Shown: positions 1 to 64,000 of the stretch, in pieces | Layout: the number at the start of each line of letters is the position of its first letter | Numbering within the stretch: position 1 is the stretch's first letter | Assembly: GCF_988243305.1 (NCBI RefSeq) | Contig: NZ_OZ547136.1 | DNA: 64,000 nucleotides | Reading direction: 5' to 3' (one strand) | Notes under the pieces: model-generated | Seen by the model: the letters and a program-made list of their open reading frames with translations, nothing else | Told to the model about the DNA's origin: nothing | Databases searched by the model: none | Program-made: the position numbers and the translations under genes

Positions 1-61
1 CAATATTGCTCGCCATAATATCCAGGCAGTGTCCCGTGAATAAAACGGAGTAAAAGTGGTA

Positions 62-3674
<3,613 letters not shown>

Positions 3675-3712
3675 TGCTTTGCGGGCCGACGAGAAATGTC
3701 GGCCCGCATTAT

Positions 3713-5956
3713 TCAGGCACTTTCGCGAATGGGTTCGATTTCATTCAGCGTATCAATTAACGGTTGCGGCTTACCAATAAGATAACCCTGCATATAATCG
3801 ATCCCCAAAGAGAGCACCGCCTCGCGGATCTCTTCGTTTTCAACGTACTCTGCCACTACCCGCATTTTCTTCATTCGCGCCAGGTGGCAAATCGACGCCA
3901 CTATCTGATAATCCAGACTATTTGACACAATATTGCGGATAAAACTGCCGTCAATTTTAAGCAGATCGGCATTCACATTTTTAAGCCGCGCATAGCTGGC
4001 GTAGCCGGTGCCGAAATCATCAATCGCAATCTGGCAGCCTAATTCCTGAAGATGCTGCAAGGTGATTTGCGCCTGCTTAACATTGGTCAGAGCATTACTT
4101 TCGGTGACTTCAAAAATAAGTTGCCACGCTTCAATCTGATATTTAGCCAGCAGCTGACTGACTTCAACGGGAAAACGAGCCTGACATACCGAGGTTGGCG
4201 ACAGATTAATGGCAAAACGGTGAGCGGGCATCTTCGCTCTGTTTTCAGCCATAAATTGCAGCGTATGTTCAATGACCCACATGTCGATACTCGACGATAA
4301 ACCAAATTCGTGCGCGACCGGCAAGAAGCTGTCGGGGCTGATCAGTTCATCATTCTCACCTTTCATACGCAGAAGAATTTCATGGTAGACATCGCCACGC
4401 ATACCGGTAATCGGCTGGGCCATCAGGAAAAAATGGTTGTGTTCCAGCGCCTGCTGTAGCCGATTCATCATCGCGACTTTATCTTTCAATTCGCGTTGCA
4501 AATACATTGCCCCGCGACGCTGCATATTTTCCGGGGCGTTGGTCACGATGGAAAGCTCGGCGACCGTATTTAGCTCTCCCAGCAGCAGGTAGATATGATT
4601 CACTGGCGAGCGCACATAGCAGTAACTGACGCCAATCTGCGGTTGCATCGGCATTCCATCCCAAAAGAAACGAAATTGCTTGAGATGGCTATCCAGTGCG
4701 GTAATGCGCTCCTGGTGCGATTCTGTATTCAGTCGCAGCGCGAGATCGTTACCCGAAAGCTGATAAACATCTTCACCCGGTTCCAGCAAGGGTGACAGCC
4801 AGTGAGAAAGTTTTTGCTTGTATTGAATCCGTAGCATGATGCCATAGTTCTTAACCAGCATTTCCATGCCAGGGATGCGTAAATAACAAAGCGCAGACCA
4901 GGGGGCATCACGCAACGCGCGATTCAGGGCGCGAACATTTGGCAGATGAACTACCGGGTCCACATACGCAAGCCGCTGAATGCGTCTGACTACCGCTCTC
5001 TGACGGGTTGCCAGTACAGCCATATAATTGACAATAAAAGAGAATACCAGATAACTGGAGGAGGTTATGGTCAGCTGCGTGGTATAGCCAGGATAAATGG
5101 GAATGTAATTTTGATAGCTGTGGATGCTGATCATCAACACGACCGCCCAGAGCAGCGAAATCAGCTTATAACCATAGCGCATCGCTCCCCACATCATCAG
5201 GGGCAGCAATAATGACAAGGTATAGTTGGTGCTAAAAATTGTGCTTTTTTCATTTAACGGCATGCATAACAGCAGCAGTAAAGCACCTAATGCCAGTAGC
5301 CAGAGTGCGAACTCTTTTTTGGTGACTTTGACATCAACCTGCTGTTTTAATTGCGAATAATAACTACGTAAATAAAACGGATTTCGCACTACACGAATGA
5401 TGAAGTAGCACAGCGGGACACCAATCAGATTGCCCACCAGTAAGGCCTGATAATTGATTAAGGTCCCGAGGTTAAAAGGCATGACGCCGACCAGATTTTC
5501 TCTGCTCGCCAGTAATCCTACAAACGCAGCAAACTGGAAAAGTATCAGAAACAGCGTTGCAGGAAACACAATCTGCCAGAATATACGCTGGGAAATTAAA
5601 CGGGTATCACCATGTGAAACGTTGTTACGCCGGGGAGTAAAGACCCTGTAACCGCCCCAACAGAGAATGATAATGATAATAAAATTAGCCGTTAATGAGA
5701 GCGTTTCGTAAAAACCCAGCTCTGCATATTTGCGGACAAAAATCCCTAAGGCGATCCCTGGCAATGCCGCCCAGCTGAAAAACATCATCATGCTGATCAT
5801 CAGAGCCAGAGGCAGATAAAAGAGAAAAACCTCACCGGAAGAAATATGCGCGAAAGTATTAATGTGGGCGAAAATGGGCAAGATTAAAGAAGGCAGGAAC
5901 AGCGGAAGCCCCCACCATTTATCACGTATTTTTATATAAGTTGCATTCAGTTTCAT
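3713..5956 (-). CDS. pdeF: c-di-GMP phosphodiesterase PdeF (YfgF): MASE1 membrane domain, degenerate GGDEF, EAL
   Basis: 747-aa ORF with a strongly hydrophobic N-terminal half and a C-terminal EAL-type region; position and length match E. coli YfgF. Confidence 0.9.
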   Translation of the reverse strand: MKLNATYIKIRDKWWGLPLFLPSLILPIFAHINTFAHISSGEVFLFYLPLALMISMMMFFSWAALPGIALGIFVRKYAELGFYETLSLTANFIIIIILCWGGYRVFTPRRNNVSHGDTRLISQRIFWQIVFPATLFLILFQFAAFVGLLASRENLVGVMPFNLGTLINYQALLVGNLIGVPLCYFIIRVVRNPFYLRSYYSQLKQQVDVKVTKKEFALWLLALGALLLLLCMPLNEKSTIFSTNYTLSLLLPLMMWGAMRYGYKLISLLWAVVLMISIHSYQNYIPIYPGYTTQLTITSSSYLVFSFIVNYMAVLATRQRAVVRRIQRLAYVDPVVHLPNVRALNRALRDAPWSALCYLRIPGMEMLVKNYGIMLRIQYKQKLSHWLSPLLEPGEDVYQLSGNDLALRLNTESHQERITALDSHLKQFRFFWDGMPMQPQIGVSYCYVRSPVNHIYLLLGELNTVAELSIVTNAPENMQRRGAMYLQRELKDKVAMMNRLQQALEHNHFFLMAQPITGMRGDVYHEILLRMKGENDELISPDSFLPVAHEFGLSSSIDMWVIEHTLQFMAENRAKMPAHRFAINLSPTSVCQARFPVEVSQLLAKYQIEAWQLIFEVTESNALTNVKQAQITLQHLQELGCQIAIDDFGTGYASYARLKNVNADLLKIDGSFIRNIVSNSLDYQIVASICHLARMKKMRVVAEYVENEEIREAVLSLGIDYMQGYLIGKPQPLIDTLNEIEPIRESA

Positions 5957-6307
5957 AGATGCTCAGCAGAATCCCCCACATCCTGAAGGAGGTGTATTCA
6001 GACAGGCATCCCACCTGACTTCGAATGATGATTATTCATCACTATAGAGAGCATTGATTCTAAGTGTCATATGAAAGTTCCAATTGATATATATCAAACA
6101 AAATAACCCTGATTAATGAATTATTACGTTTATCATGTTAATTCATCATTATTACATCATCATTGTAAATAATTAAATTAACTTCCATAACATTAAAATA
6201 TGTATCCACTGACGCTTTTTTACATAACGAAGAATTGACCATTTTGTCCTGTTGTGCCTTAATGTAAGTACCGTCCACTGCGTGGGACATACTTCAAGGA
6301 ACCTTTT

Positions 6308-6499
6308 GTGAGTCAGGCAACCAGTATGCGAAAACGACACCGATTTAACAGTCGCATGACCCGTATCGTACTGCTCATCAGCTTTATCTTCTTCTTTGGC
6401 CGTTTTATCTACTCGTCCGTCGGTGCATGGCAGCACCATCAGAGCAAAAAAGAAGCTCAGCAATCCACACTCTCCGTCGAATCACCGGTACAACGTTAG
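6308..6499 (+). CDS. yfgG: small membrane protein YfgG
   Basis: 63-aa ORF MSQATSMRKRHRFNSRMTRIVLLISFIFFFGRF with a single hydrophobic helix; conserved position between pdeF and yfgH. Confidence 0.8.
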   Translation: MSQATSMRKRHRFNSRMTRIVLLISFIFFFGRFIYSSVGAWQHHQSKKEAQQSTLSVESPVQR

Positions 6500-6809
6500 C
6501 GGTTACCTTCTCCACTTTTACAGAACATAACGGCACCTCGCTGTCGGATGCTTTTGCTCTTTGGGATTATCAAAGCGGCAGATATTCTTTCATCTTAAAT
6601 TTTACGTCTTTGTCCTGACTGATGTTTATCCTGTTTGGCTGCGAAATAAATATAAAATTAACACATATATTTTAATGATGTATTTTTATAAATTATTTCC
6701 CACATGAATTTTAATAAATTTAATCTATTCCTTTATACGCAATACATTTACTTTCCTCTTTTGATGATCTTAAATATCTTATTTTTCGTAATGTGTATAA
6801 CAAGGAATA

Positions 6810-7328
6810 GTGATGAAATTTAAAAAATGTCTTCTGCCTGTGGCAATGTTAGCGTCATTCACTCTGGCAGGATGCCAGTCAAATGCTGATGATCATGCCG
6901 CCGATGTTTATCAAACCGATCAACTGAATACCAAACAAGAAACTAAAACCGTTAATATTATTTCCATTCTTCCCGCAAAAGTTGCCGTAGACAACTCCCA
7001 AAATAAACGAAACGCACAAGCCTTCGGCGCGCTTATTGGTGCAGTCGCTGGCGGTGTTATTGGCCACAACGTCGGGTCTGGCAGCAATTCCGGAACGACG
7101 GCAGGTGCAGTTGGCGGCGGAGCTGTTGGCGCGGCAGCGGGTTCTATGGTGAATGATAAAACCTTAGTGGAAGGTGTTTCTCTAACGTATAAGGAAGGCA
7201 CCAAAGTGTATACCTCCACCCAGGTGGGTAAAGAGTGCCAGTTTACGACAGGTTTAGCCGTTGTTATTACCACGACGTATAACGAAACGCGTATTCAGCC
7301 AAATACCAAATGTCCTGAAAAGAGCTAA
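6810..7328 (+). CDS. yfgH: outer-membrane lipoprotein YfgH (glycine-zipper)
   Basis: 172-aa ORF with a lipoprotein signal and lipobox (LAGC); Gly/Ala-rich glycine-zipper stretch GALIGAVAGGVIGHNVG. Confidence 0.88.
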   Translation: MMKFKKCLLPVAMLASFTLAGCQSNADDHAADVYQTDQLNTKQETKTVNIISILPAKVAVDNSQNKRNAQAFGALIGAVAGGVIGHNVGSGSNSGTTAGAVGGGAVGAAAGSMVNDKTLVEGVSLTYKEGTKVYTSTQVGKECQFTTGLAVVITTTYNETRIQPNTKCPEKS

Positions 7329-7343
7329 TAATCAGGAGGAGTC

Positions 7344-7883
7344 ATGAAGAAAGTTTTTCTTTGCGCCATCTTAGCCTCCTTAAGCTATCCGGCTATCGCC
7401 TCATCATTGCAGGATCAACTCTCTGCTGTCGCAGAAGCGGAACAGCAAGGTAAAAATGAAGAGCAAAGGCAGCATGACGAATGGGTCGCGGAGCGCAACA
7501 GGGAAATCCAGCAAGAGAAGCAACGTCGCGCAAACGCCCAGGCCGCGGCTAATAAAAGAGCGGCAACGGCAGCGGCGAATAAGAAAGCTCGTCAGGATAA
7601 ACTGGACGCCGAAGCCTCTGCGGACAAAAAACGCGATCAAAGTTATGAAGATGAGCTACGCAGCTTAGAGATTCAGAAACAAAAACTGGCACTGGCGAAA
7701 GAAGAAGCCCGCGTTAAGCGAGAAAACGAATTTATCGATCAGGAACTGAAGCACAAAGCTGCGCAAACCGATGTGGTGCAATCTGAAGCTGACGCAAACA
7801 GAAATATGACTGAAGGCGGTCGCGATCTGATGAAAAGCGTGGGCAAAGCAGAAGAGAACAAATCGGACAGCTGGTTTAATTAA
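7344..7883 (+). CDS. yfgI: YfgI, coiled-coil periplasmic protein
   Basis: 179-aa ORF with signal peptide and an Ala/Gln/Lys/Glu-rich low-complexity region; RBS AGGAGG 6 bp upstream; 15 bp downstream of yfgH. Confidence 0.88.
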   Translation: MKKVFLCAILASLSYPAIASSLQDQLSAVAEAEQQGKNEEQRQHDEWVAERNREIQQEKQRRANAQAAANKRAATAAANKKARQDKLDAEASADKKRDQSYEDELRSLEIQKQKLALAKEEARVKRENEFIDQELKHKAAQTDVVQSEADANRNMTEGGRDLMKSVGKAEENKSDSWFN

Positions 7884-7921
7884 TCGATGTAAGTAACTTC
7901 AAGCCTATAATTCTTGAAGAT

Positions 7922-7954
7922 AAAAAACCCTCTGTAGTAACAGAGGGTTTTGTT
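7922..7954 (+). terminator. Rho-independent terminator downstream of yfgI
   Basis: Stem ccctctg(7928-7934)/cagaggg(7941-7947), 6-nt loop, followed by ttttgtt; an A-run precedes the stem, so it could act bidirectionally. Confidence 0.7.
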
Positions 7955-8210
7955 CATTCATAGTGCAGGGATCAAAATCATTCCCACTCAGCTATCAATG
8001 AGAAAATAAAATATAAATAAATCAATGCCTTGAAACAAACCACTTAGCAGATACCACGAAAAATACCATGTCTCAATAATAGAGCTGTCTACAGGCTGTT
8101 CAGACGAACAATATGGCCGCTCTACTCCTAATAGAGTCCTTAGCTCGGTCACATCACTAATTTCAACATAGATGTGAACAAAATGAGGCATCAACGCACC
8201 TATTCAGTTA

Positions 8211-9725
8211 GTGTATTTGATATCGTATGTGGCAACAAAAAATGGAGTTACAATCTTGAAAGTAAGCGAGTTATCTAGCCAAATTGGCCGACTTTACGGC
8301 TTAAACAACATCAACATAATTATGGGCCGAAACGGTGCGGGAAAAAGTCGTTTCCTTCGTGATATCGAACAAACAATCAGCCAGAACAAGCAGCAATTTT
8401 ATGTCCGGTATGTAAGTCCAGAGCGAGCAGGATCGTTCAAGCGTGATGGCACCGTCCTCACAAATATGAGCGACAACCCCGAATGGCTGAGGCACACTCG
8501 GGCAGTTAATCAGGCAAGCAACTTCAAAGCTGCATCGGCTATGCTATTTCGCGAGGCCGAGACGCTTTACTTACGTCGACTTGCCAATACTCCGGAAATT
8601 CGAACTGATCTAACGCGAAACTTTCAGACAGACCGATTAAGTAAAATTAATCAGCTTCTCACTAACATTTCGCTCGAGATGGGTAATGTCGATTATGAGT
8701 TTCGATCACTTGTAGATGGTCAGATTATTGATCCGGCCCAAATCAGTAGCGGTGAATCGGAAGCGGTTGCATTAGCCGCGGAAATCATCTATTTCTTCGA
8801 CACAATAGATCCGGAGAAATTCAACGTACTCCTCCTCGATGAGCCTGATGTACATCTGCACCCCGACCTCCAAGCTAGACTGGGCAAGCTGATAATCAGT
8901 ATGCTCGACGAATTTAGAACACACGCGAACAGTATTGCCATATGCTTATCCACCCATAGTTCCCCGCTCGTCTGTTCTCTTGCCGCCTCCCCATATGTAT
9001 CAATCGGCACGAAGAGCTTTGCAGTGAATGAAATCTCATTGATACCGGCCAGCGATGAACTTCGAAAGATTGCACCATTCTTCGGGCACCCCCTATCGCT
9101 TTCTCTTAGCGAAGACGCTGCATTAATTTTGGAAGGAGAGGACGACGAACGAGTCTGGCAACAAGCGGCCAGAACATCACAGGGTCGAATAAAAATCTTT
9201 CCCGTACTAGCAGGTAGCGTAGATCAACAGAGTCAACTTGAGGATTTTTGCGTAGACCTCCTTAGTACACTCTATGACAATCCAATCGCCTTTTCCCTTC
9301 GTGATGGCGATGGTGTAATCAACGAGTCGCTTGAACATCGCCTACCTCTTAAACGCTATCGCTTACGATGCTACGCTATCGAAAATGTTCTTTTGACTGA
9401 TTCATGCCTTGCAGTAATGAATGTTACATGGGTGGAATTTGTAGACGCAGCCAAAAAATGGGTTGAGGATAATCAAACACACTCCGACATAGCGTTGATT
9501 GCAGAACTAATGGAATCGAACGACCGATTGCGTCACAAGAAGATCAAGAAAATCCGCCAACTCGTCTGTGCTATTGTTGAGTGTAAAAAACCTTGGGAGG
9601 TAGTAGTTGGACAAGCAATCGGGGCATTGACCAGAGAAGACCTTGAAAACTCGAATATGTTGATCGATTTTCTTGGAGGAGAGATGGTCAGCGACGTCAT
9701 CTTCAGGGACGCAATAAACCCATGA
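8211..9725 (+). CDS. ABC-type ATPase (AAA_21/AAA_15-like) fused to a TOPRIM/DUF4435-like domain; OLD/PARIS/Gabija-like candidate defence nuclease
   Basis: 504-aa ORF. Walker A GRNGAGKS (8325-8348), ABC-signature-like ISSGESEAV (about 8742-8768), Walker B/D-loop VLLLDEPDVHLHPD (about 8836-8877), H-loop LSTHS. C-terminal region has ILEGEDDERVW (about 9125-9157), a DxD motif FSLRDGDGV (about 9291-9317) and YAIENVLL (about 9371-9394), consistent with an OLD-type TOPRIM/DUF4435 fold. The likely true start is the TTG at 8256, which has a GGAG Shine-Dalgarno 8 nt upstream; 8211 is an upstream in-frame GTG with no RBS. The locus is AT-rich. Confidence 0.6.
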   Translation: MYLISYVATKNGVTILKVSELSSQIGRLYGLNNINIIMGRNGAGKSRFLRDIEQTISQNKQQFYVRYVSPERAGSFKRDGTVLTNMSDNPEWLRHTRAVNQASNFKAASAMLFREAETLYLRRLANTPEIRTDLTRNFQTDRLSKINQLLTNISLEMGNVDYEFRSLVDGQIIDPAQISSGESEAVALAAEIIYFFDTIDPEKFNVLLLDEPDVHLHPDLQARLGKLIISMLDEFRTHANSIAICLSTHSSPLVCSLAASPYVSIGTKSFAVNEISLIPASDELRKIAPFFGHPLSLSLSEDAALILEGEDDERVWQQAARTSQGRIKIFPVLAGSVDQQSQLEDFCVDLLSTLYDNPIAFSLRDGDGVINESLEHRLPLKRYRLRCYAIENVLLTDSCLAVMNVTWVEFVDAAKKWVEDNQTHSDIALIAELMESNDRLRHKKIKKIRQLVCAIVECKKPWEVVVGQAIGALTREDLENSNMLIDFLGGEMVSDVIFRDAINP

Positions 9726-9740
9726 GAATGACCTGATACT

Positions 9741-10136
9741 ATGACCACGATTGATCCGCCCTCATGGTATCAGTATTTATTTTATAACCCGCCTCTCAAT
9801 ACACCAAGAGATTGCGGTAAAGTGGAGCAGCATGATTACCAGCTTTATCTGGCGATAAATGATATTGAGCATACGAAAACGAAAGCAATGTCATCTAAGA
9901 CCAATAGTATCTGCGAGCAGTTCCATAAAACGATACTGAACGAGTTTTATCAGGTGACGTTCCGCAAAAAGTTATATGATGATCTTGAAGCATTACAATC
10001 GGTTCTTGATGAATGGCGGGTTCACTATAATAATGAGCGAACCCATCAGGGAAAAATGTGCAGTGGCCGAACGCCGATGGAAACGTTACTTGATGGAAAG
10101 CACATCTGGGATGAGAAAAACTTAAGCCAGATGTAA
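9741..10136 (+). pseudogene. truncated DDE (rve/integrase-core) transposase remnant, 3' end only
   Basis: 131-aa ORF whose C-terminal ~85 aa (KTNSICEQFHKTILNEF...YNNERTHQG...GRTPME) match the C-terminal part of integrase-core DDE transposases (IS481/IS3-like), including the catalytic-E region. The N-terminal DD part is absent and the first ~50 aa look unrelated. It begins 16 bp after the ATPase stop. Confidence 0.55.
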
Positions 10137-10229
10137 TCTGACAGATACCTTTATAAATAGCCGGTAATTGTCAGATCAGGTCTGATCTTATACAACTTAA
10201 CTGTGTTATGAGCAATACTGAGGATAGAT

Positions 10230-11000
10230 ATGGAACCAGAGAAATTTGCTGAAACTGCAATAGGATTTACCAAAAGCCCTCTTGGTATCATTGCACTCTT
10301 TATTGTTCTCGTTTATGGATTTGCCTCTTTCGTCGTTGGCTTTGGTAATGGCTTATCAGAGCATATAGCTCCCCTTATTTATTTCATGGTTTTCTTTCCT
10401 GTCATTGTGTTTCTTGGCTTTCTCTGGCTTGTTGCGAAACATCATAATAAGCTTTACGGGCCGTCAGATTTCAAAGATGAAAATAATTTTTTAAGAGCGC
10501 AAATAGCTACAGCAGCATCATTGACCGCCGCCACAGCAAAACAGCCTGAAAATAGTGCAGGGGTCACTGAAAGCCAACTGCGAAAAATCGTCAACGTTGT
10601 ATCCAATGCAAAACGGCAGAGTAAGCATGAAAAATGGCGAAATCGTATTTTATGGGTGGATGATCGACCAGAAAATAATGTTTACGAAAGACAGGCATTT
10701 GAGGCACAGGGAATAGAGTTCGCTTTAGCTCTTTCAACTGACGAAGCCTTAGAATTGTTAAAAACAAATAAGTTTGCAGCTATTATTTCGGATATGGATC
10801 GCAAAGAAGGGGCGCAAGAAGGTTATGTCTTACTAGAAAGATTACGCGCAATGGGAGACAAAACTCCTTTTATGATCTATGCGTCCTCAGATCTACCAGA
10901 GCACAAGAAAATGGCGAGAGAAAGAGGTGCAATTGGCTCCACTAATCGAGCAGAAGAACTCTTTCAAATTGTCATGGGTGCGATTACCAATGGCTCATAA
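10230..11000 (+). CDS. membrane-anchored protein with C-terminal CheY-like receiver (REC)-like domain
   Basis: 256-aa ORF with SD GAGGA upstream. Two predicted TM helices (IIALFIVLVYGFASFVVGF; LIYFMVFFPVIVFLGFLWLV). The C-terminal ~120 aa follow a (beta-alpha)5 pattern with receiver-like acidic positions: ILWVDD at the end of beta1, AIISDMD at the end of beta3, FMIYASS at the end of beta4. The beta5 lysine is not obvious. Confidence 0.45.
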   Translation: MEPEKFAETAIGFTKSPLGIIALFIVLVYGFASFVVGFGNGLSEHIAPLIYFMVFFPVIVFLGFLWLVAKHHNKLYGPSDFKDENNFLRAQIATAASLTAATAKQPENSAGVTESQLRKIVNVVSNAKRQSKHEKWRNRILWVDDRPENNVYERQAFEAQGIEFALALSTDEALELLKTNKFAAIISDMDRKEGAQEGYVLLERLRAMGDKTPFMIYASSDLPEHKKMARERGAIGSTNRAEELFQIVMGAITNGS

Positions 11001-11214
11001 CAAAGCCATTAAATTCGCCCCCTACGGCTACGGTTGCCGGGCGCTCACAACGGCCAGTATCTCATTTGTCGATTTGATCGATCTCATTGTAAGCACTTCC
11101 GGCTAGACTATTTTGGAATACCGCCATTTTGTTGGTAATGGCTTTTATCTTTAGGCCATAGCCGATGTTATAGAGTTACGGCCTTAAAAATAGAAGTCAT
11201 ACACTCAATGAAAA

Positions 11215-11250
11215 ACCAATAAAAAATGCCAGTCAGCAAACTGACTGGCA
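11215..11250 (-). terminator. Rho-independent terminator downstream of guaA
   Basis: Inverted repeat tgccagtcag(11227-11236)/ctgactggca(11241-11250) with loop caaa; on the minus strand it is followed by a U-run (complement of the A-run 11211-11226). Confidence 0.7.
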
Positions 11251-11294
11251 TTAAAGTTAGTTGGAAAGGCTTAATTTACTATTTATAGCCAGTC

Positions 11295-12872
11295 CTACTC
11301 CCACTCAATGGTAGCTGGCGGCTTGCCGCTGATGTCATACACCACGCGGGAAATACCGTTCACTTCATTGATAATGCGGTTGGAAACGCGACCGAGGAAG
11401 TCATACGGCAGGTGCGCCCAGTGTGCGGTCATAAAGTCGATGGTTTCGACAGCACGCAGAGAAACAACCCAGTCATACTTACGACCATCGCCCATTACGC
11501 CAACAGAACGTACTGGCAGGAAGACGGTGAACGCCTGGCTGACTTTGTCGTACAGGTCCGCTTTACGCAGTTCTTCAATGAAGATGGCGTCAGCACGGCG
11601 CAGCAGGTCACAGTACTCTTTCTTCACTTCACCCAGAACACGAACGCCAAGGCCTGGTCCCGGGAACGGGTGACGGTACAGCATGTCGTACGGCAGGCCC
11701 AGCTCCAGACCAATCTTACGCACTTCGTCTTTGAACAGCTCTTTCAGCGGTTCAACCAGGCCCATCTTCATCTCTTTCGGCAGGCCGCCCACGTTGTGGT
11801 GAGATTTGATGACGTGTGCTTTACCGGTTGCAGAAGCAGCAGATTCGATAACGTCAGGGTAGATAGTGCCCTGCGCCAGCCACTTCACGTCTTCCAGTTT
11901 CAGCGCTTCTTCATCGAATACTTCAACGAAAACGCGCCCGATGATTTTACGTTTTGCTTCCGGATCATTTTCGCCAGCCAGCGCTGACAAGAAGCGATCT
12001 TCTGCCGGTACATGAACAATGTTCAGACCAAAGTGATCGCCAAACATATCCAGAACCTGCTCTGCTTCGTTGAGACGCAGCAGGCCGTTGTCGACGAATA
12101 CGCAAGTCAGGTTTTTACCGATAGCGCGGTGCAGCAGCATTGCAGTCACGGAGGAATCCACGCCACCAGAGAGGCCGAGGATCACTTTATCGTCGCCTAC
12201 CTGCTCGCGGATGCGAGCTACGGCGTCGTCGATAATTTTCGCTGGCGTCCACAGGGCTTCACACTGGCAGATATCACGCACAAAACGCTCCAGCATGCGC
12301 ATACCCTGGCGGGTGTGAGTCACTTCCGGATGGAACTGTACACCATAGAAGCGTTTTTCTTCGTTAGCCATAATGGCAAACGGGCAGCTTTCGGTGCTGG
12401 CTACGGTGACGAAGTCGGACGGGATAGCGGTAACTTTATCGCCGTGGCTCATCCAGACATCGAGCAGCGGTTTACCGTCTGCAGTCAGCGCATCTTCGAT
12501 ACCGCGAACCAGTGCGCTGTCGTTTACGACTTCAACCTGCGCGTAGCCAAATTCACGTTCGTTAGAGGCTTCAACGTGACCGCCCAACTGCATTGCCATG
12601 GTCTGCATGCCATAGCAAACGCCGAATACCGGTACGCCTGCTTCAAAGACATACTGCGGCGCACGCGGGCTGTTTTCTTCGGTGGTGCTTTCCGGGCCGC
12701 CGGAAAGAATAATGCCGCTTGGGTTGAAGTCACGAATTTGTGCTTCTGTCACATCCCACGCCCACAGTTCGCAGTAAACACCCAGTTCACGCACGCGGCG
12801 CGCAACCAGTTGAGTGTACTGAGAACCGAAGTCCAGAATGAGGATGCGATGCTTATGAATGTTTTCCGTCAT
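11295..12872 (-). CDS. guaA: GMP synthase (glutamine-hydrolysing)
   Basis: 525-aa ORF. N-terminus [36 protein letters not shown], class-I glutamine amidotransferase plus ATP-pyrophosphatase domain (SGGVDSSV), C-terminal PATIEWE. Confidence 0.97.
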
Positions 12873-12940
12873 TGACGCTTATTCCGAGGCAAGTGAAACA
12901 GATAATATAAATCGCCCGACATGAAGTCGGGCGAAGAGAA

Positions 12941-14407
12941 TCAGGAGCCCAGACGGTAGTTCGGGGACTCTTTAGTAATGGTCACGTCGTGAACGTGGCT
13001 TTCCTGAATGCCCGCACCGCTGATACGTACAAACTCCGCTTTAGTACGCAGTTCGTCGATAGTACCACAGCCGGTCAGGCCCATACAGGAGCGCAGGCCG
13101 CCCATCTGCTGGTGAATGATCTCTTTCAGGCGACCTTTATAGGCCACGCGACCTTCGATACCTTCCGGCACCAGTTTGTCGGCAGCGTTGTCGCTCTGGA
13201 AGTAACGGTCAGAAGAACCTTTGGACATCGCACCCAGAGAGCCCATCCCACGGTAAGATTTGTAAGAACGGCCCTGGTAGAGTTCGATTTCACCCGGAGA
13301 TTCTTCAGTACCCGCCAGCATGGAACCCACCATTACCGCGCTTGCACCTGCGGCGATAGCTTTGGCGATATCGCCTGAGAAACGGATACCACCGTCAGCG
13401 ATAACCGGAATACCGGTGCCTTCCAGGGCTTCTACGGCGTCAGCAACGGCGGTGATCTGCGGAACACCTACGCCAGTCACGATACGAGTCGTACAGATAG
13501 AGCCAGGGCCAATGCCGACTTTAACCGCGCTGCAACCAGCTTCTGCCAGAGCGCGTGCCCCCGCAGCTGTTGCCACGTTGCCGCCGATGATTTGCAGATC
13601 CGGATATTTAGTACGAGTTTCACGGATACGCTGCAGAACGCCTTCAGAGTGACCGTGAGAGGAGTCGATCAGCAGAACGTCAACGCCTGCGGCAACCAGC
13701 GCGTCAACACGCTCTTCGTTACCCGCACCCGCGCCAACCGCTGCACCAACACGCAGACGGCCTTGCTCGTCTTTACAGGCGTTCGGTTTACGTTCTGCTT
13801 TCTGGAAATCTTTCACGGTGATCATGCCGATCAGGTGGAATTCGTCATCAACCACCAGCGCTTTTTCAACGCGTTTTTCGTGCATTTTTGCCAGCACAAC
13901 TTCACGGGCTTCACCTTCACGCACGGTGACCAGACGTTCTTTCGGCGTCATGTAAACGCTAACCGGCTGGCTCAGGTCGGTAACAAAACGTACGTCACGA
14001 CCGGTGATAATACCCACCAGTTCGTTTTCTTCGGTAACGACCGGGTAGCCCGCAAAGCCGTTACGCTCGGTCAGTTCTTTCACTTCGCGCAGCGTCGTGG
14101 TTGGCAGAACAGTCTGCGGGTCAGTCACCACGCCAGATTCGTGTTTTTTCACACGGCGAACTTCTTCCGCCTGGCGTTCAATGGACATATTTTTGTGGAT
14201 AAAGCCGATACCGCCTTCCTGAGCCAGAGCAATAGCCAGGCGCGCTTCCGTTACGGTATCCATTGCTGCGGAAAGCATAGGGATATTCAGACGAATAGTT
14301 TTCGTCAGCTGGGTGCTGAGGTCAGCAGTATTCGGCAGAACGGTAGAATGAGCAGGAACGAGGAGAACGTCGTCAAACGTCAGAGCTTCTTTAGCGATAC
14401 GTAGCAT
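12941..14407 (-). CDS. guaB: IMP dehydrogenase
   Basis: 488 aa from the ATG at 14407 ([18 protein letters not shown]...); the track ORF extends 23 codons further upstream to 14476. Catalytic-cysteine loop [11 protein letters not shown] and CBS domains present. Confidence 0.95.
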
Positions 14408-15945
<1,538 letters not shown>

Positions 15946-16000
15946 GATGCGCCAGCATCGCATCCGGCACTGGCTCCCAGGCCACGCCAGATGCGCCATG
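15946..16000. repeat. REP-like palindromic element(s)
   Basis: gatgcgccagcatcgcatccggc and a second ccagatgcgccatgctgg copy immediately after the xseA stop; resembles E. coli REP units. Confidence 0.45.
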
Positions 16001-16004
16001 CTGG

Positions 16005-19000
16005 TTACTGGAAGCAGGTCACCAGACCCGGTTTATTCATTAGCGTGATACTACAATCCTGTGCTCCAGTGCCTTCGTCCATTCCACACTGTTGAGAGGA
16101 CAAATAAGGAAAACTTGGTGAAGACGGCCATCCCAGTGAATTAAAAACAGTGTGCAACAACTCTAATTCATTGTATGTCGGTGCATTTTCTATGCTGCCA
16201 CACTGCCTTGCAATATCCCATTTACTGGCATCAATGATATGTGCAGAAGCCCAGTTTTCGTAGTTAATAATCGGTGAGGATACGGGATTAGCCCCGGACG
16301 GCAATTCTGTCGTTAACAACGGTCGATGTAGCGATTTACCATTCACCACTACAGTGTCTGCCATATGTCCCCAAAAGTGCGCCGAGGAAACATTCGGGCT
16401 GGTTGGTACCGTAAAAATAGCGTCCAGCGTGTCTGTCGCGGAAGCGTAATTAGCCAGAGTAACCGTCAGTGGCGTTTTATAACCAGGGGTATTATCCTGG
16501 CGGAGCGTAAAACTTGCCGTCCCATCCGCGCCTGTCATGCCACTAATGGTATTACCGCTTTCACTCAGCGTAACAGCCGAACCAGATAACGGCTGAACGA
16601 TGAGATCGTCCATCGCCACCACATCACCATACAACGTCGCCCCAGCGTTACGCGGCGATGCATCGCCACGTTTCAAAGTAAATTCCACATTCGGTACCGT
16701 ATTCCCGGCGCTGTCTTTCACCGTCACGGTAACGGGCATGGCTTCGCCTTTTTTCACTTTCGCCGCCTGAATAGCTGCGTCAAACGCTGTTGAGGTCAGT
16801 GTGACGCTGGAAACCGTTGCGCGCGCAGACACCAGACACGCCTGATAAGCGGCATTACCATTCAATGTCGTTGTGCCATCTTTCATATTGAGCGACTGAT
16901 TTTTACCATCTGTAGTCTTATCCTGCGCCCACCAGTAATAATAAACTGACCAGCCAGTTTCCGTCGTAAGGGTGTTATTGGGATAACGTTGATACAGTGA
17001 CTTCATATCGCTGAGCAACGGTTGCCGGGCTTCCTCACAAGGGCTGAGGCTGGCATTTGCTTTAGTGGTTGACGAAAAATAGGGCCAGTCCTCATTATTG
17101 TTATTGGTTTTATTTACCCCGGAGGTCGATGGCAGCTCCTTCCACAATTTCGGTCGTTCAAAGACGGTTCCATTTGCCGCTGTCACCGTTTCTGGCATAT
17201 GACCCCAGTAGTCGGCATCCTGGGCGTCAGGGCTGGTGACCACGGTAAATATCAGGTCCAGGTTTGACGTGATCTGCGGATCTTGTGCAAGCGAGACCGT
17301 AAACGGCGTTGCCAGGCCGGTGGTGGCGTTTTGCGTAACATTGAACGTCACTGTGCCATCACTGCCGGTAAAACCAAGCCATTTTGCCGTATCCTGAGCA
17401 AAGGAAATACGGGTTGCTGTCGGTGTGACGACATCTACAATAAGATCATCTGCCAACGATGAGGGCCTAATTCCTGAACGACTTTTCGCCTGCGCCCGCT
17501 GAAGCGTCACGCCCTCACCACTCACCAGGTTGCCATTTTGGTCTTTTACTGTCACGACTAACGGGATTGTCTCGCCCTTTTTCGCCGATGCCGAAGGTGT
17601 GCCGCCGTTACTGGCGGTTTTCGTCTCATCAAATGCTACTGAAGTCAGGGTAACGCTTGACGGCTTAGAGTGAGGCTGTGCCAGGCAGAGCATTAGAGCA
17701 ACCGGAGAGAGTGCGGATGATGCTCGTCCCGTGCTTAGGTTAAAGACCTGATAATACCAGGAGCTACCATTGGAGTTAAGTAATTCATAAATCCACCAGT
17801 TTCCTGACGCTATCGGCAACCCCAGATCTTTCGTTAACGCTCCGTTTGGGTGATCGTCATATAACCCCTGCAATTCGCTGAGGCGCGGTTGATATTCCAG
17901 CGAACAATCTGCCGTCGCTTTTTGAGTACTATATATATATGACCATGTCTCATTATTACCGTTTACCGAGCTCCCCGTAGTCGCTTCCGCTGCCAGTAAT
18001 GGGCGCTTGAAGGTCACGCCTGCCGAACTGGTAAACGTTTCCGGCATATGGCCCCAGTATTTCGCTTTTGGCGAATCCGGGCTGGTTATCACCGTGAAAA
18101 TGACATCCAGCGTGACGCTTTTCGAGGTATCGCGCATGAGTTCTGCGCTGAGCGGCGTTGACAGCCCATAACTGCTATTCTGGCTGACCTCAAACGTAGC
18201 TTTACCATCGCTCCCTGTCTTCAGAAGAGCCTGCGTCCCATCCCCATACAAGATTGACGTTACCCCAGTAGGTTCCACAGGTATGATGGTAAGATCATCT
18301 GCAGAGGCATCGTACGCAGCTTTAGCGCGGTTCAGCGCAGTCCCTCGTTTAAGGTTAAAGCTGGCACCTGGCAGTGGATTGCCTGCGCTATCTCGCACCG
18401 TAACCGTCATCGGGATAACCTCTCCCTTCTTCGCTGTTGCGCTGGGCCTGCCATCATTGCTGGCCGTTTTCGTTGCATCCTCCGCCGTTGAGGTCATTTC
18501 AATAGAAGCCGCCTCTGGATGAGGGTTTACCAGGCACAGCATTAATGCCGAGGTGGTTGAAGACGCTCTTCCACTTGATCCATTTAACAGATAAATATAT
18601 TGATCGTACCAGTTACCCGCATATGCCACCATGTCGTAAGCCCACCAGTAGCTATTTACCGGAATACCCAGATCGGTCTTTATCGCACGACTTGGGTGTT
18701 CGTCGTACAATGCCTGTAGTTCGCTTAACAGTGGTTGATAATGTACATCGCACCCGCTTTTATCGATATCCCCCTTTGTTGCCGATCTCAACACGGCCCA
18801 CTCTTCATTGTCTTCTATAAACGACTGGCCCGACGATCTTTCAGCAGAGAGTAAGGGGCGTTTGAAGGCAGTACCAGAACGCGTAGTGAACGTTTCCGCC
18901 ATATGCCCCCAGTAACTTGCCAGGGGGGTATCCGGGCTGGTTATCACGGTAAACATCACGGGTAATTTGTTGGATTCCAGGCTCGACTGATAGGCCTGAG

Positions 19001-22000
19001 CGTACACATTGGTTACCAGGCCTATAGAATCATCCTGCTTTACCGTAAACGTGGCTGTCCCGTCTGCACCTGTCACCGCATAAAGGGAGATTGATGGAGT
19101 ATCCACTCTTGCCGACGTTCCCGCAGCGTTGATTACAGAGATAGTTCTGTTCGACAACTGTACATTCTGGCGATTTGTCGATCCTTCACGTTTGAGAATA
19201 AACGGAACATTTGGTACGACATTTCCCTGCGCATCTTTTGTCACCACGCGAATCACCGCGTCGTCACCTTTTTTCCGTTTTAGTGCGCTGAGGGTTTCGT
19301 CAACTTTGACAAATTGTGTCGCATCGTTCGCTTCAACAATAATGTGGCTGGTCACCGCCACTGGGGTAGCCCGACAACTTAGCAGTCCTATACTGCTTGA
19401 CATGACCTCCGTTCCATCACCCGTTTTTAACGAAACCGCTTTAAAATTAAATGTTTGAGTGTAATAGGCAACAACCGTACTGGAGATATAGGCGCGTGAT
19501 ACAGGCCATCCCGTAACGTCATGTATTGGCACGTAACCTTCATCGGCATACAGTGACTCCAGCTCACTTTCAATCGGGACATATCCTGCACCGCAACCAT
19601 TTACAGATGTGTTGTTCGACTGGTCCGGCGAGAACAGTGACCAGCTCTCTCCATCTTCCTGAAAAGAGCTTCGACTGGTTGTAACGGAAAGCTCATCTTG
19701 CAATAACGGTCTTTTATAAATAAGCCCGCCTGCACCGGTCATCGTTTCGGCCATATGCCCCCAGAATTTTGCTTTAGGGGTATCGGGGCTGGTTATCACC
19801 GTAAAGACTACCGGAAGCATTGATTTTACGTTATTATCTGTATCCAGCATGGCGGTCAGTTCGGTTTTTAAACCCGTGGTATTGTCCTGTTTCAGTGCAA
19901 GTGTTGTCGTACCATCTGCGCCGGTAACGCCATAAATCAGTGCTGTTGTTGAGGAAAAATTACTCTGCGTGTTACCCCAGGCATCCGTCACGATGAGCGC
20001 GCCTGCTGTCACCGTTGTAGACGCATTTGCCCGATTGACGCTAAGGTTACGTTTAAGCGTAAACGCGGTATTTCCCACCGGGTTACCCTGCGAATCTTTA
20101 GTGGTCACGCGAACCACGACTTCTTCCCCTTTTTTCGCTTTGACAACATTATTCGTACTGTCAAATTTTGTGGGGTCCGCAGCCTCAAGAACGATTTGGC
20201 TAGCCTTGACGATCGGCGTCGTCTGGCAGGTAAGCAGTTCTTTTGTGGCCGATGGAATTATCGAACTGGTGCCTGAACTGAGATTGACGGCCTTGAAGTC
20301 ACGCTGTTCCAGACTACTGCTGGCTGTCGTGCTGGTAAGGTAACTTGAGGCGACGGGCCAGCCCTGAACCGTTTTCATCGCATTGCCACGGTTGGCTTCA
20401 TACAATGACTCCAGCCCGGCCTGAGAGGGAACATATTCACTACCACAACCATTAGAGGATGTGCTTGTCGCCTGAGTTTGGGTAAATTGCGCCCAGTCCT
20501 CATTATCTTCTGCAATCGCTGTTCGACCCGACGTACTGGATAACTCTTTCAACAATAATGGGCGTTTAAAGACCGTTCCATCCGCAGCCGTCACCGTTTC
20601 CGGCATATGCCCCCACATTTTCGCTTTATTGCTGTCCGGGCTGGTGACAACGGTAAAAATGGTATCGAGGGTCGCTTTTTTCGTTGTGTCTGAATAGAGC
20701 GCAGCGGTCAGCGACGTTTTTGTGCCATGGGTATCCGGGCGGGTAATAGTGAGAATTTTAGTGCCATCGCTGCCGGTCATCGCGCTGTATGCTGCGGCGG
20801 TATCATTGAGCGAAGTTTCATCCGCCAGGCCACTATTGATCACAACCGGCGCAACCAGCGCATCACCGCTACCGGCAATGTGTTTTTCGTTTGATCGTGT
20901 ATAACCATCGCCACGCTTCAGGGTAAAAGGCATATCACCCAATGGATTGCCCTGAGCATCTTTTACCGTCACCTTCACCTGTAGCGTTTCGCCTTTTTTC
21001 AGCTTCGCCGCATTTGCTGCCGCGTTCCACTGCGCCGGGTCCACCACTTCCAGCGTAATGCTGCTGGCAGGATTGTTAGCCGTCGTCAGGCAACTGACAT
21101 AAACCGCCGTGCTACCGCCAACGGTCCGCGCGCCATCGTTGAGGGCTATGGTGTAGTAATGCGGCACCTGATCCGCGGGCGAACTGCTCCAGTAGGGCTG
21201 ACGCTGCGTTGGCCAACCGTGTACCGTTTGAACGGCGTTACCGCTGTTAGCATCATAGAGCGCGTTAAGCTGGGAACGGCGTGGGAGCATATTGGCACCA
21301 CAGCCACCTTTACTGGTGCTGGAAGTGTTGGCCTGGCTAACGCGCGACCACACTTCGTTATTTTCCGTTAATGTGCCGTCCGGGCTGGACACTTCCGCAG
21401 CCAGCCGGGGTCGGGCAAAGGTTAATGCATCGACGGTAATCGTCTCATCCATATGCCCCCACATCTGCGCGCCAACCGCATCCGGACTGGTGAGCGTAGT
21501 GAAAATCACATTGTAATTAACAGTATTGGGAATATAGGAGTTTACAGGCGCAATATTCAGCGGCGTCGCTAAGCCCACACCTTGCGGTTGCTTAATTTCA
21601 ACAGTAGCAAAACCCTGCGCATCCGTAGTACCTGCATAGACTAAAGACGGTTGCGATGTTCCGTAGAGCGTGCCATTCATCTCGATTGCGCCGCGGGTTG
21701 GATCATCGAAACCCGTGGTCTGCCCCTGACGATTTTTCCCCATATCTTTCGTGATGGTGAACGCGGTATACGGCACGGGCGCATTATTCAAGGCATTAAA
21801 GGTGCGTACCGTCATGGTAATCGTTTCACCCACTTTAGCCTGCGCTCTGCTGCTTGTGGAAACATCATGATCGGTGTTCGCAGCAATCTGGGCGACCATC
21901 TCATTGCCCGAACAAGAAAGGTAGTTTTGCTTAAAGCCGGAATAGGTGTCGATGTTGCCCGTGGCCAGGTTCACCGACGCGTGCGACGTCTCTTCCACCG

Positions 22001-24047
22001 CACTAAGATACGCTTTTTGCAACGTTGGCCAGCCATATTCGGTGCCGATGACATTGGCTGGATGTGCGGCAAACAAACTGTGCAATGAGCTTTGGCTCGG
22101 AATATGACCTAAACCACACTCAGCCTGCATACTGCTATTCTGATCAAACAGCGCCCAGTCTTCGTTATTTTCCCGCACTGCTCCCAGTTCGTTGTCGGTT
22201 TCATCCGCCAGCCGTGGGCGTTTAAAGATATTATTCGCTTCAATAATGCCTAACATATGTCCCCACATCCGCGCTTTGTCGGAATCAGGGCTGGTGATCA
22301 CCGTAAAAATAACGTCTTTCTCATCCGAGGCGGTAAAATCACTGCGCATTTTCGCGGTGATGTGTGTTTTCACCCCCACGCCGCCTGGCTGGGTCAGCGT
22401 CAGAGAGGCCTCTCCGTTAGCATCAGTGATCCCTTCATAGGTATGGGCGTCAACTTTGCGAACGTTACTGCCACCATCAATTTGTACCGGGTGCGTCTCC
22501 CACGCAGCGTCAGTTTGATTCTTACGGTTAACACCGTCATCCAGATGCAGCGAAAAGTAGTAGTAAGCCAGCGGCTGATCGTTGTTCTTGCTATCGGTAA
22601 TCGTCAGGCGTAAAGAAGCCTCTTCCCCCACCTTTACTTTCATCGCTTTTATCGTCGAATCATAACTGCCCGGCGTCAGTACCAGCTTCGGTTCAACATC
22701 GGGCGCTTCTTTATCGACACAGCTCACAATAAACGTCGTATCGTCCGGTTTTTGCGCTTCGCTGCGGTTCGAAACATCCGCCGCATGGTGCTGGCCACTC
22801 ATCCCCGCCAGTGATGACCAGTAGAAATTACCCTGCATCGGCCAACCAGCCACATCCTGCACTGACGTTGGCACCACCGTCGCCAGCGCACCGAACTGAC
22901 GCATTCCGGGCAAAATGTCGCAATGTTTATCCGCGCCGCTCCAGGTAAAGGTGGACCAGGTTTCATTGTGATCGTTAACCGTACCGTTTTCATTATCGAC
23001 TTCCGCCGCCAGTTTTGGTCGACTAAAAGTGTAATCACGGGCCTTCAGCGTATCGGGCATATGACCCCACATTGTAGCCTGCGGGACATCCGGGCTGGTG
23101 AGGACGGTAAAGATCACTGCCGTTTCACTGGCCTGAGCAATACCCGCGAGGCTCGCGACCAACGGCGTTTTTACACCAAGGCCGTTGGCCTGGGTGACCG
23201 TAACCGTGGCAACACCATTCGCATCGGTAGTACCACGATATTCCGTCGCGGTGGTGGTTAATTCGGTCGTGCCCAGTTTTACCGGCGCAGTATTGTTCAC
23301 TACACCCTGGCGGTTTTCAGCATCTTTGCGTTTGATAACAAAAGGAATATTCCCCACAACATTACCGACGCAATCTTTGGTGGTGACCGTTAACGTGATA
23401 CTGCCGCCAACCGTCGTTTTCGCCGCACCGGAGGATTCGTCATAGCCCGCGGCGCTGACGGAAATAAGGTCACCCTGCGCGGGCGCAATCTTCAGCGTCA
23501 CTTTCTGATCGGCGAGCGTCAGAACACTTTCATAGGGATAGCCCGTCGAGGTGAGTAAATATAACAGCGGCATGGTCTGTTGGGGATCAGGCTGCGCCCA
23601 GGCGACCAGCGAACGCCCGGCAAGTCCCTGAGCGCAAAACGAGCGATCTGCGACTGGCTGTGGGTCCAGTAAGGTGTCCGGCGTCGCGGCATCCGCCCAA
23701 ACTAAAGATACTGTCGGTGGCGTTTGGTTTTCCCAACGTGGGGTGGAAATGATATCGCCTTCTCTGTCTTGCGGATTGGTGACGAGCAATTTAGAGACGC
23801 TAATATCCGCGCTGAATTCACTCGGTTTAGCGGTAAACGCTACCTCATGCGTCTTTGCAGGATCCAGAAAGACACTGCCCTGGTAGACGGGTATGCTGGC
23901 ACTGTCGGCGGTGGGCACGGTACCGTTAAATTCGCCGACCGTATCTGAAGAGTCTTGCCATGCAGATTCTGCCCATGACCGCCCAGGCAGCATTGCGCTT
24001 ATCAGCAATGCGCATAACACAAGGATTTTATTCAGGGTCAGGGACAT
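16005..24047 (-). CDS. ratA: RatA-like giant secreted/outer-membrane repeat protein (Big_1-like Ig domains)
   Basis: 2680-aa ORF with signal peptide [26 protein letters not shown]. Nine copies of a ~200-aa module, each with a Big_1-like segment (KKGE..v.VTVKD..GNpv.n..FtLKR) and a conserved IFTVxTSPD....WGHMxET motif. Sits with sinI/sinH between xseA and yfgJ, like the Salmonella CS54 island. Confidence 0.8.
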
Positions 24048-24119
24048 GACAGAAACTCCACCGGTTGTTAAACGGACGCTTGTCGCATCAACATATTTTG
24101 CTTAATCCGGGATTAAGCA

Positions 24120-24157
24120 AAATATGCGGAAACAGCATTCCCTTGCGGGAATGCTGC
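24120..24157 (-). terminator. putative terminator downstream of sinI
   Basis: Hairpin cagcattccc(24133-24142), loop ttgc, gggaatgctg(24147-24156), 11 bp after the sinI stop; moderately U-rich tail on the minus strand. Confidence 0.45.
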
Positions 24158-24167
24158 TGAGTACGCG

Positions 24168-25145
24168 TTATTTGTGTTTGTAAATAATGTGAAGTTTGTA
24201 CCCCTGTACCCCGTCGCCGTTGGTCGGGATGGTAAGAGCTTCTTTACCATCGCGCGCAGGGCCGTTAAGGTTGGTTCTGGCGTCTTCGTTGGTCGCAGGG
24301 ATGACCAGATTGTTATTATCGAAGCTTGAGTTAACGATACCACCCGAGGTGCCGAGCTGTTGGCTACTCCCAGAAAGTACCCAACGGAAATCATAATTGG
24401 CGGTAACGTCAGCATCGGTACCCGCATCAAACTTGCCGTTTTTGTTCTCATCCGAGTACAGTTTGGCCACGTAGGTTTTGCCAAGTTCGATTGGCGTGCT
24501 GCCGTTGATAAGGTTGATACTGGTACCATCAACAAAGATGGCGACTTTCAGGTTCTGGTTAACCACCGGCCCTGGCGCAACGTTGTCGCTGTCGCTTCCG
24601 CCGCCGCTGGCAGTGGAAATGTCATAAAGATGCAGCGCAGTCCCGACGTTTGGCGTACCGGTCTGCGTGGTTGGCGTAATTTCAATACCGATATAACGAC
24701 CACGGTCGTCATCGGTAAGAGTGTAACTGGTCACCTTCGTTGCCAGCTCTTTTGGATCGTTACCCTGAGCGTCCTTGTAGCTCATCCAGCGGATAGTATC
24801 GATAGTTTTCGCGTTATCGCCCAATACCCCAAGATCCACGTCGCCTTCGGTATCACCAATTTCCCAACTTACGGTTAATTTATCACCCGAGTAAAGACGC
24901 TTGTCCGTTTCACTGCCTGTCGGGCGAGCGCCTTTTAGATCAGAAGTCAACGTTACATGGTCGGCATCTGTCGTAGCGCTTCCCCCTTCCGAATAGAGCC
25001 ACGGAATGGTTCCCTGGAAAATATTGGTTTCGCCGCTGTCGACCCAGGCGCTTTCTTCCGCCAGCGCCACAGGTGCCACACAATAACCTGCCAGTGCCAG
25101 CGCCAATGCGATCCGGGTCAGACCGCGTCTTTTATCCTGCTTCAT
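24168..25145 (-). CDS. sinI: SinI-like secreted protein (paralogue of the SinH C-terminal passenger region)
   Basis: 325-aa ORF with signal peptide (LTRIALALALAGYCVAPVALA). C-terminus VIPATNEDARTNLNGPARDG...GDGVQGYKLHIIYKHK parallels the SinH C-terminus VIPATNREAAQTYGAQAGDGLQGYGLRVLYTKK. Confidence 0.75.
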   Translation of the reverse strand: MKQDKRRGLTRIALALALAGYCVAPVALAEESAWVDSGETNIFQGTIPWLYSEGGSATTDADHVTLTSDLKGARPTGSETDKRLYSGDKLTVSWEIGDTEGDVDLGVLGDNAKTIDTIRWMSYKDAQGNDPKELATKVTSYTLTDDDRGRYIGIEITPTTQTGTPNVGTALHLYDISTASGGGSDSDNVAPGPVVNQNLKVAIFVDGTSINLINGSTPIELGKTYVAKLYSDENKNGKFDAGTDADVTANYDFRWVLSGSSQQLGTSGGIVNSSFDNNNLVIPATNEDARTNLNGPARDGKEALTIPTNGDGVQGYKLHIIYKHK

Positions 25146-25199
25146 TGATGCTCTCCTTAATGAACCTTCAGCGACTGGCCGACTGGCCTTACGCCAATC

Positions 25200-27377
25200 T
25201 TATTTTTTGGTATACAGCACGCGTAAACCGTATCCCTGCAAGCCATCTCCCGCTTGTGCGCCATAGGTTTGCGCTGCTTCGCGGTTAGTGGCCGGAATCA
25301 CAATGTCCTCATTGGAAGTGTTCGCCTGTGCACCCACTTCACCATTGATGCTCTTGCCGGTAAATTCCCACTTGTAGTCGTACTGCGCCATCTCTTCGTC
25401 AGTCAGTTTTTCGACCTGCTGGAAGACACCGTCTTTATTGCTGTCACGCCACAAAACAAATCGATAAGTGTTGTTGAGCGGCAGCGGTTCTTTATCTTTA
25501 CCTATCAGGTTGCTGGGTTTAGCTGCCCCCACACGATAGATAAATGCATTTAGCCCACCAATTTCTGCCCCGAGGAAAGTGACATCCACATAGTTACTGT
25601 CGTCGTAGGGCGCAGCTTTTGCTTTCCAGCGATAGGTGCCGGGTAAGGTACTGGAGAGGGTGACAGTGCCCTTTTCTTTATCTTGTTTAGCGATAAAAAC
25701 GCAGGGGTTGTCGGTCGAGCAAGGCTTGTTGGTTAACGTCACTCGTTTGTCCTGCGCGTCGTAAAGCTGCGGCGTGAGGTTATCTTCCGGCAGCGCATCG
25801 CCATTGCGGTCGGTGTTATCGCCAAAGCTGTCGGTTACATCGAGATCCATCACCACACCATCAACGCCATCTGCCTGAGCGCTGGCTTCGTGGCTGTGGT
25901 TGTTCTCTTCCGGCACGTTCGCGATGTTATTAACAATCAACTCTATTTTACGGTCCTGCTGAACGGTGATTTCCACCACGCCAGAGTTCTGTCGGTTGCC
26001 CTTTTCATCTTCCAGTGCCAGACGTACTCGCCAGGTATTGAGTTTTTCTTGTTCGGCTTTGTCAGAGCTGTACTGCCAGGCGGGCAGCACCAGGTTCCAG
26101 TGGTTATTGTTACCCTCTGTCAGGGTATTCTCTTTGATAACCGGCATAACCAACGTGCGGGCAGCATTGTTTTTCGCCTGCCATGACGCAGCGACAATTT
26201 TGTAGTGGTGGTTGATAAGCGCGTTAATGGTCCACTTACATTTTTCCAGCCCGACGGCCGCTTCGGGAGTGTCCTTAATGACGCACTCAGGGTGCTCGTT
26301 GGTGGCATCCGCTTTTAACCACAGGGTGACATCAAGCGGATCTTTTTCTTTGTATTCCAGAACAATAAAGTTATTACGCTCAACAAAATCATGACGACTG
26401 CCCATCAACGAGTGAGCCGCTTTCACTTTATCGCTATCCAATTGATCTTTTAGCGGAACGCCGAACTGATAATTAAGAGTGGCATTAATGCTGACATCGC
26501 TGTTATCTCCGGTCCCCGCTTTATAGTCCGCCCCAACGGTTAGTAATGGCACCGGTTGATAATTCAGTCCAAGTGTTACCGCGTAGGGATCTTTCTCCAA
26601 ATTATCCGTACCAAAAAGGGCGACTTCATCGCCGTAATATTGCTCGAAGACAACTTTGCCCCCCAGTTGCGGATAAGAAGGTAACCAGGCTTCGGCACGA
26701 ATATCCCAGCCGCGCGCAGGGCGTTCTTCATAAAAGCCGAAATCTTCAGAGTCTTTCCAGTCAGAAAGCGGATGATAATAGTTGCCAGAGAATTTTAAAT
26801 AATCAGTCCACGCTTCGCCGCCTAAACCTAAACGGCGATGTCCTCGGGTAAAATCATAATCATAAAATACATTTCCACCCAATAACCATTCATTAAAATT
26901 ATGTCTTACCCCAAGACCAATATTCCCGATTGTACGATCTTCTTTTCGTTGCGCAGAAAATTGACTGAAATAAACAGTGGTTTGATTATCGTACCAGGGA
27001 ACAAAATAATCGATGGAACTGCCATCCAGATCGCCGCCCTGGCCAATGGAGAGGTTCGAACGGACCTTACCGTAGGGAGAGAGAGTGTCTTCAATATAAG
27101 ATTGTGCGGTTGAGATGATTTGACTTTGCAGATAGCTTCTGGCCTGAGATTCCAGCGCCTCAGGGGTCAAGTTTTCAAACCCTTGCGTGGCGGAGTTGAT
27201 GACGTAATCGGCTCCGCGCTCTTTCAGCGATTTACCCTTGTTGGTTTGTTCATCCCGCTGTGCTGCCTGGCTACCTAAATCAGGTAACGATTCGTTTTGC
27301 TTAACATTTATCTCTGGTGCCGCGAAAGCAGCACCAGAGATAAATGTTAGAATAATACAGCGTTTCCATCGCAGCAT
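25200..27377 (-). CDS. sinH: SinH-like intimin/invasin-family inverse autotransporter
   Basis: Track ORF 25200..27407 starts at a TTG. The ATG at 27377 (MLRWKRCIILTFISGAAFAAP, signal peptide) has an AGGGAAAG SD-like sequence upstream. The N-terminal half has the intimin/invasin beta-barrel signature region (GLGVRHNF...NVFYDYDF...GGEAWTDYLKFSGNYYHPLS...LNYQPVPLLTVGADYK), followed by Ig-like passenger domains. Confidence 0.8.
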   Translation of the reverse strand: MLRWKRCIILTFISGAAFAAPEINVKQNESLPDLGSQAAQRDEQTNKGKSLKERGADYVINSATQGFENLTPEALESQARSYLQSQIISTAQSYIEDTLSPYGKVRSNLSIGQGGDLDGSSIDYFVPWYDNQTTVYFSQFSAQRKEDRTIGNIGLGVRHNFNEWLLGGNVFYDYDFTRGHRRLGLGGEAWTDYLKFSGNYYHPLSDWKDSEDFGFYEERPARGWDIRAEAWLPSYPQLGGKVVFEQYYGDEVALFGTDNLEKDPYAVTLGLNYQPVPLLTVGADYKAGTGDNSDVSINATLNYQFGVPLKDQLDSDKVKAAHSLMGSRHDFVERNNFIVLEYKEKDPLDVTLWLKADATNEHPECVIKDTPEAAVGLEKCKWTINALINHHYKIVAASWQAKNNAARTLVMPVIKENTLTEGNNNHWNLVLPAWQYSSDKAEQEKLNTWRVRLALEDEKGNRQNSGVVEITVQQDRKIELIVNNIANVPEENNHSHEASAQADGVDGVVMDLDVTDSFGDNTDRNGDALPEDNLTPQLYDAQDKRVTLTNKPCSTDNPCVFIAKQDKEKGTVTLSSTLPGTYRWKAKAAPYDDSNYVDVTFLGAEIGGLNAFIYRVGAAKPSNLIGKDKEPLPLNNTYRFVLWRDSNKDGVFQQVEKLTDEEMAQYDYKWEFTGKSINGEVGAQANTSNEDIVIPATNREAAQTYGAQAGDGLQGYGLRVLYTKK

Positions 27378-27586
27378 GCACTTTCCCTGTGACAATGATA
27401 CAGTCAAAAATAAGCTTTAATATTGTATCCCTGATTATTCAGAAAGGCATGTCATAAAGAATAAATATATTCTTAATTATTTAAATTAGTGATTTCACTC
27501 AATTACATTAGTTATTCCACTAATAACAGATTGTTTTACCATTCACATATTAAATATAAATGATAAAACAATATATTCACATGATA

Positions 27587-27802
27587 TTAAGCAATAACAA
27601 ATTCAACGCGTTTTTTAGATATTAAACCGTGCCCATGTTGGCAAAAATAGTCCACAGCACCACAAGCTTTTAACACTTGTAACGGCTGATGACACTCAGG
27701 GCAAAGTGCCTGGACGGTAAAGTCTTTGTCGCAAGTTGCACAGTGGGCAGTCTCGCCATTGCGTTCGAGAGGGGTTTTGCAGATTGGACAGTTGAGTGCC
27801 AT
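27587..27802 (-). CDS. yfgJ: zinc-ribbon protein YfgJ
   Basis: 71-aa ORF with two CxxC pairs (CPICKT...CATC and CPECHQ...CQHGH). Confidence 0.85.
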   Translation of the reverse strand: MALNCPICKTPLERNGETAHCATCDKDFTVQALCPECHQPLQVLKACGAVDYFCQHGHGLISKKRVEFVIA

Positions 27803-27864
27803 AAATACTCCTCGCGTGTTATTCGGTTTCCCTCTCCGTGTGGAAAGGGAAACCAGATAAGTGA

Positions 27865-29337
27865 TTACTTACTTTTCTTGATATGCTTCATCAGGCGCTT
27901 ACGCTTGCGCATCTGGGTTGGCGTCAGGGTATTACGCTTGTTCGCATACGGGTTTTCCCCTTCTTTGAACTGAATACGAATCGGCGATCCCATTACGTCC
28001 AGCGATTTGCGGAAGTAGTTCATCAGGTAACGCTTGTAGGAATCAGGCAGGTCTTTCACCTGGTTACCATGAATCACCACAATCGGCGGGTTATAACCAC
28101 CGGCGTGGGCATATTTCAGCTTCACACGACGACCGCGTACCAGCGGCGGTTGGTGATCTTCAACAGCCATCGTCATGATGCGCGTCAGCATAGAGGTCCC
28201 CACACGACGGGTGGAGCTGTCATACGCTTCACGCACTGATTCAAACAAGTTACCAACACCACTGCCGTGCAAGGCAGAGATAAAGTGCACACGAGCAAAA
28301 TCGATAAAGCCCAGACGGAAGTCCAGCGTTTCTTTCACCTGCTCTTTCACTTCCTGGCTCAGGCCATCCCACTTATTCACCACAATGACAAGTGAGCGCC
28401 CACTATTGAGAATAAAGCCCAGCAGGGAGAGATCCTGATCGGAAATACCTTCGCGGGCGTCAATCACCAACATCACCACGTTGGCATCTTCAATGGCCTG
28501 CAACGTTTTGATTACCGAGAATTTCTCTACAGCATCGGTGATTTTGCCACGTTTACGTACGCCAGCGGTGTCAATGAGCACATACTCACGTCCATCGCGT
28601 TCCATTGGAATGTAGATACTGTCACGCGTCGTACCAGGCATGTCATAAACAACAACGCGCTCTTCACCAAGAATACGGTTAGTGAGTGTAGACTTACCTA
28701 CGTTCGGACGACCCACAATCGCCAGTTTGATCGGCAGACTTTGCGGGTCGAAGTCGTCTTCCTCTTCTTCTTCGCCGTTTTCTTCTGCTTCAAATTGCGC
28801 CCAGTATTCGGCGTCTTCGTCGACTTCTTCTTGCGGTGCGAGATCTTCCATCCACGGCAGCAGCACGTGCTCCAGCAGACTTAATACGCCACGACCGTGA
28901 GACGCGGCGATCGGGTAGATTTCCCCTAAACCAAGCGAGTAGAAATCAACCACTGCCTGATCGGGATCCAGACCGTCAGTTTTGTTTGCCACCAGGAAGG
29001 TCGGTTTTTCACGGGAGCGCAGATGTTTAGCAATCGCTTCATCCGCCGGCATCAGGCCCGCGCGCGCATCCACCATAAACAGTACGACGTCCGCTTCTTC
29101 AATCGCCAGCAGCGACTGTTCCGCCATGCGGGTTTCTACACCGTCTTCTGTGCCATCAATCCCGCCGGTATCAATGCAGATAAACTCACGGCCTTCAATT
29201 TCTGCACGACCGTACTTACGGTCACGAGTCAGACCCGGGAAATCCGCAACCAGCGCATCTCGGGTGCGAGTTAGACGGTTAAATAACGTGGATTTTCCTA
29301 CGTTAGGGCGCCCGACAAGCGCGACCACAGGTACCAT
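27865..29337 (-). CDS. der: ribosome-associated GTPase Der (EngA), tandem GTPase domains
   Basis: 490 aa from the ATG at 29337 ([22 protein letters not shown]); the track ORF extends 13 codons further to 29376. Second G domain has [12 protein letters not shown]; acidic linker; KH-like C-terminus. Confidence 0.95.
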
Positions 29338-29454
29338 GTTTAAAGCCTCATTTTTATAAATCATCAGACAACGCACGCTATATTCGTGTCGTTGTTAAAA
29401 ACAGGAAAACGGCCCCTGTCCAGGAGCCGTTTTCAAAGTGAACGACAGAGACGA

Positions 29455-30633
29455 TTAACGTGTAATAGAGTACACGGTTCCGTCTTTTGCCTGGATCAGC
29501 AGTTTGCCGTCAGCGGCAACCGGTTCAGTCTGGAAACCGGAACTATCAACTTTTTGCTGGGCAACGAAACGACCATCTTCGACGTTAATCCAGTGCAGAT
29601 AACCTTCGCTGTCACCTACCACCAGGTTGCCATTATACAGCACCGGAGAAGTCAGCAGGCGATGCAGCAGATCGCTTTGTGTCCACAGCGTAACGCCGCC
29701 ATCAATGGTCAACGCCATTACCCGGTCATTTTGATCGACCAGATAGATGCGATTGCCGTCGACGATGAAATCATTCACCGAACCCAGTTCGCGTTTCCAC
29801 ATAATCTGACCACTGCGCAGATCAAGCGCCGTCAGGTTACCATTATAGGCCAGCGCGAAAACAACGCCGTTAACAACGACGGGAGTCGTGTCAACATCGC
29901 TCAGACGGTCAATTTCGGTAGAACCGGTCGCCTGGGAAATACGCTGCTGCCAAATCATCTGGCCCTGTTCCATCAGCACTGCGCTGACGCGACCATTATC
30001 GCCACCCACGACAGCCGCACCAAAAGCCGTTGCCGGCGCAGACTCGCCACGCAAAGAGAGCGAAGGCATATCGAGGTTAACTGTCCATTTGACAGCGCCG
30101 TCAGCTTCGTTCAGCGCTTGTAACTGACCATTACTGGTGTGGATTAACACCAGACCGTCGCTGACCACCGGGCGAGAAAGAGCTTCACCCGCGACTTTAG
30201 TTTGCCATGCCACAGTACCATCGCTGGTATTCAGCGCGTAAACCTGCGCCTTTTCGCTGCCAATGTAGACATGCCCACCAGACACGGTCACACCGCCAGA
30301 AAGTAATGCAGGCTCTTTAGAGAACCAGCCATCTTTCTCGGCCAGGCTGACAGACCAGATTTCTTTGCCATCATCCGCATTCAGCGCTTTTACTAAACCA
30401 GCGCGGTCCGCTGCATAGACAACGTTGTCCGCCAGTGCCGGATGAAGATTGGAATAGAAGTTGCCAATGCCGCTACCAACGGAAGTGCTCCACGCTGTGG
30501 TCGGCGTAAACTGGTTTTCAACGGTTGGCAATGGGGACATCTTTACCACATCTTCTTCGCTGTTAAACAGCGAACAGCCGCTTAAAAGGGTAACGGAAAG
30601 CAGTCCTGGCAGCAGTAATTTACGCAATTGCAT
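29455..30633 (-). CDS. bamB: outer-membrane protein assembly factor BamB (YfgL), PQQ beta-propeller lipoprotein
   Basis: 392-aa ORF with lipoprotein signal MQLRKLLLPGLLSVTLLSGCS and repeated beta-propeller blades. Confidence 0.95.
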   Translation of the reverse strand: MQLRKLLLPGLLSVTLLSGCSLFNSEEDVVKMSPLPTVENQFTPTTAWSTSVGSGIGNFYSNLHPALADNVVYAADRAGLVKALNADDGKEIWSVSLAEKDGWFSKEPALLSGGVTVSGGHVYIGSEKAQVYALNTSDGTVAWQTKVAGEALSRPVVSDGLVLIHTSNGQLQALNEADGAVKWTVNLDMPSLSLRGESAPATAFGAAVVGGDNGRVSAVLMEQGQMIWQQRISQATGSTEIDRLSDVDTTPVVVNGVVFALAYNGNLTALDLRSGQIMWKRELGSVNDFIVDGNRIYLVDQNDRVMALTIDGGVTLWTQSDLLHRLLTSPVLYNGNLVVGDSEGYLHWINVEDGRFVAQQKVDSSGFQTEPVAADGKLLIQAKDGTVYSITR

Positions 30634-30643
30634 CGGGTCCCTC

Positions 30644-31264
30644 TCAGATGGACAAATTATTAATTTTCATCTGCATCATTTCGCTCAGTGCCGGGGTAAC
30701 ATCGCTTTTCACGCCTGCTTCCCATGCACTACGCGCACCTTGCTTATCACCTTTGCTCAGCAATGCTTCACCACGCAGGTCGGCAACAATGGCAGCCCAC
30801 CCTTCACCTTTGATGGTATCAAGGGTTTTCAGCGCGGCATCAGCCTGCTTGAGCTGAACCTGAACGCGAGCAAGACGCAGATTTATCACGGCTTTGAGAT
30901 TTTCATCGCTCGTGTCTGCCAGCCCCTGTTGTAACTGGGCGGCAGCTTTCTCTAGTTCATTTTTGTCAACAAATTGCTGCGCAAGTTCCAAAGAAGCCAG
31001 CGCACCATAAGTATTTTTATTTTCAGCAGCAAATTTTTCCGCCGCCGGAATGCTATCCGGTTTGCCTTCGCTCACTGCGGTAACCGCATTTTGATAGGCA
31101 AGAGAAGCGGAGCGTGCAGAATCAACCTGATGGCTGTTCCAGTAGCGCCAGCCAATCAGTGCACCAACGCCCAAAATCACCCCAACAGCCAGTGCTTTGC
31201 CATTTTCAGCAAAAAAGCGTTTAACCGCTTCAACCTGGTCGTTTTCGTTCTCGTAAATTTCCAC
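30644..31264 (-). CDS. yfgM: YfgM, inner-membrane TPR-like protein
   Basis: 206-aa ORF, N-terminus MEIYENENDQVEAVKRFFAENGK with a single TM helix; conserved position between hisS and bamB. Confidence 0.9.
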   Translation of the reverse strand: MEIYENENDQVEAVKRFFAENGKALAVGVILGVGALIGWRYWNSHQVDSARSASLAYQNAVTAVSEGKPDSIPAAEKFAAENKNTYGALASLELAQQFVDKNELEKAAAQLQQGLADTSDENLKAVINLRLARVQVQLKQADAALKTLDTIKGEGWAAIVADLRGEALLSKGDKQGARSAWEAGVKSDVTPALSEMMQMKINNLSI

Positions 31265-31281
31265 GCTGTCCTTCTCCTTCC

Positions 31282-32556
31282 TTAACCCAGTAACGTGCGC
31301 AAATGCGCGGCTACGCTATCCTGCGCAACTGCCGTTTGCTCACCAGAGCGCAAATCCTTCACTACTGCTGTGCCGTTAGCCACTTCAGACTCACCCAGCA
31401 CCACAGCAACGCGGGCACCCCATTTATCAGCACGGGCAAACTGTTTCTTAAAGTTGCCGCCGCCGTGGTTGGTCATCAATTTCACGCCCGGTAATTCATC
31501 ACGCAGACGCTCAGCTAATGCCATAGCCGCAGATTGTGTATCAGCACCTGAAGCCACCAGGTATATATCGACAACAGGATCGGCTTTAAATTCCGGATTA
31601 ACGGCCTGTACTAACAATACAAGACGTTCGAGGCCCATCGCAAAACCGACAGCCGGTGTTGCACGACCGCCCAGTTGTTCCACCAGACCGTCATAACGAC
31701 CGCCTGCACACACGGTGCCCTGAGAGCCGAGGCTGTTAGTCACCCACTCGAAAACGGTACGGTTATAGTAATCCAGACCACGCACCAGACGCTGGTTTAC
31801 GGTGTAAGCGATCCCCGCGCTCTCAAGCAGTTTGCACAGACCGGCAAAATGCTCACGAGATTCCTCGTCCAGATAATCGCCTAATGCCGGAGCATCGTTG
31901 AGAAGCGCCTGCACTTCCGGATTTTTTGAATCCAGCACGCGCAGCGGGTTAGTGTACATGCGGCGTTTGCAGTCTTCGTCCAGCTTTTCTTTATGCTGCT
32001 CAAGGAATGCCACCAGCGCATCGCGGTAATTCGCACGAGCTTCCAGCGAACCGATAGAGTTCAGCTCAAGTGTTACGTGCTCGGAAATACCCAGCGCGCG
32101 CCACCAGCGGGCAGTGAGCATAATCAGTTCAGCGTCGATATCCGGACCTTGCAGACCGAAAACTTCGCAGCCCAACTGATGGAACTGACGATAACGTCCT
32201 TTCTGCGGACGCTCGTGACGGAACATCGGCCCGATATACCACAGACGCTGTTCCTGATTGTACAGAAGACCATGCTCGATGCCGGCGCGTACACAGCCCG
32301 CCGTCCCTTCAGGGCGCAGAGTCAGGCTGTCGCCATTGCGATCCTCAAAGGTGTACATCTCTTTTTCAACCACGTCGGTGACTTCACCAATCGCACGTTT
32401 GAATAGCGGGGTCTGCTCTACAATCGGCAAGCGGATTTCACTGTAACCGTAGCTGCCGAGCACGTTTTTCAGTGTGCCTTCAATGCGCTGCCAGATGGCC
32501 GTTTCGCCAGGCAGGTAATCGTTCATGCCGCGAATGGCTTGAATGTTTTTTGCCAC
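31282..32556 (-). CDS. hisS: histidine--tRNA ligase
   Basis: 424-aa ORF, N-terminus [27 protein letters not shown]; class II aaRS motifs. Confidence 0.97.
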
Positions 32557-32666
32557 GTTTATTCTCTTTCTGAATATAAAAATGAACCCTCAACGCTTCC
32601 CTCAATGTTTCGGGAGCCATGCGGGTTCAATCATACACGGGAAGCGAGGCGCTTCCCATCACGTTA

Positions 32667-33785
32667 TTATTTTTCAACCTGCTGAACGTCAATTCGACGC
32701 GCTTCGTCCAGCTGACTGGCTTTCGCACGAATGCGCGCTTCCAGCTGGTCGATCATATCGTTGTTGTCCAGACGGTCTTTGCGCACGCCATCTTCATAGA
32801 GGCCGCTTTTCTTGTTACCGCCGGTGACGCCGAGTGTAGAAACCAGCGCCTCACCTGGGCCATTCACCACACAGCCGATAATCGAAACGTCCATCGGAGT
32901 GATGATATCTTCCAGGCGTTGCTCCAGCGCGTTAACCGTACCGATAACATCAAACTCCTGACGCGAACAGGTTGGACAGGCGATGAAGTTGATCCCGCGC
33001 GAACGGATACGCAGCGATTTCAAAATATCGAAACCGACTTTGATCTCTTCGACCGGATCGGCCGCCAGCGATACGCGCAGCGTGTCGCCGATGCCTTCAG
33101 ACAGCAGCAGACCTAAACCAATGGCGGATTTAACCGCCCCGCTGCGCGCACCACCCGCTTCGGTGATCCCCAGATGCAGCGGCTGATCGATCTGTTTTGC
33201 CAGCAAACGATAAGACTCAACAGCGAGGAAGACGTCTGACGCTTTCACGCTGACTTTGAACTGATCGAAGTTCAGGCGATCGAGATGATCAACATGACGC
33301 ATGGCGGATTCCAGCAACGCCTGCGGCGTCGGTTCGCCATACTTTTCTTGCAGATCTTTTTCCAGCGATCCAGCGTTAACGCCAATACGGATCGGAATGT
33401 TTTTATCGCGCGCACAGTCAACCACCATGCGAATACGCTCTTCATTACCGATATTGCCAGGGTTAATACGCAGACAATCGACGCCGTATTCCGCTACTTT
33501 CAGCGCAATGCGATAGTCGAAATGGATGTCAGCCACCAGCGGCACGTTAACCTGCTGTTTGATGAGTTTGAACGCTTCTGCCGCGTCCATCGTCGGTACT
33601 GAGACACGGACGATATCAGCGCCAACACGTTCCAACGCCTTGATTTGATTGACCGTTGCTTCGACGTCTGTCGTGCGCGTATTGGTCATGGACTGTACGG
33701 CGATGGGAGCACCATCGCCAATCGGCACATTCCCAACGTAAATACGTGTTGATTTTCTACGTTGAATTGGAGCCTGGTTATGCAT
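32667..33785 (-). CDS. ispG: 4-hydroxy-3-methylbut-2-en-1-yl diphosphate synthase (IspG/GcpE)
   Basis: 372-aa [39 protein letters not shown] with the C-terminal Fe-S cysteine cluster (ACPTCSRQ...GCVVNGPGE). Confidence 0.97.
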
Positions 33786-33811
33786 GAAAAATCTCCCGCG
33801 TTACCCGTCTG

Positions 33812-34825
33812 TTACTGCGCCGGTGATTGTTCGGCATTGAGGGTCAGACGCGCAACCTGGTTAGTTCTGATAAAACGACTCAGATCGACAGGTTTCCCTT
33901 GATACTGGATCTGTACTGCGGCTGGCGCACCAATTTTCAGTTTATACGGTGCCTGGCCGGTTAAATTCAAATTACCGTCTTTACGCTGCATCCCGCTAAA
34001 CAGTTTTTTACCGGTAGCATCAGTGACCTCCAGCCAGCAATCGGCAGTAAAGTTCATCACCAGCGCATTCGGATCAGCCGCCGGCGTAGTCACGCCTGCC
34101 TGATCGGTTGGCAACGGCGCAGCACCATCTGGCGTTATTGTTGCCGTTGGTGCCGGGGTCGCAGCAGTATCAACATTTGCCTGTGAAGGCGAAACAACCG
34201 CATTCTGTTGCGGATCAACAGCTGGTGCTGGCGCAGTTACGGCAGGTGTTTGCGTGTTGGTTGCGGTAGTATCCACAGACGCTGGCGGCGTGGACGTTGT
34301 AGCCGGGTCTGTAGTTGTCGACGTATTTAACGGAACACTCTGCCCCTGCTCGCTATTACTGCTCAGTTCCGCCGAAGATTGATCGGCCATAGTGGTGATC
34401 TCTTCCTGCTGAGCTTTGTGGTCTTGCCACCACCAGGCACCGCTCAGGCCGATAACCACAAACAACACCAGCCAGGTGAAGGTCATCAGCCAGCCGTCGC
34501 GTTTTTTGCGGCGTTTACCGAGGGAAAAACTCTGCATCGGCGCAACTTTTGCAGCCCGTAGTGGAGCCTGCTTTTCCAGCCCTGGCAGCAGTTCTTCTTC
34601 TGGAATATGTACCAGACGCGCATAAGAGCGGATATATCCGCGCAGGAATGTTGAAGCAAGATCGGCGGGTGCCTTATCTTCTTCAATGTCGCGTACCGTG
34701 GAAACCTTCAGGCAAAGTCGCTCGGCAACGGCCTGCTGACTAAGTCCTAGTTGTTCGCGAGCATTACGCAGGCGAGCGCCGGTAGTAAGTGCTTCATTTT
34801 GGTCGTGCGTGGCTTCAGTATTCAT
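33812..34825 (-). CDS. rodZ: cytoskeleton protein RodZ (YfgA)
   Basis: 337-aa ORF with N-terminal HTH ([23 protein letters not shown]), a single TM helix and a Pro/Thr/Ala-rich periplasmic linker. Confidence 0.95.
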
Positions 34826-35109
34826 TCGCTGCAGGTACGTTTAAATGAGAATTGAGATGCCGGTGAACCATCATGCTCACCCACACCGCGAAACATCCGT
34901 TAAGTTAACCGTTATCATACAGTATAAGACCGTCTGTGTGCTCGTGACAAAGCCCACATTCACTAAGGCTAACTTACTGTTGCATCGTTACATACTGCCT
35001 TAAAGTCAGCAAAAACGCACCGTTAATATTGACCAGACAATTGCAACTTAATACTTCATTCATAAAAGATTACGCCACGGTACATAAAATAACCGTGGCG
35101 TAATGGCTA

Positions 35110-36264
35110 TCAGACCGCTTTAATGTCGATGGCTTCACCCTGCATCCGTTTACGCAGAGTACGTTTCGTACGGTCGATAACATCGCCCGCCAACTGACCA
35201 CAGGCAGCATCAATGTCATCACCACGAGTTTTACGCACAATAGTGGTGAAACCGTAGCTCATCAGCACTTTTGAGAAACGGTCGATACGGCTGTTCGAAC
35301 TGCGTCCATACGGCGCGCCCGGGAACGGGTTCCACGGGATCAGGTTGATCTTACACGGCGTATCTTTCAGCAGTTCCGCCAGTTGGTGCGCGTGTTCAGT
35401 GCCGTCGTTAACGTGGTCAAGCATCACGTATTCAATAGTGACTCGGCCCTGATTGGCGTTGGATTTCTCCAGATAACGGCGCACCGCAGCAAGGAACGTT
35501 TCGATATTGTACTTTTTGTTGATCGGCACAATTTCGTCACGAATTTCGTCGTTCGGCGCGTGCAGGGAAATTGCCAGTGCAACGTCGATCATATCGCCCA
35601 GTTTATCCAGCGCCGGAACTACACCGGAAGTGGAAAGCGTCACGCGACGTTTAGACAGGCCAAAACCGAAATCATCAAGCATGATTTCCATCGCCGGAAC
35701 GACATTGTTCAGGTTGAGCAGCGGCTCGCCCATGCCCATCATCACTACGTTAGTGATTGGGCGCTGACCGGTGACTTTTGCTGCGCCGACGATTTTCGCT
35801 GCACGCCACACCTGGCCGATAATTTCCGATACCCGCAGGTTGCGGTTAAAGCCCTGCTGGGCGGTGGAACAGAATTTACACTCCAGCGCACACCCCACCT
35901 GCGAAGAGACGCAGAGCGTGGCACGGTCGTCTTCCGGGATATACACCGTTTCAACGCGCTGATCGCCAACGGCGATCGCCCATTTAATGGTGCCGTCAGA
36001 TGAACGCTGTTCTTCAACCACTTCCGGTGCACGGATTTCCGCCACCTCTTTCAGTTTGCCGCGCAACACTTTATTGATGTCGGTCATCTCATCAAAGTTG
36101 TCGCAGCAATAGTGATACATCCACTTCATCACCTGATCGGCGCGGAAGGGTTTTTCACCTAAATCTTTAAAAAACTCCCGCATCTGCTGACGGTTGAGAT
36201 CCAGCAGGTTGATTTTTCCATCTTTCGTGGTGACGTTTTCAGGTGTGACTAATTGTTCAGACAT
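35110..36264 (-). CDS. rlmN: 23S rRNA/tRNA m2A methyltransferase RlmN (radical SAM)
   Basis: 384-aa ORF with radical-SAM cysteine motif ([10 protein letters not shown]). Confidence 0.96.
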
Positions 36265-36310
36265 ATGCTATTCCGGCCTCGTTATTACACGTTATGGCCC
36301 CTGGAGGGTT

Positions 36311-36354
36311 GAAAAAAGAAACGCCCCGGTGAGCGGCTGCTCGTCCGGGGGCGC
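36311..36354 (-). terminator. Rho-independent terminator downstream of ndk
   Basis: GC-rich imperfect hairpin cgccccgg ... ccgggggcg (36322-36353); on the minus strand it is followed by UUUCUUUUUUC (complement of 36311-36321). Confidence 0.65.
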
Positions 36355-36413
36355 TGCATTGTACAAATTCTGGCGCACGGATGCCACGTTTGCACGCGGC
36401 ATTTACGAAATTA

Positions 36414-36845
36414 TTAACGGGTGCGCGGGCACACTTCGCCTTCGCCGAAGAAATAAGCGATTTCGCGAGCGGCAGATTCGACGGAATCAGAACCGTGGGT
36501 ACCATTTTCGGTCAGGCTGTCAGCGTAATCAGCACGCAGAGTACCGGCCAGTGCGTTTGCCGGATTGGTCGCGCCCAGCAGATCGCGGTGACGCTGAACA
36601 GCATTTTCACCTTCCAGCACGGAAACCACGATCGGGCCAGAAGTCATGAATTCAACCAGACCATCAAAGAACGGTTTTCCATCGTGTTCAGCATAAAAGC
36701 CACGAGCCTGTTCAACGGTCAGGTGCAGCATTTTGGTGCCGACAATTTTGAACCCTGCAGCTTCAAAGCGCGCAAAGATACTACCAATCACGTTTTTTGC
36801 TACCGCGTTCGGTTTGATGATGGAAAAAGTACGTTCAATAGCCAT
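36414..36845 (-). CDS. ndk: nucleoside diphosphate kinase
   Basis: 143-aa [42 protein letters not shown], with the active-site His region NAVHGSDS read here as GTHGSDS. Confidence 0.97.
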
Positions 36846-36993
36846 TTTTACCTCTGTAAATTGTTCTGTTGTTGTCTGTACCAGCGTACGAGATGGCGCG
36901 GATTATAATGAGCAACAGAGCCGTTGACTATTGATGAAGGTAACATTTTTTTAAAATAAACCTAGTTTAAGCAACAATCAGGGACAAAACAGA

Positions 36994-39306
36994 CTATTGC
37001 ATGACAAATTTCACTGTCGCGATTTGCCCCACCTCATCCATCACCAGCAATTGATAATCGCCTTTATCCATCAAATGCAGGGTCACGTTGTGCCCGCGTT
37101 CAGTTAACGGTTCGCCATTCAGAAACCACCAGCGTTCACCTGCCCCTCCACTTGATTGCAACGGCAAAGTCGCTTCCGCTGCGCCCGGTAAACGTTTAAT
37201 AATCGCGCCATCGCGAACACCTGTCAGCTGCAGTGGGAGTTGTGCATCGTGACCGTATGGCGGGCAAATTGTCGAGGCCGGTGGTAAGCGCACAGCGCGG
37301 CGTTCTGATGCGGGCAACCAGGGTTCCAGCGGTAGCGGCCAGACATTTATCATTTCTTGTCGCGCCTGAGGGCAATCAGCGGCAACACGTTTACCGTTTT
37401 CATCCAGCCAGATGGGGAAACGAATGCCATTAATGCCTTCCTGCTCCGGCAGTAATAGAGTTGGCGGCTGACTCCCGTCCAGCAGCCAGGTTGCCAGGCG
37501 GCGGCGACAGTTACCGTCACCTTCCGGCAAAGACTGTCCGCCTGGCCAGCAGATAACGCCACGAGTGACTGAGTTCGGGCGCGGGTCTTCCGGCAGATTC
37601 GCACTGCGCGACAGTAAGATATTATTGACCTGATTCAACAATGGTACGGCACTGGCAAAGCCAAACTGACCAACAACGGGCGTGCCGTCCGGTCTGCCAG
37701 TCCAGATCCCAATAACATAGCGAGCGTTAACCCCAATCGCCCAGGCATCACGAAAGCCATAGCTGGTGCCCGTTTTCCATGCCAGTGGGGCAACGCGCGG
37801 CAAGGCACCATCCGGCAAGGGTTGCGCTTCATCAGCCATAATCCGGCGAATGATCCACGCAGCCCCCGACGACATTAAAGGCCGTTCAAGCAGCGGATCG
37901 TCAGGCTGTAAGCGCAATTTACCTGCCTTGCCGTGGCGAGCAAACGCGGTATAGGCCGCCGCCATATCCCCCAGTTTTGCACCAGCGCCGCCGAGAATGA
38001 GCGAAAGATTCGGTGCAGCACCGTTGGGCAAATATAACGGCAATCCAACATTGCGTAACTTTGCAGCAAACCGTTTCGGCCCATAGGCTTCCAGCACCTG
38101 CACAGCTGGTAAATTCAGCGAGCGCACCAGCGCCTCGCTCATGCTGATCGGGCCATGAAAACCGCTATCAAAGTTACCTGGTCGATAATCACCGGTGCGC
38201 CGGGGGACGTCTTGCAGCAGTGATGCCGGGTGGATCAATCCTTCATCCAGCGCCAGACCGTAAACAAACGGTTTGAGCACCGATCCTGGCGATCGGATCG
38301 CATTGACCATATCAACATGACCAAAGCGTGAATCATCGTTGAGATCAACCGAACCCACCCAGCCGCGAACACGCATATCGGTATGATCAACCACGATCAT
38401 CGCCAGTGAGCTGCGCGGTGGTAATCGTCCTTTCCAGTTTTGCGCCAGTTCTTCCAGACGTCGTTGAAGACCGGCATCCAGCGTCGTAACGATTTTGTCG
38501 CTTTTGCTTTTACCGAGCATCATGCGCGAAAACAGCGGTGCCAGTTGCGGCATTTGTCGGGGTGCCAGCCAGATGGGTTCTTCCCTTGACTCTTTTACCT
38601 GCTCACGGGACCACACACCTTGCGCAGCCATCCGTTCGAGCACTTTATTACGCGCGGCTTCGGCACGCTCCGGCCAACGATCCGGGCGAAGACGGCTGGG
38701 CGCTTGCGGTAACACCGCCAGCATTGCCGCCTCGGAATAGCTCAAATTTGCAGGCGACTTCCCGAGATAAGCCCAGCTTGCCGCACCGATCCCCTGTAAC
38801 GTACCGCCAAACGGGGCGCGGTCAAGATACAAGGTCAGAATTTCACGCTTAGACAGATGCCACTCCAGTTGCAACGCGCGCCAGAGCTGGCGAATTTTGC
38901 CGCCAAATGTTTTGGGGTGAGGATCAAGCAAACGAGCAACCTGCATAGTGAGCGTGCTGCCACCGGAAATAACCCTTCCCGAAGTGAGATCTTGCCATGC
39001 TGCGCGCGCCACCGAGAATGGATTCACCCCCGGATGCTTCCAGAACCAGCGATCTTCATAATTGATCAGCGCTTCAAGGTAACGTGGAGAAACATCTTCG
39101 ATTGTTACCGGATAACGCCAGATGCCTTCCGCATCGGCAAAGCGCCAGAGCGGCGTCCCATCCTGCGCCACAACCACTCGTGCGGGATTGACTTCATGCA
39201 GCGGTAGAGGCCAGAGTTTATCTGCTCCCCACGCTGCAAGAAAAAGGAGAAATGGCGCAGCTGCCAGCGTTATCCAGCAGCCGCGTTTGGTTAACAAGCG
39301 AGGCAT
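36994..39306 (-). CDS. pbpC: penicillin-binding protein 1C (peptidoglycan glycosyltransferase)
   Basis: 770-aa ORF with glycosyltransferase and transpeptidase-like domains; directly downstream of yfhM (stop/start adjacent at 39306/39307). Confidence 0.95.
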   Translation of the reverse strand: MPRLLTKRGCWITLAAAPFLLFLAAWGADKLWPLPLHEVNPARVVVAQDGTPLWRFADAEGIWRYPVTIEDVSPRYLEALINYEDRWFWKHPGVNPFSVARAAWQDLTSGRVISGGSTLTMQVARLLDPHPKTFGGKIRQLWRALQLEWHLSKREILTLYLDRAPFGGTLQGIGAASWAYLGKSPANLSYSEAAMLAVLPQAPSRLRPDRWPERAEAARNKVLERMAAQGVWSREQVKESREEPIWLAPRQMPQLAPLFSRMMLGKSKSDKIVTTLDAGLQRRLEELAQNWKGRLPPRSSLAMIVVDHTDMRVRGWVGSVDLNDDSRFGHVDMVNAIRSPGSVLKPFVYGLALDEGLIHPASLLQDVPRRTGDYRPGNFDSGFHGPISMSEALVRSLNLPAVQVLEAYGPKRFAAKLRNVGLPLYLPNGAAPNLSLILGGAGAKLGDMAAAYTAFARHGKAGKLRLQPDDPLLERPLMSSGAAWIIRRIMADEAQPLPDGALPRVAPLAWKTGTSYGFRDAWAIGVNARYVIGIWTGRPDGTPVVGQFGFASAVPLLNQVNNILLSRSANLPEDPRPNSVTRGVICWPGGQSLPEGDGNCRRRLATWLLDGSQPPTLLLPEQEGINGIRFPIWLDENGKRVAADCPQARQEMINVWPLPLEPWLPASERRAVRLPPASTICPPYGHDAQLPLQLTGVRDGAIIKRLPGAAEATLPLQSSGGAGERWWFLNGEPLTERGHNVTLHLMDKGDYQLLVMDEVGQIATVKFVMQ

Positions 39307-42300
39307 TTACGGTCTGACAATCAGCAAATCTTCAGCCGCGCCGGTCGCCCGCCATTGGGGAACATACATTGATTCCACCATCGGTTGCGGTACCTGATAC
39401 GTTCCCGGCGTCACCGCCCGCGCCAGATACACCAGCGTTACCGGTTGGTATTCATCAACGGCAACCGCCGCCACAAAGCGATCATCACGGAACTCAATGT
39501 GCTTAATGCTCGCCTGCTGCATCTGGTTCAGTAAGTTTTGCACTTCGCCACCACTTTGCTCCAGGCTGGCGCTACCGTTCGCCAGATTCTGGTTTTCCAG
39601 TTCCAGACCCGCAGGCAGCAGATCCACGACTAACGCATCCGGCACGCTGTTACTGGCTTTTACCTGCAACCAGACCAGCACCAGATCGCCGCTACGTAAC
39701 GAGTCCAGCGATTTACTCTTACCATCAGTACCAAGAATATGACGCTCGATTTGCAGCACATTGTTCGCCGGTAAAGGTGCGGATTGCGGATAACCGCTGG
39801 CATCCACACGCAGCCATAACGGCTGATCGCCACTGTTGGTCGCCTGCAAGGTGGCAAGTTGATCGCTATTCAGATTGCTGTTTAGCGTTTTCTCGCCTGT
39901 CAGCGGCTCAGCTGAGAAAGAGGTTTGCGCCTGCCATTTACCCGGTAAATCCTGAATCGTACGGGCAGCCAGGAACAACGCGTTGCTTTCCTGGGTCGAT
40001 AGCCAGCGTTCACCAAATGCCTGCTGCGAAAGCGTGTTCAGCAAAGTGTTCTGCTCATCGGGTAGCAGTTTATTTTCTTCCAGCAAGGAGAGCATCAACG
40101 CGTTGTCGCGCAGTGGACTACCGTAATCACCCAGCCATATCCGCTCATCACTATTACGCGGCGTTTTCAGCGCCAACGCAATTGCTTCTTCACCACGCGT
40201 CGCATCACCCATGGTTTTCAGCGCAACGCCAAGTTGCAGCAGCGGTAAACCAGAAGCGGCATCTGCACGATGCTCCCAGATTTCACGCAGCGCACCCAGT
40301 GGAGCTTTTTGCTGACGGGCCAGCACCAGCGCAGCGTAAGACTGTACGGCGAATTTACTGGCTTTGAGATTATCCGCGTACGGGATCGACATCATGCCCG
40401 GATCTTGTAAATAGCGCAGCAGACGCTCATTTCCCCGGTTAATGACGTCTGTCGGCACGCTGTACCCCTGCTCACCTGCGCGGACCAGGAAATCCATCAC
40501 GTAAGCCGTCAGCCAGTACTCTTCGTCACCGTTTTTATCCCACAGCGCAAAGCCGCCGTTATCACGTTGCATTTGCAGCAAACGGGAAACGCCGATATCG
40601 ACCGATGCACGGCGTTTCTCATCACTGTCGCCTTTGATGCCCAACGCCTGCAGTTGGGCTGCGTTGGTATAAAGTGACGGGAACAGGCCGCTGGCGGTTT
40701 GCTCAAGACACCCGTACGGATACGCTTTTAACTCTTTGATATAACGTGCGATGTTCAGCGGTGGTTTGCCGCTCAACAACAATTGCCCTTCCAGCGTAAC
40801 AGGTGAGAAGTTTTGCAATCCATCCGCCGGAATCGCCCATGTCTCACCAGGCTGTAACGCCGTACCGTAATTAACCGTTTGTGCCGGGAACGCCGGACGG
40901 ACGCCGATTTTCCACTGCTTATGCTGATCGGCAACGGTTTCACCCGGTAACGCTAACCCGCTAATGGTGGCCTGAATTTCTCCATCGCCATAACCCGGCA
41001 ATGCTCGCACCGGGATAAACAGCGTAGTACGCACACCTGGCGCTAATTCAACGGCTGCGGGTGAAACGCTGACCAGTTCAAGCAAACCACTGGCGGTCAG
41101 GGCAACGTTCAGTTTTTGCGGTTTATCGGTAAGATTAGTGATATCCAGCGTCAGACGCGAGGTATCGCCACTCGCCATAAAGCGCGGCATGTTCAGTTCA
41201 GCAATCACAGGTGCGGCAACTATCACTTTGCTTTCGTTGCTACCGAAGTCATCTACCGTCCAGGCTTGCGCCATGACGCGCAATTCACCGTTAAAATCGC
41301 CAATCGGCAGTGTAACCGAGCCTTCGCCCTGTTCGTTGAGCGTTACCGGCAGCGCCTGCTGCGCGACAATATTGACGTGATTGACCGGCGGTTTACCACC
41401 ACGTTTCAGCTCATCACCATCGCCACCAAAACGCAGAGCTGCCAGACGCCCCTGACCTTCAATGACCTGACCGTAAATATCGTAAATGTCTGCACCATAG
41501 CGTTTCTGACCAAAGAACGCCTGCCACGGATCGGGGGTAACGTAATCAGTAATATTCAGCACACCGCTATCAACGGCAGACACCAGCACATTCACCTGTT
41601 TTGGCATCTCACCATTTTTATTGCTGGCTTTAATTTTCACGGTTAATGGCTGATTGGGGCGCATTTTGGTGGGGGTTTCCAGCGCCAGATCGAGACGACG
41701 GTTTTCATCGCCAAGCGGCAGATGCAACACCCCAACTGCGCGTTTTGGCGTCGCAGAGCGAGATTTATCGCCAGGACGTACCACCAGCGTACTTAAATAC
41801 AAATCATGACGATTCCAGGTTTTATCGACCGGAATCGTCAGATCCAGCCCTTGAGCCGGAACATCAATCTCTTGCCACCACAGCGGCCCTTCACTGGACT
41901 CGACCATCGCATAACCTTTACCCGCCGTTGGCGCGGCGATATGCAACTTAATGGTGTCGCCAGGGCGATAACTGGCTTTATCCAGTTTCAGCGTGACACG
42001 GTCCGGACGCACTGCGCCGCTCCCGTCGCTGTTGTCCTGCCAGCTATAGCCAGCCCAGAAACGCACACTACTGACCGCTTCATTCGGCGCTTTGACTTCC
42101 AGACGATAAGCGCCCCACTCTACCGGGAAACTGACCTTGCCGGTTTCGTCCGCCTGAAGATCCAGAGTTTGTTCATTTTCGATCAGATCTTTTTGATCAA
42201 ACTGTGACTGCCAGCCTTCATCTTCTGACCAGTTCCAGTAGTAATCGCGGCGTTCGCGAATCAGGCGCACCTGCAAGCCCGACACGGCTTTTTTTACGCC

Positions 42301-44268
42301 TTGCGCATCGCTATAAACGATGTCAAAAGCGGCGTTACTGCCTTCATCAACAATGGGCTGTTTCACCGTGCTGTCAGTGCGATAATCGTAAACCGATTTC
42401 GAGGCGAACTGCGGACGGATCCCCGGCAATGCATCGGCAGGCCAGATAGCCTGCTCAGCGCGGCGCGTCACCGGGCGACCGCCCGATTCCAACAAACTAC
42501 CCTGGAAAATAACCTGTAATGGGGAATGCGTTTCCTTCCACTGGCTTTCTGTAGAAACTTCGCCACGCCCTTTATCATCCAGCGTCAACTGAACTTCATC
42601 CAGCGTGCGGGAAAGATTTTCGGCAGCTATATCGCCGAATTCGAAACCAGGTAAGGCTGACACAGCTTCACGCAGTGGGCGCAGGAAAAGTTGCCCTTGC
42701 AAAGTATTACCATTAGCAGGCGCACCATACAGGTAGTACCCCACCACGGAAAATCTCACTTCATCTTTCGGCGTTAGCGGGGTTTTCTCACCAGTCAGAT
42801 TCAGCGCCATGCGCTCTGGCATAAAATCTTCGACGTGGAAATCCCACATCCGGTACTGGTTATCGCCCGTGTTAGCACGAATATGCCACATACCGGTTGC
42901 CGCATTGCTATCGAGTGGCCAGGTAAAGTGGTAGAGGCCATTCTCCGGCTGACTAACGACGCTCCTGAGTACCTGCCCGTCGGGTTTAATCACGTCTAAC
43001 TTGATGGGTTGATCGGGCAATGCTTTTCCATCTGCATCACGCAATAAACCATTGAGGATGACCGTTTCCCCCGGGCGATAAAGATCGCGCGGGCCAAACA
43101 TGAAAAACTGTTTGCTATAGCCTGGCGCGCCAGCAATGTTAAATTCTGCTAAGTCCAGCGCCGGAAGTTTTAAATCGAGTAGCGTTGTCTGACCGTCTTT
43201 ACGCGCCAGCAGTAATGCCGCGTTTTTATCATTTTCCAGCTGCACATGCCCCTGAGCATCACTGGTTGCCTGAGTCAGAGTCTGCCCTTTCTCATTTAAT
43301 AAAGAGACTTCTATTCCTTGCTGGGCCGCGCCGTTTTCCAGACTTTGGATAAAGATATCCAGACGATTGTGATAACGGTGAGCTGAAACGCCGATATCAC
43401 TTAACGTAAACAGCGTCGCGGGATTACTGTAATCGTAACGTCCAGCCTGATTCATCACAGCCAGATACACGCCTGCCTGCTGAAGCGGTTTGATATCGCC
43501 CAGCGGCAGCAATAATTTTTCACGGGTGTTACGCGCAGGATTGAGATCAAACCGTCCGGTGTAGACCAGATCCGCCATTTGCAGCAGTTTGTCAGACTGC
43601 CAGTTCGCCAGCGAATTGCGGTATTCCCATTGGCTAATGAATGCAGGCAGAGATTCTGGCTTAACACGGAAGAAGTTAACATCGACATTGTTAACGTTGA
43701 GCGCCATTACCGGCAGCCCTTCAATAACTTTACCAGGTAACAACGAGCCACGGCTGGCAAAACCGACGCTGGGTTGGATATCGCGGGTAGTTATAGTTTT
43801 TTCGTAATCTTTACTGAAGGTTGCGTTGTTGAGTGCTTTGACCTCCTTGCCAATAGTGACGATCAAATCACGTTTCGGTTCGAGGTGGCGTAAACGCAAC
43901 TCTTTAAGATTATCTGACAGCTCCCAGGCACCATCCACTTTGCCGCTTTTCTTATCGACGACATGGATAACGCGTGAGAAATCCTGATCCGGGTCGAGAG
44001 GAATGGAGAACGTCAGCACCAGCGTGGCTGCGCCATCAAGTTGAACTTCAGAGAGATCCAGCAATGTCAGCGCCTTACCGGCACTCTGTTGGGCCAGTTT
44101 TTGTCGCTCCGGCGCGGAAAGTTTTGCTGAACTCACGTTTTCTGAAGAGGCCGCTTTAGTAACTTCAGAAGGCGCATCTTTTTTCACCGCTGTTGGCGCG
44201 TTATCGTTGTTGTCGCACCCTGCCAGCGCCAGCATTAGCATGCAGGCGGCTACGCGTAACTTTTTCAT
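39307..44268 (-). CDS. yfhM: alpha-2-macroglobulin family lipoprotein YfhM
   Basis: 1653-aa ORF with lipoprotein signal (MKKLRVAACMLMLALAGCDN) and a thioester-like CLEQ motif (YGCLEQTASGLFP). Confidence 0.95.
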   Translation of the reverse strand: MKKLRVAACMLMLALAGCDNNDNAPTAVKKDAPSEVTKAASSENVSSAKLSAPERQKLAQQSAGKALTLLDLSEVQLDGAATLVLTFSIPLDPDQDFSRVIHVVDKKSGKVDGAWELSDNLKELRLRHLEPKRDLIVTIGKEVKALNNATFSKDYEKTITTRDIQPSVGFASRGSLLPGKVIEGLPVMALNVNNVDVNFFRVKPESLPAFISQWEYRNSLANWQSDKLLQMADLVYTGRFDLNPARNTREKLLLPLGDIKPLQQAGVYLAVMNQAGRYDYSNPATLFTLSDIGVSAHRYHNRLDIFIQSLENGAAQQGIEVSLLNEKGQTLTQATSDAQGHVQLENDKNAALLLARKDGQTTLLDLKLPALDLAEFNIAGAPGYSKQFFMFGPRDLYRPGETVILNGLLRDADGKALPDQPIKLDVIKPDGQVLRSVVSQPENGLYHFTWPLDSNAATGMWHIRANTGDNQYRMWDFHVEDFMPERMALNLTGEKTPLTPKDEVRFSVVGYYLYGAPANGNTLQGQLFLRPLREAVSALPGFEFGDIAAENLSRTLDEVQLTLDDKGRGEVSTESQWKETHSPLQVIFQGSLLESGGRPVTRRAEQAIWPADALPGIRPQFASKSVYDYRTDSTVKQPIVDEGSNAAFDIVYSDAQGVKKAVSGLQVRLIRERRDYYWNWSEDEGWQSQFDQKDLIENEQTLDLQADETGKVSFPVEWGAYRLEVKAPNEAVSSVRFWAGYSWQDNSDGSGAVRPDRVTLKLDKASYRPGDTIKLHIAAPTAGKGYAMVESSEGPLWWQEIDVPAQGLDLTIPVDKTWNRHDLYLSTLVVRPGDKSRSATPKRAVGVLHLPLGDENRRLDLALETPTKMRPNQPLTVKIKASNKNGEMPKQVNVLVSAVDSGVLNITDYVTPDPWQAFFGQKRYGADIYDIYGQVIEGQGRLAALRFGGDGDELKRGGKPPVNHVNIVAQQALPVTLNEQGEGSVTLPIGDFNGELRVMAQAWTVDDFGSNESKVIVAAPVIAELNMPRFMASGDTSRLTLDITNLTDKPQKLNVALTASGLLELVSVSPAAVELAPGVRTTLFIPVRALPGYGDGEIQATISGLALPGETVADQHKQWKIGVRPAFPAQTVNYGTALQPGETWAIPADGLQNFSPVTLEGQLLLSGKPPLNIARYIKELKAYPYGCLEQTASGLFPSLYTNAAQLQALGIKGDSDEKRRASVDIGVSRLLQMQRDNGGFALWDKNGDEEYWLTAYVMDFLVRAGEQGYSVPTDVINRGNERLLRYLQDPGMMSIPYADNLKASKFAVQSYAALVLARQQKAPLGALREIWEHRADAASGLPLLQLGVALKTMGDATRGEEAIALALKTPRNSDERIWLGDYGSPLRDNALMLSLLEENKLLPDEQNTLLNTLSQQAFGERWLSTQESNALFLAARTIQDLPGKWQAQTSFSAEPLTGEKTLNSNLNSDQLATLQATNSGDQPLWLRVDASGYPQSAPLPANNVLQIERHILGTDGKSKSLDSLRSGDLVLVWLQVKASNSVPDALVVDLLPAGLELENQNLANGSASLEQSGGEVQNLLNQMQQASIKHIEFRDDRFVAAVAVDEYQPVTLVYLARAVTPGTYQVPQPMVESMYVPQWRATGAAEDLLIVRP

Positions 44269-44474
44269 TTTTCATCCCTGCCACAATGGCCCGTTAGCAA
44301 CGTCGAATAATTATTATGCGTGAGAATTTACGTTATGTAATTCAGTATCACGCCCATACAATCCGAATTTTAGTGAGAATTGTGGCTCAGACAGCCAAAT
44401 CAGCCTCTTTTGCTTGTCGCCTTTCACTAAACATCCGACAATTTAGCCTAACCCCGGCAAAAATGGAGATGCCT

Positions 44475-45320
44475 ATGTCCACGACATGGTTTGTAGGAGC
44501 CGACTGGCTCGCCGAACATATTGATGACCCGGAAATTCAGATTATCGATGCCCGCATGGCGTCGCCTGGACAGGAAGATCGTAACGTTGCTCAGGAGTAT
44601 CTGAATGGACATATTCCCGGCGCAGTGTTTTTTGATATCGAAGCGCTTTCTGATCACACTTCCCCGCTTCCGCACATGCTGCCGCGCCCGGAAACGTTCG
44701 CCGTGGCGATGCGTGAATTAGGCGTTAACCAGGACAAGCACCTGATTGTCTATGACGAAGGTAATCTTTTCTCAGCCCCACGAGCATGGTGGATGCTGCG
44801 CACCTTTGGTGTAGAGAAAGTGTCGATTCTGGGTGGTGGACTTGCAGGCTGGCAGCGCGATGATCTGCTGTTAGAAGAAGGTGCAGTAGAGCTGCCGGAA
44901 GGAGAGTTTAACGCCACGTTTAATCCTGAAGCCGTGGTGAAAGTCACCGATGTGTTATTGGCAAGCCATGAAAATACGGCGCAAATTATTGATGCCCGCC
45001 CGGCTGCACGTTTTAACGCAGAAGTTGATGAACCTCGCCCAGGTTTACGTCGCGGACATATTCCCGGTGCATTGAACGTTCCGTGGACGGAACTGGTGCG
45101 CGAAGGCGAACTAAAAACGACCGATGAACTGGATGCTATATTTTTTGGTCGCGGCGTCAGCTATGACAAACCGATTATCGTCAGCTGCGGCTCTGGTGTA
45201 ACGGCAGCCGTGGTTTTGTTGGCACTCGCGACACTTGATGTGCCAAACGTGAAACTGTACGACGGCGCATGGAGTGAATGGGGCGCACGAGCAGATTTAC
45301 CGGTTGAGCCAGTGAAATAA
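44475..45320 (+). CDS. sseA: 3-mercaptopyruvate sulfurtransferase (tandem rhodanese)
   Basis: 281 aa from the ATG at 44475 (MSTTWFVGADWLAEHIDDPEIQIID), GGAG SD 7 nt upstream; the track ORF 44316.. is an upstream in-frame extension. Active-site Cys in CGSGVTAAVV. Confidence 0.95.
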   Translation: MSTTWFVGADWLAEHIDDPEIQIIDARMASPGQEDRNVAQEYLNGHIPGAVFFDIEALSDHTSPLPHMLPRPETFAVAMRELGVNQDKHLIVYDEGNLFSAPRAWWMLRTFGVEKVSILGGGLAGWQRDDLLLEEGAVELPEGEFNATFNPEAVVKVTDVLLASHENTAQIIDARPAARFNAEVDEPRPGLRRGHIPGALNVPWTELVREGELKTTDELDAIFFGRGVSYDKPIIVSCGSGVTAAVVLLALATLDVPNVKLYDGAWSEWGARADLPVEPVK

Positions 45321-45336
45321 GCTTTATACAGGCAAT

Positions 45337-45366
45337 AAAAAACCGCCGAATTTGGCGGTTTTTTAT
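45337..45366 (+). terminator. Rho-independent terminator downstream of sseA (possibly bidirectional)
   Basis: aaaaaaccgcc gaattt ggcggtttttt: GC stem ccgcc/ggcgg flanked by an A-run and a T-run. Confidence 0.8.
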
Positions 45367-45399
45367 TGCTGGTCTGGTTCGCGGCCTTTCCAGCAGGTT

Positions 45400-45790
45400 G
45401 TATTACCGTAGTAATGCAAGCGCGTCTCAGCGGACACAATACTCGCCAGTAACTCTCTTTTTGTCAAGCGAAAGAGAGTAATCATTGTTTATTTAGCGTA
45501 TTATCGACACCGGCCCTTTCCGCCGTCTCGCAAGCGGGCGCTGGCTCAAGGAAAGGATGTTCCGCGACCGTTAGGGCAAGCGCGTCTCAGCGCTTGCTAT
45601 CGCAGCAATATCGCCAGTGGTGCTGTCGTGATGCGGTCTTCGCATGGACCGCACAATGAAGATACGGTGCTTTTGTATCGTACTTATTGTTTCTGGTGCG
45701 CTGTTAACCGAGGTAAATAATAACCGGAGTCTCTCCGGCAACAATTTATTGGTGGTTAACAACCTTCAGAACAGCAGGTAAGCCCGAATG
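45400..45790. ncRNA. ryfA: possible ryfA-type small RNA locus in the sseA-sseB intergenic region
   Basis: 492-bp non-coding gap between convergent sseA and sseB with a duplicated motif caagcgcgtctcagcg (45416 and 45577). From memory the ryfA sRNA maps between sseA and sseB; boundaries and strand cannot be fixed from sequence alone. Confidence 0.25.
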
Positions 45791-45812
45791 CCGCCCTTTG
45801 GGGCTGCATATT

Positions 45813-46589
45813 TTAGATTATCCGGTTCTGTTTAAAGTCACGCAAAAAACCACCCCAGCGACGTTCATAGAATGGCACAATATGTTCGGTAATAAAGTGG
45901 CTAATTCCTTTTTCCCCTTTTTTCACCTGACAAATATCGATGGGTTCATCGCCAGGTAATGTATCGGTCGCTACACTTCCCGCCGCCTGAATAATTTCTT
46001 CGATATCACCATCGGCTTCAATGCCAATAAGTAAATTAGGCTGTGCCTCTTCGTTCTCTTTAATTGAACAAATAAAAGCACGCTTCACCGGCTTAATAGT
46101 TTTAAATAAGGTGGTGAGTGAATCAATCATTTGTGCTGGTGGCTCTGCGACTTCCGATAATATCAGCGACTCACCGCCCTCCAGTACTTCCTGGCTGCTC
46201 AGCGGATTTCCTTCTTCACCAATCAACAAACTGATTTCACGCGGCATAAATTCTTTACCGGTCGGCAGTTTGGCATTAAGGAAGAGCGTTTCGCCAAGGG
46301 TCATCTCAAACAATGTGCGAACGGGCATTACGACAAATGCCTGTTCGTCTTCAACCGCCTGTTGAAGTGCTTCTAACGAGGTGAAAAAAGGAATGACGCT
46401 GGTGCCGTCTTCTTTTTCCCAGTGCTGTAAATCAAGTGCACTATCTTCAACCACAGCCTCGCCCTGCGCCGCCGTACCAGGCACCCAGACGGTGGATCCC
46501 AGTAGAGTACGGAAAAAGGCCGGGCGGTGCGCCGGTTCGGTTGCTGCTTTTTCCAGCAGATCTTCAAGTTCGTTTTTTGTTTCGGACAT
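45813..46589 (-). CDS. sseB: SseB, enhanced serine sensitivity protein
   Basis: 258 aa from the ATG at 46589 (MSETKNELEDLLEKAATEPAHRPAFFRTLL); the track ORF starts 3 codons upstream. Confidence 0.9.
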   Translation of the reverse strand: MSETKNELEDLLEKAATEPAHRPAFFRTLLGSTVWVPGTAAQGEAVVEDSALDLQHWEKEDGTSVIPFFTSLEALQQAVEDEQAFVVMPVRTLFEMTLGETLFLNAKLPTGKEFMPREISLLIGEEGNPLSSQEVLEGGESLILSEVAEPPAQMIDSLTTLFKTIKPVKRAFICSIKENEEAQPNLLIGIEADGDIEEIIQAAGSVATDTLPGDEPIDICQVKKGEKGISHFITEHIVPFYERRWGGFLRDFKQNRII

Positions 46590-46614
46590 AAGAACCACAA
46601 TTCATTCAACGTTC

Positions 46615-46700
46615 GGGGCACAAGTGCCTGATGCGCTACGCTTATCAGGCCTACAAGGGAATCTCAATCTATTGGATTTTCGCAATTTTGTAGGCCAAAT
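46615..46700. repeat. REP/BIME element
   Basis: gcctgatgcgctacgcttatcaggcctacaa (classic REP palindrome) followed by a second partial REP (ttgtaggccaaataagacg) between sseB and pepB. Confidence 0.7.
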
Positions 46701-46707
46701 AAGACGT

Positions 46708-47991
46708 TTACGCCGTTAACAGATTAGCAATCGTGCGCACACCAAGTCCCGTAGCACCCGCAGACCACTGTTCAACCGGCGCTTTACGGTAAGTCGCCGA
46801 GCAGTCGATATGCAGCCAGCCTTGCTGATAGTTCTCAACAAAGTGCGACAGGAAGCCCGCCGCCGTGCTCGCGCCTGCCGGGTACGCCGCGCTTCCGGTA
46901 TTGTTCAGTTCGGCAAAGTTAGACGGCAGCTGGCTGCGGTGGAACTCCGCCAGCGGCAGACGCCAGAACGGTTCATTCTCCTGCGCGGCACTCGCCAGCA
47001 AGCGACCGGCAAGCGCATCGTCAAAACTGAACAGCGCGTGATAATCATTACCCAGCGCAGTTTTCGCCGCCCCGGTGAGGGTCGCCGCATCAATGATCAG
47101 TTCCGGTTTCTGCGCACTGGCATCAATCAGGCCATCGGCCAGCACCAAACGCCCTTCCGCATCAGTGTTCATCACTTCAACTTTTTTACCGTTGCGATAG
47201 GTAATAATATCGCCCAGTTTGAACGCGTTGCCGCTGATCAGGTTATCCGCACAGCAGAGGAACAGCTTCACGCGCTTGTTCAGTCCGCGCGTAATGGCAA
47301 ACGCCAGCGCCCCGGTAACCGTTGCCGCGCCGCCCATGTCCGACTTCATCGAGTCCATAAATGCGGTCTGTTTGATACTGTAGCCGCCGGAATCAAAGGT
47401 GATACCTTTACCTACCAGGCACGCGTACACTGGCGCTTCTTTATCGCCAGTCGGGTTGTAATCCAGCGCCAGCAATACCGGAGAACGTTCTGAACCGCGT
47501 CCGACCGTGTGCAGCCCCATATAACCTTGATCACGCAGATCTTCGCCTTTGGTGATCCGGTAAGTCACACGATCGCCCGCGACATTGCTGATCAGATCAA
47601 CAGCACGCTGTGCCAGTTGCGATGGCCCCAGTTCTTCCGCCGGTGCGTTGATGGTGTCACGCACCCAGTCGATGATCATCAGGCGGTTATCCAGTTCCTG
47701 CCGTTGGGCATCGTCCAGATCCGGCCACTCCACTTTACGTGTGCCTTTCGGGGCTTTGTAACCTTGCCAGAATGCCCAGCAGCGATCCGCATCCCAGCCT
47801 TCACCGCTTAACTGAACATGTTTGATGCCCAGACCGTCAATCTTGCGCGCCGCACGCTGGATCAGCCCCAGATCGTCTGCCCCGTTCAAATGCAGGGTAA
47901 TGCCATCATTATTAATGCTGTAAGTCGCTTTTTCTCCCCAGCGCGCGTCGGCAGGTTGGGTAGAGAGGGTAATTTTCATCGCTTCTGTCAT
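46708..47991 (-). CDS. pepB: peptidase B (M17 leucyl aminopeptidase family)
   Basis: 427-aa ORF with M17 catalytic region ([14 protein letters not shown]). Confidence 0.96.
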
Positions 47992-48049
47992 TTTAGTTAT
48001 CCTTATTCGTTTAACAGCAAAACGGGCTACCCCCAGGCAGCCCGTTCAT

Positions 48050-48250
48050 TTATTCGGCTTCGTCCAGCCAGACTAACAAAATCGCTTCGAGGATTTTCTC
48101 GTTGGATGCCTGCGGGTCGTCGTCGAAATCTTCCAGATCGCAAATCCACTGATGCATATCGGTGAATCGAACCGTTTTCGGATCAAGATCGGGATACGCA
48201 TCGTACAGTGCTTCGCCAATTTCGCGGCTATCGGTCCACTTAAGTCCCAT
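48050..48250 (-). CDS. iscX: Fe-S assembly protein IscX (YfhJ)
   Basis: 66-aa acidic [39 protein letters not shown] at the distal end of the isc cluster. Confidence 0.93.
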
Positions 48251-48261
48251 ACTAACCTCTG

Positions 48262-48597
48262 TTAATGCTCACGCGCATGGTTGATAGTGTAACGCGGGAT
48301 TTCGACCACTAAATCTTCGTCGGTAACGCGCGCCTGGCAGCTTAAACGGCTTTCCGGCTCCAGTCCCCAGGCTTTGTCCAGCATGTCGTCTTCCTGCTCT
48401 GAGCTTTCCGGCAGCGAGTCAAAACCTTCGCGAACGATGCAGTGGCAGGTGGTGCAAGCACAGGATTTTTCACAGGCGTGTTCAATCTCGATACCGTTAC
48501 GCAGCGCAACGTCGAGAATGGTTTCACCACTATTCGCTTCCAGAACAGCGCCATCAGGGCAGAGATCCTGATGAGGCAAAATAACAATCTTTGGCAT
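48262..48597 (-). CDS. fdx: [2Fe-2S] ferredoxin
   Basis: 111-aa ORF with adrenodoxin-type cysteine ligands ([12 protein letters not shown]). Confidence 0.95.
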
Positions 48598-48598
48598 A

Positions 48599-50449
48599 TT
48601 AAACCTCGTCCACGGAATGGCCTTTCAGCGCACGACGAACCGACTGGTCCATGCGGCGAGCGGCGAAATCCTGGGTTTGTTTGTCTACGTTTTTAATCGC
48701 TTGTTCGATAGCGTCAACATCATCGCCCTGCGCCACTTCACTCAGGTGAGCGGCAGCATCGTCAATGACCTGACGCTCTGCGGTGCTTAACAGCGCGGCA
48801 TCAGCAGCCAGCGCGCCGTGCAGACTTTCCAGCACACGCGCCGCTTCTACTTTTTGTTCTGCCAGCATACGGGCTTTTACGTCCTGCTCGGCATAGCTCA
48901 TTGAGTCTTTGATCATCGAAGCGATTTCGCTATCGGTCAGACCATAAGACGGTTTGACCTGAATAGACGCCTCAACGCCGGTGGATTTCTCCATCGCCGT
49001 CACGCTCAAAAGACCGTCGGCATCGACCTGGAACGTTACGCGAATATGCGCGCCGCCAGCCGGTAGCGCCGGGATACCACGCAGTGCAAAACGCGCCAGC
49101 GAGCGGCAGTCCTGCACCAGTTCACGTTCACCCTGCATCACATGGATAGACATTGCCGTCTGACCATCTTTAAAGGTGGTGAAATCCTGGGCGCGGGCCA
49201 CCGGAATCGTGGTATTACGCGGGATCACTTTCTCCACCAGGCCGCCCATGGTCTCGAGGCCCAGCGACAGTGGGATCACATCAAGCAGCAGCATTTCGCT
49301 GTCCGGCTTGTTACCCACCAGAATATCCGCCTGAATCGCCGCGCCAATAGCGACGACTTTATCCGGGTCGATAGAAGTCAGCGGTGGACGACCGAAAAAT
49401 TCGCCCACCCGTTCACGCACCAGCGGCACGCGGGTAGAACCGCCAACCATCACCACTTCCAGCACTTCATCAGCTTCTACACCCGCGTCTTTCAGCGCGC
49501 GACGACAAGCCAGTAAGGTTCGTTTTACCAGTGGCGCGATCAGTTCATTGAATTGTTCACGGCTGATTTCGCCCTGCCAGCCCGCAACGTTAACGGTCAC
49601 GGAGTCCGCATCGCTCAGCGCGATTTTGGCTGCAATGGCGGCATCCAGCAGTTCACGCTGAACGCGGTTATCGCTACGATCAGGAATGCCCGCCTGCTCG
49701 CGAATATAATCCGCCAGCAGATGGTCGAAATCATCGCCGCCGAGCGCGGAATCACCGCCGGTCGCCAGCACTTCAAACACGCCGCGACTTAAGCGCAGAA
49801 TGGAAATATCAAACGTCCCGCCGCCGAGGTCATAAACAGCGATCACGCCTTCCTGACCGGAATCCAGCCCGTAGGCGATAGCCGCAGCGGTCGGTTCGTT
49901 AAGTAAGCGCAGAACATGCAACCCCGCCAGACGCGCCGCGTCTTTGGTGCCCTGACGCTGGGCATCGTCAAAGTACGCCGGAACGGTGATAACGACACCA
50001 TCCAGCTCGCCTGCCAGGGCTTCAGTTGCCCGCGCCGCCAGTGCTTTGAGGATGTCCGCAGAAACGCGCACCGGGTTCAGCAGCCCCGCCGCCGTTTCAA
50101 TCATCGGCAGGCCGTTTTCGCTGGCCTGGAATTGATAAGGCAGATGCGGATAGCGTTGCTGGATATCAGCCAGCGAGCGCCCCATCAGGCGTTTAACAGA
50201 ACTAATGGTGTTGGCGGTGTCAAGCGCTGCGTTAGTACGTGCGTCATAACCCACCGAATGCCCTTGCTGTTGATAGTGAACAACAGACGGCAGCAGGTGA
50301 CGGCCTTCATGGTCGGCTAACGTTTCGGCCTGACCGCTGCGCACTGTCGCCACCAGCGAGTTGGTTGTGCCTAGGTCAATACCGGCCGCCAGACGACGCT
50401 GATGCGGCGCAGCACTCAAACCAGGTTCACTAATTTGTAATAAGGCCAT
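48599..50449 (-). CDS. hscA: Fe-S cluster assembly chaperone HscA (Hsp70 family)
   Basis: 616 aa from the ATG at 50449 ([10 protein letters not shown]...[12 protein letters not shown]); the track ORF extends 18 codons upstream to 50503, across the hscB stop. Confidence 0.95.
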
Positions 50450-50465
50450 GTTTAGCTTCCAGAAA

Positions 50466-50981
50466 TTAAAAATCGAGCAGTTTTTCTTCGAGTTGTTCGG
50501 CACTGCTTCGCAGTTTATCGAGAAAACGCAGCTTACGCACGGTATCCGCCGCCGCGTCCCACGTCTCGTTGTCTAACTGTTCAACCATCAACTGATGGCG
50601 GGTATCAAACATCTTTTTCACACGTTTGATAAAGCTTTCCAGCCGCGCTTCATCTTTCGCCTGTTCGATCTCGTCCAGTTCTTCGCGCAGCTCCAGCTGT
50701 TCCATCAGGAACGCGGTATCGCGCACAGTATGCTGCTCGCTGGCGAGATCAAAACCGTGCAAAGAAAGCAAATATTCCGCGCGCATTAACGGATGACGCA
50801 GCGTTTGCCAGGCCTGGTTAATGGTTGCAGATTGCTGTACGGCGGCGAGTTGTTCCGCCTGGCTTCCGCTGGCGAATTTATCAGGATGATACTGACGTTG
50901 TAGATCCTGAAAACGCAGGCTCAGCGCCTGGGTATCGAGTTGATAACGGGCAGGCAAGCCAAAGAGGGTGAAGTAATCCAT
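50466..50981 (-). CDS. hscB: co-chaperone HscB (J-domain)
   Basis: 171-aa [39 protein letters not shown] containing the HPD motif. Confidence 0.95.
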
Positions 50982-51076
50982 AACATTCTCAGGGCTGCGA
51001 TCCGCCGCGATAACGGCGAATCAGGTAAAACAAACCCCACGCGCAGGCGACCACGGTGGGGTTATCGGTATGCGCA

Positions 51077-51400
51077 TCAAACGTGGAAGCTTTCGCCGCA
51101 ACCACACTCATCTTTAACGTTCGGGTTGGTGAATTTAAACCCTTCGTTCAGGCCTTCTTTTACGAAGTCCAGCTGCGTACCGTCCAGAAATTGCAGGCTT
51201 TTGCCATCGACCACGACTTTCACGCCTTTGTCTTCAAACACGATGTCTTCCGGCGTCGGTTCGTCAACAAATTCCAGTACATAAGCCATACCTGAACATC
51301 CGGAGGTTCTCACGCCCAGACGCAGGCCAAACCCTTTGCCACGGTTAGCCAGAAAGGTATTTACTCGCGCTGCTGCACTGTCGCTCAGTGTAATCGACAT
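51077..51400 (-). CDS. iscA: Fe-S cluster insertion protein IscA
   Basis: 107 aa from the ATG at 51400 ([13 protein letters not shown]...), C-terminal CGCGESF; the track ORF starts 2 codons upstream. Confidence 0.95.
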
Positions 51401-51416
51401 AACCAAACCTCAACTC

Positions 51417-51803
51417 TTATTTTGCTTCACGTTTGCTTTTATAGTCCGCAATGGCGGCTTTGATCGCGTCTTCTGCCAGAATAGAACAGTGAATTTTCAC
51501 TGGCGGCAGTTCAAGTTCTTCAGCAATATCGGTGTTTTTGATCGCCTGCGCTTCGTCGAGAGACTTCCCTTTCACCCATTCGGTGACCAGGGAGCTGGAA
51601 GCGATAGCAGAACCGCAGCCGTAAGTTTTAAAACGCGCGTCTTCAATGATACCTTCATCGTTGACTTTAATCTGCAACTTCATCACATCGCCACATGCCG
51701 GTGCACCCACCATGCCGCTGCCGACGTTCTCGTCGTTGTTGTCAAAGGAACCCACGTTACGCGGATTCTCGTAATGGTCGATAACTTTTTCGCTGTAAGC
51801 CAT
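51417..51803 (-). CDS. iscU: Fe-S cluster scaffold protein IscU
   Basis: 128-aa ORF MAYSEKVIDHYENPRNVGSF...GAPACGDVMKLQIKV. Confidence 0.97.
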   Translation of the reverse strand: MAYSEKVIDHYENPRNVGSFDNNDENVGSGMVGAPACGDVMKLQIKVNDEGIIEDARFKTYGCGSAIASSSLVTEWVKGKSLDEAQAIKNTDIAEELELPPVKIHCSILAEDAIKAAIADYKSKREAK

Positions 51804-51830
51804 TATAAATTCTCCTGATTCCGATACCGA

Positions 51831-53045
51831 TTAATGATGAGCCCATTCGATGCTGTTCAGATCCACGCCCTGCTTGTACATTTCCCACAGCGGAGAAAGG
51901 TCACGCAGACGACCGATGGATTTACGAACTAACTCGATGGTGTAGTCGATCTCTTCTTCAGTAGTAAAACGACCTAAAGAGAAACGGATAGAGCTATGTG
52001 CCAGCTCGTCGTTCAGCCCCAGCGCGCGCAGCACGTAGGACGGTTCGAGGCTTGCCGACGTACAGGCGGAGCCGGAAGAAACCGCGAGGTCTTTCAGCGC
52101 CATAATCAGCGACTCACCTTCAACGTAGTTGAAGCTGACGTTGAGAATGTTCGGCGCACCGTGTTCCAGGTCACCGTTCAGGTAAACTTCTTCGATATCT
52201 TTGATGCCGTTCCACAGACGGTTACGCAGGCCGCGCAGACGTTCCATCTCGGTCGCCATCTCTTCTTTTGCGATGCGATAGGCTTCGCCCATACCGACGA
52301 TCTGGTGAACAGGCAGAGTGCCGGAACGCATACCGCGCTCGTGACCGCCGCCGTGCATTTGCGCTTCGATGCGTACGCGCGGTTTACGACGCACATATAG
52401 CGCACCGATACCTTTCGGGCCATAGATTTTGTGACCGGAGAAAGACATCAGGTCAACTTTCAACTGGCTCAGGTCGATAGGCAGTTTGCCCACGCTCTGG
52501 GTTGCATCAACGTGATAGATAATGCCACGAGCACGGCACATTTCGCCGATAGCCGCGATATCCTGCACCACGCCGATTTCGTTATTCACGTGCATGATAG
52601 AAACGAGGATGGTGTCGTCACGCATCGCTGCTTCAAGTTCTTTCAGGTCGATAATACCGTTACGCTGCGGTGCCAGGTAGGTGACTTCGAAACCTTCGCG
52701 CTCCAGCTGACGGCAGGTATCCAGTACCGCTTTGTGTTCGGTTTTACTGGTGATGATGTGCTTGCCTTTTTTCTGATAAAAGTTGGCTGCACCTTTGATC
52801 GCCAGGTTGTCAGATTCGGTTGCACCAGAGGTAAAGACGATTTCACGCGGGTCAGCGCCGACCAGATCGGCAATCTGATTACGGGCGATATCAACCGCTT
52901 CTTCAGCCTGCCAGCCGAAACGGTGAGAACGGGAGGCCGGGTTACCAAAGGTTCCGTCCATCGTCATAAACTGCATCATTTTCTCGGCAACACGCGGGTC
53001 CACCGGCGTGGTTGCGGAGTAGTCGAGATAAATCGGTAATTTCAT
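51831..53045 (-). CDS. iscS: cysteine desulfurase IscS
   Basis: 404 aa from the ATG at 53045 ([19 protein letters not shown]); PLP-lysine region [12 protein letters not shown] and active-site SSGSACTS. The track ORF has an 8-codon upstream extension. Confidence 0.96.
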
Positions 53046-53156
53046 TGCTCTATAAACTCCGTACATCACTCAATGCAAGGAACCAGGCTACCGGCTGGAT
53101 GTACGACCGTGTTTACGGAGTGTTAAACACTCCGGCCTGATTCTGAATACTTTTTA

Positions 53157-53645
53157 TTAAGCGCGTAACTTAACGTCGATCGCGTCTTGTGTGCGGGGGC
53201 GTGGCGCGTCGTGAGCATGCTGACGACCAGACACATCCAGCACTTCCTGGTTATTAACCAGTTCGCCTAAAGTAATGTTGTTGAGAAAACCGGTGAGACG
53301 GTCGCTCAAATCACGCCACAGCGCGTGGGTCAGGCATTTATCGCCGCCCTGGCAGCCGCCTTTACCCTGACAACGGGTGGCATCTACAGATTCGTCAACG
53401 GCGCTAATCACTTCGCCAACGGCGATGCTGCTGGCATCTTTGCCTAACAGATAACCACCGCCTGGTCCACGTACGCTGGAAACCAGACCATTTTTACGCA
53501 GACGGGAAAACAGTTGTTCCAGATAAGAAAGGGAAATTCCCTGACGTTCGGAAATATCAGCCAACGGTACCGGGCCCGCTTCAGAGTTGAGCGCAACGTC
53601 AAGCATTGCGGTCACGGCATAGCGCCCTTTAGATGTCAGTCTCAT
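53157..53645 (-). CDS. iscR: Fe-S cluster regulator IscR (Rrf2 family)
   Basis: 162-aa [49 protein letters not shown], with the expected cluster-ligating cysteines. Confidence 0.96.
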
Positions 53646-53790
53646 GTCTTACTTCACCTCAAACTCGCCCCTGCCCGGGGTTTTTTATTGTAAAAGTGGG
53701 GGTATTGCATAGCAGGGTCAAGTCTGACATTCCCGAGTAAATTGGTCAACTATTTACTTGACTGATTTAGTCGGGTATTTAACCTTCAGT
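53646..53790 (-). promoter_or_regulatory. isc operon promoter/operator region upstream of iscR
   Basis: Non-coding region immediately 5' of iscR on the minus strand; the isc promoter and autoregulatory IscR sites are expected here from established knowledge. Individual sites were not resolved by eye. Confidence 0.4.
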
Positions 53791-53814
53791 GCCATTTTTT
53801 TATCGTGGCGTTTG

Positions 53815-53910
<96 letters not shown>

Positions 53911-53914
53911 ACTA

Positions 53915-54655
53915 TTATTCGGCCTTGTTACCTTTATTCTGCTGCTCTATAGAAGCCAGAATCCCGCGCAGGATATTCAATTCCTGGCTTTCCGGGCGCG
54001 CACGGGTAAACAGACGGCGCAATTTATTCATCACCTGCCCCGGATGGTTTTCACGAATAAAACCGGTTGCCAGCAGCGTTTGTTCCAGATGACCATAAAA
54101 ACGCTCCAGATCATCGACCAGCGGATACGGCGTCTCTTCATGCTCGACCTGCTCACCATTTTCCTGAGTTGCCAGCCAGGCCATGCGCACTTCATAGGCA
54201 ATAACCTGAACCGCCATCGCCAGATTCAGCGAACTGTATTCCGGGTTAGCGGCAATCGCGACATGATAATGGCATTTCTGCAACTCTTCATTGGTCAAGC
54301 CGACGCGCTCGCGACCAAAAACCAGCGCCACCGGGGTATTTGCCGCTTCAGCGACGCTTTTCAGACCGCATTCGCGCGGGTCGAGCATCGGCCACGGCAG
54401 CGTGCGGGAGCGTGCGCTGGTACCCACCACCAGGCTACAACCGGCTAACGCTTCGTCGAGCGTATCGACGATTTGAGCATTACCAATCACATCGCTGGCC
54501 CCTGCTGCCAGGGCAATCGCCTGGGAGTCAGGTTTCACCAGTGGATTAACCAGCCACAGATTGGTTAATCCCATTGTTTTCATGGCACGGGCAACAGAAC
54601 CCATATTGCCGGTGTGTGACGTCTCCACCAGCACAATTCGAATATTTTGCAGCAT
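53915..54655 (-). CDS. trmJ: tRNA (cytidine/uridine-2'-O)-methyltransferase TrmJ (SpoU family)
   Basis: 246-aa [39 protein letters not shown]. Confidence 0.95.
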
Positions 54656-54773
54656 TGTCTTTCTTCGTCTAAAGATTATTCGCGCATCTTATCATAAAAC
54701 GAAGACAGATGCCGATCTCGCTGCTATACTCTGCGCCGTTTTCCCGTTCTTTAACATCCAGTGAGAGAGACCG

Positions 54774-55577
54774 ATGCATCCGATGCTGAACATCGCCGTG
54801 CGCGCAGCGCGCAAGGCGGGTAATTTAATTGCCAAAAACTATGAAACCCCGGACGCTGTAGAAGCGAGCCAGAAAGGCAGTAACGACTTCGTGACCAACG
54901 TAGATAAAGCTGCCGAAGCGGTGATTATCGACACGATTCGTAAATCTTACCCACAGCACACCATCATCACCGAAGAAAGCGGTGAACTTGAAGGTACTGA
55001 TCAGGATGTTCAATGGGTTATCGATCCACTGGATGGCACTACCAACTTTATCAAACGTCTGCCGCACTTCGCGGTATCTATCGCCGTTCGTATCAAAGGC
55101 CGCACTGAAGTTGCTGTGGTTTACGATCCTATGCGTAACGAACTGTTCACCGCCACTCGCGGTCAGGGCGCACAGCTGAACGGCTACCGTCTGCGCGGCA
55201 GCACCGCTCGCGATCTCGACGGTACTATTCTGGCGACCGGCTTCCCGTTCAAAGCAAAACAGTACGCCACCACCTACATCAACATCGTCGGCAAACTGTT
55301 CAACGAATGCGCTGACTTCCGTCGTACCGGTTCTGCGGCGCTGGATCTGGCTTACGTTGCTGCGGGTCGCGTTGACGGTTTCTTTGAAATCGGTCTGCGT
55401 CCGTGGGATTTCGCCGCAGGCGAGCTGCTGGTTCGTGAAGCGGGCGGCATCGTCAGCGACTTCACCGGTGGTCATAACTACATGCTGACCGGTAACATCG
55501 TTGCTGGTAACCCGCGCGTTGTTAAAGCCATGCTGGCGAATATGCGTGACGAGTTAAGCGACGCCCTGAAGCGTTAA
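54774..55577 (+). CDS. suhB: inositol monophosphatase SuhB
   Basis: 267-aa ORF MHPMLNIAVRAARKAGNLIAKNYE with the IMPase motif WVIDPLDGT. Confidence 0.96.
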   Translation: MHPMLNIAVRAARKAGNLIAKNYETPDAVEASQKGSNDFVTNVDKAAEAVIIDTIRKSYPQHTIITEESGELEGTDQDVQWVIDPLDGTTNFIKRLPHFAVSIAVRIKGRTEVAVVYDPMRNELFTATRGQGAQLNGYRLRGSTARDLDGTILATGFPFKAKQYATTYINIVGKLFNECADFRRTGSAALDLAYVAAGRVDGFFEIGLRPWDFAAGELLVREAGGIVSDFTGGHNYMLTGNIVAGNPRVVKAMLANMRDELSDALKR

Positions 55578-55721
55578 TGACTCTGGCGGGTGATGTCACT
55601 CACCCGCCCTCGCCTTTCAGGCGCTATTCCGAAATACTTCCTCACCGCTTTACTTTCTTTCGCCACTCTCCCACCATCTTTCCCCGATTAATGGATGATA
55701 AAGAAGTCGCAAGGAAAGGTT

Positions 55722-56576
55722 ATGGCGCTGCCAGTGAACAAACGCGTTCTCAAAATTCTGTTTATTCTCTTTGTTGTTGCCTTCTGCATTTATTTAATAC
55801 CGCGCATCGCCATCAATTTTTTCTATTACCCTGACGACAAAATCTACGGTCCCGAACCCTGGTCGGCGGAATCCGTCGAATTTACGGCTAAGGACGGTAC
55901 TCATCTGCAAGGCTGGTTTATCCCTTCTTCGACGGGCCCTGCTGATAACGCCATTGCCACCATTATTCATGCTCACGGCAATGCCGGAAATATGTCCGCC
56001 CACTGGCCGCTGGTCAGTTGGTTACCCGAACGTAATTTCAATGTTTTTATGTTTGATTATCGTGGATTCGGTAAATCAAAAGGAAAACCTTCTCAGGCAG
56101 GGTTATTAGACGATACGCAAAGCGCCATCAATGTGGTGCGCCATCGCAGTGATGTAAACCCACAACGGCTGGTGCTGTTCGGGCAGAGTATTGGCGGGGC
56201 GAATATTCTTGATGTTATTGGTCAGGGTGATCGTGAAGGCATACGTGCGGTGATCCTCGACTCCACATTTGCCTCTTATGCGACCATCGCCAACCAGATG
56301 ATTCCCGGCAGTGGCTACTTACTTGATGAGAGTTACAGCGGCGAAAATTACATCGCCAGCGTCAGCCCGATCCCGCTTTTACTGATTCACGGTAAAGCTG
56401 ATCACGTTATCCCATGGCAGCACAGCGAAAAGTTGTATAGCCTGGCAAAAGAGCCAAAACGGTTGATCCTAATCCCGGATGGCGAACACATTGATGCTTT
56501 TTCCGATCGTCACGGCGATGTTTATCGCGAACAGATGGTGGATTTTATCCTTAGCGCGTTGAATCCGCAGAACTAA
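55722..56576 (+). CDS. yfhR: alpha/beta-hydrolase family protein YfhR
   Basis: The track ORF starts at 55695. The ATG at 55722 (MALPVNKRVLKILFILFVVAFCIYLI, signal/TM) is the more likely start. GQSIGG serine-hydrolase motif. Confidence 0.85.
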   Translation: MALPVNKRVLKILFILFVVAFCIYLIPRIAINFFYYPDDKIYGPEPWSAESVEFTAKDGTHLQGWFIPSSTGPADNAIATIIHAHGNAGNMSAHWPLVSWLPERNFNVFMFDYRGFGKSKGKPSQAGLLDDTQSAINVVRHRSDVNPQRLVLFGQSIGGANILDVIGQGDREGIRAVILDSTFASYATIANQMIPGSGYLLDESYSGENYIASVSPIPLLLIHGKADHVIPWQHSEKLYSLAKEPKRLILIPDGEHIDAFSDRHGDVYREQMVDFILSALNPQN

Positions 56577-56766
56577 CCCATGATCGCTAGCACGATAATC
56601 ATTCACAAAACTACCTTAAGACATGCTAATCCACTGGTCAGAACAGTTTAAGATGAGAAAAATTCTGTGACGCTTGCCAACATTTCTGATGATTAGCATT
56701 CCCTTCGCCATTTCCCTGAGCAAACTTTAGCTATTCTTATCAATTATGCTTATGGGAGATCTACAG

Positions 56767-58047
56767 ATGATGCCTACGCTTGCTCCACCATCTGTCCTTT
56801 CGGCTCCCCAGCGCCGCTGCCAGATCTTGCTGACACTCTTTCAGCCGGGGTTGACCGCCACCACGGCAACTTTCAGCGAGCTTAATGGTGTGGATGATGA
56901 TATTGCCAGTCTTGATATCAGCGAAACAGGACGGGAGATCCTGCGCTATCATCAACTCACACTGACTACTGGTTATGACGGTAGCTACCGGGTTGAAGGT
57001 ACAGAGCTTAACCAACGTTTGTGTTTATTTCACTGGCTACGACGTGGTTTCCGTCTGTGTCCGTCATTTATTACCAGCCATTTCACCCCCGCCCTGAAGA
57101 GTGAACTGAAGCGGCGCGGAATTGCGCGTAACTTTTACGACGATACCAATCTACAAGCGTTAGTGAATCTCTGCTCCCGACGGCTGCAAAAACGCTTTGA
57201 AACGCGCGATATTCATTTCCTGTGTCTGTATCTGCAATATTGTTTGCTGCAACACCACGCTGGAATTACGCCTCAGTTTAATCCGCTCCAACGTCGCTGG
57301 GCGGAATCCTGCCTTGAATTTCAGGTAGCGCAGGAAATTGGACGCCACTGGCAGCGTCGGGCGCTCCAGCCTGTACCGCCTGATGAGCCACTGTTTATGG
57401 CATTACTTTTTTCCATGTTGCGGGTTCCCGATCCACTGCGGGATGCGCATCAGCGGGACAGACAACTGCGTAAGTCTATCAAACGTCTGGTAAACCATTT
57501 TCGTGAGCTGGGAAATGTTCGTTTTTATGATGAACAGGGGTTATGCGATCAGCTTTATACCCACCTCGCCCAGGCGTTAAATCGCAGTTTGTTTGCCATC
57601 GGTATTGATAACACCCTGCCGGAAGAGTTCGCCCGCCTGTATCCACGCCTGGTGCGCACCACCCGCGCGGCGCTGGCCGGATTTGAAAGTGAATACGGCG
57701 TCCATCTTTCTGATGAGGAAAGCGGTCTGGTCGCGGTGATTTTTGGTGCCTGGCTAATGCAGGAAAACGACCTGCATGAGAAACAGATTATTCTACTGAC
57801 CGGGAATGATAGCGAGCGAGAAGCGCAGATTGAGCAGCAGCTACGCGAACTAACGTTACTGCCGCTCAACATTAAACATATGTCGGTAAAGGTATTTTTG
57901 CAGACAGGCGCTCCGCGCGGCGCGGCACTGATTATTGCGCCTTATACCATGCCGTTACCGCTCTTTTCACCACCGCTGATCTATACGGACCTGACGCTGA
58001 CAACACATCAACAGGAGCAGATCCGCAAAATGCTCGAATCAGCATGA
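56767..58047 (+). CDS. csiE: stationary-phase inducible protein CsiE (PRD-like domains)
   Basis: 426 aa from the ATG at 56767 (MMPTLAPPSVLSAPQRRCQILLTLF); the track ORF begins 7 codons upstream. Confidence 0.9.
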   Translation: MMPTLAPPSVLSAPQRRCQILLTLFQPGLTATTATFSELNGVDDDIASLDISETGREILRYHQLTLTTGYDGSYRVEGTELNQRLCLFHWLRRGFRLCPSFITSHFTPALKSELKRRGIARNFYDDTNLQALVNLCSRRLQKRFETRDIHFLCLYLQYCLLQHHAGITPQFNPLQRRWAESCLEFQVAQEIGRHWQRRALQPVPPDEPLFMALLFSMLRVPDPLRDAHQRDRQLRKSIKRLVNHFRELGNVRFYDEQGLCDQLYTHLAQALNRSLFAIGIDNTLPEEFARLYPRLVRTTRAALAGFESEYGVHLSDEESGLVAVIFGAWLMQENDLHEKQIILLTGNDSEREAQIEQQLRELTLLPLNIKHMSVKVFLQTGAPRGAALIIAPYTMPLPLFSPPLIYTDLTLTTHQQEQIRKMLESA

Positions 58048-59178
58048 GGGAACAACTTTCGGGCGCAAAAACATTGCCGGAAGCGCCACCAGCGCCATCA
58101 CCCAGAACACGCCGTGACCCAGATATTGATACAGGAAACCGGCGAAAACGGTCATGATCGCGATACTGCCGCCCATCGCGACGGCAGAGTAAACCGCCTG
58201 TAAACGGATGACTTCGCTACCCTGGCGAGCGGCAATATAGCGCATGGCGGCCAGGTGGCAGACCGTGAAGGTGCCGCAATGCAGAATTTGCACCACTATC
58301 AACCACGGCAACGCCGTCGTTGCTCCCATAATGCCCCAGCGCACTACGCCGCAAATCGCCGAGATCAACAGCATATCGCGTGCACTACAACGGCGGAAAA
58401 GTTTATTACTCAGCGCAAAGATAATGACTTCCGCCACGACGCCCAGCGACCACAAATAGCCCACCGCCGAAGCCGAGTAGCCAGCGGCCTGCCAGTAAAT
58501 GGCGCTAAAACCGTAATAGGCCGCATGCGCCCCCTGCAATAAACAAACGCAGGCCAGAAAGCGCCAGTTCTGGCGAACCAACGCCAACCACGCAGACCAA
58601 CCGGTGCTCTCCTGCTGGCGGCTTGCCCCTTGTGGCTGAATCGTCGGACGGATGAGAAAGCCGAGCAGCATGGATGCCACGCCCAACGTCAACAGCGCGA
58701 GGATCACCCGATAATCAAACATACTGACCAGTTTGCCCGTCAGCGCCGAGCCAATGACAAACGCCACCGAGCCCCACAATCGCACTTTGCCGTAATCAAG
58801 CGGGAACTGCTTTTGCCACGTATTCGCCAGTGCATCGGTCAACGGTACCAGCGGTGAGAAAAAGAGGTTAAAGCCAATCATCACCAGCATCAGCCACGCT
58901 ACGTGCGCCCCCGCCCAGAAGGCGACAGCAAAGAGAAGTGTCAGCAGTGCCAGCACGCGCAAGGCGGAAATCAGGCGAGAAGGATCGCTGACGCGGGGCG
59001 CGATGAGCAAACTCCCGAGAAAACGGGCAACCAGACCTGCCCCCAATAACAGGCCGATGGTTTCTGGCGTTAAGCCAATCCCCTTAAGCCAGACGCTCCA
59101 GAAAGGTAGAAAAATGCCGTAACTAAAAAAGTATGTGAAATAGCCGAGCGCCAACCAGCGCGTGGATTGCAAAACCAT
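58039..59178 (-). CDS. hcaT: MFS transporter HcaT (putative 3-phenylpropionate transporter)
   Basis: 379-aa polytopic membrane ORF MVLQSTRWLALGYFTYFFSYGIFLPFWSVWLKG; its 3' end overlaps the csiE 3' end by 9 bp. Confidence 0.93.
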   Translation of the reverse strand: MVLQSTRWLALGYFTYFFSYGIFLPFWSVWLKGIGLTPETIGLLLGAGLVARFLGSLLIAPRVSDPSRLISALRVLALLTLLFAVAFWAGAHVAWLMLVMIGFNLFFSPLVPLTDALANTWQKQFPLDYGKVRLWGSVAFVIGSALTGKLVSMFDYRVILALLTLGVASMLLGFLIRPTIQPQGASRQQESTGWSAWLALVRQNWRFLACVCLLQGAHAAYYGFSAIYWQAAGYSASAVGYLWSLGVVAEVIIFALSNKLFRRCSARDMLLISAICGVVRWGIMGATTALPWLIVVQILHCGTFTVCHLAAMRYIAARQGSEVIRLQAVYSAVAMGGSIAIMTVFAGFLYQYLGHGVFWVMALVALPAMFLRPKVVPSC

Positions 59179-59337
59179 GAGTCCCTCCCGTCAGGAGGCG
59201 TTAGTCTGGAGTTAATCGAATGTTGGTGCAAGTTGAAAAATAAGAATATTCGAGCCTGCTTCCCGATGTCTGTAACGCCAGTTCACAAGCACTCAAAAAC
59301 TGCGATCCGCGACGCATGTTGCAAAAATAATGCGTAA

Positions 59338-60228
59338 TTATGCCGTTACGCTTGCCAAACGTTCCTGCACAATGACGATGAAATCGCGTAATGCCGGCTT
59401 CATCTCCCCTTTCTTCCACGCCATCAGTAAAGCAATGGAAGGCACATTTCCGGCAATGGGTCGAAATACCACCTGGCCGGTATTAAAATTATTCATATAA
59501 CCGGGTATCAAAGTGACGCCCAGCCCCATCCCCACCAGATTCATGGTCACCAGAATATTCGTTGCCACCTGGACGATATTTGGCTGGCTGTTTTCTTGCG
59601 CAAACCACGCTTTAACGATCGGCGCAAGCGAACCGGAATACGCTGGATCAGTACTGACGAAATTCACGCCATCCAGTTGCGCGGCAGTGATCTCTTTTTC
59701 ATGTGCTAAAGGGTGATCAACCGGTAACACCACCACTAATGGTTCGTCAAAAAGCTCCAGATAATCAATCTCCGGGCTATAAACAGGATGGCGCATTAAG
59801 CCGACGTCGAGTTCACCACGGCGAATTTTTTCTTCCTGTTCCGTGGTGATTAAACTCACCAGCTCAATTAAGGTGTCTGGCTGTCTGAGACGAAACATCG
59901 GTAATACTTTTGGCAGTAAATTCACTTCCGCCGATGGCACAAAGCCAATGGTTAATTGTCTGTCTTCCTGAACAATTTTCCGCGCCCGTAATTTGGCATT
60001 TTCCGCTTGTTCGAGGATTGCCAGCGCGTCCTGGAGAAAACATTCTCCCGCCGCCGTCAACGCGACTTTGCGCTTATCCCTCACCAGCAACGGAACACCG
60101 ATACAGTTTTCAAGATCGCGGATCTGGCTGCTTAACGAAGGCTGTGAGGTATGCAGTTTTTCCGCCGCACGGGTAAAGTTCAGTGCCTGCGCCACTGCGA
60201 CGAAATAGCGTAAATGTCGTAGTTCCAT
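59338..60228 (-). CDS. hcaR: LysR-type transcriptional activator HcaR
   Basis: 296 aa from the ATG at 60228 (MELRHLRYFVAVAQALNFTRAAEKLHTSQPSLSSQIRDLE, HTH); the track ORF extends 31 codons upstream. Confidence 0.93.
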   Translation of the reverse strand: MELRHLRYFVAVAQALNFTRAAEKLHTSQPSLSSQIRDLENCIGVPLLVRDKRKVALTAAGECFLQDALAILEQAENAKLRARKIVQEDRQLTIGFVPSAEVNLLPKVLPMFRLRQPDTLIELVSLITTEQEEKIRRGELDVGLMRHPVYSPEIDYLELFDEPLVVVLPVDHPLAHEKEITAAQLDGVNFVSTDPAYSGSLAPIVKAWFAQENSQPNIVQVATNILVTMNLVGMGLGVTLIPGYMNNFNTGQVVFRPIAGNVPSIALLMAWKKGEMKPALRDFIVIVQERLASVTA

Positions 60229-62239
<2,011 letters not shown>

Positions 62240-62240
<1 letters not shown>

Positions 62241-62560
62241 TGAATCGAATTTATGCGTGTCCCGTTGCGGATGTGCCGGAGGGTGAGGCTCTCCGGATCG
62301 ATACCTCGCCCGTCATCGCCTTGTTCAACGTGGGCGGCGAGTTTTATGCCATTAACGATCGTTGCAGCCATGGTAATGCGTCGATGTCAGAAGGGTATCT
62401 GGAAGATGACGCCACGGTGGAGTGCCCGCTGCACGCCGCCAGTTTTTGCCTGAAAACGGGGAAAGCATTATGCCTGCCCGCCACCGATCCGCTAACCACT
62501 TATCCAGTACACGTTGAAGGTGGTGACATCTTCATCGACTTACCGGAGGCGCAGCCATGA
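62240..62560 (+). CDS. hcaC: 3-phenylpropionate dioxygenase ferredoxin component (Rieske)
   Basis: 106-aa ORF with CSHG...CPLH Rieske ligands; start overlaps the hcaF stop. Confidence 0.95.
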
Positions 62561-63369
62561 GCGATCTGCATAACGAGTCCATCTTTATTACCGGCGGCGG
62601 ATCGGGATTAGGCCTGGCGCTGGTCGAGCGATTTATCGAAGAAGGCGCGCAGGTTGCCACACTGGAACTGTCGGCGGCAAAAGTCGCCAGTCTGCGTCAG
62701 CGATTTGGCGAACATATTCTGGCGGTGGAAGGTAACGTGACCTGCTATGCCGATTATCAACGCGCGGTCGATCAGATCCTGACTCGTTCTGGCAAGCTGG
62801 ATTGTTTTATCGGCAATGCGGGCATCTGGGATCACAATGCCTCACTGGTTAATACTCCCGCAGAGACGCTCGAAACCGGCTTCCACGAGCTGTTTAACGT
62901 CAACGTACTCGGTTACCTGCTGGGCGCAAAAGCCTGCGCTCCGGCGTTAATCGCCAGTGAAGGCAGCATGATTTTCACACTGTCAAATGCCGCCTGGTAT
63001 CCCGGCGGCGGTGGCCCGCTGTACACCGCCAGTAAACATGCCGCAACCGGACTTATTCGCCAACTGGCTTATGAACTGGCACCGAAAGTGCGGGTGAATG
63101 GCGTCGGCCCGTGTGGTATGGCCAGCGACCTGCGCGGCCCACAGGCGCTCGGGCAAAGTGAAACCTCGATAATGCAGTCTCTGACGCCGGAGAAAATTGC
63201 CGCCATTTTACCGCTGCAATTTTTCCCGCAACCGGCGGATTTTACGGGTCCGTATGTGATGTTGGCATCGCGGCGCAATAATCGCGCATTAAGCGGTGTG
63301 ATGATCAACGCTGATGCGGGTTTAGCGATTCGCGGCATTCGCCACGTAGCGGCTGGGCTGGATCTTTAA
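62557..63369 (+). CDS. hcaB: cis-dihydrodiol dehydrogenase (SDR family)
   Basis: 270-aa ORF with NAD-binding motif TGGGSGLG; start overlaps the hcaC stop (ATGA). Confidence 0.95.

Positions 63370-64000
<631 letters not shown>

Follow-up and report, generated by a model that had tools for sequence, protein, structure and literature searches.

The AT-rich yfgG-yfgH intergenic region of Escherichia coli, an H-NS-bound region with the probable promoter of the stress-inducible, horizontally derived yfgHI operon

The yfgG-yfgH gap and its composition

The window analysed here, a stretch of 64,000 nucleotides of contig NZ_OZ547136.1 (assembly GCF_988243305.1), contains pdeF (also known as yfgF; minus strand, 3713-5956), yfgG (6308-6499), yfgH (6810-7328) and yfgI (7344-7883), in an arrangement colinear with K-12 b2503-b2506. 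The bounds of the gap between yfgG and yfgH are exact, with yfgG ending at 6499 and the annotated GTG start codon of yfgH at 6810, and the K-12 counterpart (NC_000913.3, 2629482-2629791) is also 310 bp long. The stretch 6300-6900 is present in 5420 of 5426 complete E. coli genomes. The regions to which the analysis refers are the following:

5957-6307, no strand assigned: pdeF/yfgG divergent promoter region, GC 34% with a core of 27%, in the same H-NS domain
6500-6809, no strand assigned: yfgG-yfgH intergenic region, 310 bp, GC 30.0%
6500-6629, plus strand: 3' flank of yfgG, moderate GC (40.8%), with a weak hairpin
6630-6746, no strand assigned: distal AT core, GC 21.4%, with fast sequence turnover and kept composition
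6813-7883, plus strand: yfgH and yfgI operon, encoding a glycine-zipper outer membrane (OM) lipoprotein and a DUF5384 protein

The gap had been singled out for its AT-richness and its A/T tracts, and both are borne out. Its GC content compares with 51.3% for the whole window, in which only 0.4% of the 310-bp windows are equally AT-rich, and it is the lowest among 22 intergenic gaps of at least 80 bp (a crudely defined set), the median of which is 45.3%. The baseline of 50% GC assumed for E. coli intergenic DNA in the original prediction was therefore too high, the intergenic median in this window being 45%. Composition is uneven within the gap, with 40.8% GC at 6500-6629 and 22.2% at 6630-6809; the minimum of the 64-kb window for GC over 180 bp (18.9%) starts at 6644, and 28% GC or less over this length is seen in just three segments of the window. 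Nine homopolymer runs of at least 4 nt and seven A/T-only runs of at least 8 nt (the longest of 18 nt) are found in the gap, and TpA accounts for 14.5% of the dinucleotides versus 4.5% window-wide. A search for repeats yielded short chance repeats only, with neither REP elements nor IS remnants. The remaining other segment with 28% GC or less over 180 bp lies at 27371-27662.

In the part of the gap adjacent to yfgG, a weak hairpin at approximately 6553-6582, which is followed by a U-rich stretch, could act as a leaky yfgG terminator; the fold of 6495-6640 has a z-score of 0.20, so that the structure is not significant. The orthologue alignment revealed no homology to 6500-6629 outside Escherichia.

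Variable distal core and conserved proximal block

Orthologous loci were collected from E. whittamii, other Escherichia, two Citrobacter, another Enterobacteriaceae, Pseudocitrobacter, Kluyvera and Pantoea; E. albertii, E. fergusonii, Salmonella, Serratia, Xenorhabdus and a second E. coli copy were added later. Nucleotide diversity (pi) in the Escherichia sample is 0.012 for the proximal 64 bp, 0.153 for the distal AT core and 0.089 for 6500-6629, with values of 0.022-0.044 for the flanking coding sequences, so that the turnover of the distal core is approximately fourfold that of the flanking genes. Outside Escherichia, no conservation was detected in the orthologue alignment upstream of about -70. 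Composition is kept all the same: the 200 bp located 5' of yfgH homologues have 21-32% GC in 16 of 17 other contexts (among them Escherichia spp., Citrobacter, Pseudocitrobacter, Kluyvera, Pantoea, Salmonella and Xenorhabdus, as well as the second E. coli copy and the copy of phage P7), and the AT-richness persists next to genes other than yfgG and pdeF and in spite of a 1.5-kb insertion. The sole exception is Serratia, with 49.5% GC in surroundings of approximately 53-61%. Composition that is kept without a kept sequence is what would be expected if an AT-rich H-NS platform were selected for or persistently inherited, and the fast divergence of the distal core agrees with the faster divergence that Higashi 2016 (PMC4720273) described as general in H-NS-bound upstream regions. 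The 6630-6746 segment is the best candidate for the platform on which H-NS would nucleate and from which it would spread.

Close to yfgH, four features were delineated:

6747-6754, plus strand: TTTACTTT, conserved across genera, which includes the -35-like TTTACT at 6747-6752
6770-6775, plus strand: TTAAAT, a -10-like hexamer 17 nt after TTTACT
6802-6815, plus strand: Shine-Dalgarno sequence AAGGAA (6802-6807) and start codons
6690-6820, no strand assigned: moderate intrinsic curvature predicted with a wedge model, centred on the candidate promoter

In 10 of 11 taxa the TTTACTTT block has a position of -65 to -67 relative to the ATG, the nominal -70 of C. amalonaticus being due to a misplaced ATG anchor; in Kluyvera it reads CTTACTTT. 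Approximately 15 nt past it, the 11 taxa have a (T)TAAAT-like hexamer and then TAACAAGGAAT-AGT-ATG; TTTACTTT, TTAAAT and the Shine-Dalgarno sequence are common to the Escherichia species sampled, Citrobacter, Pseudocitrobacter and Kluyvera. The phage P7 copy retains TTTACTTTCC upstream, and TTTACTTT is also present 5' of P7 upf50.5. The TTTACT-17-TTAAAT pair, the position of which is kept in the 11 taxa, matches the consensus at 8 of 12 positions, which places it under the threshold of the promoter scan, and has no A at -11. This pair would form a weak sigma70-type promoter with a predicted transcription start at approximately 6782, and a 5' UTR of approximately 30 nt is implied, since cross-genus conservation is confined to the approximately 70 bp before the ATG. 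Alternatively, TTTACTTT at 6747-6754 could be an activator site. As for translation, yfgH more likely starts at 6813, with a conserved ATG that AAGGAA precedes by 5 nt, than at the annotated GTG (6810), in place of which three Citrobacter-group genomes have GTA and Kluyvera has GTT.

The sequence TTTACTTTTGGTTACAT located upstream of ompF, which corresponds to the OmpR F1 site, starts with the same 8 nt as TTTACTTT, an identity checked in K-12. An OmpR site at TTTACTTT is a tentative lead at most, with a second half-site that is not conserved and an unfitting geometry. No match was obtained to the RcsAB box (up to 4 mismatches) in 6500-6830 or to the IHF pattern in 5900-6900. The sigmaE pattern (up to 3 mismatches) gave weak matches only, at 6546/6547 on the plus strand and at 6760 on the minus strand, the PhoP box gave two weak and non-conserved matches in the hypervariable core, and the CpxR box gave two in the distal part, again weak; all of these matches lack credibility. 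The conserved block of approximately 70 bp (6747-6812) narrows the search for the OM-stress regulator of yfgHI.

H-NS occupancy, expression and competing explanations

Two sites of the gap were compared with the H-NS high-affinity motif TCGATAAATT (tCGATAAATT) reported by Lang et al. 2007:

6685-6694, plus strand: TTTATAAATT, 8/10 match to the motif
6711-6720, plus strand: TTAATAAATT, second 8/10 match to the motif

They amount to two matches in 180 bp versus 1.4 per kb window-wide, and 8/10 matches are commonly expected in AT-rich DNA.

The binding of H-NS that had been predicted from the AT-rich pattern is upheld by published occupancy data. In the MG1655 ChIP-chip data of Myers 2013 (PMC3688515, Table S3), an anaerobic H-NS region of 2134 bp (2626274-2628408) and an aerobic one of 4563 bp (2624400-2628963) are listed. 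The coordinates are those of U00096.2, with an offset to U00096.3 of approximately 1977-1985 that was anchored on the FNR site TTGATATATATCAA; the gap corresponds to approximately 2627505-2627814, and each region encloses the whole of it with hundreds of bp to spare. The two regions are of the 'extended (>1 kb)' class, for which a negative correlation with RNAP occupancy was found (Myers 2013, PMC3688515). In the ChAP-seq data of Higashi 2016 (PMC4720273, S2 Table), yfgH is H-NS-bound, also after exclusion of genes bound at the 3'-end only, the flag being a gene-level one for which binding in one of three strains suffices; the yfgHI transcription unit is bound as well, and yfgH is predicted to have been transferred horizontally (class L/N). 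Searching the Higashi 2016 supplements by coordinate returned nothing for this region. By gSELEX, the adjacent yfgF/yfgG spacer was identified as an H-NS site (Shimada 2014), and the supplements of that work contain no yfgG, yfgH or yfgI entries.

Expression of yfgH is low and inducible. The preprint that describes YfgH as an OM glycine-zipper lipoprotein (10.64898/2025.12.22.696046) cites an estimate of approximately 7 copies per cell in LB and reports that CRISPRi of lpxC, lptD or bamA heavily induces yfgH, and that of thiL does not. The low basal level and the induction by stress thus support the proposal that yfgH is silenced or stress-regulated; the locus is H-NS-bound and expression is not constitutive. 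H-NS would be the cause of the low expression. With respect to RNA polymerase, the anaerobic sigma70 ChIP-seq list of Myers 2013 (PMC3688515) has a strong yfgF/yfgG peak (2627279, height 11933) and no peak within the gap; similarly, yfgF/yfgG is listed and yfgG>yfgH is absent in the gSELEX data for RpoD holoenzyme. A weak FlhDC gSELEX peak attributed to the yfgG>yfgH spacer was discarded, the stated site sequence lying in the yfgH coding sequence. In the case of SdiA, the E. coli yfgHI reporter has been reported not to be regulated and the S. Typhi orthologues to be regulated.

The very AT-rich gap lies within H-NS-bound chromatin and is therefore probably an ordinary silenced, stress-inducible promoter region of a horizontally derived operon, already catalogued as H-NS-bound, rather than a long RNA leader. 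As to how it works, we consider it fairly likely that yfgHI is silenced within the H-NS domain and induced by OM stress through the proximal block. The domain, of 2-4.6 kb, would span the 5' part of pdeF, yfgG, yfgH and yfgI, and the tract of approximately 180 bp with 78% AT would share one H-NS filament or bridged domain with the AT-rich pdeF-yfgG gap approximately 500 bp away. The predicted weak core promoter (TTTACT, 17 nt, TTAAAT), approximately 30-65 bp 5' of the ATG, would be near-silent in normal growth and would be turned on by defects in LPS or OMP biogenesis, with the conserved proximal block as the likely point of action of a putative activator or counter-silencer. With the H-NS-silenced promoters of bgl, proU, hilA/SPI-1 and LEE, the yfgHI gap shares an AT- and TpA-richness beyond that of the genome, a location within an H-NS region of more than 1 kb, near-silent but inducible expression, a predicted horizontal acquisition and, as in H-NS-bound upstream regions in general (Higashi 2016), a divergence faster than that of the surroundings. 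Unlike H-NS-silenced recent islands, yfgHI belongs to the near-universal E. coli core (5420/5426 genomes). YfgH is also a member, like SlyB, of the glycine-zipper 2TM superfamily, and both contribute to OM stabilisation under stress. However, slyB is PhoP-activated, well expressed and not induced by the lpxC, lptD or bamA knockdowns, and no convincing conserved PhoP box was found 5' of yfgH by alignment and motif scan. A poorly studied OM-stress operon of recent interest is hereby placed in H-NS chromatin, the significance being mainly one of annotation.

The alternative that survives best is that the AT-richness is a passive legacy of horizontal acquisition and AT-biased mutation, with H-NS being incidental and a weak promoter that needs an activator sufficing to account for the low expression. 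The fourfold faster evolution of the distal core with respect to the neighbouring coding sequences, its lack of any sequence block conserved across genera and the weakness of the hexamer pair (8/12) would be in keeping with it, and no differential-expression table of Myers 2013 lists yfgH. However, an upstream GC content of 21-32% is kept across unrelated contexts and genera in spite of complete sequence turnover, where the intergenic median is 45%, and extended H-NS regions, as a class, correlate negatively with RNAP occupancy. By taking both sets of observations into account, this explanation appears unlikely.

The gap had also been called a long leader, a label that is probably wrong: the blocks conserved across genera are found only within approximately 70 bp of the ATG and resemble a core promoter. 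The bulk of the AT-rich DNA is therefore 5' of the likely promoter and would not be part of a transcribed leader. A true long 5' leader would require a start far upstream and an AT-rich RNA under post-transcriptional control (as an sRNA target, through a leader peptide or by attenuation). The promoter scan did return TTAACA-17-TATTTT at 6658-6686 on the plus strand, with a score of 9/12, and small ORFs are present at 6561-6707 and 6704-6823. However, the 6658-6686 site is part of the hypervariable segment, and already K-12 has a different -35 there, promoter-like sites show no enrichment (5 found versus 4.1 expected), an Rfam search of 5500-8500 gave zero matches even at E<=1, and folding is no better than that of shuffled sequences (z 0.20 for 6495-6640 and 0.89 for 6780-6860), in addition to the confinement of conservation to the last 70 bp or so. 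The small ORFs were rejected as leader peptides, having no Shine-Dalgarno sequence and not being conserved outside Escherichia. A long leader is thus highly improbable.

The original prediction had further associated the AT-rich pattern with curved DNA and with binding of Fis. Curvature was calculated with a wedge model (ratio of 0.45 for a phased-A6 control) using the wedge parameters of Bolshoy and Trifonov. For 6690-6820 the end-to-end/contour ratio is 0.858, a value in the top 0.4% of the window that 2.6% of mononucleotide shuffles attain. With a rank of 20-40% in the window, the distal AT core is unremarkable, and no positioned bend is common to the orthologues, so that curved DNA is at most a weakly supported claim, limited to a moderate predicted bend at 6690-6820. 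The Fis 15-bp core (G-N3-W-rich-N3-C) had no match in 5900-6900 with either a strict or a loose pattern, and the Fis part of the proposal finds no backing. An activating upstream element, in which the A/T tracts would serve as an UP element or as curved DNA or Fis-dependent activator, as in rRNA and tyrT promoters, is more improbable still: the candidate promoter is at the centre of the moderate predicted curvature and the DNA directly 5' of its -35 is AT-rich, but yfgH is hardly expressed in rich medium, the condition in which Fis is at its maximum, Fis-like consensus sequences are lacking in 5900-6900, the gap has no sigma70 ChIP peak and the position of the curvature is not conserved among orthologues.

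Mobility of yfgHI and neighbouring regions

YfgH and YfgI have full-length matches to phrog_1277 and phrog_1094, respectively. Phage P7 carries a homologous pair, upf50.5/upf50.0, between immI and the tail-tube operon, and homologues of yfgHI are also found in the P1-like phages SJ46 and RCS47. In E. fergusonii, in Salmonella and at a second E. coli locus the pairs adjoin tail-fibre or TAP genes. The taxonomic distribution is patchy, and yfgHI has been reported to be absent from S. Typhimurium and present in S. Typhi. The operon is a mobile envelope cassette of two genes that was acquired horizontally, from a phage or plasmid-phage, and the link to P7 and to prophage ends suggests both the source of the operon and the reason for its silencing. 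The label 'DNA methyltransferase' of phrog_1277 is clearly wrong for a lipoprotein, a mis-annotation that has apparently spread into RefSeq phage records.

A more specific proposal, which we put forward as a tentative one and consider less probable than not, is that yfgHI is a domesticated phage 'moron' that takes its own AT-rich, H-NS-silenced promoter along to each new location, with the invariant proximal block around TTTACTTT as the putative site of an envelope-stress activator, which would counter-silence H-NS upon failure of LPS or OMP assembly. As with morons of the lambda bor/lom type, the homologous P7 pair upf50.5/upf50.0 is inserted between phage operons, and the moron-like copies (P7 and prophage ends) have a lower GC content and an AT-rich upstream region. 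Unlike phage morons, the chromosomal E. coli yfgHI is outside any recognisable prophage, although it flanks the yfgI-guaA hot spot. If correct, the moron reading would define a portable silencer/counter-silencer module common to phages and the E. coli core genome.

The yfgI-guaA junction itself is a hot spot for insertions: it is empty in K-12 and carries a prophage in ECCNB12-2 and in the TL-2011b record. In the window it is filled by an islet of approximately 3.4 kb (7884-11294), which is found at full length in 27 of 5426 E. coli genomes. It encodes a 504-residue AAA_15/AAA_21 ATPase (8211-9725), the best PADLOC matches of which are PDC-M01A, AriA, PtuA and GajA, along with a 256-residue receiver-domain protein (10230-11000) and an integrase-core remnant. 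Possibly, 7884-11294 is a small islet devoted to defence in a hot spot of integration.

On the other side of yfgG, the pdeF/yfgG spacer contains a perfect FNR box (TTGATATATATCAA, 6084-6097). In Myers 2013 (PMC3688515), the yfgF/yfgG FNR peak rises from 0.35 to 1.68 (approximately fivefold) when hns and stpA are both deleted; Table S6 of the same work gives NAP 'None' at the FNR site 2627088, although it is inside the anaerobic H-NS region. Both E-sigmaS and PgrR bind this spacer in SELEX experiments. In several genomes, PGAP annotates within it a hypothetical coding sequence of 50 residues (6138-6290, minus strand), which could be an annotation artefact of the AT-rich DNA.

IS5-family insertions strike the AT-rich neighbourhood around yfgG. 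In strain E5 (NZ_CP104521.1, 1873-2853), ISKpn26 has taken the place of yfgG and of most of the gap, its end lying approximately 120 bp 5' of yfgH, and in a gallium-evolved K-12 an IS5 insertion is located in the yfgF/yfgG spacer at 2,629,042. Elsewhere in the window, two giant ORFs are present on the minus strand, of 2680 residues (16005-24047) and 1653 residues (39307-44268).

Follow-up and report, generated by a model that had tools for sequence, protein, structure and literature searches.

We think, with slightly better than even confidence, that site-specific accretion at the guaA attachment site gave rise to the DNA inserted between yfgI and guaA in this E. coli genome, a composite islet in which two functionally independent single-gene cargo modules, neither with a recombinase of its own, came to lie side by side. 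The insert is rare and sits at a known integration site beside guaA. Judged by sequence, its two intact genes, one encoding an ABC-ATPase/TOPRIM fusion (the ATPase) and the other a membrane-anchored receiver (TM-REC), are unrelated, independently mobile single genes and do not appear to form one new defence system. The limits of the insert, its att cores, the separateness of the modules, the domain assignments and the conserved catalytic motifs are shown by the comparisons below, while a defence activity of the genes, their triggers and their targets are proposals. We envision the islet as a miniature of how hotspots assemble, with integrase-less single-gene cargo stacked at one attachment core.

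A rare islet at the guaA attachment site

The window is the whole 64,000-nucleotide stretch that was analysed (assembly GCF_988243305.1, contig NZ_OZ547136.1). At the K-12-like empty site, yfgI and guaA are only 92 bp apart; against this site, homology stops at 7990 of the window and restarts at 11295. The true insert is thus 7991-11294, 3,304 bp. An earlier note on this DNA had delimited an accessory segment at 7956-11220; the insert is real but, because of these homology limits, the left edge of that interval was about 35 bp early and the right edge 75 bp short. The islet has a GC content of 42.8%, against 51.3% for the window and 54.2% for guaA, and just 1% of 3.3-kb windows have a GC content this low. 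The segment had also been described as more AT-rich than its core flanks. This is true against guaA and guaB, but the left flank is likewise AT-rich (44.7% GC, with 32-35% at 5800-6800), so the contrast is chiefly with these two genes.

The whole islet is carried by 27 of 5,426 complete E. coli genomes, of which NZ_CP062824.1 is an example, with K-12-like strains lacking it. Its genes are therefore no core-like possession of nearly all E. coli including K-12, and the view that the segment is accessory, horizontally acquired and non-housekeeping stands. Both genes are present in 27/27 carriers, both ORFs are intact in every one of them, and no E. coli genome holds half an islet. Both proteins are essentially absent from the plasmids of PLSDB, in which the sole full matches are a mislabelled 4.9-Mb E. 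coli chromosome.

On either side of the insert the guaA 3' end is repeated, imperfectly and in direct orientation; the repeat contains TCCCACTC, which has only two copies within the window, in the cores at 7982-7989 and 11299-11306. From left to right, the features of the locus are:

7924..7951, no strand assigned: original yfgI/guaA bidirectional terminator hairpin, core DNA of the left flank (terminator scan)
7978..7990, no strand assigned: left att-like core TCATTCCCACTCA, the original guaA stop codon (TGA) with the final codons before it, now displaced; the empty site has the same guaA end
7991..8255, + strand: conserved non-coding leader of the ATPase module (DNA identity 84% to Enterobacter, 74% to P. 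aeruginosa)
8256..9725, + strand: ABC-ATPase/TOPRIM fusion of 489 aa, an OLD-family protein nearest to merged PARIS AriA/AriB (Pfam domains, TOPRIM motifs)
9726..9805, + strand: conserved tail of the ATPase module, cut by the IS481 fragment (homology with loci L014 and L010 to about 9785-9799)
9813..10136, + strand: C-terminal remnant of an IS481-family transposase, with which the TM-REC module begins on the left (NCBIfam IS481, 9.3e-23)
10230..11000, + strand: TM-REC, 256 aa, a divergent receiver joined through a variable linker to a pair of TM helices at the N-terminus (Response_reg 2.1e-7, hydropathy, family alignment)
11123..11142, + strand: terminator-like hairpin downstream of TM-REC (terminator scan)
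11225..11252, no strand assigned: island-supplied hairpin, now the guaA terminator, within the insert and missing from the empty site (terminator scan)
11295..11307, no strand assigned: right att-like core CTACTCCCACTCA, from which guaA now takes its stop codon (TAG) and final codons

The earlier note had named the three ORFs correctly: AAA_15/AAA_21/ABC_tran domains and invariant TOPRIM motifs define the ABC-ATPase/TOPRIM fusion, the transposase fragment is the C-terminal third of an IS481 transposase, and two hydrophobic helices with a Response_reg domain make up the membrane-anchored receiver-like protein.

The left core agrees with GAGTGGGA, the published attachment core of the GIsul2 and PIME islands at the guaA 3' end, and with the att of a prophage in E. 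coli IHE3034, which uses the same guaA attachment core. The right core also closes the TM-REC module in four other loci (L021, L022, L018, L042), and in three more (L049, L050, L052) a prophage is inserted exactly at this core. The original hairpin at 7924-7951 is also found in the K-12-like empty site and in Kluyvera. In fact, the guaA core has been repeatedly reused by GIsul2/PIME islands and prophages. Like them, the islet has the GAGTGGGA core, duplicates the guaA end and supplies a substitute 3' end and terminator; it also carries immune-looking cargo and shows tandem occupancy of the site, and PIME accessory regions are described as reservoirs of immune systems. Unlike GIsul2/PIME, it is only 3.3 kb long and consists of three ORFs, with no tyrosine integrase, alpA, rep or mobilisation genes of its own in NCBIfam and Pfam searches. 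Any mobility would thus have to depend on functions supplied in trans; the CR2-sul2 unit of GIsul2 has been shown to work in this way. The window has no third att core between the two modules and no left att core of the TM-REC module survives in Kluyvera, so that the order of accretion can only be inferred.

An islet with no integrase, alpA or rep genes, with an IS481 scar and with a truncated ATPase-module tail could also be the decayed stump of a larger guaA island (PIME/GIsul2-like or ICE), in which case its genes would be leftover cargo with no current role. The P. aeruginosa locus, where the ATPase module adjoins ICE transfer genes and lies between two guaA-like cores, is in keeping with such an origin. 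We consider this unlikely, given that both ORFs are intact in all E. coli carriers and both families are under strong purifying selection with invariant catalytic motifs; moreover, decay would account for where the islet came from, not for whether its genes work. Accretion of two modules remains our preferred reading, and the modules can be told apart by comparison with other genera.

Two modules with separate histories

The ATPase and TM-REC genes lie on the same strand, 505 bp apart, they always occur together in E. coli, and the same arrangement is found in Klebsiella. They could therefore form one new two-gene system, a sensor/nuclease with a membrane effector, in which the IS fragment would be a tolerated scar. 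The earlier note had likewise taken the three ORFs for one gene set, a single system in decay. Outside the E. coli/Klebsiella islet, however, the pair was never found (about 30 loci): no ATPase gene lies within 7 kb of TM-REC in any of about 28 independent TM-REC loci, and no TM-REC gene was found at ATPase loci. In fact, each gene occupies guaA without the other in another genus, TM-REC alone in Kluyvera and the ATPase with an unrelated 302-aa gene in Enterobacter. In the Klebsiella islet the ATPase gene is split by an IS element while TM-REC is intact and 99% conserved, and the edges of homology are also separate, the ATPase module ending at ~9800 and the Kluyvera TM-REC module beginning at 9811. 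One recent acquisition (at least 99.5% identity) accounts for their joint occurrence in E. coli. A joint system is thus very improbable, and the idea of one gene set is not supported; we do agree that the combination is not a described system.

The IS481 remnant belongs to one of the modules. For the ORF at 9741-10136, similarity to the IS481 transposase model is confined to the final ~80 positions of that model (206-283 of 284 in NCBIfam), and RefSeq annotates the ORF as a pseudogene lacking the N-terminus. Rather than being decay debris within one set, as first thought, it forms the left end of the TM-REC module: the same fragment precedes the TM-REC gene in Kluyvera (L021) as well as in L022. 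It travels with TM-REC and is not debris inside an operon.

The ATPase/TOPRIM module

RefSeq starts the ATPase at a TTG at 8256, while the mechanical ORF starts at 8211. The homologues, 65-94% identical, come from alpha- and gamma-proteobacteria. Walker A and B, the signature and the H-loop are intact, GRNGAGKS, SSGES, LLLDEPD and THS being invariant in 32 homologues, and so are the TOPRIM motifs EGEDD and RDGDG. The ATPase head is only ~265 aa long, with a short helical insert. As expected of a PARIS protein, it is an AAA_15/AAA_21-type ABC ATPase with intact motifs, and the PADLOC AriAB model (PDLC02981) matches at 2.8e-14, aligning residues 85-396 with positions 220-523 of 694, ~44% of the model. 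For the C-terminal 221 aa, PADLOC AriB is the sole match (1.1e-5). Pfam DUF4435 gives a non-significant E of 0.41, and sequence and profile searches with the ATPase family did not detect the solved AriB; the family profile does find AriA in the PDB (8ux9_B) at 2e-4. In structural comparisons, GajA and the OLD nuclease of retron Eco8 rank highest. Pfam returns no Toprim_Old match, and the match to Ts OLD (6p74), at E 0.069, covers the ATPase part only.

PARIS, which belongs to the OLD family as class 4, shares with this protein an ATPase head and, behind it, a TOPRIM that has Glu and DxD motifs, and both are carried on mobile elements. Single-polypeptide PARIS forms are documented as merged ariAB clades; the islet fusion has 489 aa, however, against about 760 aa for AriA plus AriB. 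It also shares the single-gene ATPase-TOPRIM order of class 1 OLD, yet without a sequence match to Toprim_Old. The class 1 OLD proteins (P2 Old, Thermus scotoductus OLD), GajA and the retron Eco8 nuclease are all longer, and in contrast to Gabija and Eco8 the islet ATPase has no helicase or reverse-transcriptase partner. The earlier impression that this gene is defence-like agrees with its membership of a family in which anti-phage systems (OLD, PARIS, Gabija, retron Eco8) predominate. Since the protein is of the OLD family and nearest to merged PARIS, it is probably a single-gene anti-phage nuclease.

We propose that the product of module 1 (7977 to about 9800), a compact ABC-ATPase of the OLD family joined to a TOPRIM nuclease of the DUF4435/AriB-like type, would be a self-contained anti-phage sensor-effector. 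The ATPase head would keep the nuclease off until an infection cue or an ATP-dependent rearrangement, upon which nucleic acid would be cut: tRNA by analogy with PARIS, or DNA by analogy with Gabija or OLD. PARIS is activated by the anti-restriction protein Ocr and cleaves tRNA (PMC11464382), the published activation step being the release of free AriB. The islet protein ranks among the smallest fused relatives of PARIS and OLD. Being a fusion, it cannot use this step and could thus show how such proteins switch on.

The ATPase/TOPRIM protein might instead serve conflicts between mobile elements (exclusion of plasmids or islands, or addiction for a guaA element) and not phage defence. The gene does sit at att-proximal ends of integrative elements, in one prophage a homologue adjoins a CI-like repressor, and related SMC/ABC-TOPRIM systems act on plasmids according to the cited literature. 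This reading is nonetheless improbable, because the nearest relatives that have been characterised (PARIS, Gabija, retron Eco8, P2 Old) act against phages, and in Mesorhizobium the gene also stands alone among core genes. The ATPase was found solo in several genomes, P. aeruginosa among them, as a single gene without an obligatory partner, with the ATPase N-terminal and the TOPRIM C-terminal.

The leader of the module (7991-8255) has no Rfam match, and its consensus fold (-0.86 kcal/mol) does not support a structured RNA. An antisense 68-aa ORF (7988-8194) was considered as a hidden partner and rejected, being conserved in neither Enterobacter nor P. aeruginosa.

The membrane-anchored receiver

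The REC domain of TM-REC is predicted confidently (AF2 model, pLDDT ~90) and its best PDB matches are canonical receivers; the best NCBIfam similarity is to the RcsC receiver. The acidic pocket (D144, D145) and the acceptor Asp (D188) are kept. CheY T87, however, aligns with an Ala, and CheY K109 with a variable residue after an S/C-T-N that is invariant in the family. Thus the fold is present, but the Thr and Lys of the canonical response-regulator set are missing. Outside the receiver there is only the 2-TM segment and linker, with no DNA-binding or enzymatic output domain. An assignment to cREC_REC was discarded (E only 0.0073).

Members of the family share 53-91% identity over a range that reaches from Enterobacteriaceae to Chlorobium and Bacteroidota. 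The receiver in the window belongs to a subtype with the motif ILWVDDRPxNN...IISDMGR.EG..EGY...TPF.IYA.S...G.QGSTN, and receivers 50-65% identical to that of TM-REC are fused to caspase+FGE-sulfatase, ParA-like+TIR and FtsZ+HEPN_RES_NTD1. A C-terminal domain on the TM module in Pullulanibacillus (L045) was read by eye only as PD-(D/E)xK; Pfam returned nothing and we dropped it. All-against-all ORF clustering within 5 kb of 26 TM-REC loci revealed no kinase or other conserved partner; the only recurring neighbour family is that of generic LysR regulators, at varying distances. No PADLOC family matches TM-REC at E <= 0.01. Only 1/30 of its immediate neighbours elsewhere has a PADLOC match and many are core genes (e.g. 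rpoC, foxA, acyl-CoA ligase), so that guilt by association is weak for this protein.

To account for these features, we envision module 2 (about 9811-11294) as an IS481 scar together with a membrane-anchored receiver that would work without a histidine kinase. With low confidence, the receiver may be a dimerisation switch responsive to a ligand or a phosphoryl group and, at the same low confidence, it may drive the conserved 2-TM module to perturb the membrane, as an effector of abortive infection or growth arrest; this membrane-effector role is entirely conjectural. As a hypothesis only, TM-REC could be a new, widespread single-gene immune or abortive-infection module, in which the receiver senses a small molecule or infection signal and switches the 2-TM effector, the same subtype being a common switch in caspase/TIR/FtsZ conflict proteins of multicellular bacteria. 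This is a tentative proposal, to which we give well under even weight.

We give the same limited weight to TM-REC being ordinary cargo, a non-immune accessory signalling protein such as a membrane-tethered phosphate sink or adaptor for host two-component or acetyl-phosphate signalling. The genuine receiver fold with its pocket and acceptor Asp, the similarity to RcsC, the mostly non-defence neighbours and the PADLOC result all suit such a role. It fits less well with the lack of a kinase or conserved partner in the 26 loci and of the Thr and Lys for normal phospho-switching; in addition, the spread of the family across phyla speaks against adaptation to a host-specific pathway, and receivers of this subtype turn up again in caspase, TIR and STAND-like architectures.

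Kinase-independent receivers have been predicted, and only predicted, in the vWA-MoxR/VMAP, iSTAND2 and TERNS3 conflict systems (Kaur et al. 2020, 2021). The subtype fusions described above share the effector repertoire listed in those papers, while TM-REC differs in having its receiver on a 2-TM anchor only and in standing alone, with no vWA, MoxR or STAND partner. Compared with Detocs, TM-REC also couples a receiver to a putative membrane effector, but it has no DtcA-like kinase or PADLOC Detocs match, and the domain order is reversed, with the TM segment N-terminal and the receiver C-terminal. Detocs is a phage defence made of the DtcA kinase, the DtcB buffer receiver and the DtcC receiver-effector, some with TM effectors. 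In the searchable literature we found no experiment on either islet protein and no paper naming their RefSeq accessions or a TM-receiver single-gene defence system; DefensePredictor names REC only in a figure legend.

We regard TM-REC as the more interesting part of the islet, since it represents a common, unstudied family with very strong conservation across phyla that is easily tested in E. coli. Work on it could give a first experimental handle on kinase-independent receivers and, if TM-REC does prove to be an immune switch, E. coli would become a tractable minimal model for the whole receiver class. Elsewhere, TM-REC genes belong to integron cassette arrays or to a satellite-like element, or lie next to an element with a relaxase.

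The insert at the 3' end of guaA

The gene content of the window is that of the E. coli pdeF-yfgG-yfgH-yfgI / guaA-guaB-xseA region. Where the site is empty, as in a K-12-like genome, 92 bp separate yfgI from guaA, and one hairpin terminator is common to both. Against this empty site, homology of the window stops at 7990 and restarts at 11295, so that the insert, which we call the islet, spans 7991-11294 (3,304 bp), close to the segment that an earlier note had placed at 7956-11220. The comparative evidence for the insert, namely its distribution among E. coli genomes, is strong: 27 of 5,426 complete genomes carry the islet whole, each at >=99.5% identity, no genome among the 5,426 carries half of it, and all other matches in them are to the IS481-like stretch. 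The accessory segment is thus borne out, and its genes proved to be neither near-universal in E. coli nor housekeeping.

The segment had also been described as more AT-rich than its flanks. GC content is 42.8% in the insert, 51.3% in the window and 54.2% in guaA, and a value this low is found in about 1% only of 3.3-kb windows. The core DNA on the left is likewise AT-rich, so that the difference is mainly with guaA and guaB and composition alone would be weak evidence. At 5800-6800, core DNA (intergenic and yfgG) has 32-35% GC, below that of the islet itself; low GC in this part of the genome therefore does not by itself mark DNA as foreign.

An imperfect direct repeat lies at both ends of the islet:

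7978-7990, left repeat TCATTCCCACTCA, original guaA stop (TGA) and last codons
11295-11307, right repeat CTACTCCCACTCA, present guaA stop (TAG) and last codons

The window holds two copies only of TCCCACTC, both in these repeats. Read in reverse complement, this is GAGTGGGA, which has been published as the GIsul2 core for integration into the 3' end of guaA. Integrase-dependent recombination was shown for it, including mobilisation of an integrase-less sub-unit between att sites (PMC9376610). This attB also serves the PIMEs, a family of integrative mobilizable elements whose accessory regions are described as immune-system reservoirs (bioRxiv 10.64898/2026.01.12.698999). ORF calls, annotation, Pfam and NCBIfam found no integrase, alpA or replication genes in the islet. 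An islet-supplied hairpin (11225-11252) is the present guaA terminator, and the replacement of the last guaA codons leaves the GuaA protein unaltered. Compared with locus L002 (1177-1182), the guaA end at 11295-11300 has TAG for the stop TGA and GAG for the final Glu codon GAA.

E. coli IHE3034 carries a ~39.6-kb prophage at the same guaA att core (L017 720-40455), with atcattcccactcaat at each end, a tyrosine integrase and an endosialidase tailspike. In three IMG/VR E. coli contigs (L049, L050, L052), the left end of this prophage is joined straight to the right core of the islet, and the prophage sits between islet and guaA in some E. coli. The core carried by the islet is therefore still functional as an attB, with tandem stacking of elements.

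Module structure of the islet

The earlier note had taken the three ORFs as one gene set, a defence islet whose combination it did not recognise as a described system. Sequence comparison indicates that they are rather two independent modules and a scar:

7977 to about 9800, module 1: att core, 265-bp leader, ATPase gene, short tail
8256-9725 (+), ATPase: ABC-ATPase/TOPRIM fusion gene, 489 aa
9811-11309, module 2: IS481 fragment, TM-REC, right core
10230-11000 (+), TM-REC: 256 aa, two N-terminal TM helices, linker, divergent receiver

Module 1 has DNA homologues in Enterobacter bugandensis, at 84% identity, and in P. aeruginosa, at 74%. The Enterobacter copy also lies at the guaA 3' end and is followed by an unrelated 302-aa gene. 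In P. aeruginosa CP075851.1 the module stands between two guaA-3'-like cores, ATCACTCCCACTCAGC and CTCACTCCCACTCGAT (L010 6709, 8640); after it come an HTH-nSTAND gene of 1,341 aa and Trb conjugation (transfer) genes, an arrangement that points to tandem elements at guaA in Pseudomonas. It is solitary among core genes in Mesorhizobium. In a prophage, on a 46-kb viral contig (L057 5291-7464, IMG/VR UViG_2883839403_000003), a 75% identical ATPase-TOPRIM lies directly 3' of a CI-like repressor, a slot that is a classic position for prophage moron or defence genes.

Homology to module 2 was found in Kluyvera, where guaA has the TM-REC module only, and on a relaxase-bearing metagenome contig. At guaA, Klebsiella pneumoniae (L018 3766-6496) shares the composite islet of E. 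coli, with TM-REC 99% identical and the ATPase cut by an IS3-family element into pieces of 214 aa and 274 aa. Outside this E. coli/Klebsiella islet the two genes are apart in all fetched loci: tblastn of these placed an ATPase <=7 kb from TM-REC in 0 of about 28 independent loci, and TM-REC at none of the other ATPase loci. The single set thus falls. The combination, common to E. coli and Klebsiella only, went unrecognised because it came about by chance, through accretion at a much-used attachment site. What stands is that the islet is accessory, horizontally acquired and, at least for the ATPase, defence-like.

Clustering of neighbouring ORFs at 26 TM-REC loci gave no conserved partner; the IS481 fragment is the only specific recurrent neighbour. 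The mechanically called ORF 9741-10136 is a chimera: some 30 codons at its start are the tail of the ATPase module, and the rest matches positions 206-283 of 284 of the IS481 transposase model. The sole full-length 'plasmid' matches of ATPase and TM-REC (H41 / H46) are due to a misfiling: PLSDB lists NZ_CP134663.1, an E. coli chromosome of 4.9 Mb, as a plasmid.

The ATPase/TOPRIM protein

The ATPase gene has a TTG start with GGAG 8 nt upstream. Conservation of its non-coding leader (7991-8255) extends from E. coli to P. aeruginosa and is strongest at 8195-8262; in Mesorhizobium the leader is partly recognisable. It gave no Rfam match and no RNA fold with support, and may act as operator or promoter, or hold integrase arm sites.

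Pfam finds AAA_15, AAA_21 and ABC_tran in the protein (a DUF4435 match is non-significant) and PADLOC finds PDC-M01A, AriA and AriAB, with AriB the sole match of the C-terminal 221 residues (1.1e-5). A profile of 32 homologues retrieved retron Ec83 PtuA and AriA from the PDB. The homologues (65-94% identical; Enterobacteriaceae, Pseudomonas and many alpha-proteobacteria) keep invariant the Walker A, signature, Walker B and H-loop, as well as the TOPRIM Glu (ILEGEDDERVW) and DxD (RDGDG). The enzyme belongs to the OLD family and comes closest to the merged forms of PARIS described by Burman et al. It is far more compact than those (489 aa, ATPase head ~265 aa) and aligns with no more than 44% of the merged AriAB model, so we file it as a new OLD/PARIS member and not as proven PARIS. 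We infer an ATP-gated mechanism in which the ABC head would control the fused TOPRIM nuclease and an infection cue would activate it in cis.

The TM-REC family

The compact fused PARIS/OLD relative is new here, and the unstudied TM-REC family still more so. Hydropathy and an AF2 model place two TM helices at about 17-37 and 46-70, with a 9-residue loop between them and a basic juxtamembrane stretch after, a topology that puts the receiver in the cytoplasm. In the model, a variable, low-confidence linker precedes a (beta-alpha)5 receiver (pLDDT ~90), which among PDB structures is most similar to canonical receivers (6ont, TM 0.86). The acidic pair and acceptor Asp are retained (D144, D145, D188), the canonical Thr is Ala, and the canonical Lys is a variable residue after an invariant S/C-T-N. 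Lacking the canonical Thr and Lys, and with no kinase neighbour at 26 loci, TM-REC does not qualify as a response regulator of the ordinary kind.

An exhaustive HMMER search found the receiver subtype at 50-65% identity within larger proteins, of these architectures:

Peptidase_C14 + FGE-sulfatase
ParA-like ATPase + TIR
FtsZ + HEPN_RES_NTD1
STAND-like in appearance (by eye only)

Receivers lacking a histidine kinase have been noted in the same effector repertoire and predicted to be nucleotide-responsive switches (Kaur, Burroughs, Iyer and Aravind). The 2-TM module (KSPLGIIALFI...KLYGPSDF) recurs with unrelated C-terminal domains in Pullulanibacillus pueri (L045 6983-7891) and a Limnobacter MAG (L046 6992-7603), and also in phage protein family phrog_26238; it thus behaves as an independent, shuffled domain. 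We tentatively prefer a receiver-gated membrane effector as the mechanism of TM-REC; a role in accessory signalling is a serious alternative.

TM-REC occurs in contexts of several kinds, and of 30 immediate neighbours only one has a PADLOC match:

satellite-like element (AlpA, DUF927 primase)
Vibrio integron cassette arrays, toxin-antitoxin cassettes abundant
after an att core, beside a PDC-S49 candidate gene
solo insertion beside rpoC, foxA or metabolic genes

Family length is fixed at ~256 aa, TM segments are as conserved as the receiver, and identity is 65-91% across gamma- and beta-proteobacteria, 53-67% in Bacteroidota and 88% in a Chlorobium phaeobacteroides MAG. For a gene without a recombinase, the Chlorobium and Bacteroidota copies imply recent transfer between phyla. 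The Chlorobium copy, from a green sulfur bacterium, is at L026 7001-7768; in a Bacteroidota MAG (L037) TM-REC lies directly 3' of rpoC. In Pseudomonas cavernicola, two genes lie directly 5' of TM-REC (L008 5553-6922), one for an adenosine deaminase (PADLOC CARF_ADA-like, 2e-32) and the other for a Ham1-like NTP pyrophosphatase; the two may form a nucleotide-targeting defence pair.

Follow-up and report, generated by a model that had tools for sequence, protein, structure and literature searches.

A compact single-chain ABC-ATPase/Toprim protein carried by mobile elements, probably a nuclease of the OLD/PARIS superfamily

Results

An island in guaA carries a gene for a 489-residue protein

The DNA analysed here (the window) is a 64,000-nucleotide stretch of E. 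coli contig NZ_OZ547136.1 (RefSeq assembly GCF_988243305.1), and all coordinates refer to it. The gene of interest lies in a 3.3-kb island that has no integrase and occupies the 3′ end of guaA. The main features of the island are as follows.

7978–7990, unstranded: left junction, the K-12-type guaA 3′ end TCATTCCCACTCA, a remnant of site-specific integration (comparison with K-12)
7991–8255, plus strand: conserved non-coding leader at the left end of the element, 5′ of the gene (shares about 74% identity with its P. aeruginosa counterpart; can be aligned across five hosts despite indels)
8244–8247, plus strand: Shine-Dalgarno sequence GGAG, 8 nt 5′ of the TTG start (sequence; kept in five hosts)
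8256–9725, plus strand, stop included: coding sequence of the 489-aa ABC-ATPase/Toprim protein, with a TTG start (WP_085458947.1, annotated as 'AAA family ATPase')
10230–11000, plus strand: gene for a 256-aa membrane/receiver-domain protein, co-oriented and 505 bp away
11295–11307, unstranded: right junction, the present guaA 3′ end CTACTCCCACTCA (comparison with K-12)

The current guaA TAG stop and a GAG glutamate codon come from the island. The left junction, whose sequence agrees with the phage vB_EcoP_ZX5 att core (PMC9782041), is found in a host-specific version in five hosts. We considered and rejected a regulatory RNA or a small ORF in the 265-nt leader: there was no Rfam match, the RNAalifold covariation penalty was positive with only 2 of 47 pairs compensatory, and no small ORF was conserved across the five hosts. 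A sigma-70 scan returned no promoter upstream of the gene.

A first-pass annotation of this DNA had reported an open reading frame at 8211–9725 on the plus strand with a probable TTG start at 8256. The frame is present, and the start is borne out by PGAP, by 7 of 7 orthologues examined and by the GGAG element. We rejected the GTG at 8211 in its favour, also on the grounds that an indel in E. mori disrupts the reading frame between 8211 and 8256. By these sequence comparisons, the TTG at 8256 is the true start, giving 489 aa. Purifying selection on the family is strong (dN/dS 0.05–0.13, with dS saturated). Copies from different proteobacterial classes share about 80% amino-acid identity, more than defence sensors usually show and hence a point against a defence role. 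Its distribution within E. coli is patchy, with 27 carriers among 5,426 complete genomes.

The N-terminal half is a minimal ABC ATPase

Conservation was assessed in an alignment of 90 family members with identity down to 24%; residue numbers are those of the 489-aa protein. The features of the ATPase half are listed here.

8256–9041, plus strand: minimal ABC ATPase domain, residues 1–262, without a coiled-coil or dimerisation insertion (Pfam AAA_15, AAA_21 and ABC_tran; AF2 pLDDT >90; PDB profile matches to AriA, PtuA and GajA)
8325–8348, plus strand: Walker A motif GRNGAGKS, residues 24–31, with K30 and S31 invariant (sequence, 90-sequence alignment)
8745–8759, plus strand: ABC signature-like SSGES, residues 164–168, with S164 invariant (alignment; lines up with the AriA signature)
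8826–8867, plus strand: Walker B and OLD/AriA-type D-loop, VLLLDEPDVHLHPD, residues 191–204 (D195 invariant, E196 98%)
8949–8960, plus strand: H-loop STHS, residues 232–235, with H234 and S235 invariant (sequence, alignment)

All the motifs listed in the first-pass annotation were found and are kept through the 90-sequence family; the Walker B motif, also given as LLLDEPDVHLHPD, spans residues 192–204. Eleven positions are invariant (K30, S31, S164, D195, P197, Q206, H234, S235, E293, D350 and D352), and a further set is at least 94% conserved (E196, H200, H202, D296, E329, E376, N377, K431 and W447). This motif set and its conservation far exceed chance. The full N-terminal equipment of the OLD family (Walker A, signature, Walker B, D-loop His and H-loop) is present. 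H202 falls at +7 from the Walker B aspartate D195, a spacing equal to that of D299 and H306 in P2 Old (PMC7049728).

Profile searches agree with the reading of this half as an ABC ATPase. The Pfam matches are significant for both AAA_15 (1.7e-10, 41.5 bits) and AAA_21 (2.2e-9, 38.3 bits), and a family profile run against the PDB matched AriA, PtuA, the Eco8 OLD nuclease and GajA at 6e-16 to 6e-12, as well as TsOLD. The best PADLOC match of the ATPase was PDC-M01, and NCBIfam gave ATPase matches only, far under cutoff. In the structural model, the 134 residues between the Walker A lysine and the signature serine fold as a short helical lobe.

The C-terminal half resembles the Toprim domain of AriB

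The remainder of the protein comprises a linker, a Toprim core and a helical tail.

9066–9125, plus strand: inter-domain linker, residues 271–290, including APFFGHPLSL (pLDDT 68–70)
9117–9398, plus strand: Toprim core, residues 288–381 (predicted metal ligands E293, D296/D297, D350, D352 and E376)
9399–9722, plus strand: C-terminal helical domain, residues 382–489, with conserved K431 and KPWEVxVGQ (W447, G452) (models, alignment)

Despite its high conservation (H278 93%, L280 97%), the linker is the least confidently modelled part. The Toprim motifs are ILEGEDD (residues 291–297), DGDG (350–353, within RDGDG) and YAIENVLL (373–380). The C-terminal feature expected of the OLD family, a Toprim fold with the glutamate, the DxD and second-metal acidic residues, is present. 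Our mapping of the catalytic residues onto AriB is by pattern and spacing and is to that extent provisional; K431 may likewise correspond to the catalytic K/R of OLD (PMC7049728).

Several lines of evidence support the assignment of this half as a Toprim domain of the DUF4435/AriB type, as the first-pass annotation had proposed. Against PADLOC, residues 262–489 gave AriB as the sole match (1.2e-5). The DUF4435 model (PF14491) recovers 8 of the 90 family members at E<=1e-3, while this protein itself falls under threshold (11.0 bits, E=0.36). The OLD-like_TOPRIM model (PF20469) reached E<=1e-3 in just 1 of the 90. Predicted structures are confident (pLDDT 93.8 and 91.6), with an AriB-like fold of the nuclease half as in PARIS, and Foldseek returned GajA and the retron Eco8 OLD effector as the best full-length matches. 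A sequence profile of the C-terminal domain found no Toprim or AriB entry in the PDB at E<=10, only spurious matches; the relationship to Toprim and AriB is visible solely through family HMMs and the fold. The same domain profile, searched against 5.8 billion proteins for split, standalone relatives, recovered nothing beyond fragments of this fused family.

The gene stands alone and is carried by mobile elements

The first-pass annotation had noted neither a helicase nor another partner alongside, and wider comparison confirms this: the gene is a single unit whose neighbours vary over at least 10 contexts, and a conserved partner is absent. Neither the island nor any related locus examined contains a helicase, there is no reverse transcriptase ORF nearby, and no retron was matched in Rfam.

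The family is carried by mobile elements, including the present island, an ICE, prophages and a tRNA-Arg mini-island. In the elements that target guaA the gene is always first, beside the attL-like end. The P. aeruginosa copy adjoins an ICE Trb module and an nSTAND NTPase, a copy on a phage contig lies between terminase and portal next to HicAB, another sits among recombinases, PIN and TraG, and five IMG/VR contigs carry family members. In alphaproteobacteria the gene is found amid housekeeping genes, a setting that counts against a defence role; the Mesorhizobium copy is nonetheless alone inside a mini-island flanked by tRNA-Arg. A search of 50,697 deposited phage genomes gave no match, which is a further point against defence. 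Of the plasmid records, one was in fact an E. coli chromosome under a wrong label, and the others were weak ATPase matches.

Comparison with characterised ABC-ATPase/Toprim systems

PARIS, which constitutes OLD class 4, pairs the ABC ATPase AriA with the DUF4435/Toprim protein AriB, and merged single-gene AriAB forms exist. PARIS is marked by a response to anti-restriction proteins (Ocr, Ptr) and by tRNA-Lys cleavage. The present protein is far smaller, at 489 aa versus about 770 aa for AriA plus AriB and 694 positions for the PADLOC AriAB profile. That profile scored 50.9 bits with only its centre covered (219–524 of 694), and other fused proteins of 590–690 aa match it in a similarly partial way. 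The distance from the Walker A lysine to the Walker B glutamate is 166 aa here (K30–E196) as opposed to 354 aa in AriA (K39, E393). The AriA insertion (the IS1/IS2 coiled-coil or helical bundle) is absent, the model having no long helical insertion, and the hexameric scaffold, trigger pores and AriB release of PARIS therefore cannot apply. With the published PARIS thresholds (32 and 27 bits for AAA_15 and AAA_21, 27 bits for DUF4435; PMC9122126), the protein passes for the ATPase (41.5 and 38.3 bits) and fails for DUF4435 (11.0 bits).

OLD-family nucleases in general combine ATPase activity with a metal-dependent nuclease. Class 1 OLD proteins (P2 Old and Thermus scotoductus OLD, TsOLD) are, like this one, encoded by single genes without a helicase or reverse transcriptase partner. 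They are longer (528–586 aa) and have a dimerisation domain inserted in the ATPase, which is lacking here, and the Toprim domain studied here lies closer to that of AriB than to that of OLD. P2 Old has been reported to be a tRNase that opens when its tetramer is destabilised. GajA (class 2) and the retron Eco8 OLD effector (class 3) have the two-domain plan in common with our protein and are 90–260 aa longer; the helical insert of the class 2 Toprim is missing here. Gabija has the UvrD-like helicase GajB alongside, and type I-B (Eco8-like) retrons have a reverse transcriptase and an msr/msd ncRNA, none of which accompanies this gene.

The closest parallels in size and architecture are HEC-04 (490 aa) and IbfA (518 aa), experimentally validated defence proteins that are also standalone and encoded on mobile elements, HEC-04 in the P2 old/tin hotspot. 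HEC-04 defends against T4 and T5, for which it needs both its Walker A lysine and the E/D/D residues of its Toprim domain, and the spacing of these positions is near-identical (K62/E319/D375/D377 in HEC-04, K30/E293/D350/D352 here). Membership of the HEC-04/IbfA family was rejected because comparisons with HEC-04 show generic ABC similarity only: BLASTP aligned the P-loop alone (E 0.007), hhalign aligned 114 columns of the ATPase C-lobe, and the HEC-04 model (PDLC04149), which scores 745.8 bits on HEC-04 itself, was absent from the best 25 matches of the protein or its ATPase half and gave no match to the Toprim half at E<=1. None of the models in PADLOC, NCBIfam or Pfam identifies the complete chain as that of a defence protein, which counts against such a role, and none spans its whole length.

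The OLD/PARIS-like architecture proposed in the first-pass annotation is thus supported by the ATPase homology and the AriB-type Toprim. Its view that the protein is unusually compact is only partly right, since HEC-04 has 490 aa. The suggestion of a distinct variant overstated the novelty, because HEC-04, a validated single-chain relative of equal compactness, and fused AriAB forms of PARIS were previously known.

Discussion

ABC-ATPase/Toprim nucleases (Old, Gabija, PARIS, retron effectors and HEC-04) rank with the most common immune effectors of bacteria, and how their ATPases sense infection and unlock the nuclease is still being worked out. The protein described here belongs to an uncharacterised compact branch of this known family of anti-phage suicide nucleases. 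We consider it probable that it is a self-contained nuclease of the OLD/PARIS superfamily, borne by mobile elements, which acts as an abortive-infection or defence factor with host tRNA as its most likely target. In this model, the N-terminal 262 residues would form an ABC ATPase (K30, S164, D195-E196, D-loop H202 and H-loop H234) that dimerises head-to-head on ATP like other ABC heads and serves as a sensor or switch, and the C-terminal 200 residues would provide an AriB-like Toprim domain with a two-metal site (E293, D296/D297, D350, D352 and E376) followed by the helical tail. Given that the two halves are covalently joined and the AriA scaffold insertion is absent, activation could not be by a PARIS-style release of the nuclease. 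Instead, an ATP-dependent conformational or oligomeric switch would have to uncover the Toprim site, and the tetramer-to-dimer transition reported for P2 Old offers a likeness for such a step. Once active, the nuclease would cut nucleic acid and the infected cell would stop growing.

In an alternative to this model, architecture and defence role are unchanged and the effector cuts DNA instead of tRNA. DNA nicking or degradation has been reported for GajA, TsOLD, BpOLD and the retron Eco8 holocomplex, and a DNA-cutting effector is a rather unlikely alternative here. AriB cleaves tRNA, and by analogy with AriB and P2 Old we regard tRNA as the likelier target.

Less likely again is that the protein is not anti-phage, and is either a factor for the maintenance or competition of integrative elements (through addiction, or exclusion of rivals from the att site) or a conserved, horizontally spread enzyme of nucleic-acid processing or repair. 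The exceptional conservation across classes, the fixed first position beside the attL-like end, the Mesorhizobium mini-island with this as its sole gene and the lack of a match in deposited phage genomes would all suit such a role, and some Toprim RNases have housekeeping roles, RNase M5 among them (cited in PMC12409363). Set against this, a core function is hard to square with the patchy occurrence in E. coli, every one of the nearest characterised relatives is an immune effector, and distant members are prophage morons next to toxin-antitoxin genes. A two-gene system with the downstream membrane/receiver-domain protein is highly improbable: the two genes are co-oriented and 505 bp apart in Klebsiella aerogenes as in E. 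coli, but a remnant of an IS481-type transposase lies between them, a different gene is the neighbour in E. bugandensis, E. mori, P. aeruginosa, Mesorhizobium and Sphingobium, and Dickeya and Vibrio carry the membrane/receiver-domain gene with no ATPase gene, all of which supports a gene that stands alone.

Returning to the tRNA-directed defence nuclease that we favour, a bolder extension is possible, if doubtful: that the family defines an insertion-less 'minimal' class of fused ABC-ATPase/AriB-type Toprim proteins, gated intramolecularly or through a dimer via the APFFGHPLSL linker, which senses a conserved cue and is standard cargo of elements with guaA or tRNA att sites. The scaffold-and-release mechanism of PARIS would be unusable in such a class, and the roughly 80% identity across classes would imply that its cue is cellular and conserved and not a phage protein that evolves fast; candidates would include tRNA or translation state and aberrant DNA. 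As a single chain of 489 aa with an AriB-like nuclease and a high-confidence model, and with neither a scaffold insertion nor a partner, the family is a convenient minimal system in which to study ATP-gated Toprim activation, and it allows one to ask whether tRNA cleavage is a general output of the superfamily. Should no defence phenotype emerge, one would have to explain why it is so extremely conserved on mobile elements. There is also a gap in annotation to be filled, the PGAP product name being just 'AAA family ATPase'.

Results and discussion

The 489-residue protein encoded at 8256-9725 (WP_085458947.1) is an uncharacterised, compact and insertion-less fusion of an ABC ATPase to an AriB-type Toprim domain. 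A first-pass annotation had proposed an ABC ATPase joined to a TOPRIM/DUF4435 nuclease of the OLD, PARIS or Gabija kind, and both its observation and its interpretation prove essentially correct. The window is E. coli chromosome with the gene order ppx-pdeF-yfgG-yfgH-yfgI / insert / guaA-guaB-xseA, and is 100% identical to E. coli O169:H41 strain Res13-Lact-PER13-34. Comparison with K-12 delimits a 3.3-kb insert, the island 7991-11294, with the following features:

7978-7990: left junction, the K-12-type guaA 3' end TCATTCCCACTCA left behind, from the K-12 comparison
7991-8255: non-coding leader of 265 nt, conserved from Enterobacteriaceae to P. aeruginosa (~74% identity, with indels)
8 nt 5' of TTG 8256, + strand: GGAG, seen in the sequence
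8256-9725, + strand: the ATPase-Toprim gene
9066-9125: inter-domain linker KIAPFFGHPLSL, residues 271-290, one of the family's most conserved segments
9741-10136, + strand: remnant of an IS481-family transposase, its C-terminal part (NCBIfam 9e-23), a pseudogene in the annotation
10230-11000, + strand: 256-aa protein (TM/REC) with transmembrane helices at its N-terminus and a receiver-like domain at its C-terminus (Pfam Response_reg, 2e-7)
11295-11307: right junction, the present guaA end, with its TAG stop supplied by the island

The gene and its leader

The open reading frame originally described at 8211-9725 (+) is real, as is its probable start at TTG 8256. PGAP begins the protein (labelled 'AAA family ATPase') at this codon, and a TTG start behind a conserved GGAG is common to all seven orthologues compared (window 8256, P. 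aeruginosa L002, Mesorhizobium opportunistum L005 and the further loci L007, L011, L012 and L014). In E. mori an indel disrupts the frame between the positions matching 8211 and 8256, and GTG 8211 is ruled out as the start on these combined grounds. The protein therefore has 489 residues, and the Walker A lysine first numbered K45 is K30. The shared TTG would fit a protein that is potentially toxic and deliberately translated at a low level. We found no conserved ORF, Rfam match, supported RNA structure or consensus sigma-70 promoter in the leader, which may form one arm of the attachment site used by the element or act as a non-canonical promoter.

A minimal ABC ATPase

All the motifs initially listed are present, and their conservation is far above chance. 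We aligned 90 full-length relatives, with identity down to 24%, taken from 148 clusters (50% identity, E<1e-30) that are nearly all 470-520 aa and match end to end. Invariant throughout are K30 and S31 (Walker A), S164 (signature), D195 and P197 (Walker B), Q206, and H234 and S235 (H-loop) in the ATPase, and E293, D350 and D352 in the nuclease half; E196, H200, H202, D296, E329, E376, N377, K431 and W447 are conserved in at least 94% of the sequences. In the Walker B stretch LLLDEPDVHLH a histidine stands at +7 from the aspartate, the same spacing as in P2 Old (D299/H306; PMC7049728) and, by profile alignment, AriA.

The ABC-ATPase assignment is borne out by Pfam (AAA_15 1.7e-10, AAA_21 2.2e-9, ABC_tran 9e-5) and by a search of PDB sequences with the family profile, in which AriA is best (6e-16), followed by PtuA-type ATPases, the retron Eco8 OLD nuclease and GajA (1e-13 to 6e-12). 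PADLOC ranks PDC-M01A, AriA and AriAB highest. From the 90-sequence alignment AlphaFold gives a confident model (pLDDT 93.8, pTM 0.82), whose best full-length Foldseek matches are the Eco8 OLD nuclease and GajA, then PtuA, AriA and Rad50/SMC heads. The signature serine follows the Walker A lysine by only 134 residues, and K30 lies 166 residues from the Walker B glutamate E196, whereas K39 and E393 of AriA are 354 apart. The ATPase is thus minimal, without the coiled-coil or dimerisation insertion that defines AriA, TsOLD or GajA.

A Toprim half nearest to AriB

Pfam DUF4435 is not significant on the protein itself (E 0.36, 11 bits), but three independent lines uphold the TOPRIM/DUF4435 reading. 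Residues 262-489 alone match AriB as the sole PADLOC family (1.2e-5); across the 90 relatives, DUF4435 reaches E<=1e-3 in eight and E<=0.1 in 22 (OLD-like_TOPRIM reaches E<=1e-3 in just one); and a separate model of residues 262-489 (pLDDT 91.6) shows a Toprim core of four strands, in which E293 follows strand 1 and D350/D352 follow strand 3, with helices forming the tail. When a profile of this domain was searched against PDB sequences there was no match, and its kinship is therefore remote. The acidic pattern E293, D296/D297, D350, D352 and E376 has the same order as, and similar spacing to, AriB E26/D30/D88/E90/E122 and the metal A and B ligands of TsOLD and BpOLD (PMC7049728), a putative residue mapping drawn from pattern rather than from residue-level superposition.

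Relationship to known systems

By architecture and context the protein is a class 1 OLD-like single gene; its domain affinities are PARIS-like (class 4). It differs from PARIS in two defining features, falling below the DUF4435 score threshold and lacking the AriA insertion, and its match extends over only 44% of PADLOC's merged AriAB profile. The permissive merged-PARIS profile of DefenseFinder, with a threshold of 20 bits (PMC9122126), may already label such proteins. Gabija and retron Eco8 employ a helicase and a reverse transcriptase, respectively; neither lies nearby and there is no conserved neighbour, in agreement with the earlier remark that no helicase or partner is adjacent.

HEC-04, of the HEC-04/IbfA family, is a single chain of 490 aa that defends alone against T4 and T5, with protection lost in K62A and E319A/D375A/D377A. 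Membership of this family is rejected: BLASTP aligns only the P-loop, hhalign aligns only 114 columns of the ATPase C-lobe with our family, and the PADLOC HEC-04 model (746 bits on HEC-04 itself) is not among the matches listed for our protein. The HEC-04 gene of E. coli strain 789 (L016:3001-4473; WP_044502283.1, annotated 'ATP-dependent nuclease') lies in a P2-like prophage between the replication endonuclease and portal genes, the old/tin hotspot, and occurs in 11 of 5,426 complete E. coli genomes.

The suggestion of a distinct variant stands insofar as this is a compact insertion-less fusion outside HEC-04/IbfA; its novelty is moderate, because same-size single-chain relatives have been validated and fused PARIS forms described. 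Five further ABC-ATPase/Toprim fusions of 590-690 aa occur on IMG/VR viral contigs (L033, L034, L042, L043 and L049). None is a close relative of the family. As with our protein, their matches to the PADLOC AriAB profile are confined to its centre, and they have in common with the family's CYAIENVLL an xENYL-type motif, [H/N/C]x[I/V]E[N/S][Y/F/V][L/I]. These proteins suggest that phages carry a wide range of PARIS-like fusions that is still unclassified, and the family is a compact branch of this broad, poorly charted radiation.

Proposed mode of action

Most likely, the protein would act as a self-contained, ATP-gated abortive-infection nuclease, in which the ABC head, with its full catalytic set, should dimerise on ATP and the Toprim half would supply a complete predicted two-metal site. 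In PARIS, AriA hexamers keep AriB inactive and release it upon trigger binding, whereupon AriB dimerises and cuts tRNA. With its two halves fused and no scaffold insertion, the present protein cannot work by such release. The better analogy would be a conformational or oligomeric switch; in P2 Old, a destabilised tetramer is reported to open the Toprim site and stimulate tRNA cleavage. The linker (H278 93% and L280 97% conserved), which includes APFFGHPLSL and has the lowest pLDDT in the model (68-70), could be a latch or hinge. tRNA would be the favoured substrate, given that AriB is the closest counterpart of the nuclease half; cleavage of DNA, in the manner of GajA or TsOLD, is a serious alternative.

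Selection and mobile context

The gene is clearly under selection: pairwise dN/dS between orthologues is 0.05-0.13 (with dS saturated between classes), and identity of the E. coli protein to those of P. aeruginosa, Mesorhizobium and Sphingobium is 76-80%. For an immune sensor such conservation between classes is unusually high, which lends a smaller share of probability to a non-defence role, either in maintaining the element or in some conserved processing function; the patchy distribution speaks against a core function, the island being carried by 27 of 5,426 complete E. coli genomes.

The genomic contexts are typical of a defence or competition gene borne by mobile elements. The duplicated guaA end is the mark of site-specific integration at the 3' end of guaA, a known attachment site of GIsul2 and coliphage vB_EcoP_ZX5 (PMC9782041), and the island core matches the att site of both; the island holds no integrase. 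In K. aerogenes, E. bugandensis, E. mori and P. aeruginosa the gene and its leader likewise come first inside a host-specific guaA-end repeat, followed by prophage lysis genes in E. mori and by an nSTAND NTPase and ICE Trb module in P. aeruginosa. Some E. coli carry a prophage of ~40 kb in tandem at this site (L026, L027). In Mesorhizobium opportunistum the orthologue is the sole gene of a 2,750-bp mini-island without an integrase, bounded by:

L005:7426-7474 and L005:10176-10224: 49-nt direct repeats of the tRNA-Arg(CCT) 3' half

This mini-island resembles a cis-mobilisable element. A 40%-identical member lies between terminase and portal, beside HicAB, in a phage contig, and another distant member lies among recombinases, a PIN protein and TraG. 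The gene has a fixed place at the edge of att-site islands. Its flanking genes change from one locus to the next, as seen in P. aeruginosa, Mesorhizobium, Sphingobium, K. aerogenes, E. bugandensis, E. mori and two members of lower similarity. The P. aeruginosa neighbour (L002:9885-13910, -) is a 1,341-aa HTH and nSTAND-type NTPase at the ICE edge (TrbI/CagX/VirB8 genes), likely another immune sensor in the same cargo slot.

The TM/REC protein is rejected as a partner and is independent cargo: it accompanies the ATPase-Toprim gene only in E. coli and K. aerogenes, the IS481-type remnant stands between them, and it is found without the ATPase gene in Dickeya and Vibrio. The remnant may mark a deletion that took out the rest of the element. 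TM/REC has no match in PADLOC; it is possibly a further example of single-gene cargo, or a candidate defence gene. Its family is highly conserved (66-99% identity) across Klebsiella, Acidithiobacillus, Pseudomonas, Dickeya, Vibrio and Nitrosomonas, and those of its genes without the ATPase gene are surrounded by IS elements and toxin-antitoxin genes.

Follow-up and report, generated by a model that had tools for sequence, protein, structure and literature searches.

The 131-aa open reading frame (ORF) found between an ATPase gene and a gene for a receiver-domain protein (REC) is a non-functional remnant, the last 384 bp of an insertion sequence (IS) of the IS481 family, probably marking a deletion scar between two unrelated one-gene mobile units, both devoid of an integrase, placed in tandem in the att site of guaA. 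The window, meaning the whole stretch of 64,000 nucleotides analysed, carries the two genes and the fragment in a small islet whose components are listed in Table 1. Unit 1 comprises the ATPase gene and unit 2 the REC gene together with the IS that precedes it.

Table 1. Features of the islet and its borders (positions in the window)
Feature	Position	Strand	Remarks
Displaced original 3' end of guaA	7978-7990	-	Last four codons and stop, 13 nt; from comparison with K-12
Left att core TCCCACTCA	7982-7990		Within the displaced guaA end; from comparison with K-12 and core search
Non-coding left arm of unit 1	7991-8255		Conserved, with indels, beside att in relatives
ATPase gene, full length	8256-9725	+	489 aa; ABC-type ATPase; PGAP start (mechanical ORF start 8211)
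Intrinsic terminator of the ATPase gene	9733-9785	+	12-bp stem (9733-9744 / 9762-9773), then T-rich tract
ORF as reported	9741-10136	+	131 aa; chimera of 23 non-transposase codons, 107 transposase codons and 1 junction codon
Truncated tail of unit 1	9786-9810		Deletion junction between 9810 and 9811
IS481-family remnant	9811-10194	+	Positions 818-1201 of a 1201-bp element; last 32%, 384 bp
Transposase pseudogene fragment	9813-10136	+	Residues 240-346 and stop; E of DDE kept, both D and HTH lost
Right terminal inverted repeat TGTCAGATCAGGTCTGATCTTATACA	10169-10194	+	Intact, 26 nt; identified from inverted-repeat pairs in full copies
Leader of the REC gene	10195-10229	+	10205-10229 conserved in REC loci without IS
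REC gene, full length	10230-11000	+	256-aa membrane protein with receiver domain (Pfam Response_reg)
Right arm of unit 2	11001-11298		Terminator-like hairpins 11123-11142 (+) and 11225-11252 (-); gives guaA its last codon and stop
Right att core TCCCACTCA	11299-11307		Inside the guaA 3' end
guaA	11295-12872	-

The gene order around the islet is that of the E. coli chromosome, ppx-pdeF-yfgG-yfgH-yfgI on one side and guaA-guaB-xseA on the other, and the spacing between yfgI and guaA is 3411 bp in the window vs 92 bp in K-12. Alignment with K-12 delimited a 3308-bp insert (7991-11298) having the 9-bp direct repeat TCCCACTCA on both sides; read on the opposite strand, this repeat is the core GAGTGGGA of the GIsul2 att site. 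guaA takes a new last codon and stop from the right end of the insert, GAG TAG replacing GAA TGA (stop at 11295-11297). A repeat in the 3' end and the replacement of guaA codons are typical of elements whose integration is site-specific and targets gene 3' ends. The last-codon change is synonymous, the stop is TAG for TGA, a terminator-like hairpin is gained (11225-11252), and the original guaA terminator (7924-7951) now lies 3.3 kb from the gene. The annotated genes of the islet are the ATPase, the transposase fragment and REC only. No integrase or relaxase was identified in it by RefSeq annotation and Pfam, and int, alpA, repA, trbJ and trbL are all absent from 7991-11298, as are rep and trb genes. 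The whole islet is carried by 27 of 5426 complete E. coli genomes, at identities of at least 99.3%.

The first-pass annotation had described the ORF as the C-terminal part of an rve-type DDE transposase lacking its DD portion and starting 16 nt after the ATPase stop (9725), and both points hold: the ORF (9741-10136, plus strand, 131 aa) matches Pfam rve_3 (E 5.5e-10), and from residue 25 to residue 131 it shares 91% identity with residues 240-346 of a complete transposase of 346 aa (BLASTP E 3e-72; also tblastn). That full-length relative passes the NCBIfam model NF033577 (288 bits, cut-off 224), and the fragment covers profile positions 206-283 of 284 (E 6e-23); the comparison with full-length IS481-family transposases that had been proposed thus confirmed the assignment, which NCBIfam gives at family level only. 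The catalytic residues of the full-length protein are D170, D234 and E274. The fragment begins at residue 240, so only the catalytic E is retained (in the motif ICEQFHK), and D170, D234 and the HTH_29 domain (residues 11-74) are missing.

At the DNA level the remnant is 93.75% identical to an intact copy in the Salmonella plasmid CP054717 and 88.6% to one in E. coli CP053731. The IS DNA extends 58 bp beyond the ORF stop, up to the right inverted repeat at 10169-10194, the sole match to this repeat in the window, with none expected by chance. Neither a left inverted repeat nor further IS DNA was found across the 64-kb window. Intact copies present 26-nt terminal inverted repeats and 7-bp target duplications (CCTGTGT or GCTAAAA); for the right flank of the remnant, ACTTAAC, no copy was seen by eye in 9800-9810, at the left junction, and the window lacks the left end of the IS, where a duplication partner would be expected. 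The suggested search for repeats and duplications accordingly yielded one intact repeat, the right one, and neither a left repeat nor a duplication partner. Of the features that characterise the IS481 family, the homologous transposase is represented, and a complete transposase, a pair of repeats and a target duplication are wanting. RefSeq labels 9813-10136 as 'integrase core domain-containing protein; incomplete; missing N-terminus', and the remnant is an ordinary IS481-family pseudogene, already flagged there.

The coordinates of the ORF stand, but those of the mobile DNA do not coincide with them: the IS-derived stretch is 9811-10194 rather than 9741-10136, and codons 1-23 (9741-9810) belong to the 3' flank of the ATPase gene and are not transposase-derived. 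This flank contains the terminator of the ATPase gene, with a fold energy of -18.9 kcal/mol (z -4.3; none of 200 shuffles as good), and the same hairpin is present in K. aerogenes and P. aeruginosa. The ATG of the ORF (9741) sits in the 5' arm of the hairpin, so the 131-aa ORF is a chance fusion of terminator and transposase tail. No Shine-Dalgarno-like sequence precedes this ATG. In the orthologous copy of K. aerogenes the frame used in the window is broken by three stops and one frameshift, and that of Kluyvera presents a 12-bp deletion and one stop. In the metagenome contig L040, 339 of the 384 IS bases aligned, a shortfall that can be read as a deletion of about 45 bp. Across three lineages the fragment diverges at 9.5-16.4% of its sites, and REC at 7.4-9.4% of third codon positions and 1.4-5.5% of first and second positions. 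Judged by these alignments, the fragment, diverging at least as much as silent sites, is a pseudogene in neutral decay. It yields no working protein, and its sole plausible leftover role is that of spacer or upstream sequence for REC.

The ATPase gene was supposed to have possibly lost its 3' end, which proved not to be the case: the protein has 489 aa vs 484-491 aa in most homologs among the matches listed (coverage about 100%), and the terminator of the gene is still present. An ATPase domain is evident (Pfam AAA_15/AAA_21). The best PADLOC match was PDC-M01A (1e-17), along with AriA and AriAB, and no model matched strongly. The C-terminal half contains two invariant motifs, E293/E295/D296/D297 (EGEDD) and D350-G-D352 (DGD). 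The best fold matches were the OLD nuclease of retron Eco8, GajA and the Thermus OLD nuclease, with TM-scores of only 0.30-0.38, and a Pfam DUF4435 match was faint (E 0.088). From motifs and predicted fold, this half looks like a TOPRIM-like domain resembling those of OLD-family nucleases, and the ATPase may be a candidate one-gene defence protein. It is 65-94% identical across alpha- and gammaproteobacteria, being mostly a solo gene.

Loci containing the ATPase without REC were identified in Enterobacter, Serratia, Pseudomonas, Mesorhizobium and Sphingobium, the last two having it as a solo gene. At guaA it is followed by a 302-aa protein in E. bugandensis, by a HipA-like protein and others in Serratia and by a Trb-type conjugative element in P. 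aeruginosa, and no consistent partner gene was found across the ATPase loci compared. A second att core is located 167-183 bp past the ATPase stop in these three species: ctcacTCCCACTCgatcatcaat in P. aeruginosa, perfect (L005 9640-9647); ctcatTTCCACTCgat in Serratia marcescens, with one mismatch (L032 9638-9645); and TCCCACCC in E. bugandensis, also with one mismatch (L008 9638-9645). Enclosed by two att cores and without an integrase, the ATPase fits the published definition of a CIME (PMC5704250). Beyond the second core a different element follows in each of P. aeruginosa, Serratia marcescens and E. bugandensis, forming tandem arrays at guaA, and no integrase is visible in the Enterobacterales examples of these arrays. 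The left arm of unit 1 is 81% identical in K. aerogenes, 73% in E. bugandensis and 67% in P. aeruginosa, and its first 85 bp or so are similar to the left end of a different element, in L015.

The REC gene is also complete, most homologs among the matches listed having 255-258 aa (coverage 100%), and REC loci lacking the ATPase were identified in Kluyvera, Dickeya, Acidithiobacillus and in Chlorobium and Sulfuritalea MAGs. The protein, annotated as 'response regulator', is unusually well conserved, with 85-88% amino acid identity in Acidithiobacillus and in the Chlorobium and Sulfuritalea MAGs; it is an orphan without output domain and without a constant neighbour. No conserved partner gene was identified for it, the neighbours being different in every distant locus compared. 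REC loci without the IS share with the window just 10205-11003. Because these loci keep 10205-10229, the IS end can be placed about 10 bp upstream of the native REC leader, its distance to the REC start codon being about 35 bp. The right arm of unit 2 is common to Klebsiella, Kluyvera, Rosenbergiella and the contig L041. A further decayed REC unit, lacking the first 44 REC codons, was identified at guaA in Rosenbergiella nectarea (L025 10000-11027). A 38-bp piece, 100% identical to window 10329-10366, lies 2.3 kb upstream of this REC (L025 7661-7698), and unrelated genes separate it from the REC gene.

The insertion of an IS followed by a deletion, as originally suggested, is supported by the absence of a left repeat, of any other IS piece and of an ACTTAAC partner, and by the loss of some 82-93 bp of the unit tail. 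The homology between the window and the Serratia locus L032 (92%) extends from att (7975) to exactly 9811. The ATPase units of Serratia and P. aeruginosa continue for 82-93 bp more past window 9799-9811 and end at the second att core, and the unit of the window ends 85 bp after the ATPase stop and abuts IS position 818. From this alignment the DNA lost would include about 82 bp of the tail of unit 1, a middle att, the part of unit 2 that preceded the IS, and IS bases 1-817. It is from the relatives only that a middle att would be deduced. A candidate at 9789-9800 (CCGCCTCTCAAT) was rejected, having three mismatches and a background frequency of about one per 1.3 kb (50 found, 43 expected), and also because the relatives put the real one 82-93 bp further, in the deleted DNA.

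The same junction at IS position 818 was identified in 27 of 5426 E. coli genomes, in K. pneumoniae, in K. aerogenes and in six metagenome contigs, the islet being 98.6% identical in K. pneumoniae and 91.5% in K. aerogenes. In the K. pneumoniae copies an IS3-family element is inserted inside the ATPase gene (L011 4408-5664; window about 8894-8897), splitting it into ORFs of 214 and 274 aa; the flanks of the insertion overlap by 4 bp. Two other forms of the IS were found. In Kluyvera (L014 6575) it starts at position 799, directly abutting a chromosomal terminator and without a left att, and in the contig L041 (position 121) it starts at position 720 or earlier, abutting unrelated DNA, the contig ending 120 bp further. 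These other truncation points indicate that the IS was once longer and that more than one deletion ended inside it. The three points (position 720 or earlier, 799 and 818) cluster within about 100 bp, each with a different left partner, and such clustering does not fit well with independent random deletions. The IS is absent upstream of REC from the six loci recovered by the REC-protein search in genome contigs, and the metagenome search for the IS-REC joint gave no full IS, all six contigs being truncated at position 818. The comparison with other genomes that had been recommended thus revealed the same junction or other truncations, and in neither genome contigs nor metagenomes a relative with a complete IS beside REC or with an intact unit 2. 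The original content of the locus and the order of events are for this reason reconstructed and not observed.

The reconstruction would start with unit 1 (the OLD-like ATPase between two att sites) and unit 2 (REC preceded by the inserted IS) being brought together by successive site-specific integrations at guaA. A single deletion would then have removed the segment from the tail of unit 1 to IS base 817, including the middle att and the left part of unit 2, where recombination genes may have been located. That would leave one 3.3-kb composite whose only att sites are the outer two. It would since have moved between E. coli and Klebsiella by site-specific recombination with an integrase provided in trans.

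Such movement is suggested by the comparison with K. pneumoniae, where the islet is 98.6% identical and guaA about 87%, the drop beginning exactly at the att core. From 11299 on, the guaA of the window is E. coli-like (0-4 differences per 100 bp vs K-12), and at the left junction the sequence is species-specific outside the att core and shared inside. Import by homologous recombination was considered and ruled out by the identity drop at the att core and by the E. coli-like guaA from 11299. These sharp borders at att point to site-specific insertion of an already fused composite, not to import through flanking homology, and the islet was probably moved as one unit after the fusion. No integrase was identified in the Enterobacterales guaA islets examined; since the islet lacks one, the enzyme must come in trans, and we infer a trans-acting integrase for its movement.

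Relatives lose homology to the window at att, beyond which they carry prophage lysis genes (L037 and L039) or a relaxase-bearing element (L015), and the presence of these elements means that the guaA site is still in use. In the two metagenome contigs (L037 3095-5208 and L039 6942-8777) the DNA past the att core (window 11309) contains a phage lysis cassette, with spanin-like, lysozyme-like and holin-like ORFs, as seen from their translations only. A prophage appears to lie in tandem with the islet at the same guaA site.

The idea of a decayed larger system, advanced together with that of a lost intervening gene, was correct for a tandem pair of mobile units that has decayed and incorrect for a functional system of several genes. 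That the ATPase, a lost middle gene and REC formed one multi-gene system whose middle was destroyed by the IS is very improbable. In its favour, ATPase and REC are neighbours on one strand and occur together in 27 of 27 E. coli genomes, and ATPases of this class often act with partner effectors. Outside E. coli and Klebsiella, however, the two genes are unlinked, each occurring without the other, and the loss of an intervening gene of a common system is not supported. In three species, moreover, the ATPase unit ends with a terminator of its own and an att site, the ATPase has a TOPRIM-like domain of its own and occurs solo, and the neighbours of REC vary. Even less credible is a working truncated derivative of the transposase encoded by the 131-aa ORF, for example a transposition inhibitor or a domesticated partner of ATPase and REC. 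The frame is open in E. coli and K. pneumoniae, with a gene call on one K. pneumoniae contig, and the catalytic E is retained, but the frame is broken in K. aerogenes (three stops and a frameshift) and in Kluyvera (a stop and a 12-bp deletion) and diverges at a neutral or faster rate. Its first 23 codons come from the terminator hairpin with no Shine-Dalgarno-like sequence, both D residues and the HTH are absent, and the best-matching E. coli genome has no second place matching this IS 3' end.

A somewhat better case, although still unlikely, can be made for retention of the fragment as promoter or 5' untranslated region of REC, a gene that the IS cut off from its native upstream DNA. The IS end is 35 bp away from the REC start and some 10 bp away from the conserved leader, REC loci free of the IS share nothing further upstream, read-through into REC is unlikely given the terminator of the ATPase gene, all three truncated forms of the IS keep at least its last 384 bp, and a weak sigma-70-like site is found at 10006-10034. 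Promoter-like sites in the islet are nevertheless no commoner than in shuffled sequence (4 found vs 6.7 expected), no good -35/-10 pair was seen by eye in 10100-10229, and in three independent lineages the IS end and leader do not significantly exceed the remainder of the fragment in conservation (Fisher p 0.25-1). The scar left by a deletion between two mobile units is the preferred explanation.

The fragment matters little by itself, its value being that of a dated scar and a marker of the history of the islet. From the scar the islet can be recognised as two independent mobile units fused together rather than a broken operon, so analyses should not take ATPase and REC as partners. In Enterobacterales the 3' end of guaA is a place where integrase-less units accumulate and are exchanged between species, which is relevant to the spread of small defence-like genes without mobility genes of their own.

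Compared with known systems, the remnant has the same right repeat and the same C-terminus as the intact IS481-family copies of CP054717 and CP053731, with 88-94% DNA identity over the last 384 bp, and differs from them in that the window has 32% of the element, without left repeat, HTH, D residues or target duplication. The gene ylbG of E. coli K-12 is likewise left over from a related IS481-family element, with 89% identity to the full copy, but it represents the HTH part at the other end (positions 1-463) and is found at another locus. Of 5426 E. coli genomes, 3597 have matches to some part of the full IS, ylbG accounting for many of the matches.

As to the integration site, GIsul2 integrates in the guaA 3' end with the att core GAGTGGGA, and an internal third att allows its integrase-less sub-unit CR2-sul2 to move (PMC9376610). 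PIMEs are a large family of integrative mobilizable elements at guaA with defence genes as cargo (bioRxiv 10.64898/2026.01.12.698999). The islet has the same target and the same core GAGTGGGA (other strand, TCCCACTC), and differs in having no int, alpA, rep or trb genes, the likeness being drawn from target and core. The pattern of identity with K. pneumoniae suggests that the islet could be mobilized by the integrase of a related element. More tentatively, the guaA att could be regarded as a cassette array in which one-gene, att-flanked, integrase-less units pile up and cross genera by means of GIsul2/PIME-type integrases. The units in this case would be the OLD-like ATPase-nuclease and the orphan membrane receiver protein, welded by the IS-truncating deletion, with loss of the internal att, into one 3.3-kb unit still able to move between E. 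coli and Klebsiella.

In organisation the islet also parallels CIMEs and their tandem accretion at att sites (Pavlovic 2004; Bellanger 2011; both as summarised in a review, PMC5704250). CIMEs are recognised by conserved attL and attR and by the absence of integration and transfer genes, and the islet presents both traits: att repeats flank it within a conserved gene's 3' end, it has no integration or transfer genes, and in relatives it has tandem neighbours of several kinds. The cases described are mostly from Firmicutes and derive from identifiable ICEs, whereas the units of the islet carry one cargo gene each. The islet further differs in that its middle att was deleted and its two units fused, and this fusion of two one-gene att-bounded units through the loss of an internal att is mildly novel.

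Follow-up and report, generated by a model that had tools for sequence, protein, structure and literature searches.

A perfect palindrome upstream of a membrane receiver-like gene lies in the right-hand terminal repeat of a truncated IS481-family element

In insertion sequences (IS) with a DDE transposase, the enzyme recognises the terminal inverted repeats (IRs) and cuts at the terminal ...CA-3', and the tips of these repeats typically read TGT in the IS481 family. Elements of the IS1, IS2 and IS10 type carry -35 boxes in their IRs, and the ends of IS10, IS50 and IS903 are known to be under Dam control. Integron gene cassettes are usually transcribed from the integron Pc promoter. Imperfect inverted repeats can be made perfect by templated correction, in the process of quasi-palindrome template-switch mutagenesis. 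In Bordetella, IS481 activates flanking genes through transposase read-through and through hybrid promoters with the -35 box in the IR, and its dedicated Pout points outward at the left end rather than the right (PMC6161684). We analysed a stretch of DNA of 64,000 nucleotides (the window), in which an earlier note had described a perfect 7-bp inverted repeat about 40 bp before the start codon, at 10230, of a gene for a membrane receiver-like protein. Three readings had been offered there, namely an operator for a dimeric regulator, a small hairpin, or a vestige of an IS terminal repeat. The features concerned are as follows.

9813..10194, + strand: truncated IS481-family insertion sequence, 3' 382 bp left, identified by blastn against the intact copy at locus L002
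10169..10194, + strand: right terminal inverted repeat (IRR), TGTCAGATCAGGTCTGATCTTATACA, matching the IRR of the intact copy at L002:2857-2882
10173..10188, no strand: perfect 7-bp inverted repeat AGATCAG-GT-CTGATCT, internal to the IRR

The arms of the palindrome, AGATCAG (10173-10179) and CTGATCT (10182-10188), are exact reverse complements separated by the 2-bp spacer GT, in the surrounding sequence ...ggtaatTGTCAGATCAGGTCTGATCTTATACAactta..., and 41 bp separate its end from the ATG at 10230. Both the repeat and its distance from the gene were thus as the earlier note had described them. The palindrome contains two GATC sites (10174-10177 and 10184-10187), 10 bp apart. Repeats of this kind (perfect, 7 bp, 2-bp spacer) number 4 in the window, compared with 3.9 ± 1.9 in first-order Markov simulations; since the bare palindrome is not enriched, its significance had to be sought in its context. 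With all spacers from 0 to 10 counted, the window holds 93 perfect 7-bp repeats versus 46.7 ± 8.0 in the Markov simulations, an approximately twofold excess that arises chiefly at spacers 8 and 10 and presumably represents terminators or REP-like elements. A search for further copies of the motif, as the note had proposed, found no second site for the 16-mer in the 64-kb window with up to 3 mismatches allowed.

The palindrome is located wholly within a 26-mer (10169-10194) that differs at 2 positions from the consensus IRR of an IS481-family element, where the chance expectation is 0 matches. With window positions 9726-10229 as the query, IS481-family transposase genes were retrieved in 605 E. 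coli genomes, and the matches cross the palindrome and stop at query positions 469-478, corresponding to window positions 10194-10203. When four independent insertions are aligned, they agree almost completely as far as ...ATACA (window 10194), and the similarity is lost at the next base. Because homology among independent insertions stops after 10194, positions 10169-10194 constitute the IRR of the element, which upholds the third reading of the note, the vestige of an IS terminal repeat. The family IRR is shared in species-representative genomes, where it was found in 95 stretches with 97 distinct downstream flanks; at the ends of related elements, where the note had also suggested looking, the palindrome region thus recurs as the IRR in 97 distinct insertions.

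An intact relative of 1,201 bp is present in strain ET245 (L002:1682-2882). It contains a single transposase ORF of 346 aa (L002:1784-2824; WP_134906117.1), which scores 282.8 bits on NF033577 transpos_IS481 (cutoff 224), and is bounded by a left terminal inverted repeat (IRL), TGTATTAGTCGCGACTTGATCTGACA (1682-1707), and an IRR, TGTCAGATCAAGTCTGAGCTAATACA (2857-2882), both of 26 nt, imperfect and 85% complementary. A 7-bp target duplication, GATAAAG, lies immediately outside both ends, which fixes the length of the element at 1,201 bp; this duplication is seen at the L002 copy, the left end of the window copy being deleted. The relative shares with the IS481 family a DDE transposase encoded by a single ORF, with an HTH at its N-terminus followed by an rve core, imperfect 26-bp IRs with 5'-TGT...ACA-3' tips, and a short (7 bp) target-site duplication, and it is only distantly related to the prototype IS481 of Bordetella pertussis. 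RefSeq records leave the IR of this widespread enterobacterial element unannotated, and the coordinates given here may be of use for annotation. The 26-bp IR, TGTCAGATCA(A/G)GTCTGA(G/A)CTAATACA, was also observed in elements with quite different interiors from Gamma- and Betaproteobacteria and from some MAGs (loci L009-L103). Some of these loci carry the ...GTCTGAACT form at both ends, and another group has a direct subterminal repeat, CTGTCAGATTTGAT; they may represent several IS481-family subgroups, or non-autonomous derivatives using one transposase site.

Unlike a full IS481-family element, the window copy consists of the last 382 bp, with one IR and without a functional transposase. Window positions 9813-10194 are 88.5% identical to L002:2501-2882 (blastn), and the missing parts are the IRL and ~820 bp, including the N-terminal two-thirds of the transposase with its DNA-binding part. 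RefSeq labels positions 9813-10136 as "integrase core domain-containing protein, incomplete", and this fragment keeps an rve_3 domain (39.3 bits). No IRL and no second IRR were found in the 64-kb window, and only one place in the source genome matches the IS query, indicating that the remnant is single-ended and immobile. The ORF at 9741-10136 (131 aa) begins in non-IS DNA and therefore has a chimeric N-terminus. An inverted repeat, CTGATACTATGA (9733-9744) and TCATGGTATCAG (9762-9773), begins 8 bp past the stop codon of the preceding AAA ATPase gene; it is 11/12 complementary with a 17-nt loop, is followed by TATTTATTTTAT, and could be a terminator.

The remnant forms part of an island, in which the following features were delimited.

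7978..11307 (interior 7991-11294), no strand: island of ~3.3 kb at the 3' end of guaA, by comparison with the K-12 empty site
8211/8257-9725, + strand: AAA_15/AAA_21 ABC-type ATPase, by domain match
10195..10229, + strand: leader of 35 bp between the IS end and the ATG, a comparatively conserved non-coding segment
10230..11000, + strand: gene for a 256-aa protein with N-terminal transmembrane (TM) helices and a C-terminal receiver-like domain (Pfam Response_reg, 32.1 bits)

The island carries the AAA ATPase gene, the IS fragment (9813-10136) and the 256-aa gene, and the order of the locus is yfgG-yfgH-yfgI, island, guaA-guaB-xseA; in K-12, the yfgI-guaA spacer is 92 bp. Direct repeats of the guaA terminus, TCATTCCCACTCA (7978-7990) and CTACTCCCACTCA (11295-11307), with the core TCCCACTCA, flank the island, and the island copy gives guaA the last codon GAG (K-12 GAA) and the stop codon TAG (K-12 TGA). 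No integrase gene was found in the island. The window is E. coli DNA, its positions 7900-11300 being 100% identical to O169:H41 strain Res13-Lact-PER13-34 (NZ_CP062824), and the island is carried by 27 of 5,426 complete E. coli genomes, in all cases with at least 99.5% identity; another strain bearing it is UPEC132 (NZ_CP040456). Kluyvera and an uncultured contig (L111) also have this site occupied, as do the loci of a protein cluster that bears the name Klebsiella pneumoniae. In a second uncultured contig, which bears a relaxase gene (L105), another element, encoding KAP NTPase and relaxase, comes after the repeat, an arrangement that suggests tandem accretion at an integration hotspot.

The AAA ATPase resembles anti-phage ATPases (PADLOC PDC-M01A, 1.1e-17; AriA, 3e-15; further matches to PtuA and GajA). 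No recognised partner gene was found for it, PADLOC reporting nothing for the receiver protein. The ATPase gene is absent from the Kluyvera and L105 islands and is split by an IS3 element in L116, a locus of the Klebsiella pneumoniae-named cluster. An obligate defence pair of the ATPase and the TM-receiver protein was considered and rejected, as PADLOC matches the ATPase only and homologues of the receiver gene occur without an ATPase neighbour.

The gene downstream of the IRR is named "response regulator" in RefSeq. Its product has two TM helices at the N-terminus, and its receiver domain seems, by eye from the sequence, to be without the canonical Lys. The 2,177 homologues of the protein occur in varied contexts and are solitary. 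The leader begins with 11 nt of a former upstream attC or attI (ACTTAACTGTG), followed by the cassette boundary, G10205|TT; an R'-like core, GTTATGAGC, lies at 10205-10213, 17 nt before the ATG, and a ribosome-binding site, GAGGA, at 10220-10224. An R'' core, GCTCATAAC (10993-11001), spans the stop codon and is the exact reverse complement of GTTATGAGC. The same R''/R' relation was found in unrelated contexts (L112, L108 and L109/L110). In Vibrio cyclitrophicus (L110), the gene is situated in an array of six VCR-like 121-nt repeats with cassette spacing, beside toxin-antitoxin cassettes, and L112 has a textbook attC ending in GTTAGGC, with a hairpin of -31 kcal/mol (z -6.1). The locus thus resembles integron gene cassettes in its complementary cores, its short leader and its homologues in a Vibrio array and with a textbook attC. 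It differs from them in that the 3' half of the window attC (gene and attC span to ~11060) is degenerate (z -1.3), the IS end cuts into the upstream recombination site, and no integron integrase gene (intI) or attI was found nearby at the window locus. By these sequence features, the TM-receiver gene is a stranded (fossil) integron gene cassette, and the "response regulator" annotated beside the IS fragment in the small guaA-linked island can be recorded as such.

With the context of the palindrome defined, the symmetry itself can be considered. The family consensus IRR, TGTCAGATCAGGTCTGAGCTAATACA, gives AGATCAG-GT-CTGAGCT, which is 6/7 symmetric with an A/G clash. The window lineage has T for the consensus G at 10186 (G>T), yielding the perfect palindrome. 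A plasmid copy (L007) is perfect through the other arm (AGCTCAG/CTGAGCT), and this A>C variant of arm 1 is found in L007, L013 and L070. A scan of one genome per species for TGTCAGNTCANGTCTGANCTNATACA gave the 97 distinct insertion events, among which 51 have the 6/7 consensus, ~40 have further mismatches (N2=A, N3=A, N1=G), and 4 are perfect. The perfect cases consist of one island lineage with the T variant, which is confined to this lineage among the 97 insertions, and three with the C variant.

Perfection was thus reached by two independent routes (G>T in arm 2 and A>C in arm 1) that are superficially compensatory, which speaks against an accident and could hint at an advantage of symmetry. 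However, no covariation was found among the variable positions of the palindrome in the 97 insertion events. Across 22 diverse right ends that were aligned, pairing fails at the central position in 20 and at the innermost in 9, and the covariation score of the palindrome is below the shuffled mean. Compensatory evolution, which the plasmid copy had suggested, was rejected on the basis of the broken central pair and the lack of covariation in the events sampled. The changes are reminiscent of quasi-palindrome template-switch mutagenesis, in that one substitution in the mismatched pair, whichever arm it falls in, gives perfection, and it is possible that the G>T change at 10186 arose by such templated correction, although shared descent or chance is equally compatible with the counts. 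Compared with the IRs that characterize the IS481 family, the perfect internal palindrome is private to the lineage of the window copy. The alignments show it to be a private variant of an intrinsically quasi-palindromic, putative transposase site.

To examine conservation of the module, other genera were used for comparison, since all 27 E. coli copies of the gene belong to the same island and offer no independent contexts. The same IS remnant, with the junction ATACA|ACTTAACTGTG, is present in Kluyvera sichuanensis (L104), where the module again lies beside guaA, and in the two uncultured contigs L105 and L111, and the proteins are 90-91% identical. The shared remnant and junction indicate that remnant and gene form an old module, and their linkage is kept across E. 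coli, the Klebsiella-named loci, Kluyvera and the relaxase-bearing contig. In these three modules, the gene shows 93-94% nucleotide identity to the window, and most of its changes fall at third codon positions. Of the non-coding parts of the module, the leader is one of the better preserved (89-97% in pairwise comparisons); the spacer and leader on either side of the IRR have 89-91% identity, the non-coding DNA downstream has 84%, and the fragment of the dead transposase has 78%. Conservation is lowest in the IRR, with 77-81% identity to the window and 69% between L104 and L111. The palindrome has decayed to the type AGTTCAG-AT-CTAATCG (4/7) in L104 and L105 and to AGATTAG-GT-CTTTTCT (5/7) in L111, and both GATC sites are gone in L104 and L111. 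No IS end was found upstream of homologues with 77-85% identity in Dickeya, Pseudomonas, Acidithiobacillus, Vibrio and metagenomes. As the IRR is decayed or absent while the gene is kept, the motif is dispensable for the gene, and a conserved operator is ruled out; the operator reading thereby fails the refutation test set in the note itself.

For a palindrome that sits inside an IRR, belongs to a member of the IS481 family and is not conserved, we consider it very probable that it is a by-product of the IRR of a truncated copy, its symmetry being unselected and without a demonstrated role in gene control. In the live element, the 26-bp IRR would have been the site that the DDE transposase recognises and cuts at ...CA-3', as expected from general knowledge of such enzymes. 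Loss of the left end and of ~820 bp, including the DNA-binding part of the transposase, would have left the IRR an immobile relic, and in the island lineage one G>T change at 10186 would have turned the 6/7 quasi-palindrome into a perfect one. The perfect dyad symmetry appears to be a lineage-specific accident that is not conserved. The feature is an ordinary mobile-element relic of a known kind; it shows that an operator-like palindrome before a gene can be the inner part of a transposon repeat, and serves as a reminder to check for IS ends before inferring regulation.

A different reading is that the IS right end supplies transcription of the downstream gene, with the palindrome merely in the promoter spacer. 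We regard this as rather unlikely, whether in the form of a hybrid promoter with its -35 box in the IRR or of read-through from inside or upstream of the remnant. The cassette gene, with ~24 nt between the boundary and the ATG, probably has no promoter of its own, and as the cassette boundary lies just 11 nt beyond the IS end, transcription would have to arise in the IS remnant, pass through it, or originate still further upstream. The junction between remnant and gene is kept across several genera, and T at 10168 (C>T), read from the sequences as particular to the island lineage, creates TTGTCA. By eye, TTGTCA (10168-10173), a 17-bp spacer and TACAAC (10191-10196) make up a weak candidate promoter with 5/6 and 4/6 matches. 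The locus resembles IS-derived hybrid or outward promoters in having an IS end within 35 bp of a gene of the same orientation and a -35-like TTGTCA at the inner IR edge. It differs from them in that no convincing -10 box is present, TACAAC being without the critical final T. A sigma-70 consensus scan gave no site with at least 9/12 matches overlapping 10100-10229, and the nearest match (TTGATG-N17-AATAAT, 10006-10034) is inside the dead transposase gene. The Kluyvera copy reads TTATCA, the element's own Pin is deleted, and any read-through transcript would include a strong hairpin at 10128-10184, all of which argue against this reading. Supply of transcription is the only route by which the palindrome region might matter. 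The IS remnant may supply transcription of the gene, and, given the lasting attachment of remnant to gene and the comparatively good conservation of spacer and leader, a portion of the right end may have been recruited, for instance to transcribe an originally promoterless cassette; if the remnant does drive the gene, it would add one more case of IS-mediated activation of a promoterless cassette.

It is improbable, in our estimate, that the dead 382-bp remnant went further and was domesticated as the promoter or regulatory region of the cassette, possibly in a Dam-sensitive manner. Under this proposal, the cassette would have been stranded in the guaA-linked island without an integron Pc, and two changes in the lineage would have followed, C>T, giving TTGTCA, and G>T, giving the second GATC site together with the perfect palindrome. 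If true, domestication would account for remnant and gene having stayed together as they spread through several genera.

We think it highly improbable that the palindrome is an operator bound by a dimeric transcription factor controlling the TM-receiver gene, a role proposed in the earlier note. In favour of this role, the palindrome has perfect dyad symmetry 41 bp before the start codon, and perfect forms arose twice in the IS family. However, the motif belongs to a transposon end that is older than its position here, and it matches at 4-5 of 7 positions in orthologous modules with an intact gene and is absent at more distant homologous loci, the gene being conserved throughout. In addition, the palindrome is not statistically unusual, has no second copy in the window at up to 3 mismatches, and has no DNA-binding regulator gene accompanying it in the island.

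Extremely improbable, too, is a Dam-methylation switch, in which the GATC sites at 10174-10177 and 10184-10187 would make expression of the gene or binding of the transposase epigenetically variable: the first site is kept in most family IRRs and in the IRL, but the second is limited to this lineage, L104 and L111 have neither, and the element is defunct in the window. To our knowledge, no binding protein is known.

That a small hairpin or cruciform has a function, be it attenuation or termination at the RNA level or a structural one in DNA, is likewise extremely improbable, and this proposal of the note fell with the following observations. On its own, the 16-mer can adopt a stem of 6 bp closed by a loop of 4 nt (-4.5 kcal/mol, z -2.0), only 6 pairs forming because a 2-nt loop is too short for a hairpin. 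In context, however, arm 1 pairs with 10136-10144 in a structure of -22.8 kcal/mol that out-competes the small hairpin. The small hairpin is followed by UAUACAAC, without a U-tract, and was not reported by a terminator scan of the + strand; its pairs are broken in most family members, with no covariation. The competing structure corresponds to the following feature.

10128..10184, no strand: long subterminal inverted repeat, with arms at ~10128-10149 and 10163-10184

This repeat pairs the stop-codon region of the transposase with the inner half of the IRR, using arm 1 of the palindrome. Its RNA fold has a z of -4.45 at -22.8 kcal/mol, and that of the intact copy reaches -27.2 kcal/mol (z -6.3). 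Conserved RNA structure was considered for this hairpin and rejected, as RNAalifold did not recover it and explicit pair counting in the 22 right ends gave no covariation beyond shuffles. Pairing is nevertheless kept at 88.5% across these diverged right ends, compared with 13-30% in slid controls; such pairing without covariation points to a conserved, DNA-level inverted duplication of the inner IR motif. On the minus strand, the repeat is followed by a U-rich tract, and it may act either as a second site for the transposase or as a terminator that faces inward.

Follow-up and report, generated by a model that had tools for sequence, protein, structure and literature searches.

The gene at positions 10230–11000 (plus strand) of the E. 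coli stretch analysed here (64,000 nucleotides of contig NZ_OZ547136.1, hereafter the window) encodes a protein in which two transmembrane (TM) helices are followed by a linker and a divergent receiver (REC) domain, an architecture we refer to as 2TM-REC. This is a self-contained mobile gene, and its family is large, very conserved and uncharacterised. We tentatively regard the product as a putative one-protein module of the conflict or defence (abortive-infection) type, combining a switch with a membrane effector. The view draws on the solo mobility of the gene, the lack of a conserved partner, the intact receiver pocket, purifying selection, and a receiver clade that is common to TIR, caspase, STAND and VMAP proteins.

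The open reading frame is intact and complete (256 aa, stop codon included), based on the ORF list, the PGAP CDS and the dN/dS analysis, and PGAP labels it 'response regulator' (WP_085458948.1). A Shine-Dalgarno-like GAGGA can be read at 10220–10224 (+), with the ATG 5 nt further on, and a consensus scan places a candidate terminator, a hairpin with a T-run, 3′ of the gene (11123–11152, +). A homologue search returned more than 2000 clusters of ∼256 aa each, and 2TM-REC is the commonest architecture among the top representatives (82 of 150). Literature searches yielded nothing specific on WP_085458948.1, on KGGVGR, on response-regulator integron cassettes or on the guaA hotspot.

Residues 136–254 (10635–10991, +) make up the receiver domain, as delimited by Pfam, AlphaFold2, Foldseek, HMM alignments to PDB entries and invariant columns. 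Pfam Response_reg (PF00072) matches residues 140–235 with an E value of 2.1e-7 (31.5 bits; model positions 1–94 of 111). AlphaFold2 predicts, with a mean pLDDT of 87.4, a five-strand β-α repeat over residues 139–254, the strands lying at 139–143, 163–167, 184–188, 214–217 and 236–238. When this model is compared to the PDB with Foldseek, the top 50 matches are all receiver domains, with target TM-scores of up to 0.86 and an rmsd of ∼2 Å. Both approaches give a (β-α)5 receiver fold rather than a non-flavodoxin-like one.

In an alignment of 71 homologues, D144 and D145 of the acidic pocket (10659–10664, +), D188 at the phospho-acceptor-equivalent position (10791–10793, +), R191 (10800–10802, +) and G198 are invariant, indicating that the canonical pocket is the functional core. 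R191 and G198 are new invariants, and HMM alignments to PDB entries place R191 on a 2-residue insertion in the β3-α3 loop. Alignment to RcsC and CheY puts A218 at the canonical Thr/Ser position (end of β4), a column that is variable across the wider family. The canonical Lys position (end of β5) is taken by R240; in this column the close clade has Arg, and sequences outside it have D, N, S or another residue. Given that the Thr and Lys switch residues are missing, classical phosphorylation-driven activation may not apply.

Hydropathy, AlphaFold2 and conservation agree on TM helix 1 (residues 18–40; 10281–10349, +; AlphaFold2 helix 17–38) and TM helix 2 (residues 46–70; 10365–10439, +; AlphaFold2 helix 43–75). 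Kyte-Doolittle values peak at 2.67 over residues 18–36 and at 2.57 over residues 50–68, and the interhelix loop comprises only ∼5 residues. P17-L18-G19, L23 and Y29 of the first helix are nearly invariant; conserved positions in the second are F52, F56, P57, V60, F64 and L67. Just beyond the hairpin lies a juxtamembrane motif, KLYGPSDF (residues 74–81; 10449–10472, +), that is invariant in 34 close homologues. The motif also occurs in a non-receiver protein on a viral contig (L029), where the same hairpin has a different C-terminus and is encoded next to a CI-like repressor. The helical linker that follows (residues 85–135; 10482–10634, +; AlphaFold2 helices 84–104 and 114–126) is variable, its conservation being the lowest in the protein: the mean top-residue frequency is 0.30, compared to 0.57 for the receiver domain and 0.61–0.68 for the TM hairpin and juxtamembrane motif. 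Because the hairpin is conserved like the receiver and the linker is not, we argue that the hairpin does more than anchor the protein. When the N-terminal 104 residues were used as the query, the homologues retrieved were all short proteins or fragments, and the search mapped no hairpin fusion partners.

A preliminary description of this DNA, made from the letters alone, had proposed two N-terminal TM helices and a C-terminal phospho-receiver domain, had singled out the acidic motifs WVDD and ISDMD, and had found the usual β5 lysine not to be evident. All of this agrees with the data above, in that the motifs hold the invariant D144/D145 and D188, respectively, and the lysine position is an arginine that is not conserved in the wider family. 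The same text had described the protein as a stand-alone orphan receiver, tethered to the membrane and encoded in an accessory islet, a description borne out by the ORF context together with the Pfam, hydropathy, AlphaFold and Foldseek results. As it also stated, no histidine kinase (HK), Hpt protein or DNA-binding output is encoded nearby; we found none within ∼6 kb on either side of the gene.

Of 5426 complete E. coli genomes, 27 carry the receiver gene. Homologues occupy ∼14 independent contexts that have no neighbour in common, and copies in Chlorobium, Acidithiobacillus and Sulfuritalea are 85–88% identical, with synonymous sites saturated. Unlike the E. coli copy, a homologue in Vibrio cyclitrophicus forms an integron cassette by itself, bounded by attC/VCR-like 121-nt repeats. 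At this locus (L010) the gene lies at 8001–8774 and the VCR-like repeats at ∼7461–7537 and 8761–8891, and the neighbouring cassettes are trailed by the same repeat. Other settings include a P4-like element that also encodes AlpA and a DUF927 primase, an integrase-linked toxin-antitoxin cluster (PemK, HigB, ParE, PIN), a site adjoining a KAP NTPase and a relaxase, and conjugative DNA; several contexts (L016, L021) are ordinary housekeeping neighbourhoods. None of the ∼14 contexts has an HK or Hpt gene next to the receiver gene, and an HK gene occurs within 8 kb at only 2 loci, in unrelated core operons. No context has a vWA, MoxR or STAND neighbour, and at no locus is there a second copy of the receiver clade within 8–10 kb. 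We considered two kinds of carrier and rejected both. A phage origin is contradicted by 0 matches in 50,697 phage genomes, the IMG/VR matches being prophage-boundary overshoots that take in the islet, and plasmid carriage by the nature of the sole full-length PLSDB match, a 4.9-Mb record that is apparently a chromosome.

In the window, the gene is found among pdeF, yfgG/H/I, an ATPase gene, an IS remnant, guaA, guaB, xseA and an adhesin gene. Comparison with K-12 shows that 9-bp direct repeats bound an islet of 3.3 kb at the guaA 3′ end, an att-like site. The left repeat, TCCCACTCA (7982–7990), is the displaced original guaA 3′ end and the right one (11299–11307) falls within the last guaA codons; in other strains there is a prophage junction at 11309. 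The islet has no integrase. It does contain the C-terminal remnant of an IS481-family transposase (9806–10136, +; NCBIfam IS481, E 9e-23; a pseudogene according to PGAP), which is the left part of a 'REC module' and moves with the receiver gene. The remnant also lies 5′ of the receiver gene in Kluyvera, in Klebsiella and on a conjugative-element contig.

Members of the clade to which the receiver belongs (P0201, P0214, P0217, P0222, P0234, P0236, P0256 and P0267) are 50–65% identical to it over residues 132–253, and the clade is marked by the motifs WVDDRPxNN, SDMGRxEGxxEGY and GAxGSTN. Clade receivers lie C-terminal to TIR (5 of 30), EACC1-type caspase, KGGVGR ATPase-TPR, nSTAND1, VMAP/SAV_2336 N-terminal and REase domains. 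Induced proximity is what activates TIR, caspase and TM effector modules alike, and such a set of partners would fit a common oligomerising switch.

If the 2TM-REC protein is indeed a switch joined to a membrane effector, it would work through three parts: a conserved membrane hairpin of two helices, the variable helical linker and, as the on/off switch, a cytoplasmic receiver that does not depend on an HK. Upon disturbance of physiology, for example by phage infection, the Asp-Asp/Asp metal-phosphoryl pocket would be phosphorylated by a small phospho-donor or, alternatively, would bind a phosphorylated or nucleotide ligand. The receiver domains would then self-associate, as phosphorylated receivers generally do. 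Hairpins brought together in this way would perturb the inner membrane, and growth would stop. We infer the cytoplasmic topology, the trigger, the oligomerisation, the membrane damage and any anti-phage role. Several observations count against a role in defence. Immune genes often diversify, and the very strong sequence conservation seen here is unusual for one. No family of defence-protein HMMs in PADLOC-DB v2.0.0 matches the protein at E values up to 0.1, none of the 50,697 phage genomes matches it, and several contexts (L016, L021) are of the housekeeping type. The switch role in particular is weakened by the ATPase-TPR-REC and VMAP relatives, in which the receiver may be an effector or adaptor.

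Canonical CheY-like receivers (PF00072) have in common with the family the (β-α)5 fold, a significant HMM match, and the acidic pair with an Asp at the phospho-acceptor position. Differences lie in the lack of a cognate kinase, in the change of the β4 Thr/Ser to Ala or variable residues and of the β5 Lys to Arg or variable residues, and in the placement of the receiver, which follows a TM hairpin instead of preceding an output domain. In CBASS, Pycsar and type III CRISPR effectors, a cytoplasmic ligand-sensing domain is joined to 1–4 membrane-disrupting TM helices, and the sensor is also found on TIR and nuclease effectors. These proteins need a neighbouring signal-producing cyclase, and their sensors are SAVED, cNMP-binding or CARF domains. 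The 2TM-REC protein has the same design logic of a sensor plus TM helices, but its sensor fold is a receiver, and no signal generator lies alongside.

Receivers without histidine kinases in conflict systems have been described by Kaur et al. (Kaur, Burroughs, Iyer and Aravind, 2020, 2021), whose receiver-domain passages (PMC7159879, PMC8195603) propose that they are nucleotide-responsive switches and count them as effector domains of VMAP-ternary, iSTAND2 and TERNS3. The 2TM-REC receiver, 50–65% identical to members of its clade, is likewise kinase-less. However, the systems of Kaur et al. are large, multidomain or multigene, and NTPase-regulated (MoxR-vWA, STAND), whereas 2TM-REC is a solo 256-aa gene with a TM hairpin only, an architecture of which those passages make no mention. 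Experiments on Detocs (bioRxiv 10.1101/2023.01.24.525353) show that receivers can gate immune effectors, TM ones included: DtcA is a kinase, DtcB a buffer receiver and DtcC a receiver-effector, some variants of which have TM effectors. The likeness to Detocs lies in a receiver that gates a cell-killing effector in anti-phage defence. Yet Detocs depends on a cognate kinase and on a buffer receiver, both from the same operon, and has its receiver N-terminal, while 2TM-REC has neither of these components, has its receiver C-terminal and gives no PADLOC match; membership of Detocs is ruled out by the lack of a kinase or second receiver nearby. The cREC domain (PF20274; Iyer et al. 2021, PMC7824862), a divergent receiver tied to NAD/ADP-ribose and cyclic-phosphate processing, is similar in that a receiver fold has kept its catalytic aspartates outside two-component systems. 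We rejected cREC membership on the basis of scores (E 0.007 for cREC_REC versus 2e-7 for Response_reg) and the absence of NAD/ADPr or RNA-repair genes nearby. Among the predicted systems mentioned in the DefensePredictor paper is one that contains a REC domain; no link between it and the 2TM-REC family was established.

A different division of labour is conceivable, though we think it unlikely, in which the two TM helices do no more than localise the protein, and the receiver is itself the active effector or else serves as a homotypic adaptor. In the first form, the receiver would act at the membrane on a phosphorylated metabolite or signalling intermediate, which it would drain or cleave as a phosphatase, phosphate sink or nucleotide-processing domain; in the second, STAND or VMAP sensors that carry receivers would recruit it. 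The effector class given to such receivers in the passages of Kaur et al. is in line with this idea, as are the terminal effector position of the receiver in P0214 (ATPase-TPR-REC) and the VMAP proteins, the enzyme-like level of conservation of the active-site loops in all architectures, and the presence of invariant R191 in place of the usual Lys chemistry. However, an anchor-only role leaves unexplained a hairpin that is as conserved as the receiver and that recurs with a non-receiver C-terminus. With no second clade receiver within 8–10 kb at any locus, moreover, no adaptor partner is encoded nearby. To our knowledge, receiver domains have no catalytic activity beyond auto-dephosphorylation, which also speaks against an enzymatic receiver.

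The significant Response_reg match, the intact DD/D pocket and the appearance of the RcsC receiver among the best NCBIfam and PDB sequence similarities would all suit an orphan response regulator of the conventional kind, one that receives its phosphoryl group in trans from a chromosomal (hybrid) HK and serves ordinary signalling as a single-domain regulator or phosphate sink located at the membrane. Receivers that consist of a single domain, CheY among them, are familiar and provide a precedent. Even so, we find such a regulator decidedly unlikely. The ∼14 contexts offer no adjacent HK or Hpt, movement between phyla as a single cassette is ill-suited to a protein that relies on one particular kinase, the canonical switch lacks its Thr and Lys, and the closest relatives of the domain reside in TIR, caspase and STAND proteins, not in two-component regulators.

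Relative to homologues from other phyla, the gene is under purifying selection (dN 0.07–0.13, dS saturated), with dN/dS values of 0.02–0.06 where calculable. Within the guaA-linked enterobacterial lineage, constraint is relaxed: dN/dS is 0.30 versus Kluyvera, and the Rosenbergiella copy is a frameshifted pseudogene. The E. coli allele also carries a rare substitution, G190D, two residues past D188, at a position where 206 of ∼250 relatives have Gly; both this allele and the relaxed constraint count against the defence reading. Taken with an islet that lacks an integrase, holds an IS481 remnant and has att-like repeats at its edges, and with the IS-disrupted neighbouring ATPase gene of Klebsiella, these observations could indicate that the family is functional and the E. 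coli copy a decaying hitch-hiker, the now inactive remnant of an old guaA element. Such decay seems to us very improbable. The ORF is intact and has a good Shine-Dalgarno sequence, the 27 E. coli copies are all full length and at least 99.6% identical, only 6 residues deviate from the 80% consensus (5 of them conservatively), and ∼15% of family members also have a non-Gly residue at position 190. The receiver gene is rare, yet real and strongly constrained.

Upstream of the IS remnant lies the gene for an ABC-type ATPase (8256–9725, +; AAA_15/AAA_21 in Pfam, with a weak DUF4435/TOPRIM-like C-terminus), which has PADLOC matches to PDC-M01A, AriA and AriAB and resembles the defence ATPases PDC-M01A, AriA/AriAB and those of the PtuA type. 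The two genes are adjacent and on the same strand in 27 of 27 E. coli islets, and the preliminary description had suggested that the receiver protein is an effector or sensor partner of this ATPase-nuclease. But the E. coli and Klebsiella copies all come from one islet (at least 99% identity), the IS remnant separates the genes, and DNA alignment places the module breakpoint between them at ∼9805, the ATPase 3′ flank up to that point being common to ATPase-only loci. ATPase homologues in P. aeruginosa, Serratia and Mesorhizobium (80–94% identity) have no receiver gene nearby, tblastn and gene tables revealed no ATPase homologue in the ∼13 independent receiver contexts outside the E. coli/Klebsiella islet, and in K. 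pneumoniae an IS3 element splits the ATPase gene while the receiver gene is intact. Across these ∼14 receiver contexts and 3 ATPase lineages (a contig scan contributed 6 loci), homologues of the two genes occur together only in one islet lineage, making a two-gene system hardly credible. Rather than an operon, the yfgI-guaA islet is a mosaic in which two independent solo genes lie together at an attachment site of a phage or ICE. The other possibility raised at the outset, an unrelated passenger, is right as far as the relation to the ATPase goes and wrong if taken to mean junk, the family being large and highly constrained.

Extended to the whole family, the switch-and-hairpin reading leads to a bolder proposal, about which we are doubtful. 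The 2TM-REC proteins would be a widespread, unrecognised single-gene immune or abortive module and the first autonomous 'one-component' receiver, in which a kinase-independent receiver has swapped the Thr/Lys switch for an Arg-containing pocket, directly senses a small phospho-donor or nucleotide induced by infection, and controls a hairpin that disrupts the membrane. Built into TIR, caspase and STAND immune proteins, this switch domain would serve as a universal oligomerisation trigger.

In textbook histidine-kinase signalling, receiver domains stand at the output end. The 2TM-REC family has kept the phospho-acceptor pocket, has dropped the kinase and the classical switch residues, and has spread between phyla as a lone gene. 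Locally, our results correct the picture of the yfgI-guaA islet, which is not an operon. More generally, since the pocket is kept, the kinase is lost and the receiver is common to TIR, caspase and STAND proteins, the family offers a testable way into a question that has so far been raised by comparative genomics only: how receivers in bacterial conflict systems become active independently of kinases. If the gene proves protective, it would be a compact defence, encoded in 771 bp by one gene, that senses by a new principle.

The ORF at 10230-11000 (+) is intact, encodes 256 aa (WP_085458948.1) and begins 5 nt downstream of a GAGGA Shine-Dalgarno sequence; PGAP already annotates the product as 'response regulator'. 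Hydropathy gives two strong TM segments, with maxima at residues 18-36 and 50-68, and residues 140-235 match Pfam Response_reg (E = 2.1e-7). An AlphaFold2 model built from 71 homologues (mean pLDDT 87.4) contains two long helices at the N-terminus, followed by a helical linker and then a five-strand beta-alpha domain, and its top Foldseek matches in the PDB are receiver domains only (target TM-score at most 0.86, rmsd ~2 Å, ~120 residues aligned). The two TM helices and C-terminal receiver-like domain proposed in the preliminary description are thus borne out. The acidic positions it singled out in WVDD and ISDMD are real active-site elements, D144, D145 and D188 being invariant across the family; W142, R191 and G198 are newly found to be invariant as well. 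R191 lies three residues past the acceptor Asp, and the loop that contains it exceeds the usual length by two residues. The usual beta5 lysine, earlier described as not evident, is indeed replaced: in HMM alignments against the RcsC and CheY receivers, R240 occupies the position of the conserved Lys and A218 that of the conserved Thr/Ser, and homologue alignments show no family-wide conservation at positions 218 and 240. As had been noticed, no gene for a histidine kinase, an Hpt protein or a DNA-binding protein is present within ~6 kb. These data confirm the target as an orphan membrane receiver protein.

It had also been suggested that this protein could be an effector or sensor partner of the upstream ATPase, or else an unrelated passenger. 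Gene order in the window is ppx, pdeF, yfgG, yfgH, yfgI, islet, guaA, guaB, xseA and a large adhesin gene; yfgI and guaA are 92 bp apart in K-12, and here a 3.3-kb islet separates them. It carries an ABC-type ATPase gene (8256-9725; AAA_15/AAA_21, with a weak DUF4435-like C-terminus; best PADLOC matches PDC-M01A, AriA and AriAB), a C-terminal remnant of an IS481-family transposase, and the receiver gene. The longest ATPase ORF starts with GTG at 8211 (504 aa); the start that PGAP and almost every homologue use lies 45 nt downstream, at 8256 (489 aa). The full islet is present in 27 of 5426 complete E. coli genomes, every copy at this site and at least 99.6% identical. DNA alignment places a seam at ~9805/9806: sequence to its left is common to ATPase-only loci (Pseudomonas, Serratia), and that from ~9806 rightward to receiver-only loci (Kluyvera, a conjugative/plasmid contig), indicating that the two genes are separate modules juxtaposed at a hotspot. 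Since the 131-aa 'transposase' ORF (9741-10136) spans the seam, the ~22 codons at its start do not come from the IS.

When all receiver loci were searched with tblastn, the ATPase was found only at E. coli/Klebsiella islet loci. In Klebsiella pneumoniae (4766-7496 of that locus), the islet again adjoins guaA, with the ATPase gene split by an IS3-family insertion and the receiver gene intact and 99% identical; ~20 Klebsiella contigs are similar. The ATPase belongs to a conserved family of its own (~487-489 aa, 66-99% identity), sporadic across Enterobacterales, Pseudomonas, Rhizobiales and sphingomonads, and no receiver neighbour occurs at its homologues in P. aeruginosa, Serratia or Mesorhizobium. 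In P. aeruginosa and Serratia marcescens, where it is a solo gene, it likewise lies next to guaA. At one Pseudomonas ATPase locus, TrbI and an nSTAND-like gene lie alongside. The partnership with the ATPase therefore does not hold, the modules being separate and their co-occurrence limited to the E. coli/Klebsiella islet lineage; the orphan receiver stands.

A 9-bp direct repeat, TCCCACTCA, at 7982-7990 and 11299-11307 brackets the islet; the repeat stems from the last codons of guaA. The left junction still carries the displaced K-12-type guaA end (TCATTCCCACTCA), and guaA itself now ends with a variant, CTACTCCCACTCA, and the stop codon TAG. Four IMG/VR sequences show that in other E. coli strains the guaA 3'-end junction, window position 11309, is exactly where a prophage begins (genes for an Rz-like spanin, endolysin, tailspike, Ant anti-repressor and virion protein), so the islet adjoins an active phage attachment site. 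The junction is an att-type integration site, and the islet looks as if it had been inserted site-specifically at the 3' end of guaA by an integrase no longer present. xseA is directly followed by a gene for a 2680-aa repetitive 'adhesion domain-containing' protein (16005-24047, minus strand), in the place taken by yfgJ and der in K-12; this gene is an accessory insertion too, the second in the window.

Independent receiver-gene loci have no neighbour in common. In Kluyvera, a CSS-EAL gene, an IS remnant and the receiver gene precede guaA, and the ATPase is absent. Elsewhere the gene is found beside a KAP NTPase, relaxase and TrbL (conjugative-element contig), beside an integrase and a PemK, HigB, ParE and PIN cluster (Acidithiobacillus), at two sites in Dickeya (one chromosomal, one in a P4-like element with AlpA and a DUF927 primase), linked to ParB (MAG contig), flanked by IS30 (Kiritimatiellae), at a purE-hemF site (Sulfuritalea), at an Amj/GntR site (metagenomic locus), and at further independent loci in Chlorobium and Pseudomonas cavernicola. 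In Vibrio cyclitrophicus it lies in a cassette array, bracketed by attC/VCR-like repeats of ~121 nt (TAACAAAC...GGCGTTAT; ~7461-7537 and 8761-8891 of that locus) that flank every neighbouring small ORF too, which makes it a single-gene integron cassette. The array further holds ParE/Phd, TacA/GNAT and HEPN cassettes and IS3 copies. In P. cavernicola, three consecutive genes ~1 kb upstream of the homologue (4804-6922 of that locus) encode an unknown protein of 253 aa, a member of the adenosine-deaminase family and a Ham1/ITPase-like protein, and could form a nucleotide-targeting defence-like cluster. At none of the loci examined is this receiver clade encoded twice.

Clustered at 90% identity, the homologues form more than 2000 groups, almost all of ~256 aa; at 50% identity there are 4224 representatives, 172 of which lie below 1e-30. 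Among the named sources are Klebsiella, Kluyvera, Dickeya, Pectobacterium, Buttiauxella, Vibrio, Pseudoalteromonas, Pseudomonas, Acidithiobacillus and Nitrosomonas, as well as MAGs of Chlorobium, Sulfuritalea and Kiritimatiellae. Between E. coli and the Chlorobium, Acidithiobacillus and Sulfuritalea copies, amino acid identity is 85-88% and nucleotide identity 72-76%, with synonymous sites saturated, dN of 0.07-0.13 and, where definable, dN/dS of 0.017-0.057; this combination argues for strong constraint rather than recent transfer. By mean top-residue frequency, the TM helices and juxtamembrane KLYGPSDF (0.61-0.68) equal the receiver domain (0.57) in conservation; the value is ~0.3 for the variable predicted periplasmic loop and linker (residues 85-135).

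Among the best 150 of the 4224 representatives, 82 have the 2TM-receiver architecture, 18 have one TM helix, and 30 have at least 200 aa and no TM segment ahead of the receiver. A receiver 50-65% identical to that of the target, with the same WVDDRPxNN, SDMGRxEGxxEGY and GAxGSTN loops, is also found C-terminal to TIR (in 5 of 30 proteins sampled), EACC1-type caspases, a KGGVGR ParA-like ATPase with TPRs or TIR, nSTAND1, VMAP/SAV_2336 N-terminal modules with REase, and an FtsZ-like domain. These multidomain carriers correspond to the conflict systems described by Kaur et al., who noted receivers that lack histidine kinases and proposed nucleotide-responsive switching (PMC7159879, PMC8195603). 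Membership of the target in cREC was ruled out, as that is a different family with a much weaker profile match, and no PADLOC model matches the target protein.

TIR, caspase and TM hairpin effectors fire upon induced proximity, and activated receivers self-associate. Together with the recurrent effector-linker-receiver layout, this suggests that the clade receiver may be a shared oligomerising switch. One main alternative is that the receiver domain itself is the effector or an adaptor; another, that the target is an ordinary orphan regulator. Decay of the E. coli copy, the third, would fit the rare G190D change two residues past the phospho-acceptor (codon 190, window 10797-10799; DMDR in the E. 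coli/Klebsiella allele, DMGR with Gly in 206 of ~250 relatives), a dN/dS of 0.30 against Kluyvera, and the Rosenbergiella nectarea copy, a frameshifted, N-terminally truncated pseudogene adjoining guaA, guaB and xseA (10001-10629 of its locus), but the E. coli protein departs from the consensus at only six positions.

The hairpin also occurs apart from the receiver. A metagenomic viral contig encodes a 213-aa protein (4241-4882) with a target-type 2TM hairpin and KLYGPSDF, 47% identical to residues 6-89, and an unrelated, non-receiver C-terminal domain; its gene directly follows a CI/LexA-like repressor gene, a place typical for exclusion genes. Detocs offers an experimental precedent for receiver-gated immune effectors (bioRxiv 10.1101/2023.01.24.525353), although it works with a kinase. 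Judged from sequence, the invariant pocket suggests that phosphoryl or phospho-ligand chemistry is involved, which would proceed without a dedicated kinase. With the receiver as the switch, the conserved hairpin would be the effector.

Follow-up and report, generated by a model that had tools for sequence, protein, structure and literature searches.

The guaB-guaA locus

The window, by which we mean the whole stretch of 64,000 nucleotides that was analyzed, is Escherichia coli DNA. A 601-nt probe around the region discussed here finds its match in 5425 out of 5426 complete genomes of this species, where the site bears the annotation guaA|guaB. Positions are given in window coordinates, which correspond to those of MG1655 (NC_000913.3) minus 2619663. 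Both genes, guaB (IMP dehydrogenase) and guaA (GMP synthase), are read from the minus strand (Table 1). Their products catalyze the two committed steps between IMP and GMP, and how their ratio is set inside one operon has been little studied. The mechanical open reading frame of guaB (12941-14476, minus strand) runs from an upstream ATG and specifies 511 amino acids; the RefSeq version has 488 amino acids and starts at 14407, and in MG1655 the gene occupies 2632604-2634070.

The two genes are separated by a spacer of 68 nt (12873-12940), bounded by the guaB stop codon UGA (12943-12941) and the guaA ATG (12872-12870). In the mRNA sense it reads UGA-UUCUCU-U CGCCCGAC UUCAU GUCGGGCG A-UUUAUAUUAU-CUGUUUCACUUGCCUCGGAAUAAGCGUCA-AUG: a short linker, a hairpin, an interrupted U-tract, and a leader that includes the translation initiation region of guaA. 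A scan of the minus strand of the spacer found no sigma-70-like promoter. The hexamers TATATT and TATTAT of the tail were considered by eye and rejected as promoter elements, as neither has a correctly spaced -35 sequence.

The guaA leader, UUUCACUUGCCUCGGAAUUAGCGUCA (12873-12901, minus strand), is conserved in sequence across the Enterobacteriaceae to a degree far above that of the hairpin loop or the tail. Within it, GGAA and GUCAA (GTCAA in DNA) are invariant in all 27 aligned sequences, and the GGA lies 10 nt ahead of the AUG. Judged from this alignment, the conservation is greater than a Shine-Dalgarno sequence alone would need.

Table 1. Features of the guaBA region, in window coordinates
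Feature	Position	Strand	Basis
guaB (IMP dehydrogenase) coding sequence	12941-14407	minus	RefSeq-equivalent start; NCBIfam and E. coli RefSeq annotation
Linker UUCUCU, 6 nt, from guaB stop codon to stem	12935..12940	minus	Sequence
RNA hairpin, 9-bp stem U-CGCCCGAC / GUCGGGCG-A, 5-nt loop UUCAU	12912..12934	minus	Sequence, MFE and centroid folds, terminator-like scan, RNAalifold
Broken U-tract UUUAUAUUAU adjoining the stem on its 3' side, with 7 U among its 10 nt, the first three contiguous	12902..12911	minus	Sequence and scan
guaA leader and translation initiation region CUGUUUCACUUGCCUCGGAAUAAGCGUCA	12873..12901	minus	Conserved sequence across Enterobacteriaceae (alignment)
guaA (GMP synthase) coding sequence	11295-12872	minus	NCBIfam and E. 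coli RefSeq annotation
Intrinsic terminator at the operon end, after guaA, 12-bp stem then UUUUAUUGGUUUUU	11225..11252	minus	Scan; used as comparator

A stable hairpin with a broken U-tract

A preliminary description of this DNA had reported a perfect 8-bp stem lying between the guaB stop and the guaA start. The stem is exact as described, with the plus strand reading CGCCCGAC-ATGAA-GTCGGGCG at 12913-12933, and its placement inside the spacer is right. What that description missed was the strand. Both genes lie on the minus strand, and the loop of the RNA is UUCAU; the stem itself is unaffected by the choice of strand because its arms are palindromic, and the U-rich tail is present in the minus-strand (mRNA) sense only. 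In addition, a flanking U-A pair (12934 with 12912) lengthens the 8-bp core to 9 bp.

The free energy of the hairpin is about -17.7 kcal/mol. The minimum free energy (MFE) of the spacer is -20.2 kcal/mol, compared with -11.2 +/- 2.4 in 200 dinucleotide shuffles (z = -3.8), none of which folded as well. The same hairpin is the centroid structure of the spacer and is retained when a context of 168 nt is folded. When the whole window is shuffled, about 1.8 GC-rich perfect hairpins of at least 8 bp arise per 64 kb, which amounts to about 0.002 expected per 68-nt spacer. The hairpin is beyond chance. It occurs once in the 64-kb window, even with up to 3 mismatches tolerated, and each of 5425 E. coli genomes has it at one place.

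In a scan for terminator-like sites, the hairpin is the top site of the region, with 9 pairs (7 of them G-C), a loop of 5, and the tail TTTATATTAT. Its stem-loop is of the kind found in intrinsic terminators (GC-rich, about 5-14 bp, a loop of 3-8 nt, on the transcribed strand). The U-tract is borderline when held against the near-uninterrupted run of U that such terminators carry, since three contiguous U are followed by alternating A and U, giving 7 U in 10. With only three contiguous U, a leaky site is expected. A d'Aubenton-Carafa-type score, to be read as rough, comes to +20 for the 9-bp hairpin and falls to -7 when the closing U-A pair is left out. On this scale the terminator at the operon end, an element of the same kind on the same strand, scores +24; it differs in its 12-bp stem, in its better U-tract, UUUUAUUGGUUUUU, and in that published full-length transcripts end there.

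Leaky Rho-independent terminators are found inside other operons, such as those between prs and dauA and between dapA and bamC, where a GC-rich stem-loop with a U-rich tract lies between co-transcribed genes and is read through into the downstream gene (PMC6131387). The guaB-guaA hairpin shares this arrangement, but no termination has been detected at it in the published datasets consulted, its U-tract is broken after three U, and it begins 6 nt from a stop codon. It is terminator-like, short of a proven terminator. It is a well-conserved further example of a familiar element type, and otherwise an ordinary intergenic hairpin.

Conservation of the hairpin

Within E. coli, 5411 of 5425 genomes carry the 81 nt that span the spacer and hairpin without a single change. 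In 2886 E. coli genomes, identity over the surrounding 601 nt is 95-99%, and this difference indicates that the spacer is under tighter constraint than the coding sequence that flanks it. In the 14 variant genomes the differences fall within 45 nt around the hairpin; in the one variant that was inspected, a G-to-C change breaks the apical pair only.

A broader sample consisted of one genome per species and contained 80 guaA loci from the Enterobacterales, Aeromonadales, Vibrionales, and Alteromonadales. guaB lies immediately upstream of guaA in all 80, and a GC-rich hairpin is found a few nt past the guaB stop in nearly every spacer. In 70 of 80 cases the spacer folds better than 95% of the shuffles made from it (median z of -2.5). 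The sequence of the stem varies by clade: CGCCCGAC in Escherichia and some Citrobacter, CGCCCGGC in most Enterobacteriaceae and in the Erwiniaceae, GUGGCC in Photorhabdus, and AAACGGGGC in Aeromonas. Zobellella, Oceanisphaera, and a related MAG have textbook terminators at this slot, e.g. AAACGGGGGG...CCCCCGUUUUUCU. Loops are variable, and the tails average 5.5 T in their first 10 nt, where 3.3 would be expected from spacer composition. The stem lies a median of 11.5 nt past the stop codon (6 nt in E. coli), and its distance to the guaA start clusters around 40 nt, which is also the median. In several Vibrionaceae with long spacers (L068, L075, and L080), the strongest hairpin lies 32-39 nt before the guaA start and has no T-tail.

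Covariation was assessed in the 37 sequences whose stems belong to the CGCCCGG family. In this family, 93.5% of the cells pair and five of the nine pairs have double-sided changes; none of 500 shuffles matched the observed pairing or covariation, and controls slid along the alignment were about 38% paired. RNAalifold, run on 37 related sequences, independently returned the same 8-bp helix. Together, the clade-wise replacement of the stem, the compensatory changes, and the T-rich tails indicate that selection acts on an RNA helix with a U-rich tail behind it, located at the end of guaB. The hairpin is conserved by structure, not by sequence, across the Gammaproteobacteria.

Other hairpins, GCCGGGUGGGCGUAACGCUGCCCGGC and CGGGGUGGGGCGUAACGCUUCACCCCG, follow guaB in Escherichia sp. 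ESNIH1 (L017:2931-2962), Pseudescherichia vulneris (L021, same position), and Serratia grimesii (L031:2927-2953). These look like REP-type palindromes, which suggests that the slot after guaB can be refilled by a mobile palindrome.

Transcripts and proteins from guaBA

Published transcript ends bear directly on whether polymerase stops at the hairpin. In the Term-seq data for MG1655 (supplementary file 1 of PMC7815308), a single 3' end is listed for guaB, at 2632596 on the minus strand, which is window position 12933. The end has a low count, near the lowest of the minus-strand values inspected, and appears in one of three condition sheets, whose normalization is unlike that of the first sheet (PMC7815308). 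At or after the U-tract, the file lists no 3' end under any of the three growth conditions; these lists are thresholded, so weak termination there may escape detection (PMC7815308). Supplementary file 2 gives an internal guaB 3' end at MG1655 2633953 (window 14290, minus strand) (PMC7815308). If this file is taken to be the bicyclomycin set, the latter end would mark Rho-dependent termination at about 117 nt from the start of guaB.

The end at 12933 falls on the first C of the 5' arm of the hairpin, 8 nt past the stop codon. Its context fits the elemental RNA polymerase pause consensus, G(-10) Y(-1) G(+1), with the G of UGA at -10, C at -1, and G at +1. The end may be that of nascent RNA held at a polymerase pause or, equally, a cleavage site.

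Full-length transcripts give a similar picture of the operon. SMRT-Cappable-seq, with the meaning of the columns deduced from the rows, reports a unit that starts at 2634105, ends at 2630903, and covers b2508|b2507; this end adjoins a known terminator at 2630919 (PMC6131387). The tables contain no guaB-only unit and no coordinate within 2632500-2632599, subject to the detection thresholds of the method (PMC6131387). They do contain a novel start at 2632715 (window 13052, minus strand), within the 3' end of guaB, from which a unit of b2507 (guaA) only arises (PMC6131387). Transcripts that begin at this start must pass the hairpin with no ribosome terminating at the guaB stop. An extended -10-like sequence, TGnTACTAT (TGGTACTAT at 13067-13059, minus strand), ends 6 nt upstream of 13052 and places its hexamer at -12 to -7.

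Proteomic data give a GuaB/GuaA mass-fraction ratio of about 0.96-1.3 in two tables and about 2.7 in a third (PMC8144880). Together, the Term-seq ends, the SMRT-Cappable-seq units, and the near-equal protein amounts indicate that polymerase overwhelmingly reads through the hairpin in laboratory cultures and that GuaB and GuaA are produced at similar levels. With assumed subunit masses, the ratios of the first two tables correspond to a molar ratio of about 1.1-1.45. The tables of RNase E cleavage sites in Salmonella that were consulted have no entry for guaA or guaB. A search of the literature on guaBA (intercistronic, terminator, Term-seq, Rend-seq, RNase E) found no discussion of the hairpin; the original papers on guaB and guaA sequencing lay outside that search.

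A proposed terminator next to a stop codon

The preliminary description had proposed that the hairpin acts as an RNA processing or stability element, or as a partial attenuator that modulates guaA relative to guaB. The terminator/attenuator-type anatomy of the hairpin, its conservation, and its compensatory changes speak for this proposal; against it stand the lack of a listed 3' end at the U-tract, the lack of a guaB-only unit in the tables, and a protein ratio of about 1-1.3 in two tables. If guaA is attenuated at all during laboratory growth, the transcript and protein data imply that this happens weakly or conditionally.

With moderate confidence, we read the hairpin as the stem-loop of a Rho-independent terminator, weak and leaky, that lies at the 3' end of guaB and would be largely masked by ribosomes in vivo. 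In reporters, a strong intrinsic terminator loses nearly all activity when a stop codon lies no more than about 8-10 bp upstream, as the terminating ribosome keeps its hairpin from forming; at distances above about 30 bp it works at full efficiency (Li et al. 2016, PMC4824070). The guaB stem begins 6 nt after the UGA, and by analogy with the reporter result we prefer a masked, weak terminator. The analogy covers the short distance from stop codon to hairpin and the suppression predicted under coupling; the reporter series used tR2, a strong phage terminator, in a synthetic construct, so that masking at guaB-guaA is carried over from a different terminator (PMC4824070).

The sequence of events would be as follows. 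A ribosome that terminates on the guaB UGA would cover the 5' arm of the hairpin. While it is there, the hairpin could not form during the time that RNA polymerase is on the U-tract, about 30 nt downstream, and polymerase would read through into guaA. Such masking would explain the dominance of the bicistronic guaBA mRNA. When no ribosome is at the guaB stop, the hairpin would form, and a fraction of polymerases would stop before guaA. This would apply to polymerase uncoupled from translation, to a guaB with a premature stop, and to RNA begun at the internal start (13052). Incidentally, the stem may also block 3' exonucleases on transcripts that end there. The net effect in the laboratory would be a small or conditional lowering of guaA relative to guaB.

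Bolder versions of this scheme, which we regard as rather improbable, can be drawn. The hairpin, being within reach of a ribosome at the guaB stop, might serve as a translation-gated checkpoint that ends transcription before guaA only if guaB is incompletely translated, a step that a polymerase pause 8 nt past the stop, at the single mapped 3' end, might help, or cleavage at that position might generate a guaA mRNA with a protective 5'-terminal hairpin. If either were true, the element would be a dedicated device, present throughout the Gammaproteobacteria, for coupling or uncoupling the two steps of GMP synthesis. A ribosome-masked terminator, for its part, would provide a natural case in which termination efficiency is tuned by the proximity of a stop codon, and it would be a contributor to classical polarity from guaB to guaA. 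It would also call for caution in annotation and engineering, as deletion of guaB or a shifted stop could unmask a terminator ahead of guaA.

Alternative explanations

Stable stem-loops are known to protect mRNA; the stem-loop at the 5' terminus of ompA and the intercistronic REP sequences that stabilize malE are examples. A hairpin of this stability in untranslated RNA could likewise shield the adjacent RNA from exonucleases or RNase E. The guaB-guaA element would then be post-transcriptional, either a barrier to 3' exonucleases that stabilizes the guaB segment after cleavage in the AU-rich tail, or a site cleaved at its 5' foot to give a guaA mRNA whose 5' stem-loop protects it from 5'-end-dependent RNase E. 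We think this unlikely, even though several observations fit. The tail resembles the single-stranded, AU-rich targets of RNase E and could be one. The only guaB 3' end in the Term-seq list is at the very position where a cut would leave the hairpin flush with the 5' end of the guaA fragment. The fairly constant distance from stem to guaA start and the tail-less hairpins of L068, L075, and L080 (Vibrionaceae) are also in keeping with a role in stability. However, the exonuclease-barrier version predicts RNA ends just past the hairpin, where the Term-seq list has none; the end at 12933 has a low count in a single condition, and its fit to the pause consensus means that it may be nascent RNA. Furthermore, T-rich tails are kept in most species, and a pure stability element would not need them. 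The element differs, too, from the malE example in being single-copy and not REP, and from both examples in having no documented processed ends that fit protection.

The hairpin might instead have no regulatory effect, being a structural insulator that keeps the 3' sequence of guaB off the ribosome-binding region of guaA, or a maintained relic of an ancestral guaB terminator. Near-equal levels of GuaB and GuaA, together with read-through, fit an element that is neutral to stoichiometry, and the guaA leader just downstream is both strongly conserved in sequence and unpaired in the centroid fold. Nevertheless, we consider this explanation doubtful: it leaves unexplained the U-rich tails beside the hairpin in most lineages and the textbook terminators at the slot in some, and near-invariance in 5411 E. 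coli genomes argues for more than a neutral relic. Least probable by far is a role at the level of DNA, as a palindromic protein-binding site or a repeated palindrome of the REP/BIME kind. The arms do form a perfect DNA palindrome, and the hairpins at the same slot in L017, L021, and L031 may resemble REP elements. However, stems have been swapped wholesale between clades with pairing retained, as expected of an RNA helix and not of a sequence-specific operator, and the U-rich tail is asymmetric, present on the mRNA strand only. The hairpin is also unlike the E. coli REP consensus, and in place of the dispersed copies by which REP/BIME elements are recognized, the window has a single copy, as does each of the 5425 E. 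coli genomes.

Alternative folds and known RNA families were considered as well. An attenuator or riboswitch would require a competing structure, and the best competitor, GUCUGGGC pairing with GCCCGAC, reaches -9.1 kcal/mol versus -18.5 kcal/mol for the hairpin. Anti-terminator pairing is absent from the MFE folds of nascent RNAs of 40 and 60 nt; in the 100-nt nascent RNA, part of an arm enters a different, long-range helix. Rfam contains no family that matches the hairpin region at threshold. RF02630 (Hrs12) scored 24.7 bits against a gathering threshold of 70 and was rejected as a generic match to a terminator hairpin from another locus, and weak hits of the stem to CRISPR-DR9, JA04, and Yfr1 were put down to chance. 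In Erwinia amylovora, Hrs12 is an Hfq-regulated sRNA, the orthologue of MicF, and lies beside ompC (PMC4070566). The hairpin belongs to no Rfam family and is neither a riboswitch-type attenuator nor a REP element.

Other inverted repeats in the window

The window contains further long perfect inverted repeats, of 16 bp at 24092-24126, of 10 bp at 24133-24156, and of 16 bp at 45332-45369 (GCAATAAAAAACCGCC). The last of these looks like a bidirectional terminator.
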